Source: an uncultured Gammaproteobacteria bacterium (GTDB lineage: Bacteria; Pseudomonadota; Gammaproteobacteria; JAURND01). From it: a DNA stretch of 64,000 bases. The position numbers and the translations under genes were made by a program. A model generated the notes under the pieces. The model saw nothing but the letters and a program-made list of their open reading frames with translations, was not told the DNA's origin and did not search any database. The stretch spans positions 128,001 to 192,000 of the forward strand of contig CAVQQD010000001.1 in assembly GCA_963714975.1 (NCBI GenBank). The letters run 5' to 3'. Below, piece by piece: positions 1 through 64,000 of this stretch. Position 1 is the stretch's first letter, and each line of letters begins with the position of its first letter.

Positions 1-1612
1 AGCCAAAAGCAATTCCACCATGCGGAGGGCAGCCATAACGAAATGCCGTTAATAGGTGACTAAAACGTTCTTCAGCCTCTTGTTCTTGAATGCCCAATAA
101 ACGAAATACCGCGCGCTGCATGTCTGCATTATGAATGCGAATTGACCCACCACCAATCTCCAGGCCATTGAGCACCACATCATAGGCGCGCGACAGAGCA
201 GTACCGGGATTTGCTAAGAGCTCCTCCGGGTCCGCGCTGGCTGGTGCAGTAAAAGGATGATGCAGAGATTGCCAACGCCGCTCTTTCTCATCCCATTCAA
301 ACATTGGAAAGTCCACCACCCAAGTAAAATGCCAACCCGAATCCATCAAGCCCCGATCTTGGCCGAGTTTTAATCGCAAGGCGGCGAGGGATTCACTAAC
401 TACTTTGGCTTTATCGGCCCCAAAAAATAACATGTCGCCGTTTTCTGCCTGCACTCGATTGAGAATTTGTTCAATGACAAATTCAGGTAAGAATTTAACG
501 ATGGGTGATTGCAGGCCTGCAATGCCAAGGGCACGATCCACTACTTTGATATAAGCCAAGCCTTTGGCTCCATACACGGCAACTAAACGGGTGTAATCAT
601 CAATTTCTTTGCGGGATAATTCACCACCCTGTGGTAGCTTTAACACGGCTACGCGACTTTGCGGATCATTGGCTGCTTGGGCAAAAATTTTAAATTCCAC
701 GTCGGTCAATAAGTCGGCAATGTCGACTAATTCGAGTGGGATGCGCAAATCGGGCCGATCAGTGCCAAAACGACGGATGGCTTCGGCATAAGTCATACGT
801 GGCAAAGGATCAGGCAAGGCTACTTGTAAAATTTCCATAAAAACTTGTCGCAACATTTTTTCGACTAGAGATTGGATTACTTGTTCGTCAATAAACGACA
901 TTTCCATATCGAGCTGAGTAAATTCAGGCTGACGATCAGCACGTAAATCTTCATCGCGAAAACAACGCACGATCTGGTAGTAACGATCCATCCCCGCCAC
1001 CATGAGGATTTGTTTAAATAATTGCGGCGATTGTGGGAGAGCATAAAAATGTCCGGGGTGAGTTCGACTGGGGACTAAGTAGTCACGCGCTCCTTCCGGG
1101 GTAGATTTGGTGAGAAAAGGCGTTTCAATTTCCCAGAAACCATGATGATTTAAAAATTGCCGTAAGCAATTGTTGACTTGAGCCCGCAGGCGTATGCGCT
1201 CGGTCATTTCTGGGCGACGTAAATCGAGGTAACGATATTCAAGCCGCAACTCTTCACTGGCTCCCGTGTATTCATCAATGCGCAGCGGCGGGGTTTCTGC
1301 ACTATTCAATAGGGTGATATGGTCAGCAATGACTTCCACCTGACCACTGGGTAATTTCGCATTCACCGTACCTGCGGGACGATGTTGCACCACTCCTTTT
1401 ACCAGTATGACAAATTCGCTGCGGACTTTTTCTGCCGTCGCAAATGCGCTGGCATGGAGAGGATTAAATACCACTTGCACTAATCCTTCTCGATCCCGCA
1501 AATCGAGGAAAATCAATCCTCCATGATCGCGACGACGATGCACCCAGCCACATATAGTGACAGGTTGTTGGATTAAGGATGCATTTACCTGGCCACAATA
1601 ATGAGTACGCAT
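1..1612 (-). CDS. aspS: Aspartate--tRNA ligase, 3' end runs off the window
   Basis: Not in the ORF track. Manual minus-strand translation gives MRTHYCGQV..., [62 protein letters not shown] and [11 protein letters not shown] at the window edge. Confidence 0.97.
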
Positions 1613-1619
1613 GAGAATT

Positions 1620-1907
1620 TTACTCCTTTGATTCTGTTTTTTTATCGCTTTTCGTTTCTGTGTCTGTATTAGCAGTCTTAGTTTCTTCGGTTTTGGCTTC
1701 CCCTTCAGCTGCTGGTTGCGTATTATTTTTTGCATAGTCAGTCATATACCAACCACTGCCTTTCAATTGGAACCCTACGGGAGCTATTTTTTTACTTAAG
1801 CTATTTTTCCTGCATTTGGGGCACTCCGTGCACGGAGGGTCACTCATTTTTTGCATGACCTCCAGTTGATGACCACAAATTTGGCATTGATATTGATAAA
1901 TAGGCAT
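1620..1907 (-). CDS. FmdB-family zinc-ribbon protein
   Basis: [13 protein letters not shown]...CPKC...[10 protein letters not shown] signature, in the usual position upstream of aspS. Confidence 0.92.
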
Positions 1908-1990
1908 GATCCACCGCTTGGTATTAATTAGGACGAACTAGCGATTTTACACGTTAATTCAGGATCCGCATCATAAATCTTCGACATTAT

Positions 1991-2040
1991 TCCTTCTCCC
2001 CTTTGTGGGAGAAGGTGGCCGCAGGCCGGATGAGGGGTGG
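1991..2040. repeat. REP-like palindrome, family A (CCTTCTCCCCTTGTGGGAGAAGG...GGATGAGGGG)
   Basis: Hairpin with related copies at about 5715, 19882, 24629, 35910, 39776 and 54772. Confidence 0.85.
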
Positions 2041-2119
2041 ATTACGTTTAAGTGTTTGTTGATGCCTAAATTTAGTCAATGTACAATGCCTAAATTTATT
2101 CATTACATATTGAGTATCT

Positions 2120-3496
2120 ATGGATCCCAGATTCTACTTTAACAACAGGCACTTGGAAGATCCTGCGCGTTTTGCAGAATTGGATCCACAGCTGAAACGT
2201 CTGAGTCAGCAATTCTATACGTATTATTCGCCTTTATTGCAGCAATTGCCGGTCGATACGCCAGGTATTTATACCCTGAGTGGGGGGAGGCAAATTGGCA
2301 AAACCACGCTGCTCAAACAATGGATGTTAAAGCTTCTGAAAGAAGGAAAACTTCCTGAGGCATTGGCTTTTTTCTCCGGAGAGTTAATTGAAGACCACCA
2401 TGCATTATTAAACCTGCTGCAAGATCAACTGGCTACTATGCCTACCCACGGCTATCGCTATTTAATTCTTGATGAAGTCACTTACATACGCGATTGGGAT
2501 AAAGCTATTAAATATGCCGCCGATGTTGGCTTGTTTGACGATGTCATTGTAATTTTAACTGGATCTGATTTGGCGCTTATCAAAGAAGCGATGATGCGAC
2601 TGCCCGGCCGGCGGGGTAAGGCAGCAAAGGTTAATTTCCATGCCTATCCCTTGTCATTCCGTGAGACGGTAATATTGAAGCAACAGGGAAGCCCTGCGCT
2701 AGAGCAATGCCTAACCCCAGCCAACCCGACGGAAGCGGCCGTCACTATGTTATTTGCTGAATTTAACCACTATCTGCAACATGGCGGGTATTTGACAGCG
2801 ATCAATGATTTGGCCTTGCAGCACAAAATTTTGGATGCGACCTTAACGATTTATTCCGATTGGATCCGCGGCGATATGTTACGGCGGGGAAAACAGCTGC
2901 ATTATTTGCAGGAAATCATTGCCTCTATCATCAAACGTTATACCAGCCAAATAACTTGGAATGCACTCGCAAAGGATCTTTCCATTGACCATCCAGCCAC
3001 GGTTGCTGATTATATCGCCCAGTTAGAATTGATAGATGCCGTATTTGTGCAGTCTGCTTTATTAGAAGATAAATTAGCTCCGGCACCCAAAAAAGCCCGC
3101 AAGATTCTCTTTACCGACCCTTTTATTTTTCATGCCATGCGATCCTGGATCGCTCCGGTAAAAAATGCCTATGAGCAACAAATCCTGACCGCCTTAAACG
3201 ACCCGGTACTTTGCGCACAATTAGTCGAAAGTTGCGCAATTACCCAATATCGGCATTATTATCCAACTTATTATTTGAAGGCAGAAGGTGAAGTAGATAT
3301 CGCTTATGTCAAGCAAGGGCGCTTCTGGCCAATTGAAATTAAATGGACTCAACAGCTGCGAGCCAAGGACTTAAAACAAGTCTTAAAATATCCCAACAGT
3401 CGTATCTTTACCAAGAGCAAGCAAAATGGCATTTTGCAAACAATTCCAACAGAACCACTGCCATTAGCATTGTTTAATCTGCAAGCTTCTGCATAG
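2120..3496 (+). CDS. AAA_14 ATPase with DUF4143 and C-terminal PD-(D/E)XK-like domain
   Basis: Walker A GGRQIGKT, Walker B LILDEV, LTGS, GGYL, FTDPF and C-terminal EVDI...PIEIK. Confidence 0.85.
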   Translation: MDPRFYFNNRHLEDPARFAELDPQLKRLSQQFYTYYSPLLQQLPVDTPGIYTLSGGRQIGKTTLLKQWMLKLLKEGKLPEALAFFSGELIEDHHALLNLLQDQLATMPTHGYRYLILDEVTYIRDWDKAIKYAADVGLFDDVIVILTGSDLALIKEAMMRLPGRRGKAAKVNFHAYPLSFRETVILKQQGSPALEQCLTPANPTEAAVTMLFAEFNHYLQHGGYLTAINDLALQHKILDATLTIYSDWIRGDMLRRGKQLHYLQEIIASIIKRYTSQITWNALAKDLSIDHPATVADYIAQLELIDAVFVQSALLEDKLAPAPKKARKILFTDPFIFHAMRSWIAPVKNAYEQQILTALNDPVLCAQLVESCAITQYRHYYPTYYLKAEGEVDIAYVKQGRFWPIEIKWTQQLRAKDLKQVLKYPNSRIFTKSKQNGILQTIPTEPLPLALFNLQASA

Positions 3497-3583
3497 GATT
3501 TAGTTGATAAGACAACCCAAGCGCTCTAACATATGGGAAATATTACCTACTCACAGCGTGGTTAGATTCCAGAGGATAACAAA

Positions 3584-4411
3584 ATGGCCAAATCAATTTT
3601 AATTACCGGGTGCTCTACCGGAATTGGGCTTTGTGCCGCACAAAGTCTGCAACAGCGGGGGTATCAGGTAATTGCTACGGTACGCAAACCCCAGGATAAA
3701 GTTAAACTAGAAGAGCAAGGCTTAACTTGCGTGTTATTAGATCTCAACGATTCCACTTCTATTCAACAGGCCTTCGCTGAAGTTTTGTCGTTGACGCAGG
3801 GTAAATTAGCTGCCTTAATCAATAACGCCGGATTTGGGGTGATGGGAGCCGTTGAAGATTTATCACGACAAAGTTTGCGGGCGCAATTTGAAACCAATGT
3901 GTTTGGCTTGCAAGAATTGACTAATCTGGTTATTCCAGTGATGCGCCAACAACGGCAAGGGCGGATTATTAATGTGAGTTCGGTGCTAGGTTTAGTGACC
4001 TTGCCCTACCGGGGGGCTTACTGTGCCTCCAAATATGCCCTGGAATCTTTGTCCGATGCACTACGGATGGAGCTGCGTGGCATTGGTATTCATGTCATCC
4101 TCATTGAACCAGGTCCCATTGTGAGTCAATTTCGGCAATCTGCAGAGGAAGTTATCAAAGAGCATATCGACATGACGGGCAGTCGCCATCGGGCCACTTA
4201 TGGTAATTTGTTGCAACGGCAGGCGCAGCAAAAAGACTCTTCGCGCTTTACTTTAGGGCCGGAGGCCGTCGTGGCGAAAATGCTGCACGCTTTGGAAAGC
4301 CCACGGCCGAAAATGCGCTATTTTGTAACCGTCCCCACTTATTTAATAGCCAGTTTAAGACGGCTGTTGCCTGCCAGGTGTTTGGCTTGGCTGTTAGCGA
4401 GGTTTTTATAA
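3584..4411 (+). CDS. Short-chain dehydrogenase/reductase (YbbO-like)
   Basis: TGCSTGIG, NNAG and YCASK motifs. Confidence 0.93.
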   Translation: MAKSILITGCSTGIGLCAAQSLQQRGYQVIATVRKPQDKVKLEEQGLTCVLLDLNDSTSIQQAFAEVLSLTQGKLAALINNAGFGVMGAVEDLSRQSLRAQFETNVFGLQELTNLVIPVMRQQRQGRIINVSSVLGLVTLPYRGAYCASKYALESLSDALRMELRGIGIHVILIEPGPIVSQFRQSAEEVIKEHIDMTGSRHRATYGNLLQRQAQQKDSSRFTLGPEAVVAKMLHALESPRPKMRYFVTVPTYLIASLRRLLPARCLAWLLARFL

Positions 4412-4416
4412 ATTAA

Positions 4417-5703
4417 ATGATTTTGCATTTAGCCATCACCACCATTATCTTAATTGCTTTCTCATTTGCAGCAATTGCTTTGATGGGTCAGCGACAACGA
4501 AAAATAATTACTCAGCTGAGCTCGCTTGAACAACGCATCAACGAACAGGGTCATGTATTAACCGAACGCTCAGTCCATCATCAACACTTAATGGACAGTG
4601 TGGTGCGGTTGCTCAATGAACAGCAACGCGCTGTGCAAGAGGGGCAAGCTCGTTTCGATCAACATCAATTAAACAGCTTAAAAACCTTGCAAGAAAGTTT
4701 GCAAAGTGGCATGACGGACGTCCGACGCCAAGTGACCGAAGCTTTGACTCAACACGGGCAAGCCTTAAGCCAACGGGTAGAAAAATTAACCCACACTACC
4801 GATCAACGACTGCATGATATTAGTGGTCAGGTGGAAAAGCGATTATCTGAAGGTTTTGAAAAAAGTACCCTGATATTTACCGATGTCATCAAACGCCTAG
4901 CCTTGATTGACGAAGCCCAAAAAAAAATTACTGAGCTGTCGAGCAATGTGGTTAGCTTACAGGAAATATTATCCGACAAGCGCTCGCGGGGTGCTTTTGG
5001 TGAAGTGCAATTAAACGCCTTAATTCGCAATGTGATGCCGGAACAGGCCTTTGCTTTTCAACATACCTTGTCGAATGGTAAGCGTGCTGATTGTGTGTTG
5101 TTTTTGCCGGAACCTACTGGCAATATAGCTATTGATGCTAAATTTCCTTTAGAAAGTTACCGTCTGCTGATGGATTTGACTTTGACGGAAAATGACCGCA
5201 AAGCTTTAGAACAAACATTTCGCCGCGATATTAAAAAGCATATCCAAGATATTGCTGACCGCTATATTTTACCTGGAGAAACCTCTGACGGAGCGATGAT
5301 GTTTATTCCTGCCGAAGCGATCTTTGCCGAAATTCACGCCCATTTTCCCGATTTGGTCGAACTAGCCCAGCAATTACGCGTGTGGCTGGTTTCCCCGACT
5401 ACCATGATGGCCATTCTAACGACCGCCAGAGCCGTATTAAAAGACGCAGCTACCCGCAAACAAGTGCATATTATTCAAGAGCATTTATTAATGTTGAGCA
5501 AAGATTTTCAGCGTTTTCAGGAGCGTATGGATAAATTGGCAAAACATATTAAACAAGTCCATGAAGATGCTGATGACTTGCATACTTCTTCCCGCAAAAT
5601 TAGCCAACGTTTTAATCGGATCGAAAAAGTTGAGTGGAATTATCCTTCTCCTCTTGTCGAAGAAGGCGCCCCTTCGACAGGCTCAGGGCAGGCTGGCGAA
5701 TGA
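4417..5703 (+). CDS. rmuC: DNA recombination protein RmuC
   Basis: N-terminal TM, coiled coil, RGAFGEVQL, IDAKFPL, MFIPAEAIF and VSPTT motifs. Confidence 0.93.
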   Translation: MILHLAITTIILIAFSFAAIALMGQRQRKIITQLSSLEQRINEQGHVLTERSVHHQHLMDSVVRLLNEQQRAVQEGQARFDQHQLNSLKTLQESLQSGMTDVRRQVTEALTQHGQALSQRVEKLTHTTDQRLHDISGQVEKRLSEGFEKSTLIFTDVIKRLALIDEAQKKITELSSNVVSLQEILSDKRSRGAFGEVQLNALIRNVMPEQAFAFQHTLSNGKRADCVLFLPEPTGNIAIDAKFPLESYRLLMDLTLTENDRKALEQTFRRDIKKHIQDIADRYILPGETSDGAMMFIPAEAIFAEIHAHFPDLVELAQQLRVWLVSPTTMMAILTTARAVLKDAATRKQVHIIQEHLLMLSKDFQRFQERMDKLAKHIKQVHEDADDLHTSSRKISQRFNRIEKVEWNYPSPLVEEGAPSTGSGQAGE

Positions 5704-5714
5704 GTGTAACTCTA

Positions 5715-5764
5715 TCCTTCTCCCCTTGTGGGAGAAGGTGCCGAAGAGAGGCGGGATGAGGGGT
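5715..5764. repeat. REP-like palindrome family A between convergent rmuC and mdh (possible terminator)
   Basis: tccttctccccttgtgggagaaggtgccgaagagaggcgggatgagggg. Confidence 0.8.
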
Positions 5765-5778
5765 GAGCTCATGCGCGC

Positions 5779-6768
5779 CTAAATCAACCCCAATGCCCTC
5801 ACCGCATCACGCTCTTCACGTAATTCGTGCAAAGTTTGCTGAATCCTCTCCTGGCCAAAAGCATTGTGTTCCCAGCCAGTCTCAATTTCAAACCGGCCAT
5901 TTTTCACCCGTGAGGGGTAGGAAAAAATCAAACCTTCATCCACCCCATACTCGCCTTGCGAGCACACCGCTACAGAAAAACAGTCGTCTGCTGCAGTATC
6001 ATGGGTGAGGTGGTAGACCGTACCTAAAGCCGCATTGGCCGCAGAAGCAGCCGACGAACCACCACGCGCTTTAATCACTTTAGCACCGCGGGTTTGCACT
6101 TCGGGAATAAATTGTTCAATGAGCCAGGCCTCATCGGGAATGACTTCCAGCAACGGCCTATCACCAATACGGGCATGATAAAAATCTGGATATTGGCTGG
6201 TGGAATGATTGCCCCAAATCACCAAATTTCGCACCTCAGCGACACTAACTCCTGCTTTTAGCGCAATTTGCATCCGCGCCCGATTTTGATCCAGCAGGGT
6301 CATCGCGGAAAAACGCTCACGAGGAATATCCGGGGCATTGCCCATGGTAATTAAACAGTTCGTGTTGCAAGGATTCCCGACCACAGTAATCCGCACGTCG
6401 CTGGCCGCATGGTCATTAATCGCCCGGCCTTGCTGGGTAAAAATCCCGCCATTTACCTTCAGTAAATCCGAACGTTCCATGCCAGCCTTACGCGGCACTG
6501 CCCCCACCAAAACCGCCCAATTTACGTCTTTCATCACTAAATTCAAATCATCGGTGGCGACAATATTCCGCAATAAAGGAAAAGCACAATCCTCCAATTC
6601 CATCACCACGCCTTGCAATGCGGGCAAAGCAGCGGGTAATTCTAATAATTGCAATTCAATTTCAGTATCAGTGCCAAACATGTCACCACGAGCAATGCGA
6701 AATATCAGCGCATAACCAATTTGCCCTGCAGCACCTGTAACAGCAACTTTCATAGATTTTTTAGGCAT
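5779..6768 (-). CDS. mdh: Malate dehydrogenase (MDH type 2)
   Basis: [31 protein letters not shown] and IWGNHS motifs. Confidence 0.96.
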
Positions 6769-7526
6769 TTCGTATCTCCCAATGCAATAAAATGCGGATT
6801 CAAAAGCGAAGCCTTGCTATTGTAGCGTAAACGCTGTCCCTGTAAATCAAAAATACCGCCGCCAGCTTGTTCTAAAATACATTGCCCAGCGGCAGTGTCC
6901 CACTCACACGTATCACCAAAGCGCGGCGAGAAATCGCCCTTGCCTTCAGCCAGCAACCCAAACTTCCAAGCACTGGCAATTTGAATTTGGCGAAAACTTC
7001 CTAAATAACTAAAATGCTGCAGCAATTTTGCTGACTGCGCACTATGGCTGGTGAACATCACTGCTTCTTGCTCTGGCCAAGGGCGGGTATGTAAGTCCAT
7101 TATTTGTCCCGCAGCATCCAATTTAATCGCGATCTTTTGGGCTTCTGCATAATAACAATCCCCGGTCACAGGCACATAAATTACCCCAATTTTCGGCTGA
7201 TGATCCTCAATCAAGGCAATATTCACGGTAAATTCCCCTGAATGCGCAATGAACTGCCGGGTCCCATCTAAAGGATCCACTAACCAATGCTGCGGCCAAT
7301 GTTGCCGCGCTTCCCAAGGCGGTAACGTCCCCTCCTCAGACAAAATGGGAATCTGCGGAGTCAGGCGCAGCAATCCCTCGTGAATGATGGTATTCGCGCG
7401 AAGATCCGCTGCAGTAACCGGAGAATTATCCGCCTTGAGCGTGGGGGTTTCGCGACTCTTCGCCTCATAAAGCTCTAAAATCGCTTTCCCCGCCTGCTGG
7501 GCAAGCTGAATTAACGGCTGTTGCAA
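6750..7526 (-). CDS. cysQ: 3'(2'),5'-bisphosphate nucleotidase
   Basis: [21 protein letters not shown] and EWDTAAGQ motifs. Confidence 0.92.
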
Positions 7527-7561
7527 ATGAATGTCCTCCCTTTTTCATGGTACACTGAGTT

Positions 7562-8710
7562 ATGTTACAAGTGCCACCCTTATCACTGTATATTCACATC
7601 CCCTGGTGTGTACGAAAATGTCCCTACTGCGATTTCAATTCGCATCGCTTAAATAGCGACCTTCCCGAAGCAGAATATTGCACAGCACTCGCCGAGGATT
7701 TAAAGCGCGATCAAGTCTGGGCGCAAGATCGGCCGCTTTCTAGCATTTTCTTTGGCGGGGGTACACCTAGCTTATTTTCCCCCCAGGCAATTGAGCATAT
7801 TCTCAATACCGTGCAGAAACATTATCGACTGGCTGAGAATATCGAAATCACCCTAGAGGCCAACCCTGGAACCGTCGAGCAACAACGCTTTATAGGCTAC
7901 AAAACAGCGGGCATTAATCGACTTTCCTTAGGCATTCAAAGTTTTCAGGATGCGAAATTAACCGCACTTGGCCGTATTCATGATGCCAATGCCGCGCGAA
8001 CAGCTATCTCAGCTGCTCAAAGGGCGGGTTTTGATAATCTCAATCTAGATCTCATGTACGGCCTACCCCAACAAACCGTAGCAGAAGCTCTAGACGAGCT
8101 TCACGCAGCGCTGGCTTTTGCACCCGCTCATCTTTCCTGGTATCAATTAACTTTAGAACCTCACACCGCTTTTTATCACCACCCCCCGCCTTTACCCGCC
8201 GAAGATTTCATTTGGGAAATGCAGGTGCAAGGCCAAGCCTATTTAGCAGCCCAGGGTTTTGATGCTTATGAAATCTCAGCCTATTGCCAACAACCGCAGA
8301 AACGCTGCCGACATAATCTAAATTATTGGCAATTTGGCGATTATTTAGGGACAGGCGCTGGATCGCATGGTAAGATCACCGATGTAAGTCAGCAACGCGT
8401 CCTGCGTTATTGGAAGACCAAGCACCCAAGGGATTACTTAAACCCTGCTACGCCTTTTGTGGCTGGCCAAAAGGTGTTGCAGGCCCAAGAATTGCCACTG
8501 GAATTTATGTTAAATACGCTCCGCCTCTATGAGCGCATACCAACGAGCTTATTTACCACCAGAACTGGATTGCCACTATCTGCTATTAGCTCGCTCTTGG
8601 AGCAAGCAAGGCAGCAAGGCTGGTTAGAAGTGAACGAAGATTGTATTACCGTGACTGAATGGGGCAGGCGTTATTTAAATGAGGTGTTGTTACTGTTTAT
8701 AAAATTGTAA
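7562..8710 (+). CDS. hemW: Radical SAM heme chaperone HemW
   Basis: YIHIPWCVRKCPYCDFNS, FFGGGTPS and HNLNYW motifs. Confidence 0.94.
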   Translation: MLQVPPLSLYIHIPWCVRKCPYCDFNSHRLNSDLPEAEYCTALAEDLKRDQVWAQDRPLSSIFFGGGTPSLFSPQAIEHILNTVQKHYRLAENIEITLEANPGTVEQQRFIGYKTAGINRLSLGIQSFQDAKLTALGRIHDANAARTAISAAQRAGFDNLNLDLMYGLPQQTVAEALDELHAALAFAPAHLSWYQLTLEPHTAFYHHPPPLPAEDFIWEMQVQGQAYLAAQGFDAYEISAYCQQPQKRCRHNLNYWQFGDYLGTGAGSHGKITDVSQQRVLRYWKTKHPRDYLNPATPFVAGQKVLQAQELPLEFMLNTLRLYERIPTSLFTTRTGLPLSAISSLLEQARQQGWLEVNEDCITVTEWGRRYLNEVLLLFIKL

Positions 8711-8780
8711 CCATTCACCACGATTTTGCCTCTCCCCTTGTGGGAGAAGGATTTTTACGCACAACGAGGGTGAATGATTA
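8707..8780 (-). mobile_element. Internally collapsed, inverted copy of the MITE at 19852/24599
   Basis: gtaaccattcaccacgattttgcctctccccttgtgggagaaggatttttacgcacaa..ggtgaatgatta equals both ends of the 19852-20049 element (reverse complement) joined at the shared hairpin. Confidence 0.75.
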
Positions 8781-8808
8781 ATAAAATAACCACTATGAGA
8801 TTTTTATT

Positions 8809-11800
8809 ATGGACGCAAAACTTGAAAAAACCCCAAGCACTCCCGACGATAATTCTTTCCCAAAGAGAAAAAACATACTAACAAGCCCAACTTCAATAGC
8901 CTCGTCAGCGCCTATCTACGCGGGACCTACTTTGAGTCAGATACAGTTACTGGGCAACAGTTTGAGCGCACAGCTGGATCATAATTTTCAAACTTTTCGT
9001 AGAGAGTTCAAGGAAATTTCGGACCTGGAACAGGAGGATCCGAAGAAATTTATTAAAGCACTGGAAGACCTTGCCGTCAAGGTTAACAATTTTAGGGAAG
9101 GTCATAGACAGCAGCATACTGACTTCGGTGGTTATACTCCCGTCAATAATCCACACTGGGATTACTTCAAGAAATTGCTTCAGTATCACAAGGCATATGC
9201 GCCCTCACCACCTAATTCTGTAGCAACCAGCCCAAGCTATCCCAATTCAAATTCGCAATCCTCTTCTGCAACTAGTTCCCCAATCCGAAGTCCTTCCCCT
9301 CTGCAGGGAACACCAGCAACCAGAACAGAGCAAAAGATATCTGCTGACGTAGATGACGCAGACGATCCTTTAACGCCAATTCAACCAGGTTTTGATAAGA
9401 GAAAGAAGCGTCAGCGAAAACCACTCCCACTCCCCTCGCTTGATGCATTGCAGCAAAAGCTAGATGCACTGCATTTTTCTTCCATAGAAAACCAGGACGT
9501 CACGAATCAATCACAGATTTCAGACACCCACGAGGTTAAAACCATACATTATGAGGATGCTACTCCCCTACTCGATGATGCCCCGCAAAGTCCTTCCGAC
9601 GAAACTGATCCAATATCACCACCCCCCCAAGCATTACTAGTTCCCAAGGATTTCAGCATACTGAATCAGTATTGCACTAATCGCTATAAAACGTTTGCTC
9701 CAGCAGAAAGGAAAGAATTTTCAGGTTTACATCACGCAATTGAAGCAAAAATAGCAAGTGCTGCTGAAGCATTCAAGCAAGAACAAGCACGCATCCAAGA
9801 GCTTTGGTTCAAGTCATCCGAGGAAAAAAGATACCTAGAATTGGTCACAAAATTTCTTGAGCTTAAATCTTCACTCGCTAGTCATGGAAAAACCGCACGC
9901 TTTGTGACGGAATTACGTACCCTCACCGAGCAAATCAGCAAGGAAAGTTCTGCTCATTCCCAAAAACATGGCTCTCAAGTCAAACCCGATTGGGCTCAAT
10001 TAACCCAAGCTTGTTATTTACTGCAATTATATGCCCTCAGCGAACTTGCCCACGCAATCGATTACATGGTATTTCCAGACCAAACTACAATTAAATTCAA
10101 CGCGGATGTAAAACCTGCCAGAAATGTCGTCGTCTTAGCTCACTATTGTGCTATATACCCCGATCTTCGTCAGGCTGAAAAATCAGAAGATATTGCTGCA
10201 CGCCTTACAGGCTCAACAACCCAATGGCAGGACCTGGCACATAAATCCATTCTTAATGTTCAAACCAAACGAGCATCGATATCACCGTGGTCATTTTTTA
10301 GATCCCCTGAAGACACGCAATTTAATCTCTATGCCAAGCATTTTTTTGCATATCAGTCTAAATTACGCGGCAACACTTCAGCACCAGAAGTCATGGACGA
10401 AATATGGGAATTCACACAGACTATAGAAACATATAAAAAAAACTGGCAACACCACAATCCCGAGCAAAATTTTGAGGACTCCCAAGAGCATTTCAACGAT
10501 CTATTAAGAGCCTCCTATGTATTGTGGTTAGATGCGTATGATAAAACGTATTCCTCACAAGAACAGGCAATCCCAGAACACATTGAATATAAAATTAACT
10601 GTTTAGTAATACCGCAAGCACCTGAGGAAAAGCAAAATGGCGGTCTTGATCACGAAGCGATTGAAACGTTCAAGCGACAAAACCAAGCAGAACATGATCA
10701 GCAGCAGCTCGTACGGCTAGAACATTGGATTCGGGAAAATCCTTTTAAATTGGTATTGGGTTTAGTAAGCCCCATACTTATTTGGCAGGGGTATCGTTTT
10801 GGCACTCATCCCGATCAGGCTAAGGAATTTGCGGAAAAAATATTAGCTAATGATTGGTATTCTATCCTAATTTTTGGTACGGCTGCTTTGCTGGGTATTT
10901 ATGGAATCTGCATTCGCAATAAAAAACAAGCCATAGCCAAATCTAATGAACAGCTCTTGAAACAAGTCACTAATCTAACACCACAAACCACTGAAACCAA
11001 GACTGGGCGTCCTACTAAAGTAGAGCCCAAAGAAAATGCAGCAACAAACCCTCAAGAAATATTCCATGCTGCTTTCAGGCAATTTTCCTTACCATTACCT
11101 GCTACATTAAAAAATGCAATTCCAACAGATACAAAAGCGGCTACAGCAGCCTTAGTGCAGCTGTTAGAAGAAGGACAAGGAACGAAAGCAGCCAAAATTT
11201 ACCAAGGCTCAAAGGGTTTTTTTCAATTTGAGGACAAAGCGCCACAAAAGGCCTTAGAATTAATTTTGCGAGCTCAAGCGTTGAGAGAAATCCGCGCCTC
11301 ACAACCTGATCCTAGATCTGACAAGAAGAACAATAAGGACAATAAAAAAACAACTCAATCAGCTTCTAATGAACAGGTTTTAGGGTTGCGTTATTTAGTA
11401 AAGCACGGGTATGTGCATGACGCTGCGGATTTAGTCTTTGATACTGAGGGACACTGCAATGCATTAGGAAAGAAAGCTGGAGCGAAAAGTGAGGAAATAA
11501 TAGCGGCTGATTTATATCGCTGTTCGCAAGGAAATCCCGTGCATATTTGGACTGTAAAGCTGGAGATTCTTTCGCTTTGCGAAAAACGCTATGTCGAGGA
11601 GAAAAAGGGTTATGCAAGAGATAAGGTTGTGAACGGTTTATATTATTTCATCAATGCAGAATCCAGCCAGGCAGCTAATTTATTACTCAAAATGCTCAAT
11701 CTAGACCCTATCACAATCCAGACTCCAAGCAATAACCACGATGGCAACAGCTTGTTCACCCTAGCCATTGCATTAGACGAAGTACGAGACCAAGGAAGCA

Positions 11801-13209
11801 AGCAAACCGCCGCTGTTGCCCAGTTACTACTTAAAATCCATGCCCTCGATCCAATGACTGGTTCACAGCTAGTAAGTTGCATTCGATTTTTAAACGTCGC
11901 TCAATTCGGAGCTTTGACTCGAGCCATGTCGGCCATAGCTCCTGAGCAGGCAAAGAAAATAATCCAAGCAAACTCAGCAAAGAAAATAATCCCAGAACAC
12001 GTCATGCTGGCTTGCGCAAAAACAAACCCTGAACTCGTAGCCGAAATTTTTGCTTCGCTACTAACCAAGCGAGCATTGTTACGAGAAAGGTTTCTGCCAG
12101 AAGTTGCTAAAATATTTAAAGAGGATGAAGAATTCCTGACGCTGGATGACAATAAACACACGACCAATAAGCCTGTACTCCCAGCAATTGGGAGAATAGA
12201 GCAAATATTGATGGAAGAACATCCAAAAGCCTATGCGTGTATCCTAATTAACTTGGCGTGTATGGCACTCAGAGAAAAGCAAAACCATCATCCCCACTTA
12301 GAAAAACTACGAAAACTACCCGAAGAAACTCAAATAGCCGCTATAGCAGAGCTTATCCAAGGTGGTTATGGCTCGGAAGTTATAGAAGTGTATGGAAAAA
12401 AGAGCAATGTGCCAATATTAGCAAAGCTTAAAGAAGCAGATAACCCCAAATACCCTGAATATTATGCAAGTCAATTAATAAGCCAATTCATGTTGGCTGA
12501 TGAACCCAAGTACAGCTACCTGAATAACAGAGCAAATACAAAGCCATCCCCAGAAATAAGACATGTTAGCCAAGCTTTAGAATATATAGTAGCAGACAAT
12601 GTCCAGAATGCTTGCGACATAGTATTAGGCGCATTACAAGAAATCGAACCTACACCTGAAGATAAATTGGTTACTACAGAGACTGCAATGTCTTCGCTAT
12701 CTCGATTAGTTGAAGTTAGCAAGGTGATGGGTCAATTCATCACGGAGTATCCACAACCAGCCGCGAAATTTTTCCTAGCACTCGCATCTAATGGAAACGG
12801 CAGAATTAGGCCAGATTGCGTAAATCTTCTGTTAGCACTGCAGTACTCAACCTCTCCGGTATCTTATCAACGCCTGCAGCAAAACATGGAAAAGAGAAAT
12901 CCAAGCTTAACAGAAAAAATTTCTAGTGTTGTTCAGGAAAGAGCGACACGTTTGGATCCAGAATTTCTATTCGCATTTTCTTCTAATCGTCCCGAGATTG
13001 AACGACTAAAAAAGATTTTTACTAACAAAGAAGAAGCTGCGGCTTTAATGCGATTAAATCCCAATCTTAATAGAATCCAAGGTCCGGGTTCATTGAGCGT
13101 TTTCCACGATCTTAACAGGGATACAAATGACATTAATTCCTCCGGTCAAATTTCAACGATCAGTTCTTCAAGAACGAACACATCTACTACTTCTACATCT
13201 ACTACATAA
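8809..13209 (+). CDS. Large orphan protein (1466 aa), candidate secreted effector
   Basis: Long intact ORF with S/P-rich low-complexity N-terminus, two central hydrophobic segments and S/T-rich C-terminus. No recognised family. Confidence 0.8.
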   Translation: MDAKLEKTPSTPDDNSFPKRKNILTSPTSIASSAPIYAGPTLSQIQLLGNSLSAQLDHNFQTFRREFKEISDLEQEDPKKFIKALEDLAVKVNNFREGHRQQHTDFGGYTPVNNPHWDYFKKLLQYHKAYAPSPPNSVATSPSYPNSNSQSSSATSSPIRSPSPLQGTPATRTEQKISADVDDADDPLTPIQPGFDKRKKRQRKPLPLPSLDALQQKLDALHFSSIENQDVTNQSQISDTHEVKTIHYEDATPLLDDAPQSPSDETDPISPPPQALLVPKDFSILNQYCTNRYKTFAPAERKEFSGLHHAIEAKIASAAEAFKQEQARIQELWFKSSEEKRYLELVTKFLELKSSLASHGKTARFVTELRTLTEQISKESSAHSQKHGSQVKPDWAQLTQACYLLQLYALSELAHAIDYMVFPDQTTIKFNADVKPARNVVVLAHYCAIYPDLRQAEKSEDIAARLTGSTTQWQDLAHKSILNVQTKRASISPWSFFRSPEDTQFNLYAKHFFAYQSKLRGNTSAPEVMDEIWEFTQTIETYKKNWQHHNPEQNFEDSQEHFNDLLRASYVLWLDAYDKTYSSQEQAIPEHIEYKINCLVIPQAPEEKQNGGLDHEAIETFKRQNQAEHDQQQLVRLEHWIRENPFKLVLGLVSPILIWQGYRFGTHPDQAKEFAEKILANDWYSILIFGTAALLGIYGICIRNKKQAIAKSNEQLLKQVTNLTPQTTETKTGRPTKVEPKENAATNPQEIFHAAFRQFSLPLPATLKNAIPTDTKAATAALVQLLEEGQGTKAAKIYQGSKGFFQFEDKAPQKALELILRAQALREIRASQPDPRSDKKNNKDNKKTTQSASNEQVLGLRYLVKHGYVHDAADLVFDTEGHCNALGKKAGAKSEEIIAADLYRCSQGNPVHIWTVKLEILSLCEKRYVEEKKGYARDKVVNGLYYFINAESSQAANLLLKMLNLDPITIQTPSNNHDGNSLFTLAIALDEVRDQGSKQTAAVAQLLLKIHALDPMTGSQLVSCIRFLNVAQFGALTRAMSAIAPEQAKKIIQANSAKKIIPEHVMLACAKTNPELVAEIFASLLTKRALLRERFLPEVAKIFKEDEEFLTLDDNKHTTNKPVLPAIGRIEQILMEEHPKAYACILINLACMALREKQNHHPHLEKLRKLPEETQIAAIAELIQGGYGSEVIEVYGKKSNVPILAKLKEADNPKYPEYYASQLISQFMLADEPKYSYLNNRANTKPSPEIRHVSQALEYIVADNVQNACDIVLGALQEIEPTPEDKLVTTETAMSSLSRLVEVSKVMGQFITEYPQPAAKFFLALASNGNGRIRPDCVNLLLALQYSTSPVSYQRLQQNMEKRNPSLTEKISSVVQERATRLDPEFLFAFSSNRPEIERLKKIFTNKEEAAALMRLNPNLNRIQGPGSLSVFHDLNRDTNDINSSGQISTISSSRTNTSTTSTSTT

Positions 13210-13226
13210 AGCTCGAGGTGCTTTGT

Positions 13227-14934
13227 ATGCAACTACCATTAGGGTACGATGATTTTAAAAAAATTAGAGATAAACAACTCGATTGGGTTGATAAAAGTTT
13301 ATTTATCCAAGAAATCCTCGATGATAAAGCTACTGAAGTAACCGTAATCACCCGTCCCCGCCGTTTTGGCAAGACTCTAAATTTGTCTATGCTGCATTAC
13401 TTTTTGGCAGCTAAAGCGCACGGACAATCCACTCAAGGTTTATTTGATGGCACGAAGATTGCTGCTTTGGGTAACGAATATATGCAACACCAAGGCCGTT
13501 ATCCTGTGATCTTTGTCACCTTTAAGGAGGTGAAAAATAATCACTTTGAAGCTGCTTACGGCATGATGAAGAAACTCATGTCACAGCTTTATCGAGAATA
13601 CCAGCATGAACTACCAAATAGTCCACGATTAACCTCGAGTGATAAAGAAAAATTTCTTGCTGTGCTGGAAGAGCGGGTTGATGAATCAGCAGTTCGTTCG
13701 GCATTGGTTGATTTATGCTATTACCTGTATCAGCATTATCAAGTCAAACCTTGGTTGCTGATCGATGAGTACGATACTCCGATTCAAGCTGCTTATGTGC
13801 ATAACTACTATGACCCAATGCTCAATCTAATGCGGGGGATTCTTTGGCCCCGCGTTAAAAACCAATCCCTATCTCGAAAGAGCGGTGATTACCGGCATTT
13901 TACGGGTTGCCAAGGAAAGTCTATTTTCAGGGTTAAATAATTTAAAAGTCTATACTTTGACGAATTCTCAATATGGGCAGTATTTTGGTTTTACTGAAGA
14001 CGAGGTAGAAAATTTACTCCAGCAAGCAGGCTTACAACAGCAAGCACCTGCGATTCGTGATTGGTACAACGGTTATAAGGCCGGAACATACACCGTCTAC
14101 AATCCCTGGTCGATCGTCAATTGCATTCGCGAACAAGGAGAATTAGCGCCTTATTGGGTCAATACCAGTGATAATCACCTGATTAAAACCCTATTACTGG
14201 GATCGAATGAAGGCTTTAGAACTCAATTTGAGAATTTATTACAAGGGAAGACGATTGAGAAAGCAATTGATGAAACTTTGGCATTTGCTGATCTAAATCC
14301 CCAGGGAGGTAGGAGTGATTCAGCAGGTTGGAGTTTATTGTTTGCAGCAGGTTATTTGAAAGTGATTGCTTCACAACGCATTGGAGCAACATTACATTGC
14401 CAGTTAGCAATCCCTAATGAAGAAGTGCGCAGTTTATATCAACAAATTATCCAGCAATGGTTAGCTGATGGGCGTGACGAAGCATGGTTTAATACTTTTT
14501 TAAATCACTTACTCACGGGTGATTTAGTAGCCTTCGAACAGGATTTAAAACATCTGGTTGAACAAACATTCAGTGTCCACGACATTTCCAAAGATCCTGA
14601 AGCGTTTTATCACGGTTTTATGGTTGGTGCGACAGCAAGTCTGTACCACAATCCAAATTATGAAATTAAATCGAATCGGGAGGCTGGTTATGGTCGCTAC
14701 GATTATATGATTTTTTCGCATGATAAAAATAAGCTGACGATTTTAATTGAGCTCAAACGAGTACCCAAAGATACCCCTAATTTAGATCAAGCCTTGGAGC
14801 AAGCGGCGCAACACGCTTTGGAACAAATGGAATTGCAGAATTATGCGGCTGAAGCGAGGCAGCGTGGCAGAACTAAGATATTGCAGATTGGCTTAGCATT
14901 TTCTGGCAAGCGGTTTAAATTATTGTCGCAATAA
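13227..14934 (+). CDS. AAA-ATPase-like + PD-(D/E)XK_9 nuclease protein, copy 1; one frameshift near 13843 (possibly an assembly error)
   Basis: LPLGYDDF, VDKS, TRPRRFGKT, LIDEYDTP, ITGILR, YNPWS and SNREAGYGRYD...IELK. One extra base in att-ctt-tgg separates the two ORFs. Confidence 0.88.
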
Positions 14935-14986
14935 GGTTGTAAAAGTGGTGAATAGTTACTAAAAAATTAGGATAGTTCACAATTTT

Positions 14987-17059
14987 ATGGATAGATTTCT
15001 TCGCATTGTGGTGTTTTTCCTTATCAGCCAGACTTGCCTGGCAGCGGATATTAGCGTTATTCGCGATCCTTTTCTGTTGCTAAATCAATTTTATGCCCTG
15101 AAAGCCAATCATCCTAATCTTGCTTTTGGGGCGTTAAAATTATTATTACTCCAAGATCCTAATAATGTCACTGCTTTAAAAGAAATGGGTTATTGGCAAC
15201 TTGCGCATAACCATCAAGCAGAAGCCGTGGATTATTTTATAAAAGCTAATCGACTTAAACCAGATCCACAAATTGCGTTACAAATTGCTTACATTGATGT
15301 GGCACTAAAGCAAAATCAGCAAGCCGAGGATTACTTAAAAAGCGTCATCAGTTCCGGGCAATCGGAATTGGCAGCTAAAGCCCAAGTGGCCTTAGCGAAT
15401 ATTCAAGGGGTCGCACCTTCAGCGCCGTCGGCTGCTGCGACCAGCCCAAGCCCTGCGCCTGCACCTATTGCAATACCAGTACCTACTCCAGCCGCCCCAC
15501 CCCAAAAAAAACCGCAGCCACAAATCTCGCCACGCGACGAACAGCTAAATCAATTTTATCATTTACAAAAAACTGATCCGGTTGCCGCAGAAAAAATCTT
15601 GCGCCAATTGGTAGAGCAGTATCCCAATGATCCCCAATTGTTAAATCAAATGGGTTACTTGCAATTGCAGCTGAAAAATAAACCCGCCGCTATCCACTAT
15701 TTTTCGCAATCCTACCCGCTGCAAAAAGAATCCACGATTGCGTTGCAATTAGGTTATTTGTGGGCGGAAACCAAGCAATACGAAAAAGCGGTGGAATATT
15801 TTACCGCGGCGCTGGCGAGAATCACCGATCCGAAATTAAAACAACAAGCCTCAGCCGCCCTGACCTTCAGTAAAAAAGCCTTACATCCGCCCGCACCTCC
15901 GCCGGCAGCCAAACCGCAATTAGCGGCAAAAGCACCGCAATTATCGCTAACCGAGCAATTGCTGAATGAATATTATCCGCTTAAAAAAACCAACCCCACC
16001 GCGGCACGAACTTTATTATTGACCCTACTCCAGCACGATCCCTACAATACCACAGCGCTGCTTGAATTAGCCTACTCTTACAATGCAGAAAAAAATTATG
16101 ACCAAGCCTATATTTATTTTTTACGCGATTATCAAATAACCCACAACCCAGAAATTGCCGTGCAGTTAGGTTATGTGTTAGATGCCTCTGATCACAAATA
16201 TCTTGCCTACCACTATTTTGTTGAAGGGGCGCAAAGTGCTGATCCAGCCTTAAGTTTAAAAAGTAACCAAGCTTTAACCAATTTAGCGGGTTGGAATACC
16301 CGCGCGCTGCCGTCGCCATTGTTTGCAGATGTGTATTTATCCCCCCTGTATTATGGGCGATTTAATTTAGGGGTTTTGCCTTATATTGTTCGTGCAGGTG
16401 TTTACTTAGATCAAGCCCATCGCACCGAATTATATACATCTTTGCGCTATACTCGGGATAATAAATCGTTGCTATCGGCCGGCGTGTCGCCAGAAATTTT
16501 TGAAGATGATGTGATGGTAATGGCTCTTGGCATACGACATCAATTGTTCAAGAAATTCCCGTTGTATTTTTATACTGAGGCTGGAGCGGCTTATGACTTG
16601 GTCTACCGTTTGCGTCCGCGTTGGCGAGGCGATTTTCGCAGCGGCTTTATTGCTTATGATAATTGGGGTCGCAAGCCGACCTATCAACCTGAATTTACTT
16701 TTTTATTTAAACCCGTGGGAGATTTTTATGGCGATCTGACTTTCTACACTCGCTATGGCGATGACATCATTGGGACGGCGCGGGTACGGCAAGGATTTCG
16801 TGTAGTGGAATATCATGCTAGTTTCATCGATATTTATTTAAAAGGGCAATATGGCATGGATACCTTGGGTCAGTATTATAATAATTATCTGGAATGCGGA
16901 CCTGGCATTGCTTGGGTGCCCAATAATCGTTACAACCTAGCAATACGGCTGGAAGCTATTCAGGGGTATTATATCGATGTAAATAGCCCCACCCCCAATC
17001 CCTTTAGTCCTCATTATAGTACCAATAATATTCAACTTGAGCTTTATGCTCGTTTTTAG
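14987..17059 (+). CDS. NfrA-like TPR + outer-membrane beta-barrel protein
   Basis: Signal peptide, three TPR clusters separated by P/A-rich linkers, aromatic-rich beta C-terminus ending in F, adjacent to the nfrB-like gene. Confidence 0.7.
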   Translation: MDRFLRIVVFFLISQTCLAADISVIRDPFLLLNQFYALKANHPNLAFGALKLLLLQDPNNVTALKEMGYWQLAHNHQAEAVDYFIKANRLKPDPQIALQIAYIDVALKQNQQAEDYLKSVISSGQSELAAKAQVALANIQGVAPSAPSAAATSPSPAPAPIAIPVPTPAAPPQKKPQPQISPRDEQLNQFYHLQKTDPVAAEKILRQLVEQYPNDPQLLNQMGYLQLQLKNKPAAIHYFSQSYPLQKESTIALQLGYLWAETKQYEKAVEYFTAALARITDPKLKQQASAALTFSKKALHPPAPPPAAKPQLAAKAPQLSLTEQLLNEYYPLKKTNPTAARTLLLTLLQHDPYNTTALLELAYSYNAEKNYDQAYIYFLRDYQITHNPEIAVQLGYVLDASDHKYLAYHYFVEGAQSADPALSLKSNQALTNLAGWNTRALPSPLFADVYLSPLYYGRFNLGVLPYIVRAGVYLDQAHRTELYTSLRYTRDNKSLLSAGVSPEIFEDDVMVMALGIRHQLFKKFPLYFYTEAGAAYDLVYRLRPRWRGDFRSGFIAYDNWGRKPTYQPEFTFLFKPVGDFYGDLTFYTRYGDDIIGTARVRQGFRVVEYHASFIDIYLKGQYGMDTLGQYYNNYLECGPGIAWVPNNRYNLAIRLEAIQGYYIDVNSPTPNPFSPHYSTNNIQLELYARF

Positions 17060-17074
17060 GAGTCGAGAAAAATC

Positions 17075-18922
17075 ATGCTAATTTTATTTGATCTGATGTG
17101 GTTTTTATTGATTGTAATTGCTGCAGTATTTTTTCTTTTTGGTTTGGATGGGGTGTTTCTCGATTTATATTATATGGGCTATAGCTTGTTTCGTGCGATT
17201 AAAAAGCGTAAATATCCGCCATTAACTTATGAGCAATTGGCCAATTGTCCCGAGAAAAAAATTGCCATTATTGTGCCGTGTTGGCAAGAGGCCAATGTGA
17301 TTGGGGATATGTTGCGGCATAATGTGCGGGCCATTGATTATCGTAATTACACTTTGTTTGTGGGGGTTTACGCCAATGATCCAGAGACGGTGGCCGTGGT
17401 GCAGGAAGCCGAAAAAACCTTTTCTTCAGTGTGTTGTGTGATTGGTTCCAACCCTGGCCCCACCACAAAGGCAGATAATTTAAATGCGATGTATGCCTAT
17501 ATCTTAGCTCAAGAAGCGAAATTACCGGAACGCTATGAAATTATTGTATTACACGATTCAGAAGATATGATTCATCCGCTTTCTTTGAAATTATATAATT
17601 ATTTAATTCCGCGCAAAGAAATGGTGCAAATTCCTATTTTTCCTTTGGCAGTCAATTATTTCAATTTTACCCATTGGATTTATAACGATGAATTTGCCGA
17701 ATACCATACTAAAGATATCATTGTCCGTGAGGCAATTCGTGGTTTAGTACCTTCGGCCGGCGTCGGGACCGCTTTTGCCCGTCGCGCGATTGAGCGACTG
17801 ACGGAAGATAATCCGGGGAAATTGCCGTTTGCGTTGGGACATTTAACCGAAGATTACAATACTTCGTTAAAAATTCGCTTGGCAAATTTTAAAGCGATTT
17901 TTCTTACTCAAAAAATTTGGCGCAAGCAATACCAACGAAATTCTTTTTCTTCACGTTTGTATCTGCGTAAAGTTAAAGAATATGTGGCAACCCGCGCGCT
18001 TTTTCCCACGGAGTATACTAAAGCAGTTCGACAAAAGGCCCGATGGATTATCGGCATCGCGATTCAAGAATGGTTGGAAACCGGTTGGAAAGGCGACTTT
18101 TCTACCCGCTATTGCTTGTTAACCGATCGCAAGTCGTTGTTTACCCATTTGGTCAATGGTCTTGGTTATGTGGTATTTTTATTTTGGGTATTTTATGCCT
18201 GGTGGCAATTTTATCATCCAGCTTACCCCAGCTTACAAGATCAATTTAATCATTGGCCGCTAGTATGGTATTTAATTTTAGGCTGTACGATCATTATGGT
18301 GGATCGTTTAATCCAACGGATGATTGCCACCTGGCGAGTTTATGGCATTATTCCGGCCTTGCTCAGTGTGCCACGCACCTTTTATGCCAATATATTAAAT
18401 CTTCATGCGGTATTACGTGCTTACCATTTGTTCTTCTTTAATCCGGTGAATAAAAAACAACCGAAGTGGGAAAAAACCGAGCACATTTTTGCTCCGAGCC
18501 CAATCCTTCGTTCCTCTGATAAAAAATTAGGTAATTATTTGGTAGAGGAAGGGTATTTAAGTGAACCAGAATGCGTACAAATTTTGAGTGAGCAATTACA
18601 AACGGGCGAGCGCATGGGAGACTTACTGATACAAAAAGGCATTTTATCTCAGGACCAACTGTATCAGCTATTAGCAAAACAATATAATCTACAATACCTG
18701 CCAAAACTCCCGGCGATTCTGCCACGTGAGCAATTGTCTGGAGTTTCAGCAAAAGATTATCAGTGGATGTTAGAAAATCAGTTCTTCCCGATTCAATTAC
18801 TCGCAGAGGATCCTGAATTATTGCTCGCCATTGTCGATCCTGCCAATACCGCCGGCATGGAAAGAGTGGAAAAGATTTTAGCAGGGTATCAAGTTCGCTG
18901 TGTCTTAGTTAAAAATACGTAA
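17075..18922 (+). CDS. nfrB: NfrB-like GT2 glycosyltransferase with C-terminal MshEN c-di-GMP-binding domain
   Basis: VPCWQE, GPTTKADNLN, LHDSED, VPSAGVG, LTEDY, RQKARW and WEKTEH motifs. Tandem MshEN motif KLGNYLVEEGYL...RMGDLLIQKGIL. Confidence 0.82.
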   Translation: MLILFDLMWFLLIVIAAVFFLFGLDGVFLDLYYMGYSLFRAIKKRKYPPLTYEQLANCPEKKIAIIVPCWQEANVIGDMLRHNVRAIDYRNYTLFVGVYANDPETVAVVQEAEKTFSSVCCVIGSNPGPTTKADNLNAMYAYILAQEAKLPERYEIIVLHDSEDMIHPLSLKLYNYLIPRKEMVQIPIFPLAVNYFNFTHWIYNDEFAEYHTKDIIVREAIRGLVPSAGVGTAFARRAIERLTEDNPGKLPFALGHLTEDYNTSLKIRLANFKAIFLTQKIWRKQYQRNSFSSRLYLRKVKEYVATRALFPTEYTKAVRQKARWIIGIAIQEWLETGWKGDFSTRYCLLTDRKSLFTHLVNGLGYVVFLFWVFYAWWQFYHPAYPSLQDQFNHWPLVWYLILGCTIIMVDRLIQRMIATWRVYGIIPALLSVPRTFYANILNLHAVLRAYHLFFFNPVNKKQPKWEKTEHIFAPSPILRSSDKKLGNYLVEEGYLSEPECVQILSEQLQTGERMGDLLIQKGILSQDQLYQLLAKQYNLQYLPKLPAILPREQLSGVSAKDYQWMLENQFFPIQLLAEDPELLLAIVDPANTAGMERVEKILAGYQVRCVLVKNT

Positions 18923-18935
18923 ACGCCGCTCCGAG

Positions 18936-18965
18936 ATGACAGCACTAAAGGTTTTAGGCTAAAAT
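18936..18965 (+). promoter_or_regulatory. Putative sigma70-type promoter of the AAA/nuclease gene (second copy at 22543-22572)
   Basis: ATGACA-N18-TAAAAT here and ATGACA-N18-TAGAAT at 22543, conserved before two paralogues. Confidence 0.5.
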
Positions 18966-18981
18966 CTAGACCCTTGTCGCT

Positions 18982-19030
18982 CTGTAGGGGACAAAAATAA
19001 TCCCTCCCTTTGGAAAAGGGGGAAATTATG
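18982..19030. repeat. REP-like palindrome, family B (CCCCCTTTnnAAAGGGGG)
   Basis: Related hairpins at about 22391-22501, 30356-30480, 54088-54150 and 63555-63720. Confidence 0.7.
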
Positions 19031-19062
19031 AAGGACGACGCTTTCACCAGTGAGATGCTTCT

Positions 19063-19589
19063 ATGCCATTACCTTTAGGTCACGATGATTTTAAAGAACT
19101 TATTGATTATCGATTGGATTTTGTCGACTCGAGAGTCCTAAGTTCCAGCCACAAATCCAGGATGTAGGAGTAATTCAGCAGGTTGGAGTTTATTGTTTGC
19201 AGCGGGGTATCTGAAAGTGGTTGCTTCACAACGCATTGGAGCAACATTACATTGCCAGTTAGCAATCCCTAATGAAGAAGTGCGCAGTTTATATCAACAA
19301 ATTATCCAGCAATGGTTAGCTATCGAACAGGGAGAGTGGTTATGGTCGTTATGACTATATGATTTTTTCGCGTGATGAAAACAAACCAACAATTTTAATT
19401 GAACTCAAGCGAGTATCCAAAGATACGCCTAATTTAGATCAGGCCTTGGAACAAGCCGCACAACACGCTTTGGAACAAATGGAATTGCAAAATTATGCGG
19501 CTGAAGCAAAGCAGCGCGGCAGGACTAAGCTATTGCAGATTGGTCTAGCGTTTTCAGGTAAGCGGTTTAAATTGCTATGGCATTATTGA
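19063..19589 (+). pseudogene. AAA-ATPase/PD-(D/E)XK nuclease copy 2, with two large internal deletions
   Basis: MPLPLGHDDFKELIDYRLDFVD start, then a block matching about 14309-14466, then the C-terminal nuclease end matching about 14669-14934. Confidence 0.88.
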
Positions 19590-19799
19590 AATTACCACGT
19601 AGTTTTTTTAATCGCCATGTGGTTGAATAAGCATCTGGGTATCCACATGGAACATAATGGCCTGGATTTAGTGAGTCATGACGCTTTTTACGTGACTGAT
19701 AATCGAGATAGGTTACAATATAAAGCCACATCACGGATTGGCATAAAACAGGCTACTGATAAATTATGGCGATTTGTGGCGGTACCCACCTGCCCTTAA
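19577..19799 (+). pseudogene. DNA-3-methyladenine glycosylase (MPG family) remnant A
   Basis: MALLKLPRSFFNRHVVE joined out of frame to C-terminal ...LNKHLGI...SRIGIKQATDKLWRF. Confidence 0.75.
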
Positions 19800-19827
19800 T
19801 ATATCCTTCATATTTGCCTGTTATTAT
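19795..19827 (+). promoter_or_regulatory. PmrA-like tandem box plus -10 element
   Basis: cTTAAtatatccTTCAtatt-N7-TATTAT, with the same geometry at 24542-24574 and 30509-30541. Confidence 0.55.
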
Positions 19828-19851
19828 TGGTCAAATTTTAATATTTATTTT

Positions 19852-20049
19852 GTAATCATTCACCATCTTTGTGCGTAAAAATCCTTCTCCCCTTGTGGGA
19901 GAAGGTGCCCGAAAGGGCGGATGAGGGGTAAACTTGAAAACAGCAAGAAGCATTTTATTAGCTAACTGCTGCTTACCCCTCACCCGCGCGCCTTACGGCG
20001 CGGCGGCCTCTCCCACAAGGGGAGAGGCAAAATCGTGGTGAATGGTTAC
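19852..20049. mobile_element. MITE-like element with terminal IRs GTAATCATTCACCA...TGGTGAATGGTTAC and internal family-A hairpins
   Basis: Terminal inverted repeats, near-identical copy at 24599-24801, flanking imperfect direct repeats. Confidence 0.75.
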
Positions 20050-20098
20050 CACAGTTTTTAGTATTTATTTTAATTAAACGAAACTTAAGAGGTTTAAC

Positions 20099-22352
20099 AT
20101 GTCAACACAAAATTCGCAACCCGGGGCCCCAACTAACCCAGTGAATGCCGAGGTTACACCTCCTCCTTCGTCTAGTCTTTCGTCTAGTTCTTCATCGCAC
20201 TCAGGCTCAAGCCAAACTTCGACTACTTCTATTACTTCTACTTTGTCTCCTGTTACACAACTTGATCCAATTGAAGCCAAACAAGCCCAAGCTCCCGATA
20301 TTACTGACGTGGTTTATGCTATCCAGGTTTTAAAAGGATCAGCAGGTTATCTAACAGGAGAAAAAAAGGCTGCAGACTTCGACAAGTTGATCCAAGCTGT
20401 CGAGACAGATAATCCTACATTTTTCTACGGCCATGTGGTGCGTAAAGCAATTGCAATACGATTCCTTCAGGAATTTCAGAAAACGGTAAAAAAACCTAAA
20501 TTTTTTTTTACAGAAACCGCGAAATTTGGACAAGCTTTTCATACTGCTAATATTCAAGTCGCTTTATACATCCAAGGAATCTCAGGATACCCAACTTACG
20601 GAGGAACAGAGGAATAGCGCAAAATTTCAGCTTACGTCGGTGCTGCAAGATTTCGACACGCTACATCGTGACAATCAAACTCGTTTCCAGGATATTTTGA
20701 CACAGCCCTTGCCTGCAAACCTCTTAGAGCAACTTACGCAATCAGAAGCTAAGAAATCATCACCGACATCTCCAACTTCAACTGCGGAAGTAAAATCAAA
20801 TTCTAGCTCCGACCCGGACAATACTCGAACTTCTGATATAGCTTATGTTGTCAAGGTGTTAAGGGATCACTATATAAAAGATAGTGCCACCGGTACAAAA
20901 GCGCAGATTAGCAAGTTTATACGGAAGATCAGCGAGGAAGGAGATCCGGATGGATATTTCCTGCCCAATAAAAAACGTGCAGGGATTGCTGTAACAATTC
21001 TCAACCAGCTTTTGCGACTACCAAGAGATGATGGATTCCTCACTTCAAATCTGGTTTTCAAACTTAGACAGGCTTTTGTGAGCGATGACTTTGCCCTTCC
21101 TGATACTGACCCCAACCATCAGCAGTGGAGTAATTTTACGGGTGAGCAATTACAGAAAATTAATTTAATTTTAAAGAAAGCTTTTAGCCAGTGTGATGCA
21201 CATTTTACAGATGGGAGCACGCCTTTTGCCACACTCTATCAGGAGCTTTCGACGCAAGAATTGTCCCAACAGTTTTTAGACACTATCCGAATGAGAGATT
21301 CCAAACACAACCCAGGCCCCAAGCCCAATGACTCTAATAATTCTGTTAAGTCTCCTCAGGATCTGCAGAGAGAGCTTCAAAGCTTATATCGTCCCCCTGC
21401 AAACAATGCGCTCCCGGATACAAACTCACAGTCAAGAACAGAACGGAAGGGGGCTACGCAACCTGCTCAAAAAATAAGTTCCGAAGAGGCAGAACAATAC
21501 CGCCAACAAATCTTTGATATGGTTTATGTGGTCCAGGCATTTAACCGCTCACTTTTTGAGACTAACTATCCTCTTTACACCATTCAGGAGTTGATTAACC
21601 GAATAGACACAGACAAAGATTCAGATTACCAGACCCCTAACCGTAAAAAAATTGCTACAGGTGTTCTTGCAGAATTCCAAAAGATCAAACGCAAGAAACG
21701 TGAAAAGAACGATACGGTTCACGAGGGTGTAAAACTTATGCAGTGGTCTCTTCAGCAGGCTAGATCTGCAGACGAGCAACAGCCGCTACCTAATCCGTAC
21801 CAGGATCAGATTACAGCAAAAGATTTTAGTCCGAATGATTTAATCGATGCTGAGTTCGCTTTAAGGCGTGGGTGTCAGGAACTAGACAAATGTGGTAAAA
21901 CTGAGTTCCTAAAGCGATTTTATCAGCTTCTCGGAAAGGAAGTGCCTGTGCCAGCCCCAACCCCAACTCCCAGTTGCTCTTTTTGGAAGCCAGCAGCAGC
22001 AGCAGCAACAATTCTGGGAGTGGGCGGAGCCAGCACTGGGTTATATTATGCATTCGCTTACGGGAACAGTAATGATTGGGAAGGGATTACGGGAGCTTTT
22101 AGCGCAATGGGAGATTGGCTCTCGACCCCCGGGGGGAAAATTCTTGGTGGTACTTTAGGGTTAGTAGCGATATTCATCATTTTGGCCGCCGCGTTGTCGT
22201 ATTGTCGCGCGCGTTATAGTGCTGCAAATGGATATGAGCCTCTACCTACTAAACAAGATAGCAACAACTCCAACCCAACAACTCCAGAGAGCAAGGACTC
22301 CAACTCAACAAACCCCGAGATCCGCGCCGTAACTATCACACAAGAAATATAG
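20099..22352 (+). CDS. Effector-like repeat protein, paralogue A (3 modules + TM hairpin); one frameshift within about 20500-20590
   Basis: ORFs 20099-20617 and 20526-22352 overlap and together form a protein colinear in style with 24851-27130. Confidence 0.72.
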
Positions 22353-22390
22353 AAGTACCGAAATCGGACGAGGACCCCGGCGCTGCTTTT

Positions 22391-22501
22391 AAAATCCCCC
22401 CTACCCCCCTTTTTCAAAGGGGGGACAAAAGCAGCTTCCTCTCAAGGGGGGACCAAGCGGCGGCTTTCCCCCATTTGAAAAAGGGGGGTAGGGGGGATTT
22501 T
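22391..22501. repeat. Composite family-B palindrome after paralogue A
   Basis: aaatcccccctacccccctttttcaaaggggg ... ccccatttgaaaaaggggggtaggggggattt inverted pair. Confidence 0.75.
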
Positions 22502-22610
22502 AGAAGCGGGGATTTTAAAAGCAAGGTCTCTTCCTCCCTCAGATGACAGCACCAAGAGTTTTAGGCTAGAATCTAGCGAATCTAGCCATTTCCCCATCAA
22601 GGTCCCTTCT

Positions 22611-24330
22611 ATGCGACTACCTTTAGGTTATGACAATTTTAAAGCCATTATCGACAAACGACTGGATTTTGTTGATAAGAGCTTATTAATTCAAGAAATT
22701 CTGGATGATGTTGCTCAAGTAGCAGTAATCACCCGCCCTCGCCGCTTTGGTAAAACTCTCAATTTATCCATGCTGCACTATTTTTTAGCGGCTAAAGCCT
22801 ATGGTCAATCCACCCAAGGATTATTCGATGGCATAAAAATTGCTGCATTGGGTGAAGAATATATGCAGCATCAAGGTAAATATCCGGTGATATTTGTCAC
22901 TTTTAAAGATGTGAAAGATCATCGCTTTGCGACTGCGCTATCGGAATAATGGAGAGCTATGATGGCGACAGTTTATCGAGGAACATCAGCTATATTCTAT
23001 CCGGAGAGTCCACACTTAACTGCCAGTGATAAAGAAAAATTTCTTCTATGCTGGAAGAGCGCGGCTGATGAAGCGAGCAATCGCTCTGAATTGCGCAATT
23101 TAAGTTACTACCTTTACTCAGCACTATCGAGTCAAACCCTGGTTATTAATCGATGAATACGATACTCCCATTCAGTCCGCTTATTTGCATAACTATTACG
23201 AGCCAATGATCGATTGATGCGAGGTGTATTTGGCCCGGCGTTAAAAACCAATCCCTATTTAGAAAGAGGCGGTGATTACCGGCATTTTACGGGTTGCCAA
23301 AGAAAGTTTATTTTCAGGCTTAAATAATTTAAAAGTTTATACGTTGACTCAATTCTAAATACGGGCAGTATTTTGGTTTTACTGAAGAAGAGGTAGAAAA
23401 TTTACTCACAGCAAGCCAGGCTTACAACCCAAGCGCCTGCGATTCGAGATTGGTATAACGGTTATAAGGCCGGAACTATACCGTCTACAATCCTTGGTCG
23501 ATCGTCAATTGCATTCAGCGAAAAGGGAGAATTAGCGCCTTATTGGGTCAATACCAGTGATAATCAACTGATTAAAACCCTATTGCTGGAATCGAGTGAA
23601 AGTTTTAGAGACTCAATTTGAAGATTTATTACAGGGCAAGACGATTGAGAAAGTCGATTGATGAAACTATGGTATTTGGTGATTTCAATCAGAAAGTAAC
23701 GGGGATTCAGCAGCTTGGAGTTTATTGTTGATGGCGGGTTATTTGAAAGTGATTGCTTCACAACGCATTGGAGCAACATTAGCATGTGCCAGTTAGCATA
23801 TCCCTAACCGGGAAGTGCGTAGTTTATATCGGCAAATTATCCAGCAATGGTTATCTAATGGTCATGGATACGAAATGGTTTGATTGTTTTTAAATCATTT
23901 ACTCACGGGTGATTTAGCTGCCTTCGAGCACGATTTAAAACATCTGGTGGAAGAAACCTTTAGTGTCCATGATACTGCCAAAGACCCTGAAGCGTTTTAT
24001 CATGGTTTTATGGTGGGAGCGACAGCGAGTTTGTATCACAATAAAAATTATGAAATTAAATCCAATAGGGAGAGCTGGTTATGGTCGTTATGATTATATG
24101 ATTTTTTCGCATGATGAAAACAAACCAACAATTATCATTGAACTCAAGCGCGTACCCAAAGATACCCCTAATTTAGATCAGGCATTTACGCAAGCGGCGC
24201 AACAAGCGCTTTGGAACAAATGGAATTACAAAATTATGTGGCTGAAGCCAGGCAGCGCGGCAGAACTAAAATATTGAAGATAGGTTTAGCGTTTTCAGGT
24301 AAGCGGTTTAAATTGCTATGGCATTATTGA
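22611..24330 (+). pseudogene. AAA-ATPase/PD-(D/E)XK nuclease copy 3, full length with many single-base frameshifts
   Basis: Colinear at DNA level with 13227-14934. Fragment ORFs at 22611, 22959, 23884 and 23963 cover successive parts. Confidence 0.85.
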
Positions 24331-24546
24331 AATTACCACGTGGTTTTTTTAATCGCCATGTGGTTGAAGTGGCGCAGGACTTGCTAGGCAAAGTGCTGGT
24401 GGTCGGCAATTTGCAAGGCATCATTACTGAGACAGAAGCTTATCGGGGTGCAGACTAGGTTACAAAGTAAAGCCACGTCACGGATTGGCATAAAACAGGC
24501 TACTGATAAATTATGGCGATTTGTGGCGATACCCACCTGCCCTTAA
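24318..24546 (+). pseudogene. MPG glycosylase remnant B
   Basis: MALLKLPRGFFNRHVVEVAQDLLGKVLVVGNLQGIITETEAYRGAD, then a jump to KATSRIGIKQATDKLWRF. The TEAY motif is typical of MPG. Confidence 0.8.
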
Positions 24547-24598
24547 TATATCCTTCATATTTGCCTGTCATAATTAGTCAAATTTTAATATTTATTTT

Positions 24599-24801
24599 GC
24601 AATCATTCACCATCTTTGTGCGTAAAAATCCTTCTCCCCTTGTGGGAGAAGGTGCCCAAAGGGCGGATGAGGGGTAAACTTGAAAACAGCAAGGAGATTT
24701 TATTAGCTAAATGCTAACTGCTGCTGACCCCTCACCCGCGCGCCTTACGGCGCGGCGGCCTCTCCCACAAGGGGAGAGGCAAAATCGTGGTGAATAGTTA
24801 C
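24599..24801. mobile_element. Second full copy of the 19852 MITE
   Basis: Near-identical sequence and the same context. Confidence 0.75.
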
Positions 24802-24850
24802 CTCAATTTTTAGTATTTATTTTAATTAAACGAAACTTAAGAGGTTTAAC

Positions 24851-27130
24851 ATGACAGAACAAAATTCGCAACCCGGGCCCAAAGCCGAGGTTACACCTCC
24901 TCCTTCATCGAGTTCTTCGTCTACTCCTTTATCGAACTCAGGCTCAAGCCATGAAGTCATAGATTACAGTTCATTTTATCCGCAAGATTCGAAACTTACT
25001 GACATCACCCCTGACCAAACTACTAAAATCACTAATGTTCTCGCTGCCACTCAGGCTTTGGCCAATTATTATCTAACACACCATACTGACTATGGTACAA
25101 CCGATAATACAAACAAAATTGCAACCATTATCCCGTTCCTCAAAGACCATGATCCTAGGGGATATTTTTCCAAAAATAAGGATGCACGTCAAAACATTGC
25201 TGAACAATTTCTGAAAGAATTTCAGAAATTAGAAAAGTCCCAAGGAACAGAAACAGTTGTATCAGCAATCAAGTTAGTTAACATGTCGCTTAGTCCAGAA
25301 GTGAACGGCCAAAGGAGGGGCGATTTTTTTCCTCTTCTAAACAACAATCAACCGCTTTCACCCGAACAAACACTAGCAGCCACACGTATTTTGCCTGACT
25401 TATTTAGAATTATGGATACCGCTAGTCTGTACTGTTCTACTGAATTTTCCGGTGTCTATAAGAAAATCGTGACTGAGCCTTATGAGAATTTAACTGGACC
25501 TGGCGGGACAACGCTCGAATCCAAGGATTCAGGTTCAGCTCCACAAAACCAGAATTCTGCAGAGTTACAAAACAGACTGGAGGCAAAGAATAACCACCAA
25601 GCAATCAGCGATACCGTGTATGTATTTCAGGTACTGGATCGAGCCTATAAAGATTCACTTAGTCCTGGTGGCATTCAGAAATTGATTAGTGCAATAGACT
25701 CTCCTGGGGGAGATGAATATTTCCCCAAAAATCCTACACTCGGAGATGGACGTGGAGAAGAGCGAGGAAGAATTGCGCTACTTTTCCTTCGAGAGTTCCA
25801 AAAAATGGATTCGAGGGCAGAGGGTTTCGAGGGTGTAGCGAAAATTAAGAGTGGTATCAGTAACATTATGTCTAATTTGAGGCTTACCAGATCCAGATCA
25901 GGTCCCCAATGGATCCTACCATCCTCTTCGCTCAACCATGAGGCCCATGCATTTTCAGACGATCAATTATATGATCTTTGGAACGGCCTGGGTTTAGGAT
26001 GTCTTACATTAGATCGGGTAAATCGTAAGCAAAACGGGTGTGATTTTGTAAATGCTCTTTATAACGCTTTCTACCGCAAAAACATGCCTGAATCTGCTCT
26101 AACCCCTGTGAACATGTTTGAACCTGCTCCAACCCCTAGTTGTTCTTTTTGGAAACCGGTTTTGGGTGTAGCAGTAGTAGTAGGAGGAGGAGGACTTGGC
26201 ACTGGATTATATTTCGCAATCAAGCACGGACAAAGTAATAACTGGGAAGGTATGAAGCATACTTGGGATGCCATTTCGGATGGGTTCTCGGCTCATGCAA
26301 AAGTTATTATTGGTGCTACGGGAGGGTCAGTAGCAATTGCAGCGCTCTTGCTGCTCTATCTATGGTACCGTTTCGGCAAAGATGCAGATAAAGGTCTAAA
26401 TGCTCCTGTGGCTACTCAATCGACAGTTCCGACAGGCGATAAGGAGAAACTAGCTTCGGATGAGAAGTTAACTGGGGCAGAAACAAAAGTCGTTAAAGTC
26501 GTTCGGGAAGAGCTCAAAAGGGCGGGCAATGTCCCTCTTCTGCAGCCAAAGGAATGGAAGAATGCTGAGAAAATAGATTTTAAAATGATTGAAAGCGATC
26601 CCTCCCGCCTAGACAAGATTCAAAAGCACATCACTGACACAGTTTATGTGTTTCAAGTATTTGACCACTTTCTTTTTAAAAATAAATATCCTGGCGAAGA
26701 GATTTCGGCTTTGATTAAAGAAATAAAGGATGGTCACAGCTTCGTGATTCCAATTCCAAAGAACTTTCCACAACCACCCCGCGCAGGGATTGCTTTACTA
26801 TTCCTGGAAGAACTCCAACGCATTGAACCTATTGTTAGTAAAAATGGAGTTAAGGAATGTGTAAACTACATTGGAGACTGTCTTAGGGATGTTAGACAAG
26901 GCCAGCCCCCTTTAACAGAGTTGTACCCAAATGATCCGCGATGCGGAAAGACATATGAGACGGCTGATTTAGCCGATGCTGAATTGGCTTTGAGGCTTGG
27001 GTGCGAGAAGCTAGATAGTTACTATAATGCTAATTTTTCAAATGCGCTTAATTTGGCTCTTTATGGAAAGCCTAAACCAGCTCCAGAAGTTCCTTCGGAA
27101 ACCACTCGGAGCAGCACCTTGACCTCATAA
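24851..27130 (+). CDS. Effector-like repeat protein, paralogue B (2 modules + TM hairpin + 1 module)
   Basis: Intact 759-aa ORF with repeated DTVYVFQV...IA..FL.EFQ modules and TPSCSFWK followed by two hydrophobic segments. Confidence 0.8.
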   Translation: MTEQNSQPGPKAEVTPPPSSSSSSTPLSNSGSSHEVIDYSSFYPQDSKLTDITPDQTTKITNVLAATQALANYYLTHHTDYGTTDNTNKIATIIPFLKDHDPRGYFSKNKDARQNIAEQFLKEFQKLEKSQGTETVVSAIKLVNMSLSPEVNGQRRGDFFPLLNNNQPLSPEQTLAATRILPDLFRIMDTASLYCSTEFSGVYKKIVTEPYENLTGPGGTTLESKDSGSAPQNQNSAELQNRLEAKNNHQAISDTVYVFQVLDRAYKDSLSPGGIQKLISAIDSPGGDEYFPKNPTLGDGRGEERGRIALLFLREFQKMDSRAEGFEGVAKIKSGISNIMSNLRLTRSRSGPQWILPSSSLNHEAHAFSDDQLYDLWNGLGLGCLTLDRVNRKQNGCDFVNALYNAFYRKNMPESALTPVNMFEPAPTPSCSFWKPVLGVAVVVGGGGLGTGLYFAIKHGQSNNWEGMKHTWDAISDGFSAHAKVIIGATGGSVAIAALLLLYLWYRFGKDADKGLNAPVATQSTVPTGDKEKLASDEKLTGAETKVVKVVREELKRAGNVPLLQPKEWKNAEKIDFKMIESDPSRLDKIQKHITDTVYVFQVFDHFLFKNKYPGEEISALIKEIKDGHSFVIPIPKNFPQPPRAGIALLFLEELQRIEPIVSKNGVKECVNYIGDCLRDVRQGQPPLTELYPNDPRCGKTYETADLADAELALRLGCEKLDSYYNANFSNALNLALYGKPKPAPEVPSETTRSSTLTS

Positions 27131-28081
27131 AATACTTGGCAGCAAGGAACAAACCGCATCGATGCGTTTGAGCATAGGTTCATCGAGGAGCGGGGCTACC
27201 CCTAACGCGCCAAAGTTTTCTCTGAGTTGCGCTTCTTTGGTGGCACCTAAGATCACCGAGCTGACATGCGGGTTTTTTAGGCACCAGGCAATGGCTAGTT
27301 GGGATAAGCTACAGTCCAATTCCTGAGCAATAGGTACGAGGGCGCGCACTACTTCGAGCTGGTCTTCCATGTCATTTTCTCGCCATTGCGGGTAGCGACC
27401 GAGACGAGCGTCGCTAGGCATACCAGAATTATATTTGCCGGATAATAGCCCGCTGTTTAGAGGGCTCCAGGTCGTTAATCCCATGCCATGCCGGGAATAT
27501 AATGGCGCATATTCATTTTCAACCCGGTAGCGATGAAATAAATTGTATCTTGGTTGTTCCATGGAGGGGGGGATGCAATGCAAATGGTAAGCAAGTTGAT
27601 AAGCACTATCAATTTGCTCCGCACTCCACTCGGAAGTTCCCCAATAAATGGCTTGACCACTGCGAACGATAGCGTTCATGGCACGGACGGTTTCTTCAAT
27701 GGGGGTGAGTGGGTCGGGGCGGTGACAGAATAATAAATCGACGTAATCAAGTTGCAAGCGTTTTAAGGAATTTCGGGTGCCTTCTATCAGATGTTTCCGC
27801 GACAGACCCTGATCGTTAATTCCCTTGCCACCCCAAAAAAGCTTGGTGGAAATAACCAGATCCTCACGCCGAAAGCTTTTCAGGGCTTCACCCATGATAA
27901 TTTCGGCTTGCCCATGACCGTAGCCTTCAGCATTATCAAAAAAATTCACCCCCTGGTCAAAGGCGAAGTGCATCAAGGTCTTCGCTTCTTTGAAACCAAC
28001 TTGGTCACTAAAAGTAAGCCAAGAACCAAAAGAAAGCGCGCTGACACGAATGCCGGCTTTGCCTAATTGTCGGTATTCCAT
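27125..28081 (-). CDS. Aldo/keto reductase (Kv-beta-like)
   Basis: MEYRQLGKAGIRVSALSFGSW, FFDNAEGY, ISTKLFW, HRPD and WSPL motifs. Confidence 0.93.
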   Translation of the reverse strand: MEYRQLGKAGIRVSALSFGSWLTFSDQVGFKEAKTLMHFAFDQGVNFFDNAEGYGHGQAEIIMGEALKSFRREDLVISTKLFWGGKGINDQGLSRKHLIEGTRNSLKRLQLDYVDLLFCHRPDPLTPIEETVRAMNAIVRSGQAIYWGTSEWSAEQIDSAYQLAYHLHCIPPSMEQPRYNLFHRYRVENEYAPLYSRHGMGLTTWSPLNSGLLSGKYNSGMPSDARLGRYPQWRENDMEDQLEVVRALVPIAQELDCSLSQLAIAWCLKNPHVSSVILGATKEAQLRENFGALGVAPLLDEPMLKRIDAVCSLLPSIL

Positions 28082-28087
28082 TGGTAC

Positions 28088-28206
28088 CCCCTCACCCTAA
28101 CCCTCTCCCACGAGGGGAGAGGGGATTTAAGCCCCTAACCCTCTCTCACGAGGAAAGAGGGGATTTTAAAGCCCCCTAACCCTCTCTCACGAGGAAAGAG
28201 GGGATT
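28088..28206. repeat. Three tandem hairpins CCCTAACCCTCTCYCACGAGGRRAGAGGGGATTT
   Basis: Three consecutive near-identical units with essentially no spacer. Confidence 0.85.
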
Positions 28207-29787
28207 TAGGCATGTTCCCGAGTGGCTAAAAACTCAATATCCGGCCACCGCTCCTGTGTCAAACTTAAATTCACCATGTTCGGTGCAAGATAAGCTAAAT
28301 TTTCGCCGCCGTCTAGGGCTAAGTGATTGGCGAGATTTTTGCTGAATTCAGCCAATTTTTGCTTATTTGTGCTTTTTACCCAGCGCACTGTAGCAATCGC
28401 GGCAGGTTCATAAGCACAGACTACGTTGTATTCGCTTTTTAAGCGGTAAGCCACCACATCAAATTGTAAATTTCCCACTGCCCCCAAAATATATTCATTG
28501 CTTTGTAACGGCCTAAATAATTGCGTGGCGCCTTCTTCGGATAATTGCAACAAACCCTTTTGCAAGGCTTTTAATTTTAAAGGATCCTTGAGTCGGACAA
28601 TACGAAAAATTTCCGGAGCAAAATAAGGAATGCCGATAAATTTAAGCTCCTCCCCTTGGGTAAAGCTATCCCCAATTTGGATGGTGCCATGGTTATGCAG
28701 ACCGATAATATCTCCGGGATAAGCTTCTTGCACCCGTTCTCGCTCGCTGGCCATAAAGGTTAGGGCATGATGCACGGTGACATCGCGTTGGATACGTACT
28801 TGGTGGATTTTCATGCCAGCGATATAACGCCCCGAACAAATACGTAAGAACGCCATGCGGTCGCGATGAGCAGGGTCCATATTGGCCTGAATTTTAAACA
28901 CAAAGCCGCTAAATTTATCTTCGTCGGGGACTACTTCGCGCGTGAGAGTGGCTCTGGATTGGGTCGAAGGGGCATAGGCAATTAAGGCATCGAGCAATTC
29001 CCGGACGCCAAAATTATTGATCGCCGAGCCAAAAAATACTGGGGTCAATTGGCCCTGCAGGTAAGCCTGATGATCAAAACTGGCGCTAGCGCCGCTGACT
29101 AAACCTAATTCTTCTCGAAAAGAATCTGTATCGTTACCCAAAATTTGTCTGTAAGCGTGGATCGTCTAAGCCTTGGATGGTTTCGCTTTCCTGAACACGT
29201 TCGCTTTTTCCTGGCTGATAGTGGTAAATACTGTGATGCATTAAGTCGTAGACGCCTTTAAAATGTTTGCCCATCCCCATGGGCCAGGTCATGGGCGCAC
29301 AGCGAATTTTGAGCACTGATTCAATTTCGTCGAGTAAGTCAATCGGTTCGCGGGTATCGCGATCCATCTTATTGATAAAGGTGAGAATGGGAATATTACG
29401 CATTCGGCACACTTCGAGCAGCTTAATGGTGCGTGGCTCGACGCCTTTGGCGGCATCAATGACCATTAAGGCAGAATCCACCGCCGTCAGGGTGCGATAG
29501 GTATCTTCAGAAAAATCTTCATGGCCAGGGGTGTCGAGTAAATTGATAACATGGTCTTGATAGGGAAACTGCATCACCGAGGTAGTAACCGAAATTCCCC
29601 GTTGTTTTTCCAGCTCCATCCAATCGGAAGTGGCATGGCGGGAAGATTTCCGCCCCTTGACGGCCCCAGCAAAAGTAATCGCGCCGCCAAATAATAATAA
29701 TTTCTCAGTCAAAGTGGTTTTGCCGGCATCCGGATGGGAAATAATGGCAAAAGTACGACGTTTGGCAATTTCTGCAGTAAGATCCAT
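28206..29787 (-). CDS. prfC: Peptide chain release factor 3; single frameshift near 29140-29147 (likely assembly indel)
   Basis: [48 protein letters not shown] and LSEEGA motifs. Removing one A in ACAAATT fuses the two ORFs. Confidence 0.95.
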
Positions 29788-29873
29788 GGATATTGATTTT
29801 CAAGTCGAAGAAGGCCAGGACTATAGCATAGAAATGGGGGAGTTGGGAGCCCCAAGCCCCTCTTCCCTAGTGG

Positions 29874-30062
29874 GAGCTATCCGATGCACACAAATCGGTC
29901 AGCAATTCCGCTGAAGCCTTGCTCCCCGGGCGGGTCCTGCCGCTGCGGCACCCCACCAAAATCCTCCTACCCCTTTTACAAAGGGGATAGGAGGATTTCT
30001 GTTAGGGTCCCCGCCTCCACGTCACCCGCCGGTCTCATGACGGAGCAGCGAGAAATTGCTGC
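29874..30062. mobile_element. Degenerate copy of the 47004-47294 MITE
   Basis: gagctatccgatgcacacaaatcggtcagcaattccgctgaagcc... is the reverse complement of about 47146-47292. Confidence 0.75.
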
Positions 30063-30189
30063 TTTTTATTTGATCTCATTGCCCATGATTCAGCTTCTCT
30101 TTAATTTCGAAACAATCGCTTAAATAACAAGGCACCTATCTTTGCTAAGCGCAAATCGCCAAAATGACCAATCTCAAATGCGCTAACCT

Positions 30190-30354
30190 CAAGGTGAATC
30201 TACCGTATTAATTCGTCAACTACAGTGCCGCTTTCGCCAGGTACCCCGCAGGTATTTGAAACGGATTCAGCGAGCAGATGCCGACACTATTTTAGTGTGG
30301 GCGGAACGTATTCTTAAGGCAAACACTTTAGGTGAAGTGTTTACTGATTCCTAA
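30190..30354 (+). pseudogene. Orphan DUF4351-like / Rpn-type C-terminal fragment
   Basis: Manual translation QGESTVLIRQLQCRFRQVPRRYLKRIQRADADTILVWAERILKANTLGEVFTDS*. No in-frame start codon. Confidence 0.65.
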
Positions 30355-30573
30355 GCCCCCCCTTTGAAAAAGGGGGATTGAGGGGGATTTAAAAAGATGA
30401 GAATACTAACGTTATTTTCGTAGTACTCAATGCTTCTTTAAATCCCTTTTTCAAAGGGAGGGATTATTTTTGTCCCCTATAGAACCTAACTTTAGATGCC
30501 CTCATTCATTTAAGATACCATTCATATTCCCTTGGTATAATAGGCTAATTAATAAACTTAGGCGACTCAGTGC

Positions 30574-31464
30574 GTGTCACAACAACCTACATCCATCCCT
30601 AAAAGCCAACGTTATGGCATATCCACTATTGGTAGGGCGATACAATTATTATGGCATCAAAATTTCAAAAACCATGGCCATGGTGCGGCAAAGGAAATTG
30701 GAGAGTTAATCGATAATATTCGATCAGGAACTCATACTAGTTTCAAGAGTCAGAAAGAACAAGACCTTGCTGTTCGGTTTCTCGAACAAATGCAACTAAT
30801 GGCAGGAAAATGCGAGCCCTACACGTTTTATTTGAACGTATACTGCCTTTCATGGGAGCCAATGACTTTACCAAGATGTTACCCGGATTTTGCACAATGG
30901 GACGAAATTTATAAAACTCAATTTAGCACCATCTTGCAACAGGAGTTGATCCAAGAGAGCTCAGACCAAGCTACAACACCGTTAGATTTCAAAAAATTAG
31001 GTCGTTCCTCAGAGCAACCCATAGTTTCCACAACGATCACACCAACTACTACTACGCAAGACGACAAAACTCCTGCGGATCGAGTAGCTGAAAATGAGAA
31101 ACCTTTAGTAGATCAAAATTTCGCACAAACAGGGCAGAAATTACCTGACGAAATCACCACAACAGATGTTTCAGGTGGCCAAGCGGTTTCAACCCCACGT
31201 TGCTCTTTTTGGTGGGTAGTTGCTGTGGGTAGTGGTGGACTGGTCGGAACGGGTCTTTATTTGGATGGGAAAAATGGTTGGGAGGTGTCGAAAGCAGTTG
31301 GGGATTGGCTGGCGACTAATGCACGAATTCTTGGTACAGTAGGAGGATCAGTGGGAATGGCAGCGATCATATTCCTCTATTTATATTGTCGCTATAAAAG
31401 TGCTCAGGTTCTTTCTCAAGAGAAAAAGGCAATTGAACGCAATCCTGAAGTACCTACAGTGTAA
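30574..31464 (+). CDS. Effector-like repeat protein, paralogue C (1 module + TM hairpin)
   Basis: IGRAIQLL...IGELIDNI...LAVRFLEQMQ module, then TPRCSFW, GTGLY, GWE and ILGTVGGSV. Confidence 0.75.
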   Translation: MSQQPTSIPKSQRYGISTIGRAIQLLWHQNFKNHGHGAAKEIGELIDNIRSGTHTSFKSQKEQDLAVRFLEQMQLMAGKCEPYTFYLNVYCLSWEPMTLPRCYPDFAQWDEIYKTQFSTILQQELIQESSDQATTPLDFKKLGRSSEQPIVSTTITPTTTTQDDKTPADRVAENEKPLVDQNFAQTGQKLPDEITTTDVSGGQAVSTPRCSFWWVVAVGSGGLVGTGLYLDGKNGWEVSKAVGDWLATNARILGTVGGSVGMAAIIFLYLYCRYKSAQVLSQEKKAIERNPEVPTV

Positions 31465-31478
31465 ATTTGATTGCCAAT

Positions 31479-31767
31479 TTAGCCAGGCATTTTTTTTAAT
31501 ATTTTTTCGATATCAATCCCAGTCTTGTGAATGGATTGCCAAATATCTCCTTCACGTGTCAAGCGTTCCAGAATGTTTTTAATTGTAAATTGCGTTGGAG
31601 TTAGGCCTGGCTTTACTTCATGCCAATGCAAGGGCGTAGAAACAGGAGCTCCTGACTGAGGTCGAACTGAATAAGGTGCAACCACGGTTTGCCCATGGCG
31701 ATTTTGTAAAAAATCCAGATATACCTTCCTTCTACGTCGTGCTGGGAGGCGTTCGATACTGGTTATT
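31479..31767 (-). pseudogene. Diverged duplicate of the ligD 3' end (polymerase-domain C-terminus)
   Basis: ITSIERLPARR..VYLDFLQNRHGQTVVAPYSVRP...IDIEKILK aligns with the end of 38900-41488. Confidence 0.88.
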
Positions 31768-31876
31768 TTACGTCCTTGTACGCTCGGAGGTTTCATCCTT
31801 GACTAATTTGTTTGGAACAAATTAGCCACGCGAAGCGACCCAAAGGGCGAAAACCATGGATGGTTTTCGATCAACC
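31768..31876. repeat. CCATGGATGG-type REP-like element
   Basis: gactaatttgtttggaacaaattag..cgcgaagcgaccc..gaaaaccatggatggttttc, related to 47068-47142. Confidence 0.65.
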
Positions 31877-32171
31877 TACGGTTTGCTTAGCCACTCCCCA
31901 GCTCCTAAATCCAAAACCGCTCTCCTACATCCTTAACTTCTCAACTTTCTGAAACTTTTATTCTTGTGTGCGCCACCACATCCTAACTGCGAAATTATTT
32001 TGGCTAATAAACTAGCCGCTAAAAAATATTTACGATCCATTTTTTTAATTTGTTTTAATTTTTCTTCGCTGGTGAACGAATTCAAAACTTATTCTAATTA
32101 AAAAAGGGATCACATTGAATCGTTTTTTAAGGCATTGCGTTTGGCGCGCTATTTTTATATGAAAAAAATTT

Positions 32172-33404
32172 TTACAACTCTACTATATATCTAGGTAAAA
32201 AAACTTGTTGTTTCACCTTAATATTTGAAACCTTATCAATTTTATACGCTTTAATCTGATTCATACTAATGCCTCCTTTCATTAACTCAACAGCATATAA
32301 AAGCAGATTTCCTGTGTTTTTTTTTCTTAAAGAGTAAGGTTCTATTAGGCGTTTAATTTCATTGTAGTCAATTTCAACACACAATCTATTTCTGGCGGCA
32401 TATCGAATATGATCAATTTCTCTAGAGTCAGAAATACGGGCAGAAGTCCTAAAATTAGTTCTTCTTGTTTGCATTATTCCAAGTTCAGGAAAATAAGTGC
32501 GAGGGATAGATGTTTCTCCTTTTTCATATGAAATTTCTTGGAGAGGTGATTCTGCCGGGTGCTCGTCTATCCACCAAGAAAGCGCTGGCCTTAAATCACT
32601 ATAAAAACTTTCAGCAGGGGGTAGCATTTCCAATTGATGACCAAGTTGGTCTTTCCAGGCAGCTTTTAATTGCGACAAATCAAGTTGAGAAAATATAAGA
32701 TCAACAGTTGGCATTGGTAATGATTTAAATGCAAATTTTTTCACCAATCCATTTCTGGCCACGTCAATATTTATATGCTCTCTAAAATTGCGACTTATGT
32801 TTACTATATCGTAGATATCTCTTGCTCTTCCTTGTCGTTCAAAAATGGCACGAGTTTTTTCGGCCAATATTTCATTTACAGAGTAGCATTTGATTTTTGC
32901 GGCCGGGGCTGGCGCGTCACTATACATATGAAAAATATTGCGCATGTCATGGGCGTCAACGATTATTTCATCGTCGGTAATGTCAAATTTTATTCGTTGT
33001 TGGTTTCTTGCAGGGAGGTTTAATGGTCCTAGATAAGTATATTTTGCAACATAAGTTTTGCGATTATTTTTATTGAAGCTTTCTTTAACTTCTATTTCGC
33101 GGGTTCTTAAATTAATGCCGGAATTTTCATAAATAAAATCTGCAATATCCTTCAGAGCTATTTTAATATCATTTTCATTATATATGGCGCCTTTGGGTAC
33201 GGTGAAATCTAGATCTTCAGAAAATCTATATGTTTCAAAATAACATTTTTTTAGGCATGTTCCTCCCTTAAAAAACCATTCAGAAATTTTTGCATTTTGT
33301 GAAATTCCATATAGAATCCAGCTTAAAATATAATCTTTTTCTACAGTTGTTGGCAGTAACTGTAAGGTACTGGCCAGAGAAGTTATATCTTGTTTTGTGA
33401 TCAT
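32172..33404 (-). CDS. AbiEii-family nucleotidyltransferase toxin with C-terminal WYL-like domain
   Basis: VEKDY, FKGGTCLKKCY, RFSEDLDF, EILAEK and RARDIYD motifs. C-terminal IDY...RLIEPYSL...LLYA...IKAYKIDKVSNI. Confidence 0.85.
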   Translation of the reverse strand: MITKQDITSLASTLQLLPTTVEKDYILSWILYGISQNAKISEWFFKGGTCLKKCYFETYRFSEDLDFTVPKGAIYNENDIKIALKDIADFIYENSGINLRTREIEVKESFNKNNRKTYVAKYTYLGPLNLPARNQQRIKFDITDDEIIVDAHDMRNIFHMYSDAPAPAAKIKCYSVNEILAEKTRAIFERQGRARDIYDIVNISRNFREHINIDVARNGLVKKFAFKSLPMPTVDLIFSQLDLSQLKAAWKDQLGHQLEMLPPAESFYSDLRPALSWWIDEHPAESPLQEISYEKGETSIPRTYFPELGIMQTRRTNFRTSARISDSREIDHIRYAARNRLCVEIDYNEIKRLIEPYSLRKKNTGNLLLYAVELMKGGISMNQIKAYKIDKVSNIKVKQQVFLPRYIVEL

Positions 33405-34225
33405 GCAATATCGCCTAAAGGAATATTAACCCGAATTCCCCATTTAGTAATGATTGGCCCCGAAATTGGTCCATGTGGATCGAGCTTAATGATTCCGGCT
33501 TTAATATTTGTGTGTAAATTTTCCAGCAACGATGTCGGAAATCGTCCAAATTTTTCTGCTAGAAATCCTAATCGTTTGAAAACAGCGCCATGTCCTAATT
33601 TTTCAGCATATTGGCATAATATCTCTGAATTTGCTTCTTTTTGCTTAAAATATTCTTTAACGATATCCACGCTATGCCGTCCACCTCCACCAATTTTTGG
33701 GTCATCTAATATGTCAATTATGGTTCGATGGATATCTGCAATCTGCACTTGTGTATTGCTAGACCATATCTTTTTTGTGCCAAAAATATCACTGAGTGGA
33801 ATTGTTTTAGTTTCATATTTTAAACTGGCAATTAAAATTTCTCTTTTTCGTTGTTTTTGTGTTGTAAATATAATGGTCGAATTAAAAATTTGTTCTGTTA
33901 ATTCCCAATGTTCAGCAGCTGTCCAACCAGAAATATAGCAGGGGGAAAATAGCTCTACAGCAATAGCCCAAGCATCTTCTGGTGTAGGATTTGTGCTTTC
34001 AGACCCAAGGGGAATAATGCGATAAGCTCCTGAACGAAGTCGCTGTATCCAGCCTTTTTTGCAAAGGCGGGAGAGCATTAGGTTCGACGTTGCCCTACTG
34101 AAATCTAACTGATTTTCTAAATCAGTTGCACGTATAACAGGTTTCCCTAGGCGGCTCATCACATCAAGAACATGTCTTTCCAATGAACCTATTCCGGCTT
34201 GAGGGTCAATGTATTCTGGGTTCAT
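33401..34225 (-). CDS. AbiEi-family type IV antitoxin / transcriptional regulator
   Basis: N-terminal wHTH LSRLCKKGWIQRLRSGAY, then YISGWTAAEHWELTEQI, RTIID and KRLGFL. ATGA overlap with the toxin. Confidence 0.87.
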   Translation of the reverse strand: MNPEYIDPQAGIGSLERHVLDVMSRLGKPVIRATDLENQLDFSRATSNLMLSRLCKKGWIQRLRSGAYRIIPLGSESTNPTPEDAWAIAVELFSPCYISGWTAAEHWELTEQIFNSTIIFTTQKQRKREILIASLKYETKTIPLSDIFGTKKIWSSNTQVQIADIHRTIIDILDDPKIGGGGRHSVDIVKEYFKQKEANSEILCQYAEKLGHGAVFKRLGFLAEKFGRFPTSLLENLHTNIKAGIIKLDPHGPISGPIITKWGIRVNIPLGDIA

Positions 34226-34423
34226 ATAATAGCTTAATAAGTTATTAATTGCAGTTTAAATATAACACTAATTATATTATAGGTGCGAATAAATTCTTAA
34301 TAAGATGTTTTTAACACTTTAAATATAATCGTATTCCACTTTATAATAAAGGATTGATGAGGGACCAAAGAACCACACGTATCTAGCTTGCAACGCGATA
34401 TGTGACAAAGAGTAACCATTGGA

Positions 34424-35875
34424 TCATTCACCGTTATCCTGCCACGCGAGGTCCAATTCCTTAGCCGCTTTAACATCATCGAGACGCCGCACTGGCAAGG
34501 TGTAGGGGGCGCCTTTGACTAGCTCGGGATCAGTGGTAGCTTCCTGGTACACTTTGGCCATTACCTCAACAAATTCATCAAGCACTTGTTTAGTTTCAGT
34601 TTCCGTGGGTTCAATCAACATACATTCAGGGATAATCAGCGGAAAGTAAATGGTGGGAGCATGGATGCCATAATCCAACAAGCGCTTGGCAAAATCTCGG
34701 GCATTGACATCGCATTGCTTGGCAATTTTTTGCAAAGTTACAATAAATTCATGGCTCGCGCGACGTTGTGGGAAAGCCAGCGTAAAACCGGCTTGTTCCA
34801 AACGTTTCGCTAAGTAATTCGCATTTAAGGTGGCAAATTCTGCGACCCGCAATAAGCCCTTGCGACCTAGCAGACGTAGGTAAATATAGGCACGAATTAA
34901 CACCCCAGCATTGCCCATAAACGTGGATAACCGCCCAATCGTTTCGGGAAAATCTTGCTCACCCAGCCAACACCACTGATCGCCCTGTTTACCCACTCTG
35001 GGGATTGGTAAAAAAGGTGTTAATTTTTCCACGACAGCCACGGGTCCGGCCCCCGGTCCGCCGCCACCATGCGGGGTGGAAAAAGTTTTATGCAAGTTGA
35101 GATGAATCACGTCAAAGCCCATATCACTTGGCCGCGCTTTGCCTAAAATGGCGTTTAAATTGGCGCCATCGTAATACAATAGTCCGCCAGCCGCATGAAC
35201 TAAATCGGCGATTTCGCGGATGTTGCTTTCAAACACCCCTAAGGTGGAGGGATTGGTGAGCATAATTCCTGCTGTCGTCGGTCCGAGGGCTGCTTGCAAT
35301 GCGGCTAAATCAACATTACCCTCTTTATCGCTGGGGATTTCTTTCACCGTATAACCACACATCGCCGCCGAAGCGGGGTTGGTGCCATGAGCAGTATCAG
35401 GAACTAAAATTTCCGTGCGAGCAAAATCGCCCCGCCCTTGATGATAAGCACGAATAATCGCCACGCCAGCAAATTCGCCTTGGGCCCCTGCCATTGGGCT
35501 TAACGCTACCTCAGCCATGCCAGTGATAATCTTGAGATATTCTTGTAGTTCATAGAGACATTCTAGATAACCTTGGCTAAATTGTGGCAAAGAAAGCGGG
35601 TGCCGATTGGCGATGTCGGGTAAAAATGCCAAGCGGTGCGCACGTGGATTATATTTCATTGTGCACGAGCCTAGGGGGTAAAAATTTGTGTCGATAGAAA
35701 AGTTTAGACGAGAAAGTCGGGTGTAGTGGCGCACCACTTGTAACTCGGATACTGCGGGTAATTTTGGCGGTTTGGTGCGCAGCAATGAAGCGGGAATTGC
35801 GCTGACAGAGTGGTTAATTAGCGGCGCCTGCGCTGTAGCGCGTCGGCCAGGTACGGAATATTCAAAAATTAGCAT
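34424..35875 (-). CDS. gcvPB: Glycine dehydrogenase subunit 2
   Basis: [38 protein letters not shown] and IEPTETE motifs. Confidence 0.96.
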
Positions 35876-37326
35876 GTTTTGCCTCCAGCCAATAAATCCT
35901 CGGCATTATTCCTTCTCCCCTTGTGGGAGAAGGTGGCCGTAGGCCGGATGAGGGGTGGTGGGTTAGGAAGAGGGGGTAATCCCTTTAATACACTAACCAA
36001 AGTATCCAAGTCCTCAACCGTTTTCGTTTCCGTCGTACAAAGTAACAATGCTTGCCCCAATTCAGGATAAAAGGGCGTTAAGTCCAGGCCTCCTTGAATT
36101 CCTTGCTTGGCCAAACCGTCAAGTATTTGTGCCACGGGTTTTTTGCAACGCACAACCCACTCATGAAAAAATGGCCGGCTAAATATCTGCTCGATCCCTT
36201 CGATTTCGCGCAATCGTTCTGATAAGTACACTGCATTGTGGTGACTGCTAGCCGCTACGCGACGTAAGCCCTCAGCTCCCAGCAGACTCATATAAATAGT
36301 GGCAGCCACCACCATTAAGCCTTGGTTGGTGCAAATGTTGGAAGTCGCTTTGGAGCGCCGAATGTGTTGCTCCCTAGCTTGCAGGGTAAGAGTGAAGCCA
36401 GTTTTTCCCTCTACATCCACAGTGCGGCCGATGATGCGGCCTGGCATTTGTCGGACATAAGTTTGTTTGCAGCAGAGAAAGCCAAAATAAGGCCCGCCCG
36501 AAGCAAGGGGAATTCCTAGAGGCTGGCCTTCACCACAAACAATATCCGCGCCTTCACTGCCCCAGCAGCCAGGTTCTTTAAGTAACGCCAATGAGGTCGG
36601 GTTGACCAAAGCAATGGACATCATGTTGCGGCGGCGTGCCCAATCAGTCAATTCATCCACTTCTTCGAGTACCCCGAAGAAATTAGGTTGGGGAATGATC
36701 AAAGCATTGTGCTCATCCGTGTCGTATTGAGCCAAGGTCGCAAGATCAATATGCCCGGTGTTTTGATTGTAAGGTATTTCCACAATTTCTAGTGCTTGAG
36801 GGGCAACGATGCTACGAATGGTAGCGCGGTAATAAGGGTGTACGGTTTTGGGAACTAAAATGCGCTTGCTTTTAGAGCATCGATTGGCGCGCACCGCCAT
36901 GAGAATGGCTTCGGCTAAAGCCGAGGCGCCATCGTAGAGTGAAGCATTCGAGACGTCCATGCCGGTTAATTGCGTCATCATGGATTGATATTCGTAAATC
37001 AATTGCAAGCTGCCTTGGCTGGCTTCGGCTTGATAAGGGGTGTAGCAGGTGAGAAATTCACCACGACTAATTAAATCTAAAATTGCCGAAGGAACATGAT
37101 GTCCATAAGCGCCCGCACCGATAAAGCAGAGCTCAGCATGGTCTTTTTTCATGCGTTTTTGCAGTAGTTGCGTGACTTCTAACTCGGATAATGCTTCGGG
37201 CATTCCAGGCAAATCGTCAATGCGCAACTCAGGTGAAATCTCGCTAAATAAGTCCTCGATCTGAGTTAACCCTAGGGTAGCAAGCATTTCGGTAATTTCA
37301 GCTTCGGTGTGTGGGATGAAAGGCAT
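35869..37326 (-). CDS. gcvPA: Glycine dehydrogenase subunit 1
   Basis: [25 protein letters not shown] and [18 protein letters not shown] motifs. Confidence 0.96.
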
Positions 37327-37337
37327 AAATATCTCGG

Positions 37338-37730
37338 CTATTCTTCGGCTATATTATTGGCGTACCCTTCAGCAGATAATAAATGAGTCAAGTCTGCTGG
37401 ATCATTGATGCGGAGTTGGCACAGCCAGCCTTCCCCATAGGGGTCGTTGTTCATCAGCTCGGGGTGGTTGTTTAAAGCGGTATTGACGGCAACAACTTCG
37501 CTGGCCACAGGTGCGTAAACATCAGCCGCTGCTTTTACGGATTCTACGACAGCGCAATTGTCGCGGGAAGCTAATTTCGTTTCTAGTTGCGGAAGTTCAA
37601 CAAAAACAATATCGCCTAGTAGTTCCTGAGCATGGTCGGTGACGCCGAGAGTGATTATGCCATCTTTTTCCTCGCGGACCCATTCGTGGCTAGTCGTGTA
37701 TTTTAAGTGAGTGGGAATTTGGCTGCTCAT
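37338..37730 (-). CDS. gcvH: Glycine cleavage system H protein
   Basis: [20 protein letters not shown] (lipoyl Lys) and DPYGEGW motifs. Confidence 0.96.
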
Positions 37731-38824
37731 GGTTTGTCCCTCAAAATTAGAAAACGTGGTTTTACGATGCGAGCCGGAGCGCGCTGATCGCGGATTTGTA
37801 CCCAGCAGTGTTGGGCTTCGATATTCGGTATGCGGGCAAGTGCGATTGCTCGTTGTAACGTTGGGGAGAAGCTACCACTGGTAATTTCGCCTTCGATGGT
37901 TTGGGTCCCGCAATCAAGTTGCGGGATGATCACTTTCTGATGGCTGCGCATTACCCCTTTTTGTTCTAATACGAGGCCAACCAATCGCCATTTGATTTGG
38001 TCTTTTTGGGCTTCTAGTGCTGCTCGGCCTATAAAATTTCGATCCGCAGGGTTCCAAGCAATCGTCCAGCCTAAGTTAGATTCTAGGGGAGAGGTGGTCT
38101 CATCCATATCTGACCCATATAAATTTAAACCAGCTTCCAGACGTAAAGTGTCACGCGCACCCAGGCCGCAAGGTTTGATGCCAGCAGCAAGCAGTTGCTC
38201 CCAAAATTCAGCGGCGCTAGCAGCGGGGAGCATAATTTCCAGACCGTCCTCACCGGTGTAACCGGTATGGGCAATGCAATGCGTTTGATATTCAATAACG
38301 GCAAAATGCGCCATGGATTGGATTAAAGCATAAGCATCAGGTGGATAAACTTGGACTATTTTGTGAATCGCCTGGGGTCCTTGTACCGCAATAATTGCTA
38401 AGTCTGCACGTGGAGTAACTTGAACCGAAAATTCTTTGGCATGATGCTCCACCCAGGCAATATCTTTTTCGCGCGTGCTGGCGTTCACTACCAGGCGGTA
38501 TTGCTGTTCACCCAGACGGTAGACAATCAGATCATCGACCACGCCGCCTTGCCCATTGAGCATACAACTGTAGAGCGCTTTGCCTGGGTTTGTTAACTTA
38601 GCAACGTCATTGGCCAGCAGATAACGTAAATAAGCAGTTGCTTCAGAGCCACTGAGGTCAATAATGGTCATGTGGGAAACGTCAAACATGCCAGCATCAT
38701 TGCGAACCTGCAGGTGCTCTTCAATTTGAGAGCCATAATGCAAGGGCATATCCCAACCTGCGAAATCAACTAGTTTCCCGCCTGCCTGTTGGTGGTTTTG
38801 AAAGAGGGCTGTTCTGTTTGCCAT
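37727..38824 (-). CDS. gcvT: Aminomethyltransferase
   Basis: [22 protein letters not shown] and [13 protein letters not shown] motifs. Confidence 0.96.
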
Positions 38825-38899
38825 AATTTGTTTTCCACTGCGAGGCGGGAATTATACATCATGGGACCATTAGCAAACAATGCTACTAGCCAGGGTTGG

Positions 38900-41488
38900 T
38901 TATGTGAATCTTTTTAATATTTTTTCGATATCAACCCCAGTCTTGTGAATGGATTGCCAAATATCTCCTTCACGTGCCAAGCGTTTCATAATGTTTTTAA
39001 TTGTAAATTGCAGTGGGGTTAGTCCTGGCCGTACTTCATGCCAATGCAAGGGCGTAGAAACAGGGGCTTCGGGATGAGGTCGAATTGAATAAGGAGCAGC
39101 TACAGTTTGCCCATAGCGATTTTGTAAAAAATCCAGATATATCTTGCCGTTACGTCGTGCAGGTAAGCGTTCCATACTGGTTATTTGCGGGAGTTCTTGG
39201 TGAATGTAGGAGCAAATAAGTTCAGCAAATTGCCTCGATTGCTCAAAGGTATATTTGCCCCTTAAAGGAAGATAAATATGCATACCGGATGCTCCTGAAG
39301 TTTTACAGTAGTGAGCTATGTCCAGCTTTGCTAGAAATTTATGAATAAAAGCAGCCACCTCAATCACTACCGCAAATTCAACTCCTTCAGGATCGAGGTC
39401 GAGCACACAAAAATTCGGTTTTGCAATATTAGTATATCTTGCTAGCCAAGGGTTCATTTCGATGCAGCCTAAATTGGCCATATAAAGTAAACTAAATTTA
39501 TTTTTACAGATTAAGTAATTAATTTTATGTTTTTCAGTTTCAGAATAGAGCGGCAGAGTTTCTAATCCGGGGATTTTGTATTTCAGGTTTTTTTGATAAA
39601 AATGCTCACCATGAATCCCGTTAGGAAAACGATGTAAAACCTGCGGATAGTTTTTTAAATACGGCAAAATAAACTTAGCAATATCTGAGTAATATTCGAT
39701 TAAATCTCTTTTAGTGTAGCCAGACTCAGGCCAAAAAATTTTATTGAGGTTGGTTATTTTTAAGCGATCTATTAATCCTTCTCCCCTTGTGGGAGAAGGT
39801 GGCCGTAGGCCGGATGAGGGGTGGTCTCCAAATTTCCTCTCCCCCGCCCGAGCGCTAGCGAGGGAAGGTGGGAGAGGGTTAGGGAGAGGGGGTGGTGGAC
39901 TTAGCTCCCCCCTCATCCGCCTTCGGCACCTTCTCCCACAAGGGGAGAAGGAAAAATGTCGACTACTCGACTCTATATAAACCGAGCGCGCTAATTTGTC
40001 TTCTCTTATTCCAAGAAAAGCAGGTTGCCGCATGTAGCCTTGGGTGGTCCACTCGTGAAAAGCGACTTCACATACCAATTGTGGCTTTAACCAAGTGACC
40101 GGAGAATTGGTTTTCGGAACTTTTGCAAAGGGTGATTTTGCTTGCATTAAACGATCAAGACGCGGTTTTAATTCTTTGATGAATTGGTCTGTAAAACCCG
40201 TGCCAGTATGACCAATATATTTTAAGTGTCCTCTTTCATAAACTCCTAAGATCAGAGCACCTAATAATTTTCTACTACCTCGCGGCGCAGTATAGCCACA
40301 AATGACAGCTTCTTGTTGCAGACGCGACTTAATTTTCAACCAGCTGTGACTACGCTTGCCGGCTTGGTAAAAACTCTTCGCATCTTTAGCCATAATACCT
40401 TCGAGGTGCAGTGATTTAGCTAATTTAAAAAACTTTTTTCCAGTTCCTTCAATATGGTCACTGATTTGCACTTGCTGCAGAGGGGGAAGTATATCGCCGA
40501 GTAATTGCTGTCTTTTTATTAAGGGAAGTTCGCGCAAGTCGTGATGGTTCAACCAAATTAAATCAAAAATATAATAGACTAAACGACCTCCACCTTCGGG
40601 ATATTGTTGCATTAATTCAAAATGCGAAATTCCTTGATTATCAATTACCACCATTTCGCCATCAAAGACTGCTTGCACATCCAGCCTAGCTAAAACCGCT
40701 GCGATTTCTGCAAAAGCTTGCGTATAATCCTGATGATTACGACTATAGAGTTTAACTCGTTTATGATCGACGAATGCCAAAATACGATAACCATCCCATT
40801 TTATTTCAAAGAACCATTCCGGATGATCAAAAGGCTTATTCACTAAGGTAGCTAACATTGGAGCAACGAGTTTTGGCATAGGAACACTTGGAGTTGAAGA
40901 TAAATCGAAATTTTTTTTTTGGTGATCCAGTTGTTCTAATGTTAGACCACTGCGTACAGAATTTTCAGGTAAACCAGTTTTTTTTATGCTGGAATTTTCT
41001 TTGGATTTAATTAATAACCAAGCATTTTTTTGGGGACTCTTTATTTTTATCAAGGAAAATTTTCCGGAAAGTTTTTTCCCATGCAATTCAAAATCAAGAT
41101 GTCCAGCGTTTAAGGCATTAATAAAATATGTATTGAAATCTTTGCTTGGCTTTCCGGGATCATAACTGCCTTCGTCCCAAATAATTACCTTACCTGCGCC
41201 ATAATTTCCTTGGGGAATTATCCCCTCGAAGTCTTTATATTCATAAGGATGGTCTTCTACTTGGATCGCCAACCGCTTAACAGTTGGATTTAATGAAGGC
41301 CCTTTAGGAATAGCCCAACTTTTTAGTACACCATTCATTTCTAGACGGAAATCGTAATGCAAATGAGAGGCCGCGTGTTTTTGGATCACAAAGCGTAAAA
41401 GTTTTTGTTTTGTTTTTTTTCCCCGTGTTCCCTTGGGTTCAGGGCTTAGGTTAAAACGTCGTTTTTTCTGATATTCCTTAAGTGGCAT
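38900..41488 (-). CDS. ligD: NHEJ DNA ligase D (PE + ligase + polymerase domains)
   Basis: QKHAASHLHYDFRLE, EIKWDGYR, EGIMAK, DLDP and KTSGASGMH motifs. Confidence 0.95.
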   Translation of the reverse strand: MPLKEYQKKRRFNLSPEPKGTRGKKTKQKLLRFVIQKHAASHLHYDFRLEMNGVLKSWAIPKGPSLNPTVKRLAIQVEDHPYEYKDFEGIIPQGNYGAGKVIIWDEGSYDPGKPSKDFNTYFINALNAGHLDFELHGKKLSGKFSLIKIKSPQKNAWLLIKSKENSSIKKTGLPENSVRSGLTLEQLDHQKKNFDLSSTPSVPMPKLVAPMLATLVNKPFDHPEWFFEIKWDGYRILAFVDHKRVKLYSRNHQDYTQAFAEIAAVLARLDVQAVFDGEMVVIDNQGISHFELMQQYPEGGGRLVYYIFDLIWLNHHDLRELPLIKRQQLLGDILPPLQQVQISDHIEGTGKKFFKLAKSLHLEGIMAKDAKSFYQAGKRSHSWLKIKSRLQQEAVICGYTAPRGSRKLLGALILGVYERGHLKYIGHTGTGFTDQFIKELKPRLDRLMQAKSPFAKVPKTNSPVTWLKPQLVCEVAFHEWTTQGYMRQPAFLGIREDKLARSVYIESSSRHFSFSPCGRRCRRRMRGELSPPPPLPNPLPPSLASARAGERKFGDHPSSGLRPPSPTRGEGLIDRLKITNLNKIFWPESGYTKRDLIEYYSDIAKFILPYLKNYPQVLHRFPNGIHGEHFYQKNLKYKIPGLETLPLYSETEKHKINYLICKNKFSLLYMANLGCIEMNPWLARYTNIAKPNFCVLDLDPEGVEFAVVIEVAAFIHKFLAKLDIAHYCKTSGASGMHIYLPLRGKYTFEQSRQFAELICSYIHQELPQITSMERLPARRNGKIYLDFLQNRYGQTVAAPYSIRPHPEAPVSTPLHWHEVRPGLTPLQFTIKNIMKRLAREGDIWQSIHKTGVDIEKILKRFT
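39776..39952. repeat. 177-bp composite palindrome inserted in-frame in ligD
   Basis: Family-A hairpins in inverted orientation at both ends plus a central hairpin. Length is a multiple of 3. Confidence 0.85.
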
Positions 41489-41535
41489 TTACCCAGTCCC
41501 CCTGGCTTCATTCTAATTAACAGTATAGCTCAGGA

Positions 41536-42588
41536 TTATGGTGCGGGTTTCTCTAGCATATTGTGTTGACAGCTGCGAACATCCGCCTTAGCGGTTTCTC
41601 GTCCGTAAGTTGCCAATAAAACTAATTGTATCCCGCTAAGCACAAAACCTAACCCTGAATCCTGGAAATAAGACCCAGCTACGATTGAGATTAGCAACCC
41701 AAGTGTTGCGGAATTTTCAAGCGAATGCATAAACCAATCGCCGCGAAGTTGCCATTTTTGCGCCGTAGTCAATTGACCCTGAGTGTCATTTTTTTGATTA
41801 TACAGATTGACATACTGATTAGCTTTAGCAGCTAAAATGCCGAAAACGACGCACGAAATGCTTGCTACAATATAGGGACTAATATCATATTCAAAATTTG
41901 TTATCGGTACATTTAACCACTCCATTCCACTCGATTTAAAAAGCGGGTCCAAAATCCCAGCCACAACAAAAATAGCGACAAAACCATTAAGAAGCTTCCC
42001 TCCATAAGCGGCCTGAGTTGAAAGGTCTGGCTGTTTTTGACCTGTTTTTTCGGCTTCTTCTTGCTCTTTATTGTACCTCAAGATATTTTCTCGGTGACTG
42101 CGCACCGTCCCCCAAGCTGTAACCGCGCCGTAAGCTAATGAGAGTAGTTGTAATAAGATAAATTCCCAGTTATCAAGATGAGAGCTAGCGAAAATCGTGA
42201 TCAACAATGCCGGTACGGCAGCATTTTCGAGTGTCTGCATAACGAAATCGCCGACCAGGGCAGCTTTTTGATCTTGGTGAAGTTTGATCTCCGGATGCTT
42301 AGATTTTTGACAATGAAGATTCATGCATCTATGCGCTGCAGCCGATAAAATGCCCAAAGAAACGCAGAGAACCGCTGCTATCACATAGGGACTAATATCA
42401 TATTCAAAATTGGGTACAGGTACATTGAATAGGTTCCCCCCACTCGACCTAAAGAAAGGGTCAAGAATCTCAGCCACGACAAAAATAGCCGCCAATCCTT
42501 TGCTGAGTTCTCCTACATAAGCTGCGTAAGTCCAAACATCTGGGTGTCCATGATTATGCTCATGATTATGCTGGTGTTCACTCGACAT
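41536..42588 (-). CDS. Orphan membrane protein with internal duplication
   Basis: Two homologous halves (AAY...AIFVVA.ILDP.F.SSG...NVP..NFEYDISPY) and a His-rich N-terminus. Confidence 0.75.
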   Translation of the reverse strand: MSSEHQHNHEHNHGHPDVWTYAAYVGELSKGLAAIFVVAEILDPFFRSSGGNLFNVPVPNFEYDISPYVIAAVLCVSLGILSAAAHRCMNLHCQKSKHPEIKLHQDQKAALVGDFVMQTLENAAVPALLITIFASSHLDNWEFILLQLLSLAYGAVTAWGTVRSHRENILRYNKEQEEAEKTGQKQPDLSTQAAYGGKLLNGFVAIFVVAGILDPLFKSSGMEWLNVPITNFEYDISPYIVASISCVVFGILAAKANQYVNLYNQKNDTQGQLTTAQKWQLRGDWFMHSLENSATLGLLISIVAGSYFQDSGLGFVLSGIQLVLLATYGRETAKADVRSCQHNMLEKPAP

Positions 42589-42829
42589 TATTATTCCCCT
42601 CTTTTCGCTGGGGGCTTATTATTGCCTATTTGCGCGAAGTATACAAGATTACGGCAGAAATTAACCTTGATTTGCTAGAAAAAGCTCTCAAAAATTGCCG
42701 CACAGAATAGATTTCCGGGGCTATTCTCATAAACCTATGGCAATCATCGGAGTTTGTTTGTGCATTATCGCAAGACTTCACCCTCAGAACTATAATTGCT
42801 ACATAGGGAAAGAATACAACGGGGGTTAT

Positions 42830-43627
42830 ATGCATTCAATGTGGTCTGGATCGCTAGTTTTTGGATTAGTAAATATTCCGGTTAGGCTTTACAGTGCTGC
42901 TGAAGATAAAGCGCTGAATTTAACGATGCTGCATAAAAAAGATAATTCGCCGATTCGTTATGCAAAAATATGCAAAGCAGAGGAACGCGAAATTTCCTAT
43001 CAAGAGGTTGTAAAAGGTTATGAATACGAGAAGGGCGAATATGTGGTTCTAACTGACCAAGATTTTGAAAAAGCAAATATTAAATCTAGCCATGCGATAG
43101 AGATTGTAGAATTTACTAGTGAGTCGGAAATTGATTTGCGCTATTTTGACAAGCCCTATTATCTAGAGCCCGATAAATCCGCAGACAAAGCGTATTCATT
43201 ATTAAGAGAAGCATTAACTAAAGCAACGAAAATCGCCATTGCAAAATTTACCTTACATAATCGAGAACATTTAGGAATTTTGAAGCCAATTGATGACGTG
43301 TTAGTTCTAGAGCGAATACGCTTTGCTTCAGAAGTTCGCTCACCCTCAGAATTGAAGCTCCCCAAAATAAGTCGGAATAACAAGAATGAGCTTGAAATGG
43401 CTTTAACCCTTATTGACCAACTCACCAAGCATTATAAGCCGAGCGAATTTCATGATACTTATGTTGAGGATTTAAAAAAAACCATTAGTATTAAACTACG
43501 CGGCAAAAAGCCTATAGAAAAACGCAAAGCCGTTCCTGAAAAAACTACCTCTGCTAATCTCATGAAGGCGCTTAAAGCTAGCCTAGAAAAATCTAAACCA
43601 ACGAATAAACGCAAAAAAGTGGCTTAA
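42830..43627 (+). CDS. ku: NHEJ Ku protein
   Basis: MHSMWSGSLVFGLVNIPVRLY, VKGYEY, YFDKPYYL and AYSLLREAL motifs, basic tail. Start moved to ATG 42830. Confidence 0.95.
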   Translation: MHSMWSGSLVFGLVNIPVRLYSAAEDKALNLTMLHKKDNSPIRYAKICKAEEREISYQEVVKGYEYEKGEYVVLTDQDFEKANIKSSHAIEIVEFTSESEIDLRYFDKPYYLEPDKSADKAYSLLREALTKATKIAIAKFTLHNREHLGILKPIDDVLVLERIRFASEVRSPSELKLPKISRNNKNELEMALTLIDQLTKHYKPSEFHDTYVEDLKKTISIKLRGKKPIEKRKAVPEKTTSANLMKALKASLEKSKPTNKRKKVA

Positions 43628-43644
43628 ATTTCACACCCATTTTC

Positions 43645-43674
43645 CGAAAAAAATACTGTAGCGATGGTTAATAA
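43645..43674 (+). repeat. 30-bp direct repeat (partner at 47306-47335)
   Basis: cgaaaaaaatactgtag[c/g]gatggttaataa, one mismatch. Confidence 0.8.
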
Positions 43675-43689
43675 TTGATGATATGGCAT

Positions 43690-43911
43690 TTAAACCTCTA
43701 TTTTAAATCCTAAATCAACATCGCAACCAGCTTGGCCTCCACGAATACCCGGGCAAGCAAATCGATGAGATTCATGCACAATAAGACGTACATTTTTATC
43801 ATCTGGTAAAATTTTGAAAGCTTGTATCAAAGCAGCATGGACAACATCCATTAGTTTTATTTCTTGTTCTTTGGTATATAGTTTTCTTACCTCAATGAGT
43901 ACACTTGGCAT
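43690..43911 (-). pseudogene. Tautomerase-family protein, probably 3'-truncated
   Basis: N-terminal Pro (MPSVLIEV...VHAALIQAFKI..DDKNVRL). Family-like sequence stops after RFACP. Confidence 0.6.
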
Positions 43912-43974
43912 AATTTTCTCCTCCAATTAAAATATAGTGGTTACAATAAAGTCCTAAGTTATCACGCCGCGACT

Positions 43975-44271
43975 TTAGGTACAAAATGTTCTTTCTAATT
44001 GTCTTTTTTTGCGAATTTTTGTCCATCCCCACCAAGGCTGCTTTTCACCGGTACGTGCTTCATGAATTACAGCGGCAAAGACATCCCACACACAGGGATC
44101 TTGAGTTTGGGCTGTGATTTCTTGTAAGCGTAAGTACAATTCATCAGGACATGCGTGAGCCAATTGCTCGCTGGAGTGAATACCCAGTAATTGTAAGTCG
44201 TTATACGTTGCAGCTCCAACATTCATAAGGCTAAACAGTTCATAAATTATTTTCGATTTATCTTTGGTCAT
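43975..44271 (-). CDS. Cdd1 / mitomycin-resistance McrB-like helix-hairpin-helix protein
   Basis: NVGAA..DLQLLGI...PDELY.RL......DPCVWDVF...PWW.WT pattern. Confidence 0.75.
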   Translation of the reverse strand: MTKDKSKIIYELFSLMNVGAATYNDLQLLGIHSSEQLAHACPDELYLRLQEITAQTQDPCVWDVFAAVIHEARTGEKQPWWGWTKIRKKRQLERTFCT

Positions 44272-44668
44272 TTCTTTTGGCGATCCATACAGTTGCTTCA
44301 CCGCAGCCAGGATCTCTCACTTTATGTACCAGTATTTCAAAATGACAACTGGACAGTATCTCGGTATATTCAGCAGAAGAAAGTGAAGCGTGATATAAAT
44401 CATGTCCGCCGTTATCACTCCAAACTTCACCGTATTCTTCCCCAGATGTGAATATCAGTAAACCGTTTTTTTCTACCATTGAAGTTAGTAATTTTAAGGT
44501 ACTTCGTTGGTCATCATGCGGTAAATGAAAAAAGCTGTGCCAGGCAATGACCGCATGGAATTTTTCTTGCAAATTTATAGTACGCATGTCAGCAAGCAAC
44601 CATTTTGCATTTGGAAACCGTTGCTTACATAAATCAATTATTTTTTCACTAGCGCTTTGCTGCATCAA
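44258..44668 (-). pseudogene. Class I SAM-dependent methyltransferase, 5'-truncated
   Basis: ASEKIIDL...ADMR...FHAVIAWHSFFHL...LIFT present, glycine-rich motif I absent. Abuts the Rpn gene. Confidence 0.7.
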
Positions 44669-44669
44669 T

Positions 44670-45539
44670 TCAGTCCGACATTTCCTTGGAAATCACTCGC
44701 ACAACTTCTTCAGTAAGCCCTGTCGTTTCTGAAATAGCTTCGATAGAGAATGTGCCTTTTTTTAGCATGCGTATGGCAATTGTTCTGACGCCTTCCTCCC
44801 TACCTATCTCCTTACCTATCTCGATAAAGTCTTCTTGTGTTTTTTCCAGTATCGCCGCCTGATCTCTTAACCACATCAGTTGCGCTTCATAAATTTCCCG
44901 CTCTTCCTTGTCCAGCGACATGGTATCTAGCACATGCGCGGCTTTTTCAATGGCAGGGTCGTCTTTGAGTTCGCATGGAACAAAGTTTCGTTCCCATTGT
45001 TCCGCCTTCGTTAAAAAGCTTGCCCAGCGATCAAGTGCGGTTGTCAGGTGGGAGAAATCTTTATCAAATTTTTTAAGCTCAATAAAATGTAATTCTAAAT
45101 CTTCCGAATACCGACTGTGGGTTTTTGTGTTTAATAAGTGATAGATATTATGATAGTCTGGTTCATCAAAATGATTGAAATTTAGGACATTGATGCTGAT
45201 GGTTTTACGTAAGTTGGAGAAACTTTGACCTTCGCTTAATTGCTGACTGTAGACTTTAGACCAGTAATACAGCGCGCGTTGGTCGTAGGCGATTCGGTCA
45301 TTCATCTGCATTTCAACATGATAAAGTTTGCCGGTTTTATCTTTGGCTTTGATGTCGAGGATGGATAATTTGGCGGTGGAATGCGTTTTATGGTTGTAGG
45401 GATTGAGCAATTCAAGCTCGGCAAGCTGGTTTTCCGGTGCGAGTACAGCGTTGATAAACGGCAACAAGATATCTTTATTTTCTTCACTGCCGAACAGCAT
45501 TTTAAAAGCAAAATCGACGCGTGGATTTATTTTTGGCAT
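44670..45539 (-). CDS. Rpn/YhgA-like PD-(D/E)XK nuclease (PDDEXK_2)
   Basis: DFAFKMLFG, ILDIKA, HVEMQ, RALYYWSKVY, LELHFIELKKF and C-terminal GREEG..IA.RML...I...TGL. Confidence 0.9.
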   Translation of the reverse strand: MPKINPRVDFAFKMLFGSEENKDILLPFINAVLAPENQLAELELLNPYNHKTHSTAKLSILDIKAKDKTGKLYHVEMQMNDRIAYDQRALYYWSKVYSQQLSEGQSFSNLRKTISINVLNFNHFDEPDYHNIYHLLNTKTHSRYSEDLELHFIELKKFDKDFSHLTTALDRWASFLTKAEQWERNFVPCELKDDPAIEKAAHVLDTMSLDKEEREIYEAQLMWLRDQAAILEKTQEDFIEIGKEIGREEGVRTIAIRMLKKGTFSIEAISETTGLTEEVVRVISKEMSD

Positions 45540-45552
45540 AAGAGGGTTCACA

Positions 45553-45819
45553 TTATTTATTGATGATGTCATCAAACACACCCTGGGAGCAAGCAAAGGC
45601 CATTTTTTCCAGTAAATGCATACACTGATAAAATCCGCTGCAGTGGTAGCAATACATATTCAATTCTTTCTCAGAACATGAATCAAAGAAGTCTTTAATC
45701 TCGTCTATTTTATGGACTAACGACATGAGTAACGCTTCCTCGCCTCCCTGCTTTAAGGCTTCTTTTGCTTCTTCATCTAACCTGGAAATTAATTGTTTTT
45801 GGCTTGTTGTTAACGCCAT
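45553..45819 (-). CDS. Hypothetical protein (88 aa)
   Basis: GGAG RBS before ATG 45819, helical sequence, directly upstream of rpn. Confidence 0.65.
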   Translation of the reverse strand: MALTTSQKQLISRLDEEAKEALKQGGEEALLMSLVHKIDEIKDFFDSCSEKELNMYCYHCSGFYQCMHLLEKMAFACSQGVFDDIINK

Positions 45820-46294
45820 CTGCGCACTCCTTTGATGCATTAGGATACCACAGGCACGATCAACCGTCATCACGGTAGCGAATTGACTCATATTAAAAGT
45901 TACCGAAATTTTCGGAGGTTACTACAATGGGTCCAGATGAAAAACAGAGCTATTTGGAGACAATTCGTCGCCGCTATAAGAAGTCAGGTTGAACTGCTGC
46001 GAACTCAACTCGTTGTAAACGTAGGCAGTCATATTATAAGTGCTGACAATAACGAATCCCAGGAAATATCGGAAAATAACCTCTGAAAACCTCATATATA
46101 TCAAGTAATTATGTTATTTCCTATGCTCAAAGTTATCGGCAGTATCCAAAATAAAAGAAGCCAGGTTCAAGCACGAACCAGTTATTTTCCAAAGACCATG
46201 GCCATGAGCTCGTGGATCGCCATGAAAAAAATCCACCCGCTTTCTGAGAATTAAATGGACTCCTCCTGGAATGAACTTCCCGTCACAGGAATCA

Positions 46295-47000
46295 TTAGGA
46301 ACCTTTTCCATAGGTTGTGGTAGTGGTGAGTTGATCCGCCGATACAGATTTTGGTTGACCCTGTTCGTTATCAGGTGGCGACAAAAAGCGCTGTTGCGCC
46401 CCGACTAAGGGGGAAGGGGGTCTGGCGAGCAAGCGGGGATACTGAGAACGTAATGCATTCAGCTGACCTTGAGCCCATTTTGATCCCTGTTTGACAGCCA
46501 ACTCAAACCAATAAAGAGCTTTCGCAGGATCTGTCGCTACGCCTAGGCCATCTCGATAGCACCCGCCCAAATCGAATTGCGCTTGCGCATTCCCCTGTTC
46601 CGCAGCGACACGACACCAACGCACCGCTTCCTGTGCATCTTGAGGAACCCCTGTTCCCTCGCTATAGCACCAGCCCAAATAGGACTGCCCCTCGGCTTCC
46701 CCTTTATCAGCTCGCGTTTTGAACCAAGCCAAGTGTTTCGCTACTCTTGTTTCGTAAGCTTTGGCTTGTTTATCGTCTTTAGGAATACCATAACCAGGGT
46801 CACTATAAATACGCCTTAAACGCAGCAAGGCGGGTGGATAATCTAATTCAGCGGCTTGTAATAACCCAGGCAGTGCCTTGGCGTAATTACCTAGAAGATA
46901 GTATTTTTCTCCTTCTCGATATCCAGTAAGAGCCTCTTCTGATTTAGGTAATGGCGGATGCTTTTTTTTTCACCCGGCGGCAGTGCTTTTGTTTTGGCCT
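46295..47000 (-). CDS. Sel1-repeat protein; 5' end disrupted by a frameshift at an A9 run and a MITE
   Basis: AEGQSYLGWCYSEGTGVPQD...AAEQGNAQAQFDLGGCYRDGLGV. The frame stays open upstream of 46828 to about 46968. Confidence 0.75.
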
Positions 47001-47003
47001 CCC

Positions 47004-47294
47004 AAGAGGCTATCCGATGCACACAATTCGGTCAGCAATTCCGCTGAAGCCTTGCTCCCCGGCGGGTGACAAATTCGTCAGGAACGAATTTGGACGCGCG
47101 AAGCGACCCCAGAGGGGTGAAAACCAAGGACGGTTTTCATAACCCGGAGGCGGGGACCCTTAACAGAAATCCTCCTATCCCCTTTGTAAAAGGGGATAGG
47201 AGGGATTTTGGTGGGGTGCCGCAGCGGCAGGACCCACCGGGGAGCAAGGCTTCAGCGGAATTGCTGACCGATTTGTGTGCATCGGATAGCTCTT
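47004..47294. mobile_element. MITE with about 55-bp terminal inverted repeats and a nested REP
   Basis: gctatccgatgcacacaattcggtcagcaattccgctgaagccttgctccccgg ... ccggggagcaaggcttcagcggaattgctgaccgatttgtgtgcatcggatagc. Confidence 0.85.
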
Positions 47295-48492
47295 ACGTGA
47301 ACTCACGAAAAAAATACTGTAGGGATGGTTAATAAAATTAAGTTAAACTATAAATAAAAAAATTCTGTGAAGGTACATAAAAATGCGAAGCACTACCTAT
47401 GTCTAGCAATAATTAAAATAATCTATTTGGATCGAAAAATATGCACTTACCCATCAACATTTCCGATTTGTTATATAGCAATGTTGTTGAATCCGATCGT
47501 ATTGAATTTAAAGCAGACTGGAATCCAGAAGCGATATTGCGCACGATATGTGCTTTCGCTAATGATTTTAATAATTTTGGCGGCGGTTATATTATTATTG
47601 GGGTTGAGGAACAAGACGGCAAACCTGCGCTACCCCCTAAAGGGATTGATCCCAGGAAAGCTGGCTTGATTCAAAAAGAATTAGTGCGAATATGCTCATT
47701 TTTAAAACCTATCTACACACCCATTCTTTCATTAGAAGACTACCAAGGTAAATTGCTGCTAGTTATATGGGTGCCGGGTGGACAAATACGGCCTTATGCT
47801 GCCCCAGCTACTTTGGGAAAGGATAAGGAATATAAATACTACATTCGCAAAGCTTCTTCCACGGTCGTAGTTAAAAATGACGAACTTAAGGAACTGTTAC
47901 AGTTAACAGCCACGGTACCGTTTGATGATCGCATCAACCATCATGTCAAATTAGAAGATTTGAAATTACCCCTGATTCAAGCATTTTTGAAGGAAGTTGG
48001 CAGTCAATTATTAGAAGAATCGCGCACTAAATCCTTAGTAGATATTTGTCGCCAAATGGCTATTGTGAATGGTGGCAATGAATATTTGAAGCCCAAGAAT
48101 GTGGGGTTATTGTTTTTTAATGATGAACCGGACAAATATTTTCCCTATGCGCAAATTGATGTCGTATTATTTTCCCGACGATGAGGGCGGTGATATTATC
48201 CAAGAAAGGATTTTTAAGGGACCATTGGATCATCAATTGCGCAGTGCATTGCGTTATATACGCGATACCTTTATTACTGAAAGAATTTTAAAAATTCCCG
48301 GCCAAGCCGAAGCAAGACGATTTTTTAATTATCCCTATGAAGCAATTGAAGAAGCTTTGGTTAACGCCGTTTATCATCGTTTATGCTAAGCTATGCATAA
48401 TCTATGGTATGTAAAGTAATTCATTATGTAAAGTACGTCAAATAAATTCATATAAATCAAAGATTATATCTTATTTAACTATACATAATATA

Positions 48493-49494
48493 TTAAATAT
48501 TTTTAGTTAACCATTGCAATAAATCTTCTTTGTTCTGTTTTGAATATTTGCTAGTAACGCCTAAAGAAACACTACTTTCTTCAAGAAATTTTCTCTTGAG
48601 TTCCGGGTTAGTTTTAGCATAAATTTCAGTTGTAGTAACAGATGCATGCCCTAAAAAATCTCGAATATATATTAAATTCACTCCTGCTTCGAGCAAATGC
48701 ATGGCTTTACTGTGCCTCATACAATGCGGGGAAACAGTCTTTTTAAAAAGATTAGGTTTCTGTTTTCTACCGATTTCTATATATTTATTTAAAACATAAT
48801 GAACCCCAGCTCTTGTTAAAGGCTTTTGTTGTTTGTTCTTAAACAAATTATCAGTTTGAATTGTAATTGCATTATCGACTATATATTTCTTAATTATATT
48901 AGCAGTGTCGTTACCAATAGGAACAACTCTAGTTTTGTTACCTTTGCCCTGTAAATATACAATTGGTTTTGAATCTAATCTGATTTGTTGTAATTTTAAG
49001 TCAAGAAGTTCTTGTACTCTAGCTCCTGTATCATACAAAATTACAAGCATTGTTAAATCCCGGTATTCTTGTTTTATTTTTTTATTTGGTAGACTAAACA
49101 AAATTTTTATTTCATTTAAGCTTAAATACGATATAGCAGATAAGGGAGTTTTCTTAAATCCAATTGATAATATGCTTGTGCAAAGATTGAAGTAAGCAGG
49201 CTCTCTATGTTGTATGTATTTGAAAAACGAATGAATAGCTCCCAACCTTTGATTTCTAGTAGCTATGGAAATTCGTTTTTCTTTTTCTAACCACAGTAAG
49301 AAATCTTCTATAGATGGTGCCGTAATATCATCAAATGATAATTTGGCACTTTTTATTTTATACTTTGTTTCAAAAAAACTGATAAATTGTACGAATGTAT
49401 CACGATACGATTTTACAGTATTAATAGATGCTCCCAAATTAGATGGCAAATATTCACTAAAAAATTTTGTAATATAGAATCCGAGGTTATTCAT
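48493..49494 (-). CDS. Tyrosine recombinase RitC-like
   Basis: TGARVQE, GKGNKTR, PHCMRHS and LGHASVTTTEIY motifs. Confidence 0.92.
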   Translation of the reverse strand: MNNLGFYITKFFSEYLPSNLGASINTVKSYRDTFVQFISFFETKYKIKSAKLSFDDITAPSIEDFLLWLEKEKRISIATRNQRLGAIHSFFKYIQHREPAYFNLCTSILSIGFKKTPLSAISYLSLNEIKILFSLPNKKIKQEYRDLTMLVILYDTGARVQELLDLKLQQIRLDSKPIVYLQGKGNKTRVVPIGNDTANIIKKYIVDNAITIQTDNLFKNKQQKPLTRAGVHYVLNKYIEIGRKQKPNLFKKTVSPHCMRHSKAMHLLEAGVNLIYIRDFLGHASVTTTEIYAKTNPELKRKFLEESSVSLGVTSKYSKQNKEDLLQWLTKNI

Positions 49495-50473
49495 TATCAT
49501 GCTCCACTTTTGGAAAAACACCTTGATAAATATTATTTGTTAGAATTCTTACATTATCATAATTTTCTTCAGTAAATCTTAGATAGTACTCTGTTTCAGT
49601 AATATGTTTATGACCTAAGAATTTACTAAGCAAAGGCAATAAAGTATATGTATCATATCCACCAGAAACCATCTTTTCTAATGAGTGAACGGCGAAAGTG
49701 TGCCTTAGGTCATGTATTCTAGGATATTTATGTCTACAATTATTTTTTTTAGGTATTTGTGCTAAAGCTAAAGTTCTATGATACAAAATTTTAAATGTGC
49801 CATATGGAACTTGTGTCCCATTTGTTGTTCTAAAAAAATATTCTGCATTTATAGGGCATGTATAATTTAAATGATATTCTATAAGTTTTTTTCTTAAAGA
49901 ATCAGATGCAACAATTAATCTATTTTCATGGTTTTTGCTGTTAAGTATTTGCATTGCCCCGGTAGTAAAATTTATATTTTGTAATTTTATATTTAGCAAT
50001 TCAGATATTCTCAGACCACAAGTGTATAAAGTAGCAAGCATGATTACAAATGTTGGTGTATCCACATGTGTTAAGTTATCAATTTTATCTGCAACTCTGA
50101 AAATATTTGTAATTTCATCACACGAAAAAATATATGGAACAAAATTTGATTTCCACATTCTATTATTAATAGGTGTAGGCGAAAAAATATTATCATATCC
50201 AATTGATGTTAAATATTTTGCAAGTGTTGTAAATGCCGAACAGCGTTTACCCTGATTTGTATGAGTCTCATTACCTCTTTTAGCTATCCATAAGTCATAC
50301 ATTTCTCGTGTCATTTCTATCTTGTTATAGCCATATTTAGATAAAAAAGTATCAAGTTCTTTAAATCTTAAAACTGTTGGCTTTTGATAATCATATCCTA
50401 AACTTCTTCGATAATTTATGAAGTTTGGTAATATATCTTTGAATGGTCCAATAAATTCTGGAATTTTATACAT
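49487..50473 (-). CDS. Tyrosine recombinase RitB-like
   Basis: CGLRISE, IHDLRHTFAV and LGHKHITETEYYL motifs. Confidence 0.92.
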   Translation of the reverse strand: MYKIPEFIGPFKDILPNFINYRRSLGYDYQKPTVLRFKELDTFLSKYGYNKIEMTREMYDLWIAKRGNETHTNQGKRCSAFTTLAKYLTSIGYDNIFSPTPINNRMWKSNFVPYIFSCDEITNIFRVADKIDNLTHVDTPTFVIMLATLYTCGLRISELLNIKLQNINFTTGAMQILNSKNHENRLIVASDSLRKKLIEYHLNYTCPINAEYFFRTTNGTQVPYGTFKILYHRTLALAQIPKKNNCRHKYPRIHDLRHTFAVHSLEKMVSGGYDTYTLLPLLSKFLGHKHITETEYYLRFTEENYDNVRILTNNIYQGVFPKVEHDNE

Positions 50474-51683
50474 TTGGCACTTCCAAAGATAAATTCTTAA
50501 GATTTTTTTCATCAATGGTTAAATATATCTCTGTAGCCCTGGTGTTTGCATGACCTAGTACACTCGAAATTGCACTAATCGGCACGTTGTTGCTCATTAA
50601 ATTAGTTGCTAGGCTATGCCTTAATGCGTGCGGTCCATGATGTCTAGTTGAATAGTCAATCTCGGCTTTATCCATGTATTTATTAACGATTCTCTGAAAA
50701 CTACTAATAACCAGCTTATTAAAAGGAGCATATGTTGAGATAAAAACATAGTCTTCATCTGATGACTTAGGACGTCTTTCATTTTTCAGATAATCAATTA
50801 ATGGAATTTTAATATTATCAAGAAAGGGTAAAGTTAATAAGCTATTAGTTTTTAATTGGGTAACATTAATTGTATTATTATTCCAGTCTAAGCTATTAAA
50901 TTTTAGATTAGCTACATCACTCACTCTCAGCCCTAAATATACTAATATTGATAACACCGCTAAATCACGTTTTCCATGTGTAGAGTCTAAATGAATACTA
51001 TCTAAAAGCCTTTGTATTTCTTCCTTTGAAAAATATGATAGTATTTGTGTATCAGGAGCCTTTCTGACAGTTGGAAAAGCTTGCTTTCCTGTAAAGTTAA
51101 TTAATTTTTCAGAATGCAACCACTCAAGAGTTTCTCTTAATACAGTAACGATTACATGCTTTGTAGCACGAGCATATTTATCTAATGAATTTATATATGT
51201 GTGAGCAGTATCTACTTCTATAGTAGTTATATCATTTATTCCAATATTATTTAGATACATGAGAAATTCAGACATTACCCATAATTTTCTCTTTTTACTT
51301 TTTAAAATTATGTTTTTAGAATTAATAAAATCACGAAATTTAAGGTAAAAATCCTTGAATTGTGAGGGTGTATCAATAGTTTTTTCTTTTTGATGCATTT
51401 TACAAAATGTACCAGTCAGATAAAATTCATAAAGAATCAAAACCGGTCTTCGTAAAACTGTTTGCACAGAAGAAGATGGATTATAATAATCAACATCGTA
51501 CTTTTCTCTTAAAAATTCAGCCATTATTGGAACTGTGACTGTTGTAATACATTTTTCTGTACAATATTTTTTAAAATGATTTATTATCCATATAGTGTTA
51601 GATACTACTTCTTTGCTGTATCCATCATTTTTCATCTTTTGTAACAAACCGGTCATTAGGTTTTCAATATTTTTTGTATCCAT
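50466..51683 (-). CDS. Tyrosine recombinase RitA-like
   Basis: LGLRVSDV, GPHALRHSLA and LGHANTRATEIY motifs. Confidence 0.92.
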   Translation of the reverse strand: MDTKNIENLMTGLLQKMKNDGYSKEVVSNTIWIINHFKKYCTEKCITTVTVPIMAEFLREKYDVDYYNPSSSVQTVLRRPVLILYEFYLTGTFCKMHQKEKTIDTPSQFKDFYLKFRDFINSKNIILKSKKRKLWVMSEFLMYLNNIGINDITTIEVDTAHTYINSLDKYARATKHVIVTVLRETLEWLHSEKLINFTGKQAFPTVRKAPDTQILSYFSKEEIQRLLDSIHLDSTHGKRDLAVLSILVYLGLRVSDVANLKFNSLDWNNNTINVTQLKTNSLLTLPFLDNIKIPLIDYLKNERRPKSSDEDYVFISTYAPFNKLVISSFQRIVNKYMDKAEIDYSTRHHGPHALRHSLATNLMSNNVPISAISSVLGHANTRATEIYLTIDEKNLKNLSLEVPNV

Positions 51684-52458
51684 AGGACTTCTCCCATTTC
51701 AATTTGAATACATAAATATTATATCATCTTTAATATGCGAAGTTGTAAACGATAGGATCCTTGATTTATATGAGTTTATTTGACGTACTTTACATAATGA
51801 ATTACTTTACATACCATCGCGGCTATGATATCAGAGAGCCCATAGAGGTACGCATCAACCGACAATGCATCCGTGTTTTAAGCTTCCCAGGAGCTGACCC
51901 ATCTATTCCCCAAAAAGAAGTTGATGCCGGGCGTTTATTGACCCGGCGATATCGTAACCGGCGTATTGGTGAATTTCTAAAAGAACTAGATTTTACGGAA
52001 GGGCGTGGCACTGGTATCCCAAAAATAAGACGTATTCTAACTATCAATGGCTCGCCAGGGCCGCTTTTCATCACAGATGAAGCTCGGACCTCTTTTTATA
52101 CTGAAATCAAGATACATCCTGAGTTTTTAGAAGAACCTCAACTAGAGAAATCAGATGGGGTATATCATGGGGTATATGATCCTAGGGAACTCAATCTATC
52201 ACAAACAGAATTAAAAATTTTAAGCCTGGTTCAGAACGCCCCTATTGGGTTAGCAAATATTTTAGAAACTTTTGGATATAAAGTCATCACAAGAAATATC
52301 AGGACTGCGTTAACTAAGCTATTAAAATTAGAGCTCATTGCTTATACTATTCCTGACAAACCCAGAAGCAACAAGCAACGATATAAAATTACTGCGTTGG
52401 GAAAAACTATAACGACTGAACCAAAGCCAGGAATGCTGTAGGTTATTTCAAACGAGCT

Positions 52459-52842
52459 CTAATTTATGCAACAACGCCGATCATAAATGGAATACCCTTC
52501 AACTTCATTATTTTTTTTAGATCGATAATGCTGTATGGAATACCCAGCAACCCCCATTAAGCACATAACATCAATGCCTATTCCCATAATGATTCCAACA
52601 TTTATACTCCCTATTTCTTTCAAAAAAATATTTGCTGCCGACTGATTGAAAAATGCTCCTGTATCATTGTTATGTAACCCATGAACAGAAGCGACTAACA
52701 AATAATTATTGCCAATGAAAAAACCAATTTTAGCCAGAGTTTTAAAATAAGATTTTGTGTTCGTAGGCGATATTTTTTGCTTAGGGAAACATTTGTAAAA
52801 ATGGTAATAAGGTGAAATATTATCAACGAAATCTTCCGACAA
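52459..52842 (-). CDS. Hypothetical membrane protein (possibly a fragment)
   Basis: 127-aa ORF with two hydrophobic segments, start uncertain. Confidence 0.45.
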   Translation of the reverse strand: MSEDFVDNISPYYHFYKCFPKQKISPTNTKSYFKTLAKIGFFIGNNYLLVASVHGLHNNDTGAFFNQSAANIFLKEIGSINVGIIMGIGIDVMCLMGVAGYSIQHYRSKKNNEVEGYSIYDRRCCIN

Positions 52843-52985
52843 AATTATAGGTTTAGTTCATGGCAAATGTGGTAAGGCATCGCACAGTGCTTGCTCCTCG
52901 GAAAAGATATGAAAAAGGGGCCATATTAATTTTTGTTTGACATTTTATTTCAATCCGTTTGAAATCAATTTTTTGATTCACAATT

Positions 52986-54002
52986 TTAGGAGACTTCATT
53001 AGAGCGTGAATGGTTGTCATTTTTGTTTAATTCTGCTTTAAAATCATTTTTGGCGATAACTCGACAGGGAATCTCATCTGCAATTGAAGCGTTTCGCAAA
53101 GCCTCGAAATCAGGAACTGTTATGACCTTATGTCTACTATTGCTCGTACCATAGAAGACTGCGAGTCCAATTAGTGTGATGATAAACAAAGAAAACACAC
53201 TGGCTACTGTAGCAAACGCCCAATCTATATTTTGCGTTTTTACGGCTACACTTGCTGGTACAACTGCTAAAAAATTGGCAGCCATAAGTATTAGGGGTAT
53301 TGAAAAATATTTGTGCTGATAGGCCTTTCTACCAGAAAGCAGTGGGGAAATATTAATATAATGCGTCCTTTTGGGCGCAGTAATTGCACAAAGAACTACG
53401 GATTTTTTATCTTTATATAATTCTTTATGAAGCTCTCCGGAAAAATTTTCTCCTTCACAAACAATAAGGGTTATTTTTAAAGATTTTTCTGGTAATTTCT
53501 GCATTTGGCGTAATTCCTTTATATTTTTTCTTATAGTAAGATCTTTAATTCTCTTCAGGATACTTGCAGGCATGGCAGCTGAAAAGTATGAAGTCTCTTT
53601 TCGTGTATAACCTCCTGTTTCACTAGCAATGTATCCAGGATCATTGGAAACGCCATGCCCAAAGATGACAACTTTATCTCCGCCCGTTACTCCCTCCATA
53701 ATTTTGTAGTTTTTCAAAGCACTGGGTTTTAGTTGACCCTGTCGATCAAAATCCTGGGGATCTGGAGTTAAAATGTGGATTTCATATTTTTCTTTCTTCG
53801 AAGCGAAGTTGCGTCGGGTCCAAAGATTGGTCTTGGACCCAGCATTATGACCCATAAAATTAAGAACAATAAGCTTGGTTTTTTTATTTTCTTCATTGGT
53901 TTTTTTGAAGAAAGAGGAGGGGTGTGCTCTAAGTTTTTCATCGTGAAGATGAGAGGGCCCCACTTGTGGATTAATTATTGCTTCAGTTGTTTCAGCAGTC
54001 AT
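52986..54002 (-). CDS. Orphan effector-like protein with possible His/Cys protease motifs and a C-terminal TM pair
   Basis: 338-aa ORF with VVIFGHG and ITLIVCEG, two hydrophobic segments and a PmrA-like box upstream. Confidence 0.7.
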   Translation of the reverse strand: MTAETTEAIINPQVGPSHLHDEKLRAHPSSFFKKTNEENKKTKLIVLNFMGHNAGSKTNLWTRRNFASKKEKYEIHILTPDPQDFDRQGQLKPSALKNYKIMEGVTGGDKVVIFGHGVSNDPGYIASETGGYTRKETSYFSAAMPASILKRIKDLTIRKNIKELRQMQKLPEKSLKITLIVCEGENFSGELHKELYKDKKSVVLCAITAPKRTHYINISPLLSGRKAYQHKYFSIPLILMAANFLAVVPASVAVKTQNIDWAFATVASVFSLFIITLIGLAVFYGTSNSRHKVITVPDFEALRNASIADEIPCRVIAKNDFKAELNKNDNHSRSNEVS

Positions 54003-54040
54003 GGTAACGGTGTCCTCATTTTACCTCATTGAAACATAAC

Positions 54041-54060
54041 ATTCTTAAGTGAATATTAAT
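54041..54060 (-). promoter_or_regulatory. PmrA-like box
   Basis: Minus strand aTTAAtatTcacTTAAgaaT, close to the Legionella consensus cTTAAtatT-N2-cTTAAtatT. Confidence 0.55.
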
Positions 54061-54314
54061 TACGGTGATATCAACGAGCCAATGTTTGTAGGGGACAAAA
54101 ATTATCCCCCCCTTTTTCAAAGGGGGAAATTATTTTTGTCCCCTACAGAGGAACCAATTTTTCCGGAGTTTGAAGAATGGTGCTAAACATCTGTGCCATC
54201 ATTGAAATCTGCAAAGATGCGCCAAGCTTTTCACCTAAACCGTTTAAACAAATGGAAAAAGGTTGAAAAGGCGAACAGTATAACTCGGCGCTTCCTGTTC
54301 AAGATTCAGCAGGA

Positions 54315-54689
54315 TTAGTTTTTTACACACGTTACGGATCCATTATCAAACTGCACCTGCTGGCCTCCGAGATCTACAATGGTTTGACCTTCATAGTTAC
54401 CCGTTCCCATCAAATAACGAGCAGAAATAGCTATTCTTAAGCGTGAGGGCTCTTTGTGGTCCATCGCAACGAGCAATAAGTTGCCATTTTGGAAATTAAA
54501 CCCCGTCACATCACTTGCGAAAGGAAACTTAATTTTAGGGAGGATTTCAGATTGATTGGCAAGAAAAATGGTAATTGACGTAGTTTGTCGAGCCCCTTCT
54601 AGAGTACAAACGAGTGATTTTTTAACATTGCTGGCATTAACTGAGGTAATCAAAAAAAATGAGATTAGAACTAAAGCAAATTTTTTCAT
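54315..54689 (-). CDS. Hypothetical exported protein
   Basis: Sec signal peptide MKKFALVLISFFLITSVNA, GGAG RBS, two Cys. Confidence 0.72.
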   Translation of the reverse strand: MKKFALVLISFFLITSVNASNVKKSLVCTLEGARQTTSITIFLANQSEILPKIKFPFASDVTGFNFQNGNLLLVAMDHKEPSRLRIAISARYLMGTGNYEGQTIVDLGGQQVQFDNGSVTCVKN

Positions 54690-54854
54690 AAATTCTCCGG
54701 TCCGGTTAGTTGTTATAGGCTCTATTGTCGCCTGGGAGAGAAAAGTTTCAAAACGCTAAAAGCCATTTCAAACCCCTCATCCGGCCTGCGGCCACCTTCT
54801 CCCACAGAAAAGCGCTGCGAGAGAAGGGACATGAGATGGCACAAGCCGAAGGGG

Positions 54855-55026
54855 TGACGCTCGAGCAATCTGCTGTGCTCGTGCTTTAGGGGGGGCCAGC
54901 CTTGAGGATTGCTCGCGACTAGGTATCAGGATGATAGCGGGATGGTACATGGATGTACCACGGAGCGAGAAATACTCAAGGCTGGCCCCCCCTAAAGCAC
55001 GAGCACAGCAGATTGCTCGAGCGTCA
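54855..55026. repeat. Perfect 52-bp inverted repeat with REP-containing loop
   Basis: 54855-54906 is the exact reverse complement of 54975-55026. The loop holds ggtacatggatgtacc. Confidence 0.88.
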
Positions 55027-55060
55027 AAACCCCGCAGGCGCAGCCCTCGCGCACGCTCTA

Positions 55061-56131
55061 CTAGTTGTTATAAGGCCCTGGGAACACAATATCCTTAGTG
55101 ACCGTGATATTAAACTCATAGCCTGGGCGAATTTGCAAGGTTGGGGGAATATTAATATTTTTGTTCAGCAACGCAGTGCCAACGTCCGCGATATGGGTAC
55201 CTAGGTTTTGCGCCAACATCTGATTAATATTCGGAGGCTGATTATAGTCGCTAGGTTGTTGCGGTTGGGCCAGTTGGGCGCCGCTGCTTAAGATACTCAT
55301 CAAAATCACTGAACCAAAAATTTTACTATAGTGGTTGTTCACTTGGTCATTAAAACCAGCATAACCACTCAAATCAATACCGGGCATCCCTTCTAGATTA
55401 ATACTTTTGCCATTGGGAAATAAAATGCGTTTCCAAACGACTAGGACACGCTCTTGACCATGAACTATTTGAGCATCATATAACCCAATCAGCCGCGAAC
55501 CTTGCGGAATCAGTAGATATTTCCCGGTGGTGGAATCATAGACCGAAGTTTTAATTTGGCCGATAATTTGCCCGGGTAAATCAGAGTTAATTCCGGTGAG
55601 CAACAACGCGGGAAGAATGTTCCCAGCCTGGACTGTAAAAGGTTGAGCGTTTTGCAGGGTAGCCTGTAATCGATCCTCATTTTGATCAGCCTTAGCATTT
55701 AAAAAGGCTGTTTTGGGAGAAGAAGCTGAGACAAGAGGCTGCAATAGGTTTTCTGTTTTAAAGGGAGGAGCATTGCCACGATAAAATTCTTCACCAATTA
55801 ATTGCTTATTAGAAAAATTTGGGGCAGAAAATGTCGGCGTTGTAGTTGTAGGTTTTTCGTCTGCTACTGCTATCTCAGGTGGCGGCGGTGGTGCTGGAGT
55901 TGCCGGCTGAGGGGTTAGATTTTGATACCATTCAGTATCACTATGACTCGCTAATAGCTGTGCCGATTCAGTGCTAAAATTATCGCCCTGACGTTTTCGG
56001 GTGAGGGATGAGACTAGCACTGCAATAAAAATAATAACGACGCCCACGATACCGATCATGGCTAATTTTAGCAGCAAGGGACGCGTACGTACCGCATTGG
56101 GATAGACTTTTTTTGATAGCATTTTATGCAT
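55061..56131 (-). CDS. trbI: P-type T4SS TrbI/VirB10
   Basis: N-terminal TM, LTGINSDLPGQI, LLIPQGSRLIG, D.SGYAG..DQVNNH and IPPTLQIRPG motifs. Confidence 0.92.
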   Translation of the reverse strand: MHKMLSKKVYPNAVRTRPLLLKLAMIGIVGVVIIFIAVLVSSLTRKRQGDNFSTESAQLLASHSDTEWYQNLTPQPATPAPPPPPEIAVADEKPTTTTPTFSAPNFSNKQLIGEEFYRGNAPPFKTENLLQPLVSASSPKTAFLNAKADQNEDRLQATLQNAQPFTVQAGNILPALLLTGINSDLPGQIIGQIKTSVYDSTTGKYLLIPQGSRLIGLYDAQIVHGQERVLVVWKRILFPNGKSINLEGMPGIDLSGYAGFNDQVNNHYSKIFGSVILMSILSSGAQLAQPQQPSDYNQPPNINQMLAQNLGTHIADVGTALLNKNINIPPTLQIRPGYEFNITVTKDIVFPGPYNN

Positions 56132-56137
56132 ATTTCG

Positions 56138-57040
56138 TTAGCTGTAGTGGTTATTAATGATTTTAACTTGAGTTTGCTTGCGCCCCACCCCCATGACTAA
56201 AACAGCCTGCTTAAAAATTCGATCGACAACAAAATAGTTTGCTTGGCTGCGATAATTCACTAAGTTGCGCTGGGAACTTTCCACCGTGAATAGCAACGGC
56301 ATATCACGATTTGCCATGTTGGCTGGAAATTCAATAAAGGTTTTTTTGCCATCATCAAAAATTCGCAGCGGTTTCCAGCTGGGGGTTGACCAACCCGAAC
56401 TCATACGATAATCAAAGTTGAGTTGATCAAGCTGGATCGTGGCCAAAGGCGTTAAATTTTCGCTAGTATTCCAGGTATTAATCATATCGTCAGGATACCA
56501 AAAACTTACATGGCGCATGGCGTCGTTACTTTCTTGCGAGACTAAGCCAAGTTTGTAAAGACGCCGATCGGTAGCAATCGTTAGTGTGGTGCTAATTTCA
56601 GGGTATAAGGGTTGTATTAATAAATGAGTTTGCTGCTTCTCTCCACTACCCGATAAGGTCGCCATATAGGTCCACTTACTGGGATCCCCACAATTCACTT
56701 GGCTAAAACGTTCCCCGGGTTCTAAAGAAATCACAGTTTGTGCATTGGGTTTGGTTTCAATGATGGGTTGCTGTCGTGGATTAAAAGCAATTTGCTCAAA
56801 TCCGTCGGTTACAATGCGCGGTGCTTTGCCAGTGGTAATAAATTGGCTGAAAGCACGTTCCAACTCCGGGTCATTGCCATAGCTCAATTGAAATGCCGCA
56901 TGATTAATTGAATTTTCTGTCAATTTAACTTTGTTGGCAACGAGTGCATTGGCTGCCATCAGCGGTTCAGGGGCAGTGGCAGTACACGCCGAAATACAAA
57001 TTGCGGCCGTCATTTGCAGCACCCTCATTTTATATAACAT
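56138..57040 (-). CDS. trbG: P-type T4SS TrbG/VirB9
   Basis: Lipobox-like ISAC, LEPGE, GDPSKW, TDRRLY, WKPLRIFDDGKKTFI and LVNYR motifs. Start moved to 57040 (GGAG RBS). Confidence 0.9.
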   Translation of the reverse strand: MLYKMRVLQMTAAICISACTATAPEPLMAANALVANKVKLTENSINHAAFQLSYGNDPELERAFSQFITTGKAPRIVTDGFEQIAFNPRQQPIIETKPNAQTVISLEPGERFSQVNCGDPSKWTYMATLSGSGEKQQTHLLIQPLYPEISTTLTIATDRRLYKLGLVSQESNDAMRHVSFWYPDDMINTWNTSENLTPLATIQLDQLNFDYRMSSGWSTPSWKPLRIFDDGKKTFIEFPANMANRDMPLLFTVESSQRNLVNYRSQANYFVVDRIFKQAVLVMGVGRKQTQVKIINNHYS

Positions 57041-57053
57041 AATTATCTCCTTT

Positions 57054-57704
57054 TTATTTTTTGATAGGAAGTTGCGCCCAAGATAGCGCAGTAATGTAAA
57101 TCCCGAATGGATTATCCTCGATAAATCGTTCATTAATTTTGCCAAAACGGAAACTTAAGTTAGCAATGTAGCGTTGGGTAGTATCACCCGTGTTCAATCC
57201 CTGCGTGCGCTCATCCCAAGTGACTTGCCAGGTATGTTCACTAATTGCTAAGGTGTTGATGATATTGATTTGCGTTGTATAGTTCGATGATAAATTGAAA
57301 GGATTATTTTCGTGGTAATAATCATGTAAAAATGCAATGGTTTTATCGGCCGAATACGCATAGACCTTATTAAGCAAGGTTTTTTGCGCTTGAGTATCGG
57401 CGATAATCGTACGCGCATTAATAATAAATTGGCTGAGCGCATAATTAACCAGCGCTTCAGGGTGCGGCAATTTATTGCTCACCGGCAAAATTTTCGTTGG
57501 CACCCCTTGACAGGTTTCAACTGCTAGCGGTTGAATGCGTGAGCTATGATTTAGACGAATAAGCTCTAAAAATAAGCCTAATGCTAATAACATACTCAAT
57601 AGAAAAGCGAGCTGCCAATTACGCACTGCCTTTGCCATATTCATATAACGATCATTCCACTCGTGTCGGCCGATAAAGGGATTTTCAGGTTGCTTTTCGT
57701 TCAT
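57054..57704 (-). CDS. trbF: P-type T4SS TrbF/VirB8-like
   Basis: EWNDRY......NW, TM segment, TWQVTWDE and NPFGIYI motifs. Confidence 0.9.
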   Translation of the reverse strand: MNEKQPENPFIGRHEWNDRYMNMAKAVRNWQLAFLLSMLLALGLFLELIRLNHSSRIQPLAVETCQGVPTKILPVSNKLPHPEALVNYALSQFIINARTIIADTQAQKTLLNKVYAYSADKTIAFLHDYYHENNPFNLSSNYTTQINIINTLAISEHTWQVTWDERTQGLNTGDTTQRYIANLSFRFGKINERFIEDNPFGIYITALSWAQLPIKK

Positions 57705-58563
57705 TAGAGTTTGCTCGCTTTTTTTGTTTCAAAGAATAAGCCGTTTTCAATACCCCGGTGGCGAAAGCCGGGACATTAGTTCCTAGGTTATCTTGCATAC
57801 CATCCGTGACTATTCTGGCTATTTGACCTGGTAAATTTCTGGCGAGTAGCCAAAAAAGTGCAACCGAAGCGATAACCCAAATATAGGCATCATAAGCTAG
57901 AATTTTGATCGGAATGGCAGCAGCAACGGTGGCAATAGTTTTAGACCCAGCCCCAACAACTAAGTAAATACCTAATAACTTGATGCATAGGCCTAATAAG
58001 GTCATTAAGGATTGGCGAGCAATTTGCGAAGTGGCGCCAAGTGCCGCAAAGCCAAGGAAAAAGGTGGATAGACTAATTAAAGCAGTCGCCATAATTAGCG
58101 TCAGTGCTAAATCTAGCGCGATGCTAATAAAGGCTAACACAATAAACAAATACACGATAAATCCCAGTAACAAGCCAAAGCCGGAGGTCAGTAAGCTGGA
58201 ATTTTGTAGCGGAATAAGAATTTTATTCGCAATCATAATGCCATTGGCAATTACCGAAGAAGGATCTATCGGAATGCCAGTTAATTTTTGTCCCATCACT
58301 TGAGTGGTGGTCAAAAGATTGAGCAGCCAATGGTGATTGACCATGATGGTGTAAAACAATAAGATCATGAAAAATTTCTTTAAAAAATCGGAAAGTCCTT
58401 CCACGACGTTATCTTTGTCGGTAGCGTACCAAAACCACAACCAACCCATGTTGATGACCAAAAGCGCGCCAAATAACCACTGCCCCCAGATCAATAATTG
58501 ATTCAAGTAGCTGCTGAATATTTTAATATAGGTTTGTGCAGCTGAAGTAAGTAATGTATCCAT
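57685..58563 (-). CDS. trbL: P-type T4SS TrbL/VirB6
   Basis: Polytopic membrane protein with DPSSVIANG, located between trbJ and trbF. Confidence 0.85.
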   Translation of the reverse strand: MDTLLTSAAQTYIKIFSSYLNQLLIWGQWLFGALLVINMGWLWFWYATDKDNVVEGLSDFLKKFFMILLFYTIMVNHHWLLNLLTTTQVMGQKLTGIPIDPSSVIANGIMIANKILIPLQNSSLLTSGFGLLLGFIVYLFIVLAFISIALDLALTLIMATALISLSTFFLGFAALGATSQIARQSLMTLLGLCIKLLGIYLVVGAGSKTIATVAAAIPIKILAYDAYIWVIASVALFWLLARNLPGQIARIVTDGMQDNLGTNVPAFATGVLKTAYSLKQKKRANSNERKAT

Positions 58564-58613
58564 TGTTGTATTCCTGATTATGTTAAGACCCCGTCATTGC
58601 GAGGAGCGACGGA

Positions 58614-59342
58614 CTATCTAAAATCGGGCAATTGCAATGCTTGTCCAGAATGACCAATTGCTGGCGCGGTGGTGCTACCCGCATTAATCACCTCACTTGC
58701 TTTGGCCTGGGTCGTCGCTTGTTGTTGCACTTGTGCTGCAAAATAAATACTTTGCGCATTGGTTTGCGCAATCACAGCTTGTCGTAATAATTGTAATTGT
58801 GATACTTGTTCGGAAGATATTTGTGCAGCAGATTGAATTGCTTGAGTTTGACCGCGCGCTGTTTGCACTTGTCGCTGCAGGAAATTCAACCGAGATTGTT
58901 CATTAGCAAAATTATTGGCATTGCTGCCAGCAGATTGCAAGATTCCATTGAAGGTATTTTGGGTTTTATTGACTAAATCTTTGTAATATTGACTATAGTC
59001 AGTAGTGCTTTTATAGCCCGGAAAATAGCGTTTAAATTCACTGTCTAAGTGACTGGCGTTATAAGCCAATCCATTGGATTGGGTAATGGTATGGCCTAGT
59101 TGATTAATCAACGTTTGCGCGTTACTCCACTGATACTGTGCGTTACCGAGTTGCTGTATCCCTTGATTAATTGCATTTAATTGCCGATGCAAAATATCGA
59201 TTTGCTCGACGATTTTTGCGGTTTGTGATACGACGTGACTGGCCACCACCGGGTCAAAGACTAAAGCACCTGCAGCATAAACCGTGTTAAATAGGCAAAT
59301 GAACCAGAGGGGTAACAATAAATACTTTAATGTTTTAAACAT
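58614..59342 (-). CDS. trbJ: P-type T4SS TrbJ/VirB5
   Basis: Signal peptide, VFDP, GQTQAIQ and QLQLLRQ motifs. Start moved to 59342. Confidence 0.87.
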   Translation of the reverse strand: MFKTLKYLLLPLWFICLFNTVYAAGALVFDPVVASHVVSQTAKIVEQIDILHRQLNAINQGIQQLGNAQYQWSNAQTLINQLGHTITQSNGLAYNASHLDSEFKRYFPGYKSTTDYSQYYKDLVNKTQNTFNGILQSAGSNANNFANEQSRLNFLQRQVQTARGQTQAIQSAAQISSEQVSQLQLLRQAVIAQTNAQSIYFAAQVQQQATTQAKASEVINAGSTTAPAIGHSGQALQLPDFR

Positions 59343-61875
59343 AGAGATTCCTCGCCGCCTCCTGCGTCGTCCCGGCAGGGATGCCGGGATCCAGATTGCA
59401 GAGCTGCTGTAAGTGGTTACGTTGTTGCCAAATCTGTGCCCATTCCGCAAATCCATGCTCCATTAACCAGTGATAAATCCAAAATTCACCGTAAGTAGCT
59501 TTACAAGCAAGCAAAGCATTGCCCCCTTTTTGCGGAGATAGTCCGAGAAAACTTAGAGCCATTGATTGTTGGGAAATAAAGCCGAGTTCAATTAATCGAT
59601 TGCCCTGAGGCGTGACGATGTAGTAATGCTGTTTTGGTATGGCAATATGCTCAATGATATCCAGTTGTCGGTCATTGAATCCCATTTTGGTATAGAGATT
59701 TTTCGTTTCAGCTTCCATTTTCTGGTTGGGAAGATAAATCTTAGTCGGACAAGATTCCATAATGGCTGTGGTAAGTCGGGTTAATTGCTTGGTTTCAGGA
59801 TCGTAGAGATCAGAAAGTGATTGGGTTACAAATACCACACGAGCATTTTTTTTACGCATGGTTTTTAACCAATCGCGTAATTTAGCTGCAAAAATATCGT
59901 GGCCAATATACAACCAGGCCTCTTCTAGAATAATTAAAGTTGGGTTTGCGCCATTAGTTTGTTCAAGTTGCGATTCGATTTGATCAAAGATATACAGAAG
60001 TATTGGCAGGTAAATTTCTGCTTTTTGGGCCAATAACCAGCCCATTTCAAAGCTTTGTAAATAACTAGTTTTTAAATGATCTTTCTCAGCGTCTAATAAT
60101 TTCATACTGCCGTTCAAGGTATAATATTTAAGCGCTTGCCGCACCGCGATGTTTTGCACAGTGGAACAAAATAACGTCAGGGTGCGATGCTGTGGAAGAT
60201 TCATTGCCAAAACTTCAATCGCAGCGTGAATATCCGCGCGAATCGCGGTGGTGATAGATTCGCCTTGTAGCTGCACTAAATGTTCGATAAATTGTTCTGC
60301 GCGCATTTTCGTGCTATCAGAGGATAAATCAGCCAATGGACAAAAGGCCATACTTCTAACATCGCTAATGTCATAATGAATCCCTCCTAATGCGGTAGTA
60401 AATGCGCGGTGCGAGTAATCTTTGTCAAAAATATAAATGGTTGAATTTATATGACGTTGAAATTGCGCCAAAAGAAATTGGATAAAAAATGTTTTCCCCG
60501 CTCCTGTGGGGCCAATAATTAATAAATGCCCCACATCAGAAACATCGGTATGAAAGCGAAAAGGGGTTTTCCCGGTGGTTGCTGCATAAAAAGTTGGCGG
60601 AGATTGTGCCGGTAACAATGAGGCTGGGGATGAGAATGTATCTCCACTCCAAATGCTGTGCAAAGGCAGAGCATGAGCTAAATTCACAGAATCAATCAGC
60701 AGCCGTCGGAGATTGCAACTGCCGTGGCCTGGAATGCTACCTCGCCAAGCATCCATGGCATTGACGGTTTCGAGTTGACAGGTAAATCCTCGTTGTTCTA
60801 AATATTGCGATAGATTTTTGTGTGCTTGATCTAACGCCTCTATTTTCTCATGAATTAAAATAAGTGTACTAGTCCAAAACCCAAAACGCCGGGTGTGACT
60901 ACTATTCGCCATGGCTGCTTCTTGCGTTTCTTGACTCATTGCCAAAGCATCGTGATTTAAGCGCGGACTAGGATTGCCACTAATGGTTTCACTGATCAGA
61001 CCAAGTAACCCTTTAACTTTATTATTCCAGTTGCGTTCAATGCGTTTAATTTCTTGTTCTGTGGTAGCTTCGGATAAGGGGACAAATCGATTTGACCACC
61101 GATAAATAAACGGATAAGTGGTCATTTCTTCCAACATCCCTGGGATGGTTTCTTGATTTAAATAACCCAACAATGACAGCGCATAAATATATTTGCGACC
61201 AATTTGCGGTAAGTAGCCACCAATCATATCGTGCCTACCCAAAATGACATCGAGGTAACACGCTTGGGGTGGAGTAGCAATAGGTACCAACTCACCACTG
61301 ATACAGGTATGGAGAAAGCTCAATAGCTCAGCGCTGGTTAAAGCCTGTAATTGCAGCGCGGCGCTAAGCAAAGCAACACAGCGCTCCACCATCGTCTCGA
61401 ATAATTGCAACAAAGTGCATAAATTTTCGTGGCCGGCATTGACGGGTAAGCCTTCTACAAACCAATGGCGTGTGGTTTTAACCAAGGGTTTGGGGAATTT
61501 CCAAACAAAAGTTAAGAATTGCCAATTCTCAAAATGTTGTCCTTCTTGTTGATAAATTTTTCGTCGCTCGGCATCTATTAACCAAGCCACGCTGTTGGGG
61601 AAATGCCCTGGCTCAGGATAAGTAAGGCTAGGAATACGCAGCTCATCCACATGAATCATCCAACCGTCGTCTAAAAACAATAACATGCGATTAAAATTTT
61701 GGATTAAAGCATCAAGTTCAACGGGCGTGGCAGAATTAATATCTGGCCCGCGAAATCGGTAGGTGGTTAAATAAGCCCCGTCCTTATTTAAAATAATTCC
61801 CTCTTTAATGATGTGGGCAAAATTTAGCAAGTCTGATAAACCTGCTTCTCGATTAGCATATTCTTTGAACATCAA
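59335..61875 (-). CDS. trbE: P-type T4SS ATPase TrbE/VirB4
   Basis: GIILNKDG, GPTGAGKT, FDKDYS, EEAW, WLKTMRKKN, TQSLSD and ESCPTKIYLPN motifs. Confidence 0.95.
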   Translation of the reverse strand: MMFKEYANREAGLSDLLNFAHIIKEGIILNKDGAYLTTYRFRGPDINSATPVELDALIQNFNRMLLFLDDGWMIHVDELRIPSLTYPEPGHFPNSVAWLIDAERRKIYQQEGQHFENWQFLTFVWKFPKPLVKTTRHWFVEGLPVNAGHENLCTLLQLFETMVERCVALLSAALQLQALTSAELLSFLHTCISGELVPIATPPQACYLDVILGRHDMIGGYLPQIGRKYIYALSLLGYLNQETIPGMLEEMTTYPFIYRWSNRFVPLSEATTEQEIKRIERNWNNKVKGLLGLISETISGNPSPRLNHDALAMSQETQEAAMANSSHTRRFGFWTSTLILIHEKIEALDQAHKNLSQYLEQRGFTCQLETVNAMDAWRGSIPGHGSCNLRRLLIDSVNLAHALPLHSIWSGDTFSSPASLLPAQSPPTFYAATTGKTPFRFHTDVSDVGHLLIIGPTGAGKTFFIQFLLAQFQRHINSTIYIFDKDYSHRAFTTALGGIHYDISDVRSMAFCPLADLSSDSTKMRAEQFIEHLVQLQGESITTAIRADIHAAIEVLAMNLPQHRTLTLFCSTVQNIAVRQALKYYTLNGSMKLLDAEKDHLKTSYLQSFEMGWLLAQKAEIYLPILLYIFDQIESQLEQTNGANPTLIILEEAWLYIGHDIFAAKLRDWLKTMRKKNARVVFVTQSLSDLYDPETKQLTRLTTAIMESCPTKIYLPNQKMEAETKNLYTKMGFNDRQLDIIEHIAIPKQHYYIVTPQGNRLIELGFISQQSMALSFLGLSPQKGGNALLACKATYGEFWIYHWLMEHGFAEWAQIWQQRNHLQQLCNLDPGIPAGTTQEAARNLYV

Positions 61876-62219
61876 ACCAATCCTTTTTGACCTTGATAAA
61901 CAGGCACACTGGGGGGATTCAATGCTGGAACGGCGGCATTGACCCCAGGCAGTGCGGCGTAAAATTGTTGATAACGGATGTGCCTTCGATATATTCCTAA
62001 CATTTGCGCATCAACTCGGGTAACCAACAAGCCAATACTATGCCCGAGCAGAAAAAGCATGAGCGCTAATAAATCCATTTTGGGCGAAAATTGCGCCGCG
62101 ACAGCAATGGGCGTGGTAATTCCTAGAATCAAGAAAAACAGTTGTCGCTCTACCCCCATGATTTTAAAAGGACGATTGAGGGATTGATAATAAAGACTCG
62201 GTGTGCCACGCATCGACAA
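61872..62219 (-). CDS. trbD: P-type T4SS TrbD/VirB3
   Basis: SLNRP..IMGVER, two TMs and D.QM..IYRRHIRYQ.FY.A pattern. Confidence 0.88.
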   Translation of the reverse strand: MSMRGTPSLYYQSLNRPFKIMGVERQLFFLILGITTPIAVAAQFSPKMDLLALMLFLLGHSIGLLVTRVDAQMLGIYRRHIRYQQFYAALPGVNAAVPALNPPSVPVYQGQKGLV

Positions 62220-62225
62220 TTACTC

Positions 62226-62522
62226 CTAAAAAGTTGCGCCACTGCCAAAAATAGCCGGGACTGCTGTCGCTCCCGATAAGGCAAGTGACATCCAAAATAA
62301 AATATTTAATAATTTCTTCATACCGTCCCCCCATTCACCAAATGCCAAGAGTAAGCACGTCGCAATCCAAATGACGATGGCAGCAATAGCAATCCAGGCA
62401 TAAAAATTATCTTGAAAACTTTGAATAGCGGAATTAAAAGGTAAATTACCTGCGGTTGCTGCTTGAGCAGGAATAAAAAATAAGAGAATCAGCAGGCTAA
62501 AAATTAACTGAAAATATTTCAT
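62226..62522 (-). CDS. trbC: Pilin TrbC/VirB2
   Basis: Signal AQA, GNLPF, two hydrophobic helices with FGE, position in the operon. Confidence 0.85.
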   Translation of the reverse strand: MKYFQLIFSLLILLFFIPAQAATAGNLPFNSAIQSFQDNFYAWIAIAAIVIWIATCLLLAFGEWGDGMKKLLNILFWMSLALSGATAVPAIFGSGATF

Positions 62523-63466
62523 TGGCATTGCTCCAAAAGTTGTGGATGGGTACAAATTTCCTTAATAATTCCTTTTTTTCCATGTTCACGGGTCACAAAA
62601 ACAATAGCATCAATAGTTTGTTGCACTAGATTTAGCGGTGGAGCTGCTAAACCTGCTTCCATGGCTAAATCAAGCACGCGTTGAATCGCACCCGTAGCAC
62701 TATTGGCATGTACAGTAGCAATTCCACCCGGACAACCTGTATTCCAGGCTTTTAACAGGGTGAGTGCTTCTTTGCCGCGAACTTCGCCAATTAAAATTCG
62801 GTCAGGGCGCATTCGCATGGCATCACGCAATAAATCATTCATATCAATCTCTTTGCTGGTAAACATATGAACTTTATTTTTGGCAGCACACTGCAGCTCG
62901 GGGACATCTTCCAAAATTACAAAACGTTGATTTTCATCGGACTTTACTGCTTCAAGAATGAGCGCATTGGTCACCGTAGTTTTACCTGCCCCAGGACCAC
63001 CACACACTAAAATATTTCGTCTTTGCTCTACTAACTCCCGCAGTATTTCTGCTTGTGGCGTAGTAATGCGCTGGCTGTTGACATAATCAGCCAAAGAAAA
63101 AAGAGTCGCTGAGCGTTTACGAATACAGAAACTCGGACTTGCAACTAATGGGGGAATTTGTGCGGTAAATCGCTCGCCACGTAATGCTAAGTAGCAAGGT
63201 AATTCCGCCTCAAGATGCGGGTGTCTCTCCGTAACCACTAATCCATGCAGACCAGCGATGGTATAAATAATTGCTAATGCTTGTATTTTATTGAGTTGAC
63301 TGACACAAAGTTGCCCTTCGGTAATGCTGTCAATCCATAATGAACCATCGGGATTTAACATGATCTCATGGACATTCGTATCCTGTAAGAATTGAATAAT
63401 CTCTGAACCCAAATCTAGATATAATTTTTGATACAAACGCTGTTGTGATTCGGTAAGGCTTTGCAT
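62519..63466 (-). CDS. trbB: P-type T4SS ATPase TrbB/VirB11
   Basis: EIMLNPDG.LW, GGPGAGKT, LEDVPELQC, MRMRPDRILIGEVRG and WNTG.PGG.ATVHA motifs. Confidence 0.94.
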   Translation of the reverse strand: MQSLTESQQRLYQKLYLDLGSEIIQFLQDTNVHEIMLNPDGSLWIDSITEGQLCVSQLNKIQALAIIYTIAGLHGLVVTERHPHLEAELPCYLALRGERFTAQIPPLVASPSFCIRKRSATLFSLADYVNSQRITTPQAEILRELVEQRRNILVCGGPGAGKTTVTNALILEAVKSDENQRFVILEDVPELQCAAKNKVHMFTSKEIDMNDLLRDAMRMRPDRILIGEVRGKEALTLLKAWNTGCPGGIATVHANSATGAIQRVLDLAMEAGLAAPPLNLVQQTIDAIVFVTREHGKKGIIKEICTHPQLLEQCQ

Positions 63467-63554
63467 AGGTTACTCCAAAAAAAAGTAACCCTGTTGTACC
63501 AATTAATTGCAACTTGCGCTATACCGTAGTTGTTGCATTACGGCACATTTTCCT

Positions 63555-63722
63555 CTGTAGGGACAAAAAAAATTTTCCCCTCTGTAAGAGTTGTTTGGGT
63601 GTTAAAATAGCACATGTCGCGATGTGTCATGATGTGTCGCGATGTCGGGGATGCCTTCGGCCACCTTCTCCCAAATCCCCCTTTGAAAAAGGAGGGTAGG
63701 GGGGATTTGGGAGAAAGGGACA
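63555..63722. repeat. Family-B composite palindromes and short GATGTGTC repeats upstream of trbB
   Basis: ttctcccaaatccccctttgaaaaaggagggtagggggatttgggagaa and tgtcgcgatgtgtcatgatgtgtcgcgatgtc. Confidence 0.65.
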
Positions 63723-64000
63723 CGAAAATCACTCTTCCCGAAAATCCGTTTCACCGCGAGAAATGCCAGCAATTAATTTTTGACATAGCTCCTGCGTGAG
63801 GGGTTTGGCGAAATACCCATTCAACCCTATTATTTGTGCGCGTTGATCACAGCCACTATCTTTTTCACGTGCAGTTATTACCAACCCCCATTCCACACGC
63901 AGCCAATGACGGCAGAGGACTGCAACAGGGTAAGGTGAAAACGACAGTCAGAGGCAACATGTAAAAAGCAGTTTGGAAACAACCAACGATAGGCTAAAAT

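Follow-up and report, generated by a model that had tools for sequence, protein, structure and literature searches.

Between hemW (7562..8710, plus strand; radical SAM and HemN_C by Pfam), which forms the conserved left border, and an aldo-keto reductase gene on the right (27125..28081, minus strand; Pfam), the window, i.e., the whole stretch of 64,000 nucleotides analyzed here, contains three related genes, each followed by different neighbors. The order mdh-cysQ-hemW is kept in the relative G003, and beyond the aldo-keto reductase gene lies prfC, which is split between two overlapping ORFs (311 and 217 aa; 28206..29787, minus strand). The sequence-only reading had described three nuclease copies in direct orientation (at about 13227, 19063, and 22611), and the Pfam families PF09820 (AAA-ATPase_like) and PF08011 (PDDEXK_9), which together define DUF1703, were indeed recognized in them; three working genes are not present, since two of the three copies are dead.

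DUF1703 copies and their neighbors

Copy 1 (13227..14934, plus strand; Pfam) has a single defect, one extra T at 13840. Its N-terminal ORF matched PF09820 with 117 bits (cut-off 26.1) and its C-terminal ORF matched PF08011 with 53.2 bits (cut-off 25.5; both Pfam). Copy 2 (19063..19589, plus strand) is a remnant of about 530 nt from which about 1.2 kb has been deleted. It retains ~65 nt at the start, a block of 162 nt from the middle with 96% identity to copy 1, and a 268-nt tail with 90% identity to copy 3, which still matched PF08011 (28.3 bits, cut-off 25.5); its start (first 70 nt) is just 76-79% identical to copies 1 and 3. Copy 3 (22611..24330, plus strand) is a pseudogene with 83% identity to copy 1 and 22 frameshifting indels, all frameshift calls being as read in the assembly; one fragment matched PF09820 (79.4 bits, cut-off 26.1), and no PF08011 match was obtained with the submitted fragment of 104 aa. 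Overall, the nuclease copies are 83-90% similar over 0.25-1.7 kb, which is far above chance.

The upstream promoter that had been proposed as common to copies 2 and 3 was found as a sigma70-like sequence of 35 nt matching the consensus at 10/12 positions, with ATGACA, an 18-nt spacer and TAAAAT before copy 2 (18935..18969, plus strand) and with ATGACA, an 18-nt spacer and TAGAAT before copy 3 (22542..22576, plus strand). A REP palindrome (18980-19023) separates copy 2 from its promoter, and a REP-type palindrome pair (22385..22507; inverted pair I2), copies of which occur genome-wide, lies ahead of the copy 3 promoter.

Copy 1 is preceded, as noticed before, by an orphan gene of 1466 codons (8809..13209, plus strand), whose product has one hydrophobic segment (residues 683-704, hydropathy scan), no Pfam or NCBIfam family and no match within the genome other than itself. 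Just 5' of it sits an internally deleted mini-copy of a 205-bp MITE, consisting of both ends only (8707..8789; inverted-repeat pairs I1-I5, genome-wide blastn). The different genes reported after each copy were likewise recovered. Downstream of copy 1 are a gene for a 690-aa TPR protein ending in ...YARF (14987..17059, plus strand; Pfam TPR families) and an NfrB-like GT2 glycosyltransferase gene (17075..18922, plus strand) with a C-terminal MshEN-type c-di-GMP-binding domain, which matched PF13641, PF13632, and PF05157 in Pfam and, in NCBIfam, NF053729 above its cut-off and NF008411 with 443 bits, under the cut-off of 1170 bits. In the NfrA/NfrB pair, NfrB joins GT2 to a C-terminal MshEN-type c-di-GMP domain and NfrA joins TPRs to an NfrA_C barrel; NfrA_C found no match in the 690-aa protein at E up to 0.01 (Pfam). 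This TPR/outer-membrane-type protein can be called NfrA-like only for its position and architecture.

Copies 2 and 3 are followed by two members of an orphan family, paralogues A and B. Paralogue A is split into ORFs of 172 and 608 aa (20099-20617 and 20526-22352; together 20099..22352, plus strand); a ~150-aa repeat occurs in it three times, and a hydrophobic hairpin lies at its C terminus. Paralogue B (24851..27130, plus strand) is an intact ORF of 759 aa with three repeat units and a central hydrophobic hairpin at about residues 437-505 (hydropathy scan). The two protein bodies are merely 26-33% identical.

The shared leader and gene conversion between copies

The downstream leader shared by copies 2 and 3, which the sequence-only reading had also pointed out, measures about 530 nt and has three parts, an internally deleted mpg (3-methyladenine DNA glycosylase) gene, the paralogue-family promoter and a full-length MITE of 205 bp. 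The mpg assignment is supported by Pfam (PF02245, E 1e-9 and 4e-9). Stub A (19592..19799, plus strand) covers profile positions 123-177 plus ~12 N-terminal codons, stub B (24330..24543, plus strand) covers positions 2-38 and 157-176, their internal deletions thus differ, and a search of the genome revealed no other mpg. What had been called a MITE end is a MITE, in its full 205-bp form, located in unit A between the paralogue promoter and the ribosome-binding site (19845..20050) and present in unit B with 98% identity (24592..24810).

The promoter next to the MITE is conserved; its owner is the paralogue family and not the nuclease gene. It comprises tandem TTAATAT/TTCATAT half-sites followed by a -10-like hexamer in unit A (19794..19827, plus strand), and the same conserved family motif stands in unit B (24541..24574, plus strand). 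All five members of the family in the genome have this conserved promoter upstream, with the motif CCTTAATATATCCTTCATATTTGCC and the -10-like hexamer, including two members that lack a nearby nuclease gene; the CCTTAATATATCCTTCATATTTGCC motif may resemble the tandem PmrA box that stands upstream of the -10 element in PmrA-regulated Dot/Icm effector genes. A DUF1703 gene lies directly upstream in three of the five, giving three [DUF1703, paralogue] units, two at this locus and one at C3:226-230 kb. Compared block by block, units A and B are 90% identical in the nuclease tail, 94% in the promoter, 98% in the MITE and 96% in the 5' UTR, and 87% identical over the first 101 aligned nucleotides of the coding sequence, after which identity drops to 30%.

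Palindromic elements of the Rickettsia type, REPs and MITEs are abundant in the leader and at the unit borders here, and the 205-bp MITE occurs in 31 copies of at least 120 nt genome-wide. At this locus, however, REPs and MITEs are passengers within the repeat unit rather than its ends, and they vary in orientation and distance relative to the nuclease genes. At the unit borders, genome-wide REPs and MITEs together with the two promoters account for all of the repeats; neither terminal repeats nor attachment sites were found there, and none of the scanned ORFs from 8.8 to 27.1 kb matched a recombinase family (Pfam).

Near-identical tracts were detected between copies that are otherwise diverged. 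Copy 1 (13500-13839) and the copy at C1:343957, located 200 kb away and 88% identical overall, share a tract of 348 nt with at most one mismatch (permutation maximum 114), and copy 1 (14357-14466) shares with copy 2 a tract of 116 nt with at most one mismatch (permutation maximum 86); in both cases 0/2000 permutations gave a tract as long. Moreover, the closest partner switches along the gene when the best matches of the copies are compared, copy 2 being a mosaic of copy-1-like and copy-3-like sequence. These tracts show recent gene conversion among local and distant copies, documented here for copies 5 kb and 200 kb apart.

The DUF1703 family in the genome and in relatives

The host genome (2.56 Mb) encodes Dot/Icm and belongs to an intracellular-type bacterium. 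It contains 24 DUF1703 loci, of which 12 are intact and the other 12 broken. All 12 intact copies have the Walker A (RPRRFGKT) and Walker B ((L/V)LIDEYD) motifs, and 11 of them have the D...E-x-K nuclease motif (pattern search); in an alignment of 46 sequences, D496, E512, and K514 do not vary. Since the six closest intact copies (15 pairs) show dN/dS of 0.09-0.23 and dS of 0.43-1.68, the family is old and under selection, and the missing homology of the flanks therefore needs no special mechanism. Downstream neighbors of the 24 loci include priA, a dicarboxylate symporter gene, a P-type ATPase gene, queF, radA, guaB, and orphans. Elsewhere in the genome, housekeeping genes adjoin the copies as often as orphans do; lineage-specific genes with hydrophobic hairpins adjoin 10/24 loci. 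The 205-bp MITE lies within 1.5 kb of 8/24 loci, a count to which copies 2 and 3 do not contribute independently, against 1.3 expected, and 0/2000 random placements reached 8.

The predicted model of the protein (pLDDT 89.6) was compared with known structures using VIA-align. Residues ~6-480 gave Z scores of 17.1 to 2qen and 16.8 to 2fna (the archaeal ATPases PAB2304 and SSO1545), of 14-15.5 to NB-ARC modules of plant NLRs and CED-4 (9h2l 15.5, 2a5y 14.3) and of 11.3 to Avs5 (9jap), and residues 340-571 gave 10.9 to the CinB nuclease. At fold level, the NBD-HD1-WHD arrangement of STAND/NB-ARC NTPases is thus recognizable in the predicted model (Z 14-17 over 280-310 aligned residues). In the modeled DUF1703 protein, an NB-ARC/Orc-like ATP-switch domain is joined to a PD-(D/E)XK nuclease, and the predicted NB-ARC-like fold suggests that the protein may act as an ATP-controlled, oligomerising nuclease. 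It resembles the STAND/NB-ARC ATPases (Apaf-1, CED-4, plant NLRs, Avs) in predicted fold and in the attached nuclease effector; in contrast to them, its nuclease is C-terminal and a repeat-type sensor domain is lacking, the protein ending in the nuclease domain with no C-terminal TPR, LRR, or WD40 sensor detected by Pfam. No defense phenotype is known for it. Among the PADLOC-DB v2 models, none gave a match at E up to 0.01 to an intact DUF1703 copy, to paralogue A or B, or to the NfrA/B-like pair, one weak match (E 3.5e-4) falling on the 1466-aa orphan, and a PDB sequence search with the DUF1703 protein gave no match. The fold, an NB-ARC-like switch with a nuclease, and the sites inside conserved operons lead to two testable ideas, that of an immune-type nuclease and that of a selfish mobile gene.

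The DUF1703 family is very widespread: among the matches listed, species-representative genomes encoded a relative in 614 of 618 stretches. Multi-copy recombining families have already been published for Cardinium (Siozios et al., 2019; PMC6387759): Cardinium hertigii cCpun carries 25 recombining DUF1703 paralogues, with relatives known from Simkania and from Rickettsia. Both expansions share the two-domain architecture, about 25 copies, a small genome, an intracellular-type bacterium, and old, divergent paralogues among which recombination was shown (PMC6387759). Here, however, the host is a Dot/Icm-encoding gammaproteobacterium, which is thereby added to the hosts of large DUF1703 expansions, and half of the loci are broken; copies inside conserved operons, the MITE association and membrane-hairpin orphan neighbors are features that the consulted portion of the Cardinium account does not describe (PMC6387759).

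Origin of the array

The array at 13227..27130 is probably a by-product of this large paralogue family and not a dedicated gene-shuffling system, and passive repeat-driven duplication, copy-to-copy conversion and decay are the likely source of its pattern. The proposal that the repeats serve as homology anchors is supported by the near-identical tracts, the mosaic copy 2 and the shared block before two divergent paralogues. Plain duplication followed by decay, the simpler alternative offered by the same reading, comes close, but gene conversion must be added to it. Some patterns exceed what passive decay alone would give: a DUF1703 gene directly precedes 3/5 paralogue-family genes, a [DUF1703, orphan] array with another orphan family recurs at C2:113-129 kb, hairpin genes adjoin 10/24 loci, the 205-bp MITE is near 8/24 loci, copies sit within conserved operons (dotI|dotH in this genome, ccmB|ccmC in the relative G001), and duplicated stretches are of gene size even at only ~10% divergence, C2:193303-195061 matching 195737-197509 across a 675-nt spacer that stayed single.

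The order of events given here is inferred and not observed. Two old [DUF1703, membrane-protein paralogue] units in tandem would have been the starting point, one ancestral unit carrying mpg between the nuclease gene and the paralogue promoter and a MITE in the 5' UTR. Gene conversion or unequal recombination may then have copied a stretch onto the neighboring unit, reaching from inside the nuclease gene through mpg, promoter and MITE to ~100 nt into the paralogue. The differing internal losses from each mpg copy, the loss of 1.2 kb from copy 2, the frameshifts piled up in copy 3 and the short conversion tracts passing among copy 1, copy 2, and distant copies, all of which are shown by the sequence, would be later. 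Copy 1 is a separate old paralogue that by chance lies 5.8 kb upstream. The DUF1703 genes, each with its own short promoter, are old paralogues under purifying selection and, at 1.7 kb, the longest dispersed repeats on hand for homologous recombination. This reading removes the tempting one of a new system and gives one locus a worked history.

That the repeats or their frameshifts were made by the assembler or by polishing is very unlikely. The 1-2-nt insertions at non-homopolymer sites that make up 18 of the 22 indels of copy 3 are unusual in natural decay, and prfC, rnr, paralogue A, and copy 1 are likewise split; however, 12 other family copies read through cleanly, and paralogue B, beside copy 3, is intact. 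Since the copies differ from one another by 10-17% and identical tracts do not exceed 348 nt, collapse or false duplication is improbable. Less credible still, and to be regarded as extremely unlikely, is a dedicated cargo-shuffling locus in which nuclease and leader would form cassettes that bring one host-facing gene or another under a common promoter and leader. The common leader and first ~35 codons before two very different paralogues, the three [DUF1703, paralogue] units and a second [DUF1703, orphan] array at C2:113-129 kb with another orphan family would fit it, but the nuclease is dead in two of the three local copies, the leader consists of a MITE and what decay has left of a housekeeping gene, the promoter is that of the cargo family and is also found with no nuclease gene beside it, and neither a recombinase nor terminal repeats, attachment sites or other recombination sites accompany the units. 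Furthermore, many other DUF1703 copies stand upstream of housekeeping genes, and six loci in relatives have no co-oriented orphan downstream. The suggestion that the nuclease drives rearrangement found no supporting observation.

Integrons, shufflons and other site-specific cassette systems were rejected, with no recombinase match among the scanned ORFs from 8.8 to 27.1 kb and no repeated recombination sites at the borders, as was a transposon, IS, or MITE having the nuclease gene as cargo or transposase, with no terminal inverted repeats or target-site duplications common to the copies.

A further explanation, which we consider unlikely, is that DUF1703 genes are selfish, gene-sized mobile units (promoter, ribosome-binding site, ORF) inserting into short intergenic spacers, perhaps via self-made nuclease breaks, and that the array, seeded by recombination, is what an active element has left behind. 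In the genome studied here (G000), dotI and dotH are held apart by 2.6 kb of inserted DNA containing a MITE, a DUF1703 gene and an ORF of 203 aa; the two genes are adjacent in 4/5 family relatives (in the fifth a second dotI-like gene intervenes), and the relative G001 has one copy between ccmB and ccmC, where ccmA-B-C-E is unbroken in G000, and another between a TenA-like gene and thiO. Eleven of the 12 intact copies point in the same direction as the gene that follows, eight of these at a distance of at most 39 nt; homology between copies is confined to the segment from at most ~100 nt upstream of the start codon to the stop codon; and the distribution is patchy, with 32, 8, 4, 1, 1, and 1 match rows (not copy numbers) in six genomes and none in the other 15 of 21. 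On the other hand, since dS among the closest intact copies is 0.43-1.68, neutral flanks could not be aligned in any case, and gene conversion alone can preserve similarity of the coding region. Among the copies, a search for terminal repeats, target duplications, or a conserved insertion motif found none, there is no recent pair that is nearly identical over its full length (the best whole-gene pair reaches ~90% identity), no mechanism is known for transposition by a PD-(D/E)XK/STAND protein, and the PADLOC and PDB sequence searches gave no DUF1703 match.

Given the gene-sized operon inserts, the MITE proximity above chance and the frequent membrane-hairpin orphan neighbors, a modest chance that the genes are mobile can be conceded. 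The wider form, in which autonomous selfish DUF1703 elements colonize the short spacers of conserved operons, in this lineage recurrently beside fast-evolving membrane-hairpin genes and one particular MITE, and by mutual recombination duplicate, convert and delete neighboring hairpin (effector-like) genes, is rather improbable; if selfish elements were at work, a nuclease-linked mechanism of plasticity would act genome-wide, with the array among its visible products. Free-standing homing-endonuclease genes of phages are also gene-sized nuclease ORFs between conserved genes with a patchy distribution. They home, however, to one cognate site between alleles, whereas the putative nuclease genes of the DUF1703 family occupy 24 different sites in one genome.

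Ordinary segmental duplication with conversion, between dispersed repeats, as in IS copies, rRNA operons and paralogous surface-protein genes, likewise yields mosaics, tracts of near identity within otherwise diverged sequence, remnants left by deletion and junctions within homologous segments; in contrast to IS and rRNA-operon repeats, the repeat at this locus codes for a protein and is under purifying selection.

Nuclease copies, leader and orphan genes in the window

ORF listing, repeat finding and self-BLAST agree on three direct copies of an AAA-ATPase_like (PF09820)/PDDEXK_9 (PF08011) gene, a member of the DUF1703 nuclease family. The sequence-only reading noted three copies of the same nuclease gene, an observation that is real but overstated, since two of the copies are dead. 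Copy 1 (13227-14934) is divided into two ORFs by a single extra T at 13840, and besides this T no defect was found in comparison with four intact paralogues. Copy 2 (19063-19589) is a remnant in which about 65 nt from the 5' end, a middle block of 162 nt and a tail of 268 nt survive; its first 70 nt show only 76-79% identity to copies 1 and 3. Copy 3 (22611-24330), which matches copy 1 at 83% identity over 1735 nt, carries 22 frameshifting indels, 18 of them 1-2-nt insertions outside homopolymers. Such an insertion bias is unusual for pseudogene decay. As had been described, different genes follow the copies: a TPR protein and then an NfrB-like c-di-GMP-type glycosyltransferase after copy 1, the orphan membrane-protein gene paralogue A (itself split) after copy 2, and the intact paralogue B (759 aa) after copy 3.

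The downstream leader shared by copies 2 and 3 exists as noted: homology extends for about 530 nt past the copies and continues into the first 100 nt or so of the paralogue genes. This leader is composed of an internally deleted mpg (3-methyladenine DNA glycosylase gene), a 34-nt promoter-like motif and a MITE which, rather than the "MITE end" of the earlier description, is a complete 205-bp element. The mpg stubs were recognized correctly, PF02245 positions being retained in both, namely 123-177 in stub A and 2-38 and 157-176 in stub B. The different positions left imply a common ancestor with a fuller mpg, from which a different piece was lost in each copy. Besides the two stubs, no further mpg was found in the host genome. 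Of the MITE, the genome has 31 copies measuring 120 nt or more; at C3:228 kb a member of its family occupies the corresponding 5' UTR of a paralogue, but is placed differently and lies in opposite orientation.

The promoter upstream of copies 2 and 3 (18935-18969, 22542-22576) is present as noted; it belongs to the nuclease family itself and also precedes several dispersed DUF1703 copies. The leader promoter, in turn, had been assigned to the nuclease unit, and this assignment has to be given up. Its 34-nt motif (CCTTAATATATCCTTCATATTTGCC followed by a -10-like hexamer, with tandem TTAATAT/TTCATAT half-sites) precedes all five paralogues (window 19794-19827 and 24541-24574; C3:228106; C2:791158, minus strand; C2:337554). 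Two of these loci, C2:791 kb and C2:337 kb, have no nuclease gene nearby, so that the motif is a property of the cargo family, as the paralogues had been called. It presumably resembles the PmrA box of Dot/Icm effector genes. A common ribosome-binding region of the AAGAGGTTTAACATG type is likewise found in all five orphan genes, and together with the common promoter this hints that the family may be under one regulator. A strict genome-wide scan, whose pattern missed paralogue B's own promoter, returned 6 sites (0-1 in 5 shuffles), four of them paralogue promoters, and thus gave no sign of a large regulon.

The paralogue family (window 20099-22352 and 24851-27130; C3:228402-229868; C2:788455-791027, minus strand, in three pieces; C2:337662-338729) is lineage-specific. 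Its proteins combine a hydrophobic hairpin with 1-3 copies of a repeat of about 150 aa (I.D.VYV.QV ... IA..FL.EFQK), and those of paralogues A and B are only 26-33% identical. Paralogue B matched only itself among 8000 scored candidates of near length in a search of 5.8 billion proteins; it had no usable match in the ESM Atlas and none in a PDB sequence search, Pfam, NCBIfam or PADLOC.

The DUF1703 family across the host genome

The search by tBLASTn and ORF analysis revealed 24 DUF1703 loci in the host genome, 12 intact (557-572 aa) and 12 broken. Walker A and B are present in all intact copies and the D...E-x-K motif in 11 of the 12 by the pattern used. The 15 pairs that the six closest intact copies form have dN/dS values of 0.09-0.23 and dS values of 0.43-1.68, which implies that the paralogues are old and selected. 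Flank homology between copies is absent beyond about 100 nt upstream and past the stop codon. An argument from this for a cassette limited to the CDS was dropped, because at dS of 0.43-1.68 old duplicates would look alike. Two copies in tandem at C2:193-197 kb share 89.7% identity over precisely the length of the gene, and the 675-nt spacer between them is not duplicated.

Several copies lie inside conserved operons. Between dotI/icmL and dotH/icmK, a 2.6-kb insert at C3:381424-384061 (L057:6425-9062) contains a MITE, an ORF of 203 aa that encodes a hydrophobic hairpin and, on the opposite strand, an intact DUF1703 gene; dotI and dotH are adjacent in four of five family relatives and separated by an extra dotI-like gene in the fifth. 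In the relative G001, ccmB and ccmC are separated by a DUF1703 gene (L083:5183-8477), at a site uninterrupted in the host genome, and another DUF1703 gene occurs between a TenA-like gene and thiO (L082).

The proposal that the nuclease family marks variable cargo was upheld in part. In a neighbour listing based on greedy ORF calls, 10 of the 24 loci adjoin lineage-specific hairpin ORFs, a suggestive association, whereas others precede housekeeping genes; downstream genes include priA, queF, radA, guaB, a dicarboxylate symporter and a P-type ATPase. Of the ten ORFs, three are paralogue-family members, two (C2:115 and 127 kb) belong to a second family and five are singletons; when 113 neighbour proteins were scanned, 37 matched no Pfam family at 1e-5. 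No co-oriented orphan was found downstream of six DUF1703 loci in the relatives G001, G002 and G008. For 8 of the 24 loci, a copy of the 205-bp MITE is present within 1.5 kb (1.3 expected; 8 reached in 0 of 2000 random placements), a test that counts copies 2 and 3 twice for one event and whose null ignores the intergenic restriction of both features; orientation and distance vary. A second array (C2:113000-129000, L044) has the order 690-aa orphan, 95-nt upstream element and broken DUF1703 gene, followed further on by element, intact DUF1703 gene, 572-aa orphan and a third element, with folE directly after the array. The 572-aa orphan shares 73-75% nucleotide identity with the first, and the third element, standing alone, points to the loss of another unit. 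Genes for AAA_14 + DUF4143 ATPases were seen at window 2120-3496 (plus strand) and C3:463479-464720 (minus strand), one of them adjoining a DUF1703 remnant.

The AlphaFold model of the DUF1703 protein (46-sequence alignment) reached a pLDDT of 89.6 and a pTM of 0.81. Foldseek returned 27 matches at E ≤0.001, led by Orc1/Cdc6, MalT, Apaf-1, NLRC4, CED-4 and archaeal ATPases. VIA-align scored the archaeal ATPases 2qen (Z 17.1, 310 aligned residues, rmsd 4.5) and 2fna (Z 16.8), plant NLR and CED-4 NB-ARC modules (Z 14-15.5), Avs5 (Z 11.3) and TnsC chains (Z about 10); residues 340-571 gave Z 10.9 to the Wolbachia CinB nuclease. From this model we infer an ATP-switch nuclease, probably oligomerising, although likeness in fold is no proof of function. 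The protein has no PADLOC model, and an intact copy found no match in a PDB sequence search.

According to one study (Siozios et al., 2019; PMC6387759), Cardinium cCpun has 25 divergent, recombining DUF1703 paralogues, other Cardinium strains have smaller expansions, relatives occur in Simkania and Rickettsia, and expansions are scattered across prokaryotes, with no function known for the family. Our scan of genome contigs found at least 614 DUF1703 relatives in 618 matched stretches; 80 among the matches listed include Gammaproteobacteria, Legionella sp., Francisellaceae, Rickettsiales and many Lachnospiraceae records.

Recombination and history of the locus

Units A and B (copy 2 or 3 with its leader and paralogue) are 90% identical in the nuclease tail, 94% in the paralogue promoter, 98% in the MITE and 96% in the 5' UTR; identity is 87% over the first 101 aligned nt of the CDS and 30% beyond. 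Copy 1 (13500-13839) and the copy at C1:343957, some 200 kb apart and 88% identical overall, share a tract of 348 nt that differs at one position at most (permutation maximum 114; 0 of 2000 as long), and the tract ends at the site of the extra T. Copies 1 and 2 have a 116-nt tract in common (0 of 2000 permutations as long), and the best-match partner switches along each of copies 1-3. The same pattern recurs in other pairs of the genome; among five pairs tested by permutation, the pair C3:226359/C3:383934 had its observed length reached in 3 of 2000. Judged from these tracts, recombination between DUF1703 copies is real and recent.

The sequence-only reading had favoured a cargo-shuffling system, with tandem duplication and decay as the simpler alternative. 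The different genes behind the copies would suit such a system; against it stand the two dead copies, the housekeeping genes downstream of DUF1703 copies elsewhere, and a search of the locus that revealed neither a recombinase nor an attachment site, so that this proposal is not supported. The locus is probably explained by duplication through repeats, gene conversion and decay in a known expanded family. In the simplest order of events that we infer, two old units of nuclease and paralogue would have lain in tandem, after which conversion or unequal exchange, with its left anchor within the nuclease gene and its right anchor in the conserved promoter and 5' end of the paralogue, would have carried mpg and MITE across between units. 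Each unit would then have decayed independently and undergone further short conversions. Copy 1 is a separate old paralogue.

Host genome and relatives

The window covers C1:128001-192000 of the host genome, which measures 2.56 Mb in three contigs of 42.5-44.8% G+C (about 43%), with an estimated completeness of 93.75%. The genome encodes DotI/IcmL, DotH/IcmK and a DotG-type protein, which implies a type IVB secretion system and a gammaproteobacterium of the intracellular type. The GTDB order holds only 9 genomes, the closest at about 60% HemW identity; the 20 relatives compared are at genus distance or beyond (hemW identity ≤61%), and hemW relatives in a metagenome scan reach ≤60%. Within 13-20 kb around hemW in five relatives, only hemW (5/5), cysQ (2/5) and mdh (1/5) matched, and the other 12 window proteins gave no match.

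Several further features were seen. prfC (28206-29787, minus strand) is divided between overlapping ORFs of 217 and 311 aa, and rnr (C3:250.5-252.7 kb) is split like it; both may be genuine pseudogenes or the result of indels in the assembly. At 32172-34225 (minus strand), a gene for an AbiEii-type nucleotidyltransferase toxin is accompanied by one for an AbiEi-like antitoxin. A PDDEXK_2 gene (Rpn/YhgA-type "nuclease family transposase") at 44670-45596 (minus strand) represents a second multi-copy-type nuclease family close to the array. At 38900-43627, Ku and a full-length LigD (phosphoesterase, ligase and primase-polymerase domains) form a pair for non-homologous end joining, here in a small genome with many repeats and nuclease genes.

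Follow-up and report, generated by a model that had tools for sequence, protein, structure and literature searches.

An intact RIT (recombinase-in-trio) element of 3.4 kb, with three intact tyrosine recombinase genes and terminal inverted repeats, was found in the window (the whole 64,000-nucleotide stretch of DNA analysed), where it splits a gene of the Schlafen AlbA_2/HATPase_c_4 type. The 20 bp palindrome that adjoins one repeat is borne by the element and is probably a back-to-back pair of recombinase motifs making two adjacent 6 bp crossover sites, of which the CATCGY site would have been used here. Each half of the palindrome is a copy of a motif of about 10 bp, predicted to bind recombinase, that is also present twice in each terminal inverted repeat. 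Together, the junctions of the window and of its relatives provide a specific, testable mechanism for a family whose movement has never been worked out.

The element and the interrupted gene

The genes ritA, ritB and ritC are adjacent on the minus strand and overlap by short stretches (Table 1), as is the gene order of RIT elements. Of the R-H-R-Y type catalytic motif, an HxxR box and a C-terminal LGH...Y were located in all three proteins by pattern search. In searches against NCBIfam the top matches of the three proteins were the XerC, XerD and XerA models, all far below their cut-offs; for RitC the XerD and XerC models scored best. Homology to the archetypes (Cupriavidus CH34/pHG1) was established by comparison of RitA with the first gene of the annotated three-integrase trio of Cupriavidus necator pHG1 (27% identity over 98% of the length, E = 2e-30). 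About 215 residues of RitA precede the catalytic domain, which is compatible with two core-binding domains. The available text of PMC8138268 reports two core-binding domains in RitA and an extra C-terminal helix in RitC, and groups the Rit proteins with Xer among the simple tyrosine recombinases.

The terminal inverted repeats are 87 nt each and 86% complementary. At each repeat tip a 10 bp motif is present twice, as direct copies 17 bp apart, the ritA side mirroring the ritC side. From outer motif to outer motif the element measures 3408 nt, compared with 3451-3544 nt in its relatives, which corresponds to the RIT unit of about 3.5 kb, and the palindrome is situated beside one of the two inverted repeats, as in other RIT elements. 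It is an ordinary, intact new member of the known RIT family, and the first-pass annotation had already identified it as a RIT. A search of its own genome yielded no further copy of the element (single copy), and a DNA search of 60 relatives returned weak matches to it only.

Table 1. Coordinates of the element, its junctions and the interrupted gene in the window
Feature	Position	Strand	Remarks
Target gene, 5' part	47441..48380	+	Pfam SLFN_AlbA_2, E 1e-14; ends ...EEALVNAVYHR
Left predicted crossover word, CATCGT	48375..48380	+	Target His-Arg codons; adjoins the palindrome
Palindrome, TTATGCTAAG/CTATGCATAA	48381..48400	.	20 bp; two inverted copies of the repeat-tip motif; element-borne
Second 6 bp spacer, TCTATG	48401..48406	+	Reads CATAGA on the opposite strand, His-Arg as well; separates the palindrome from the ritC-side tip
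ritC-side terminal inverted repeat	48404..48490	+	87 nt; outer motif GTATGTAAAG 48407-48416, inner motif TTATGTAAAG 48424-48433
ritC	48493..49521	-	342-aa tyrosine recombinase; Pfam Phage_integrase 3.7e-31 and SAM-like N domain
ritB	49487..50515	-	342-aa tyrosine recombinase; Pfam Phage_integrase 1.3e-16
ritA	50466..51683	-	405-aa tyrosine recombinase with long N-terminal part; Pfam Phage_integrase 3.1e-32, residues 218-392
ritA-side terminal inverted repeat	51731..51817	+	Inner motif CTTTACATAA 51788-51797, outer motif CTTTACATAC 51805-51814
Right predicted crossover word, CATCGC	51815..51820	+	GCGATG on the other strand; joins the palindrome to the ritA-side repeat in L009
Target gene, 3' part (GYDIREPIEVRIN...)	51821..52441	+	Pfam HATPase_c_4 and Fic-like_C; aligns to L056 residues 315-517

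Two uninterrupted homologues of the target gene were found among 100 relatives (L056, TATCATCGTAGCTATGAA; L057, TATCATCGCTCCTACGAG). Both read ...NAIYHRSYE..., with one codon between R and Y, and both lack the 26 bp insert that is present at the left junction of the window. The homologues thus bear out the empty site as reconstructed in the first-pass annotation, and the 26 bp do not belong to the target; their presence in an uninterrupted homologue had been named there as the finding that would overturn the proposal.

The 5' part of the target gene contains one frameshift near 48093-48172, where L056 aligned by tblastn in two frames. The Schlafen/HATPase_c_4 gene is consequently broken twice, by the insertion and by the frameshift (or an assembly error).

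Two more RIT-type ends with the same layout were observed in the genome of the window, at C3:619290-620296 (L075) and C2:364706-364751 (L073), with palindromes reading TTATGTGGAG/CTCCACATAA or GTATGTGGAG/CTCCACATAA. The former adjoins a decayed ritC-like gene with eight stop codons; near the latter no ritC was found.

Junctions and predicted crossover sites

The left junction consists of TATCAT (48372-48377), 26 bp (48378-48403) that begin with CG, end with CT and enclose TTATGC-N8-GCATAA, and ATGGTA (48404-48409). The right junction (51812-51830) reads TACCAT-CGCGGCT-ATGATA. All of these sequences had been given in the first-pass annotation and were verified. Arranged by motif on the plus strand, the left junction is GCCGTTTAT-CATCGT-palindrome-TCTATG-GTATGTAAAG... 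and the right junction is ...CTTTACATAC-CATCGC-GGCTATGATA.

The word CATCGY is present once in the empty homologues and twice in the window, where it is flush with the palindrome on the left and with the repeat-tip motif on the right. Such a duplication is the ordinary signature of a 6 bp tyrosine-recombinase overlap (arm, 6 bp overlap, arm), and exact 6 bp duplications flush with the motif edges are compatible with recombinase cleavage at the arm/overlap boundaries. As in Xer/dif-type sites, in which inverted arms surround a shared overlap of 6-8 bp, the arms are inverted around an overlap, which was exactly 6 bp at 26 of the 26 RIT ends found by the pattern described below.

The joined (probably circular) form would consist of the ritC-side repeat, CATAGA, the palindrome, (A/G)CGATG and the ritA-side repeat. 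In it each half of the palindrome would face a tip across exactly 6 bp, giving a junction with two adjacent Xer-type core sites. The element would have entered the target gene through the site that links the palindrome with the ritA-side tip, by strand exchange within CATCGY, the His-Arg codons of the conserved NAxYHR; the word would have been left at both positions listed in Table 1, and the palindrome would have come to lie towards the 5' end of the gene. The palindrome would be placed beside ritA if the second site were used or if the segment between the tips were inverted. The motifs are presumably bound by the Rit proteins, which would cleave at the spacer edges, and a circle presumably exists. 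The full joined pattern gave no match in 72 records (424,434 nt), and neither the joined or circular form nor an empty site was found in the contigs of four public runs, an absence that says little because contigs were searched.

Layout in other RIT loci

A search with RitC gave 24 loci, of which 18 were assessable; six (L015, L016, L024, L025, L030 and L031) were excluded by contig ends. A 20 bp palindrome exactly 6 bp from a repeat tip was found in 17 of the 18 assessable loci, 16 by an exact-geometry pattern (inner motif, 7 bp, outer motif, 6 bp, palindrome) and one (L011) by eye. The pattern gave 27 matches in 581,732 nt, 26 at RIT ends and one that was a shifted re-hit of the same L023 end. 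Taken alone, the palindrome is unremarkable in 64 kb: at one mismatch or fewer there was one match against 0.48 expected, and 39 of 100 shuffled sequences contained at least one. It is its position, exactly 6 bp from the repeat tip, and the recurrence of this layout in the 17 loci that mark it as non-random.

The exception, L010 (2856-7122), is an 85% identical relative of the window element in which both ends are visible and the palindrome is at neither. It demonstrates that a palindrome-less copy can exist, and it counts against the model. In L010, ritA is also separated from the ritA-side repeat by some 0.9 kb of additional DNA, in which two short ORFs (2971-3348 and 3311-3712) run on the minus strand.

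Twelve loci had the palindrome on the ritC side and six had it on the ritA side; in one locus (L012) it was present at both ends. Both sides occur for one and the same element: L013 (ritA) and L014 (ritC) differ in this way, and of five identical copies in a family-mate genome (G002), three (L045, L048 and L049) have the palindrome on the ritC side and two (L046 and L047) on the ritA side. The pHG1 trio has the same 6-20-6 layout, TAGCGC-(AAATGTGCTG/CAGCACATTT)-GCGCTA-tip...tip-TAGCGC.

In the pHG1 trio (L076, 51.2-54.9 kb) the inner motif and the palindrome halves are similar to one another, but the outer tip motif (TTACCGGCCG) differs from both. This difference hints that different Rit proteins may read different motifs; the dissimilarity of the outer motif to the palindrome halves counts against the model.

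L012, which is the whole of a 4102-nt contig, has the palindrome and identical flanks at both ends, with terminal inverted repeats of 258 nt. Its double ends may be due either to insertion into a symmetric site or to an assembly effect.

Attachment of the palindrome to either tip

In another genome a 99% identical copy of the window element (L009) was found in a homologous gene. Its junction reads ...GTTTAT-CACCGT-(TTATGCATAG/CTTAGCATAA)-GCGATG-GTATGTAAAG, with the palindrome joined to the ritA-side tip, and the linking word GCGATG (equal to CATCGC) is identical to the word at the right junction of the window. From the window (ritC side) and L009 (ritA side) together, the joined form can be written as ritC tip, CATAGA, palindrome, GCGATG, ritA tip. 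The ritC end of L009 is deleted, and a search of that genome did not find it elsewhere. The second-spacer sequence varies between copies, TCTATG in the window being replaced by GCGATG, TTGATG or ACGATG.

A ritA-side tip followed by CATCAA, the palindrome and TTTATG was read from public run X2, in which the palindrome is flipped with respect to L009. An orientation of the palindrome fixed relative to the element had fitted the window and L009 and is contradicted by X2. The flip counts against the model and suggests that inversion between the tips may also occur. One could then suppose that the palindrome is an accessory or inversion site, that there is one integration site and that the ritA-side position arises only after in-place inversion between the tips. 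The X2 orientation is that expected from such an inversion, and the spacers of the window favour inversion over deletion (GCGATG and the reverse complement of CATAGA agree at 4 of 6 positions). The orientation in L009, by contrast, is that expected from integration through a second site, and an in-place inversion itself needs a crossover in the spacer between palindrome and tip, so that the palindrome would still have a crossover site on each side. We consider an exclusively accessory role extremely improbable and retain the reading with two crossover sites.

Further copies were compared. In public run X3 the tip directly abuts another HATPase_c_4-type reading frame (CAT GCC AAT TAT GAA...). 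In metagenome loci L058 and L059 (88-92% relative) the order is tip, CATCGT, palindrome, followed by the reverse complement of gene ends reading ...NALCHK and ...NAMCHR, respectively; the tip in L059 is the ritC-side one. In L060 a ritA-side tip is followed by CAT GCT GAT TAT.... Three loci only were found in metagenome contigs with the exact 20-nt repeat tip. The palindrome lay against the 5' part of the target motif in five of five cases (window, L009, L058, L059 and X2), with the element in both orientations. Two pseudo-symmetric sites would predict this, provided that each spacer, followed from tip to palindrome, reads CAT-NNN.

Public runs X1-X4, from four studies (peat, aquatic, soil and one unlabelled), contained contig pieces that match 48200-52000 of the window at 90-99%. 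Of 22 public runs listed, these four served as evidence; the remaining ones mostly contributed small shares. The flanks differ in at least two of these runs, which places close relatives at other sites in other communities.

Palindrome halves and the possibility of folding

The palindrome halves matched the tip motifs of their own element at 8.31 of 10 positions, against 7.59 of 10 across elements, a score in which three of the 10 positions are fixed by the search pattern; 2 of 20,000 permutations reached the observed value. This half-site match supports the fallback suggestion of the first-pass annotation that the palindrome may be a recombinase-binding site.

The principal suggestion made there was that the palindrome is situated inside the crossover core and is extruded as a hairpin (cruciform or single-stranded), restoring a short CG...CT core with 2 bp of homology on each side. 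Palindromic character is indeed retained in every one of the 16 element types (7 to 10 of 10 positions complementary), and Nielsen et al. (2017; PMC5737581), in the available text, found no circles and speculated on hairpin intermediates. The near absence of homology between the junction words of L022 (see below) would also be accommodated. The halves are, however, imperfectly complementary (7-9 of 10) in 11 of the 16 types and yet match the tip direct repeats, which are not palindromic. Because the 10 bp motif is also present as direct repeats, pairing cannot explain it. The predicted hairpin, a 6 bp stem with an 8-nt loop, is weak: folded as single-stranded DNA it gives -3.6 and -4.8 kcal/mol, and within a 61-nt context z is -0.24. 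In attC-like sites a stable stem is found and pairing is conserved rather than sequence; here the stem is weak and the halves track the tip motif.

The edges of the supposed core do not bear out the hairpin either. CG is part of the 6 bp word CATCGT/CATCGC, found at both junctions and once in the empty sites, and is accounted for by the CATCGY duplication. CT belongs to the second spacer TCTATG, which is changed in other copies of the same element; in L009 the same 26 bp position ends in CG, so that the resemblance to the target does not recur. The sequences that look like target words are the flanking 6 bp, not 2 bp. When the junctions of homologous RITs were compared, as had been recommended, the palindrome was found to travel with the element, in line with the first-pass annotation, and the edges that resemble target words measured 6 bp instead of the 2 bp anticipated. 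The invariant 6 bp spacing on both sides is a prediction of a protein-bound core site. The hairpin was rejected on the weak fold and the unconserved CG...CT edges, and we regard it as very improbable. Most likely, the palindrome comprises the two shared inner arms of two adjacent core sites, an arrangement in which nothing would require folding.

Duplicated 6 bp words

The two junction words of an insertion agreed at a mean of 4.56 of 6 positions over 16 independent insertions, against about 1.5 of 6 expected by chance. Three loci were omitted from this set: L012 because the palindrome is present at both ends, L021 because its contig stops at the tip, and L029 because it represents the same insertion as L028. 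The words were identical (6/6) in five insertions (L014, L019, L048, L049 and L050); those of pHG1 were also 6/6 alike (TAGCGC) and those of L011 5/6. In L022 they were 1/6 alike (AGTTTA and GCAATC), so homology between junction words is not always present, and this mismatch counts against the model. The two L022 words are plausible codon pairs of one protein motif; heterology may be tolerated or may reflect later exchange between copies.

Empty and occupied sites could be compared in three cases: the window, a nested RIT in L009 and genome G002. The palindrome is missing from the empty sites in these three element families, and the possibility that it is target sequence was rejected. The nested RIT duplicates exactly AAGGCA, at the tip junction and again beyond its palindrome; the intact ritB of the window has a single AAGGCA (GACCT-AAGGCA-CACTTT), which locates the empty site within about 49691-49732. 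In G002 four uninterrupted targets read GACTAATGAC-CCCGCC-CTGGGGTG, and L049 has CCCGCC at both junctions.

The nested element (L009, 2377-5816) is a second, unrelated RIT inside ritB of the window-type copy, with minus-strand ORFs of 413, 306 and 331 aa, motifs of the TTATGCCGAT type and its own palindrome, TTATGCCGCG/CGCGGCATAA.

L045 and L046 have two unlike words, one of them known to be native. In both loci, native CCCGCC is at the tip junction and foreign TCCACC is beside the palindrome. A target-derived word beside the palindrome in every case, which had been considered, is contradicted by these two loci. Their pattern would follow if, at the same sites, one strand were exchanged at the repeat-side spacer edge and replication completed the event (copy-out, in the style of SEs and Tn554), the palindrome-side word being a footprint of the previous site; a 6 bp fingerprint and footprint is described for SEs and Tn554 in the available text of PMC10214605. 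The pattern fits replication of a heteroduplex overlap after double-strand exchange equally well, which would give the same outcome half the time, and L013 may show the opposite arrangement. With two informative events the choice is not decided by the loci themselves; we consider the copy-out route unlikely and keep the two adjacent crossover sites as the preferred reading, with which either kind of exchange could be combined.

In the window family, CAT CGT, CAT CGC and CAT AGA each specify the His-Arg of the NAxxHR motif, and in G002 GGC GGG and GGT GGA each specify the Gly-Gly of the TPQGG motif of a putative reverse transcriptase. The 6 bp words look like a record of earlier targets. Tentatively, and with more doubt than confidence, the reading might be extended to a site with two doors: a shared palindrome between two adjacent 6 bp crossover sites, the words of which take on the codons of the target motif whenever the element moves, possibly by one-strand exchange on the repeat side. 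If this were true, the element would record its past targets and, whichever way round it inserted, could pair with differently spelled codons for one conserved protein motif.

Relation to known systems

RIT elements have been known since 2009 and are widespread. They are reportedly also the subject of work by Van Houdt in 2009 and by Ricker in 2013. They share with the window element three adjacent, overlapping tyrosine recombinase genes within about 3.5 kb, ends formed by inverted repeats, and a palindrome next to one of these ends. The available text of Van Houdt (2012; PMC3414803) reports only that a 28-9 bp inverted repeat with an overlapping palindrome flanks ritA and ritC, and states that these do not fit the usual core and arm sites. 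In the loci analysed here, by comparison, the palindrome may adjoin either end, its distance from the tip is always 6 bp, and the crossover word is readable. No proposed RIT crossover site was found in a full-text literature search, the coverage of which did not extend to Ricker et al. (2013). RIT transposition has never been reproduced in the laboratory, according to the available text of PMC10214605.

The sites resemble Xer/dif in having inverted arms of about 10-11 bp around a 6 bp overlap, and the Rit proteins score best against Xer models. The arm ends of the RIT sites may also resemble those of dif. Unlike Xer/dif elements, a RIT encodes three recombinases itself, its two predicted sites lie in tandem around a common central palindrome, and its targets are coding motifs in many different genes, not a single chromosomal site. 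At integron attC sites a tyrosine recombinase acts on a folded strand and the junction is resolved by replication; in contrast, the stem in the window is short and weak and its half-sites match a motif that is also found as direct repeats. The coupling sequences of Tn916-type elements are 6 bp junction words that move on with the element to its next site and may differ from the target. In most RIT insertions, unlike Tn916, 4 to 6 of 6 positions are identical, which suggests a preference for homology. Strand-biased circularizing elements (SEs), GInts and Tn554 are similar by layout, with several tyrosine-recombinase-type proteins, inverted-repeat ends, a 6 bp spacer in the joined site and a 6 bp word carried from site to site (PMC10214605). 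They differ in that the available text of that paper describes no palindrome between the ends, and RITs are without the fourth small protein.

From the palindrome a definite map of the site follows: motif, 7 bp, motif, 6 bp, palindrome, 6 bp, motif, 7 bp, motif. The map names the predicted crossover words and the predicted junction sequence, and would explain the entry of RITs into conserved coding motifs in both orientations. From a minimal donor, a 30 bp target and the three genes, a direct transposition assay could be assembled. The map also suggests that RITs preferentially enter genes of other mobile elements and defence-like genes.

Target motifs

Clades of RITs were seen in translations, by eye, to be situated in conserved coding motifs. 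HATPase_c_4-type NAxxH(R/N) is the target in L011, L021, L022 and L058-L060, and the G002 copies (L045-L049) are in a TPQGG motif, presumably of a group II intron reverse transcriptase. An ENAIRPxALGRKN motif, which we take to be that of an IS66-type transposase, is interrupted in L013 and L014. A GKIERF motif, presumably of an rve-type transposase, is interrupted in L017, L019 and L032, and a VDDxGxIHV motif in L020, L023, L027 and L028.
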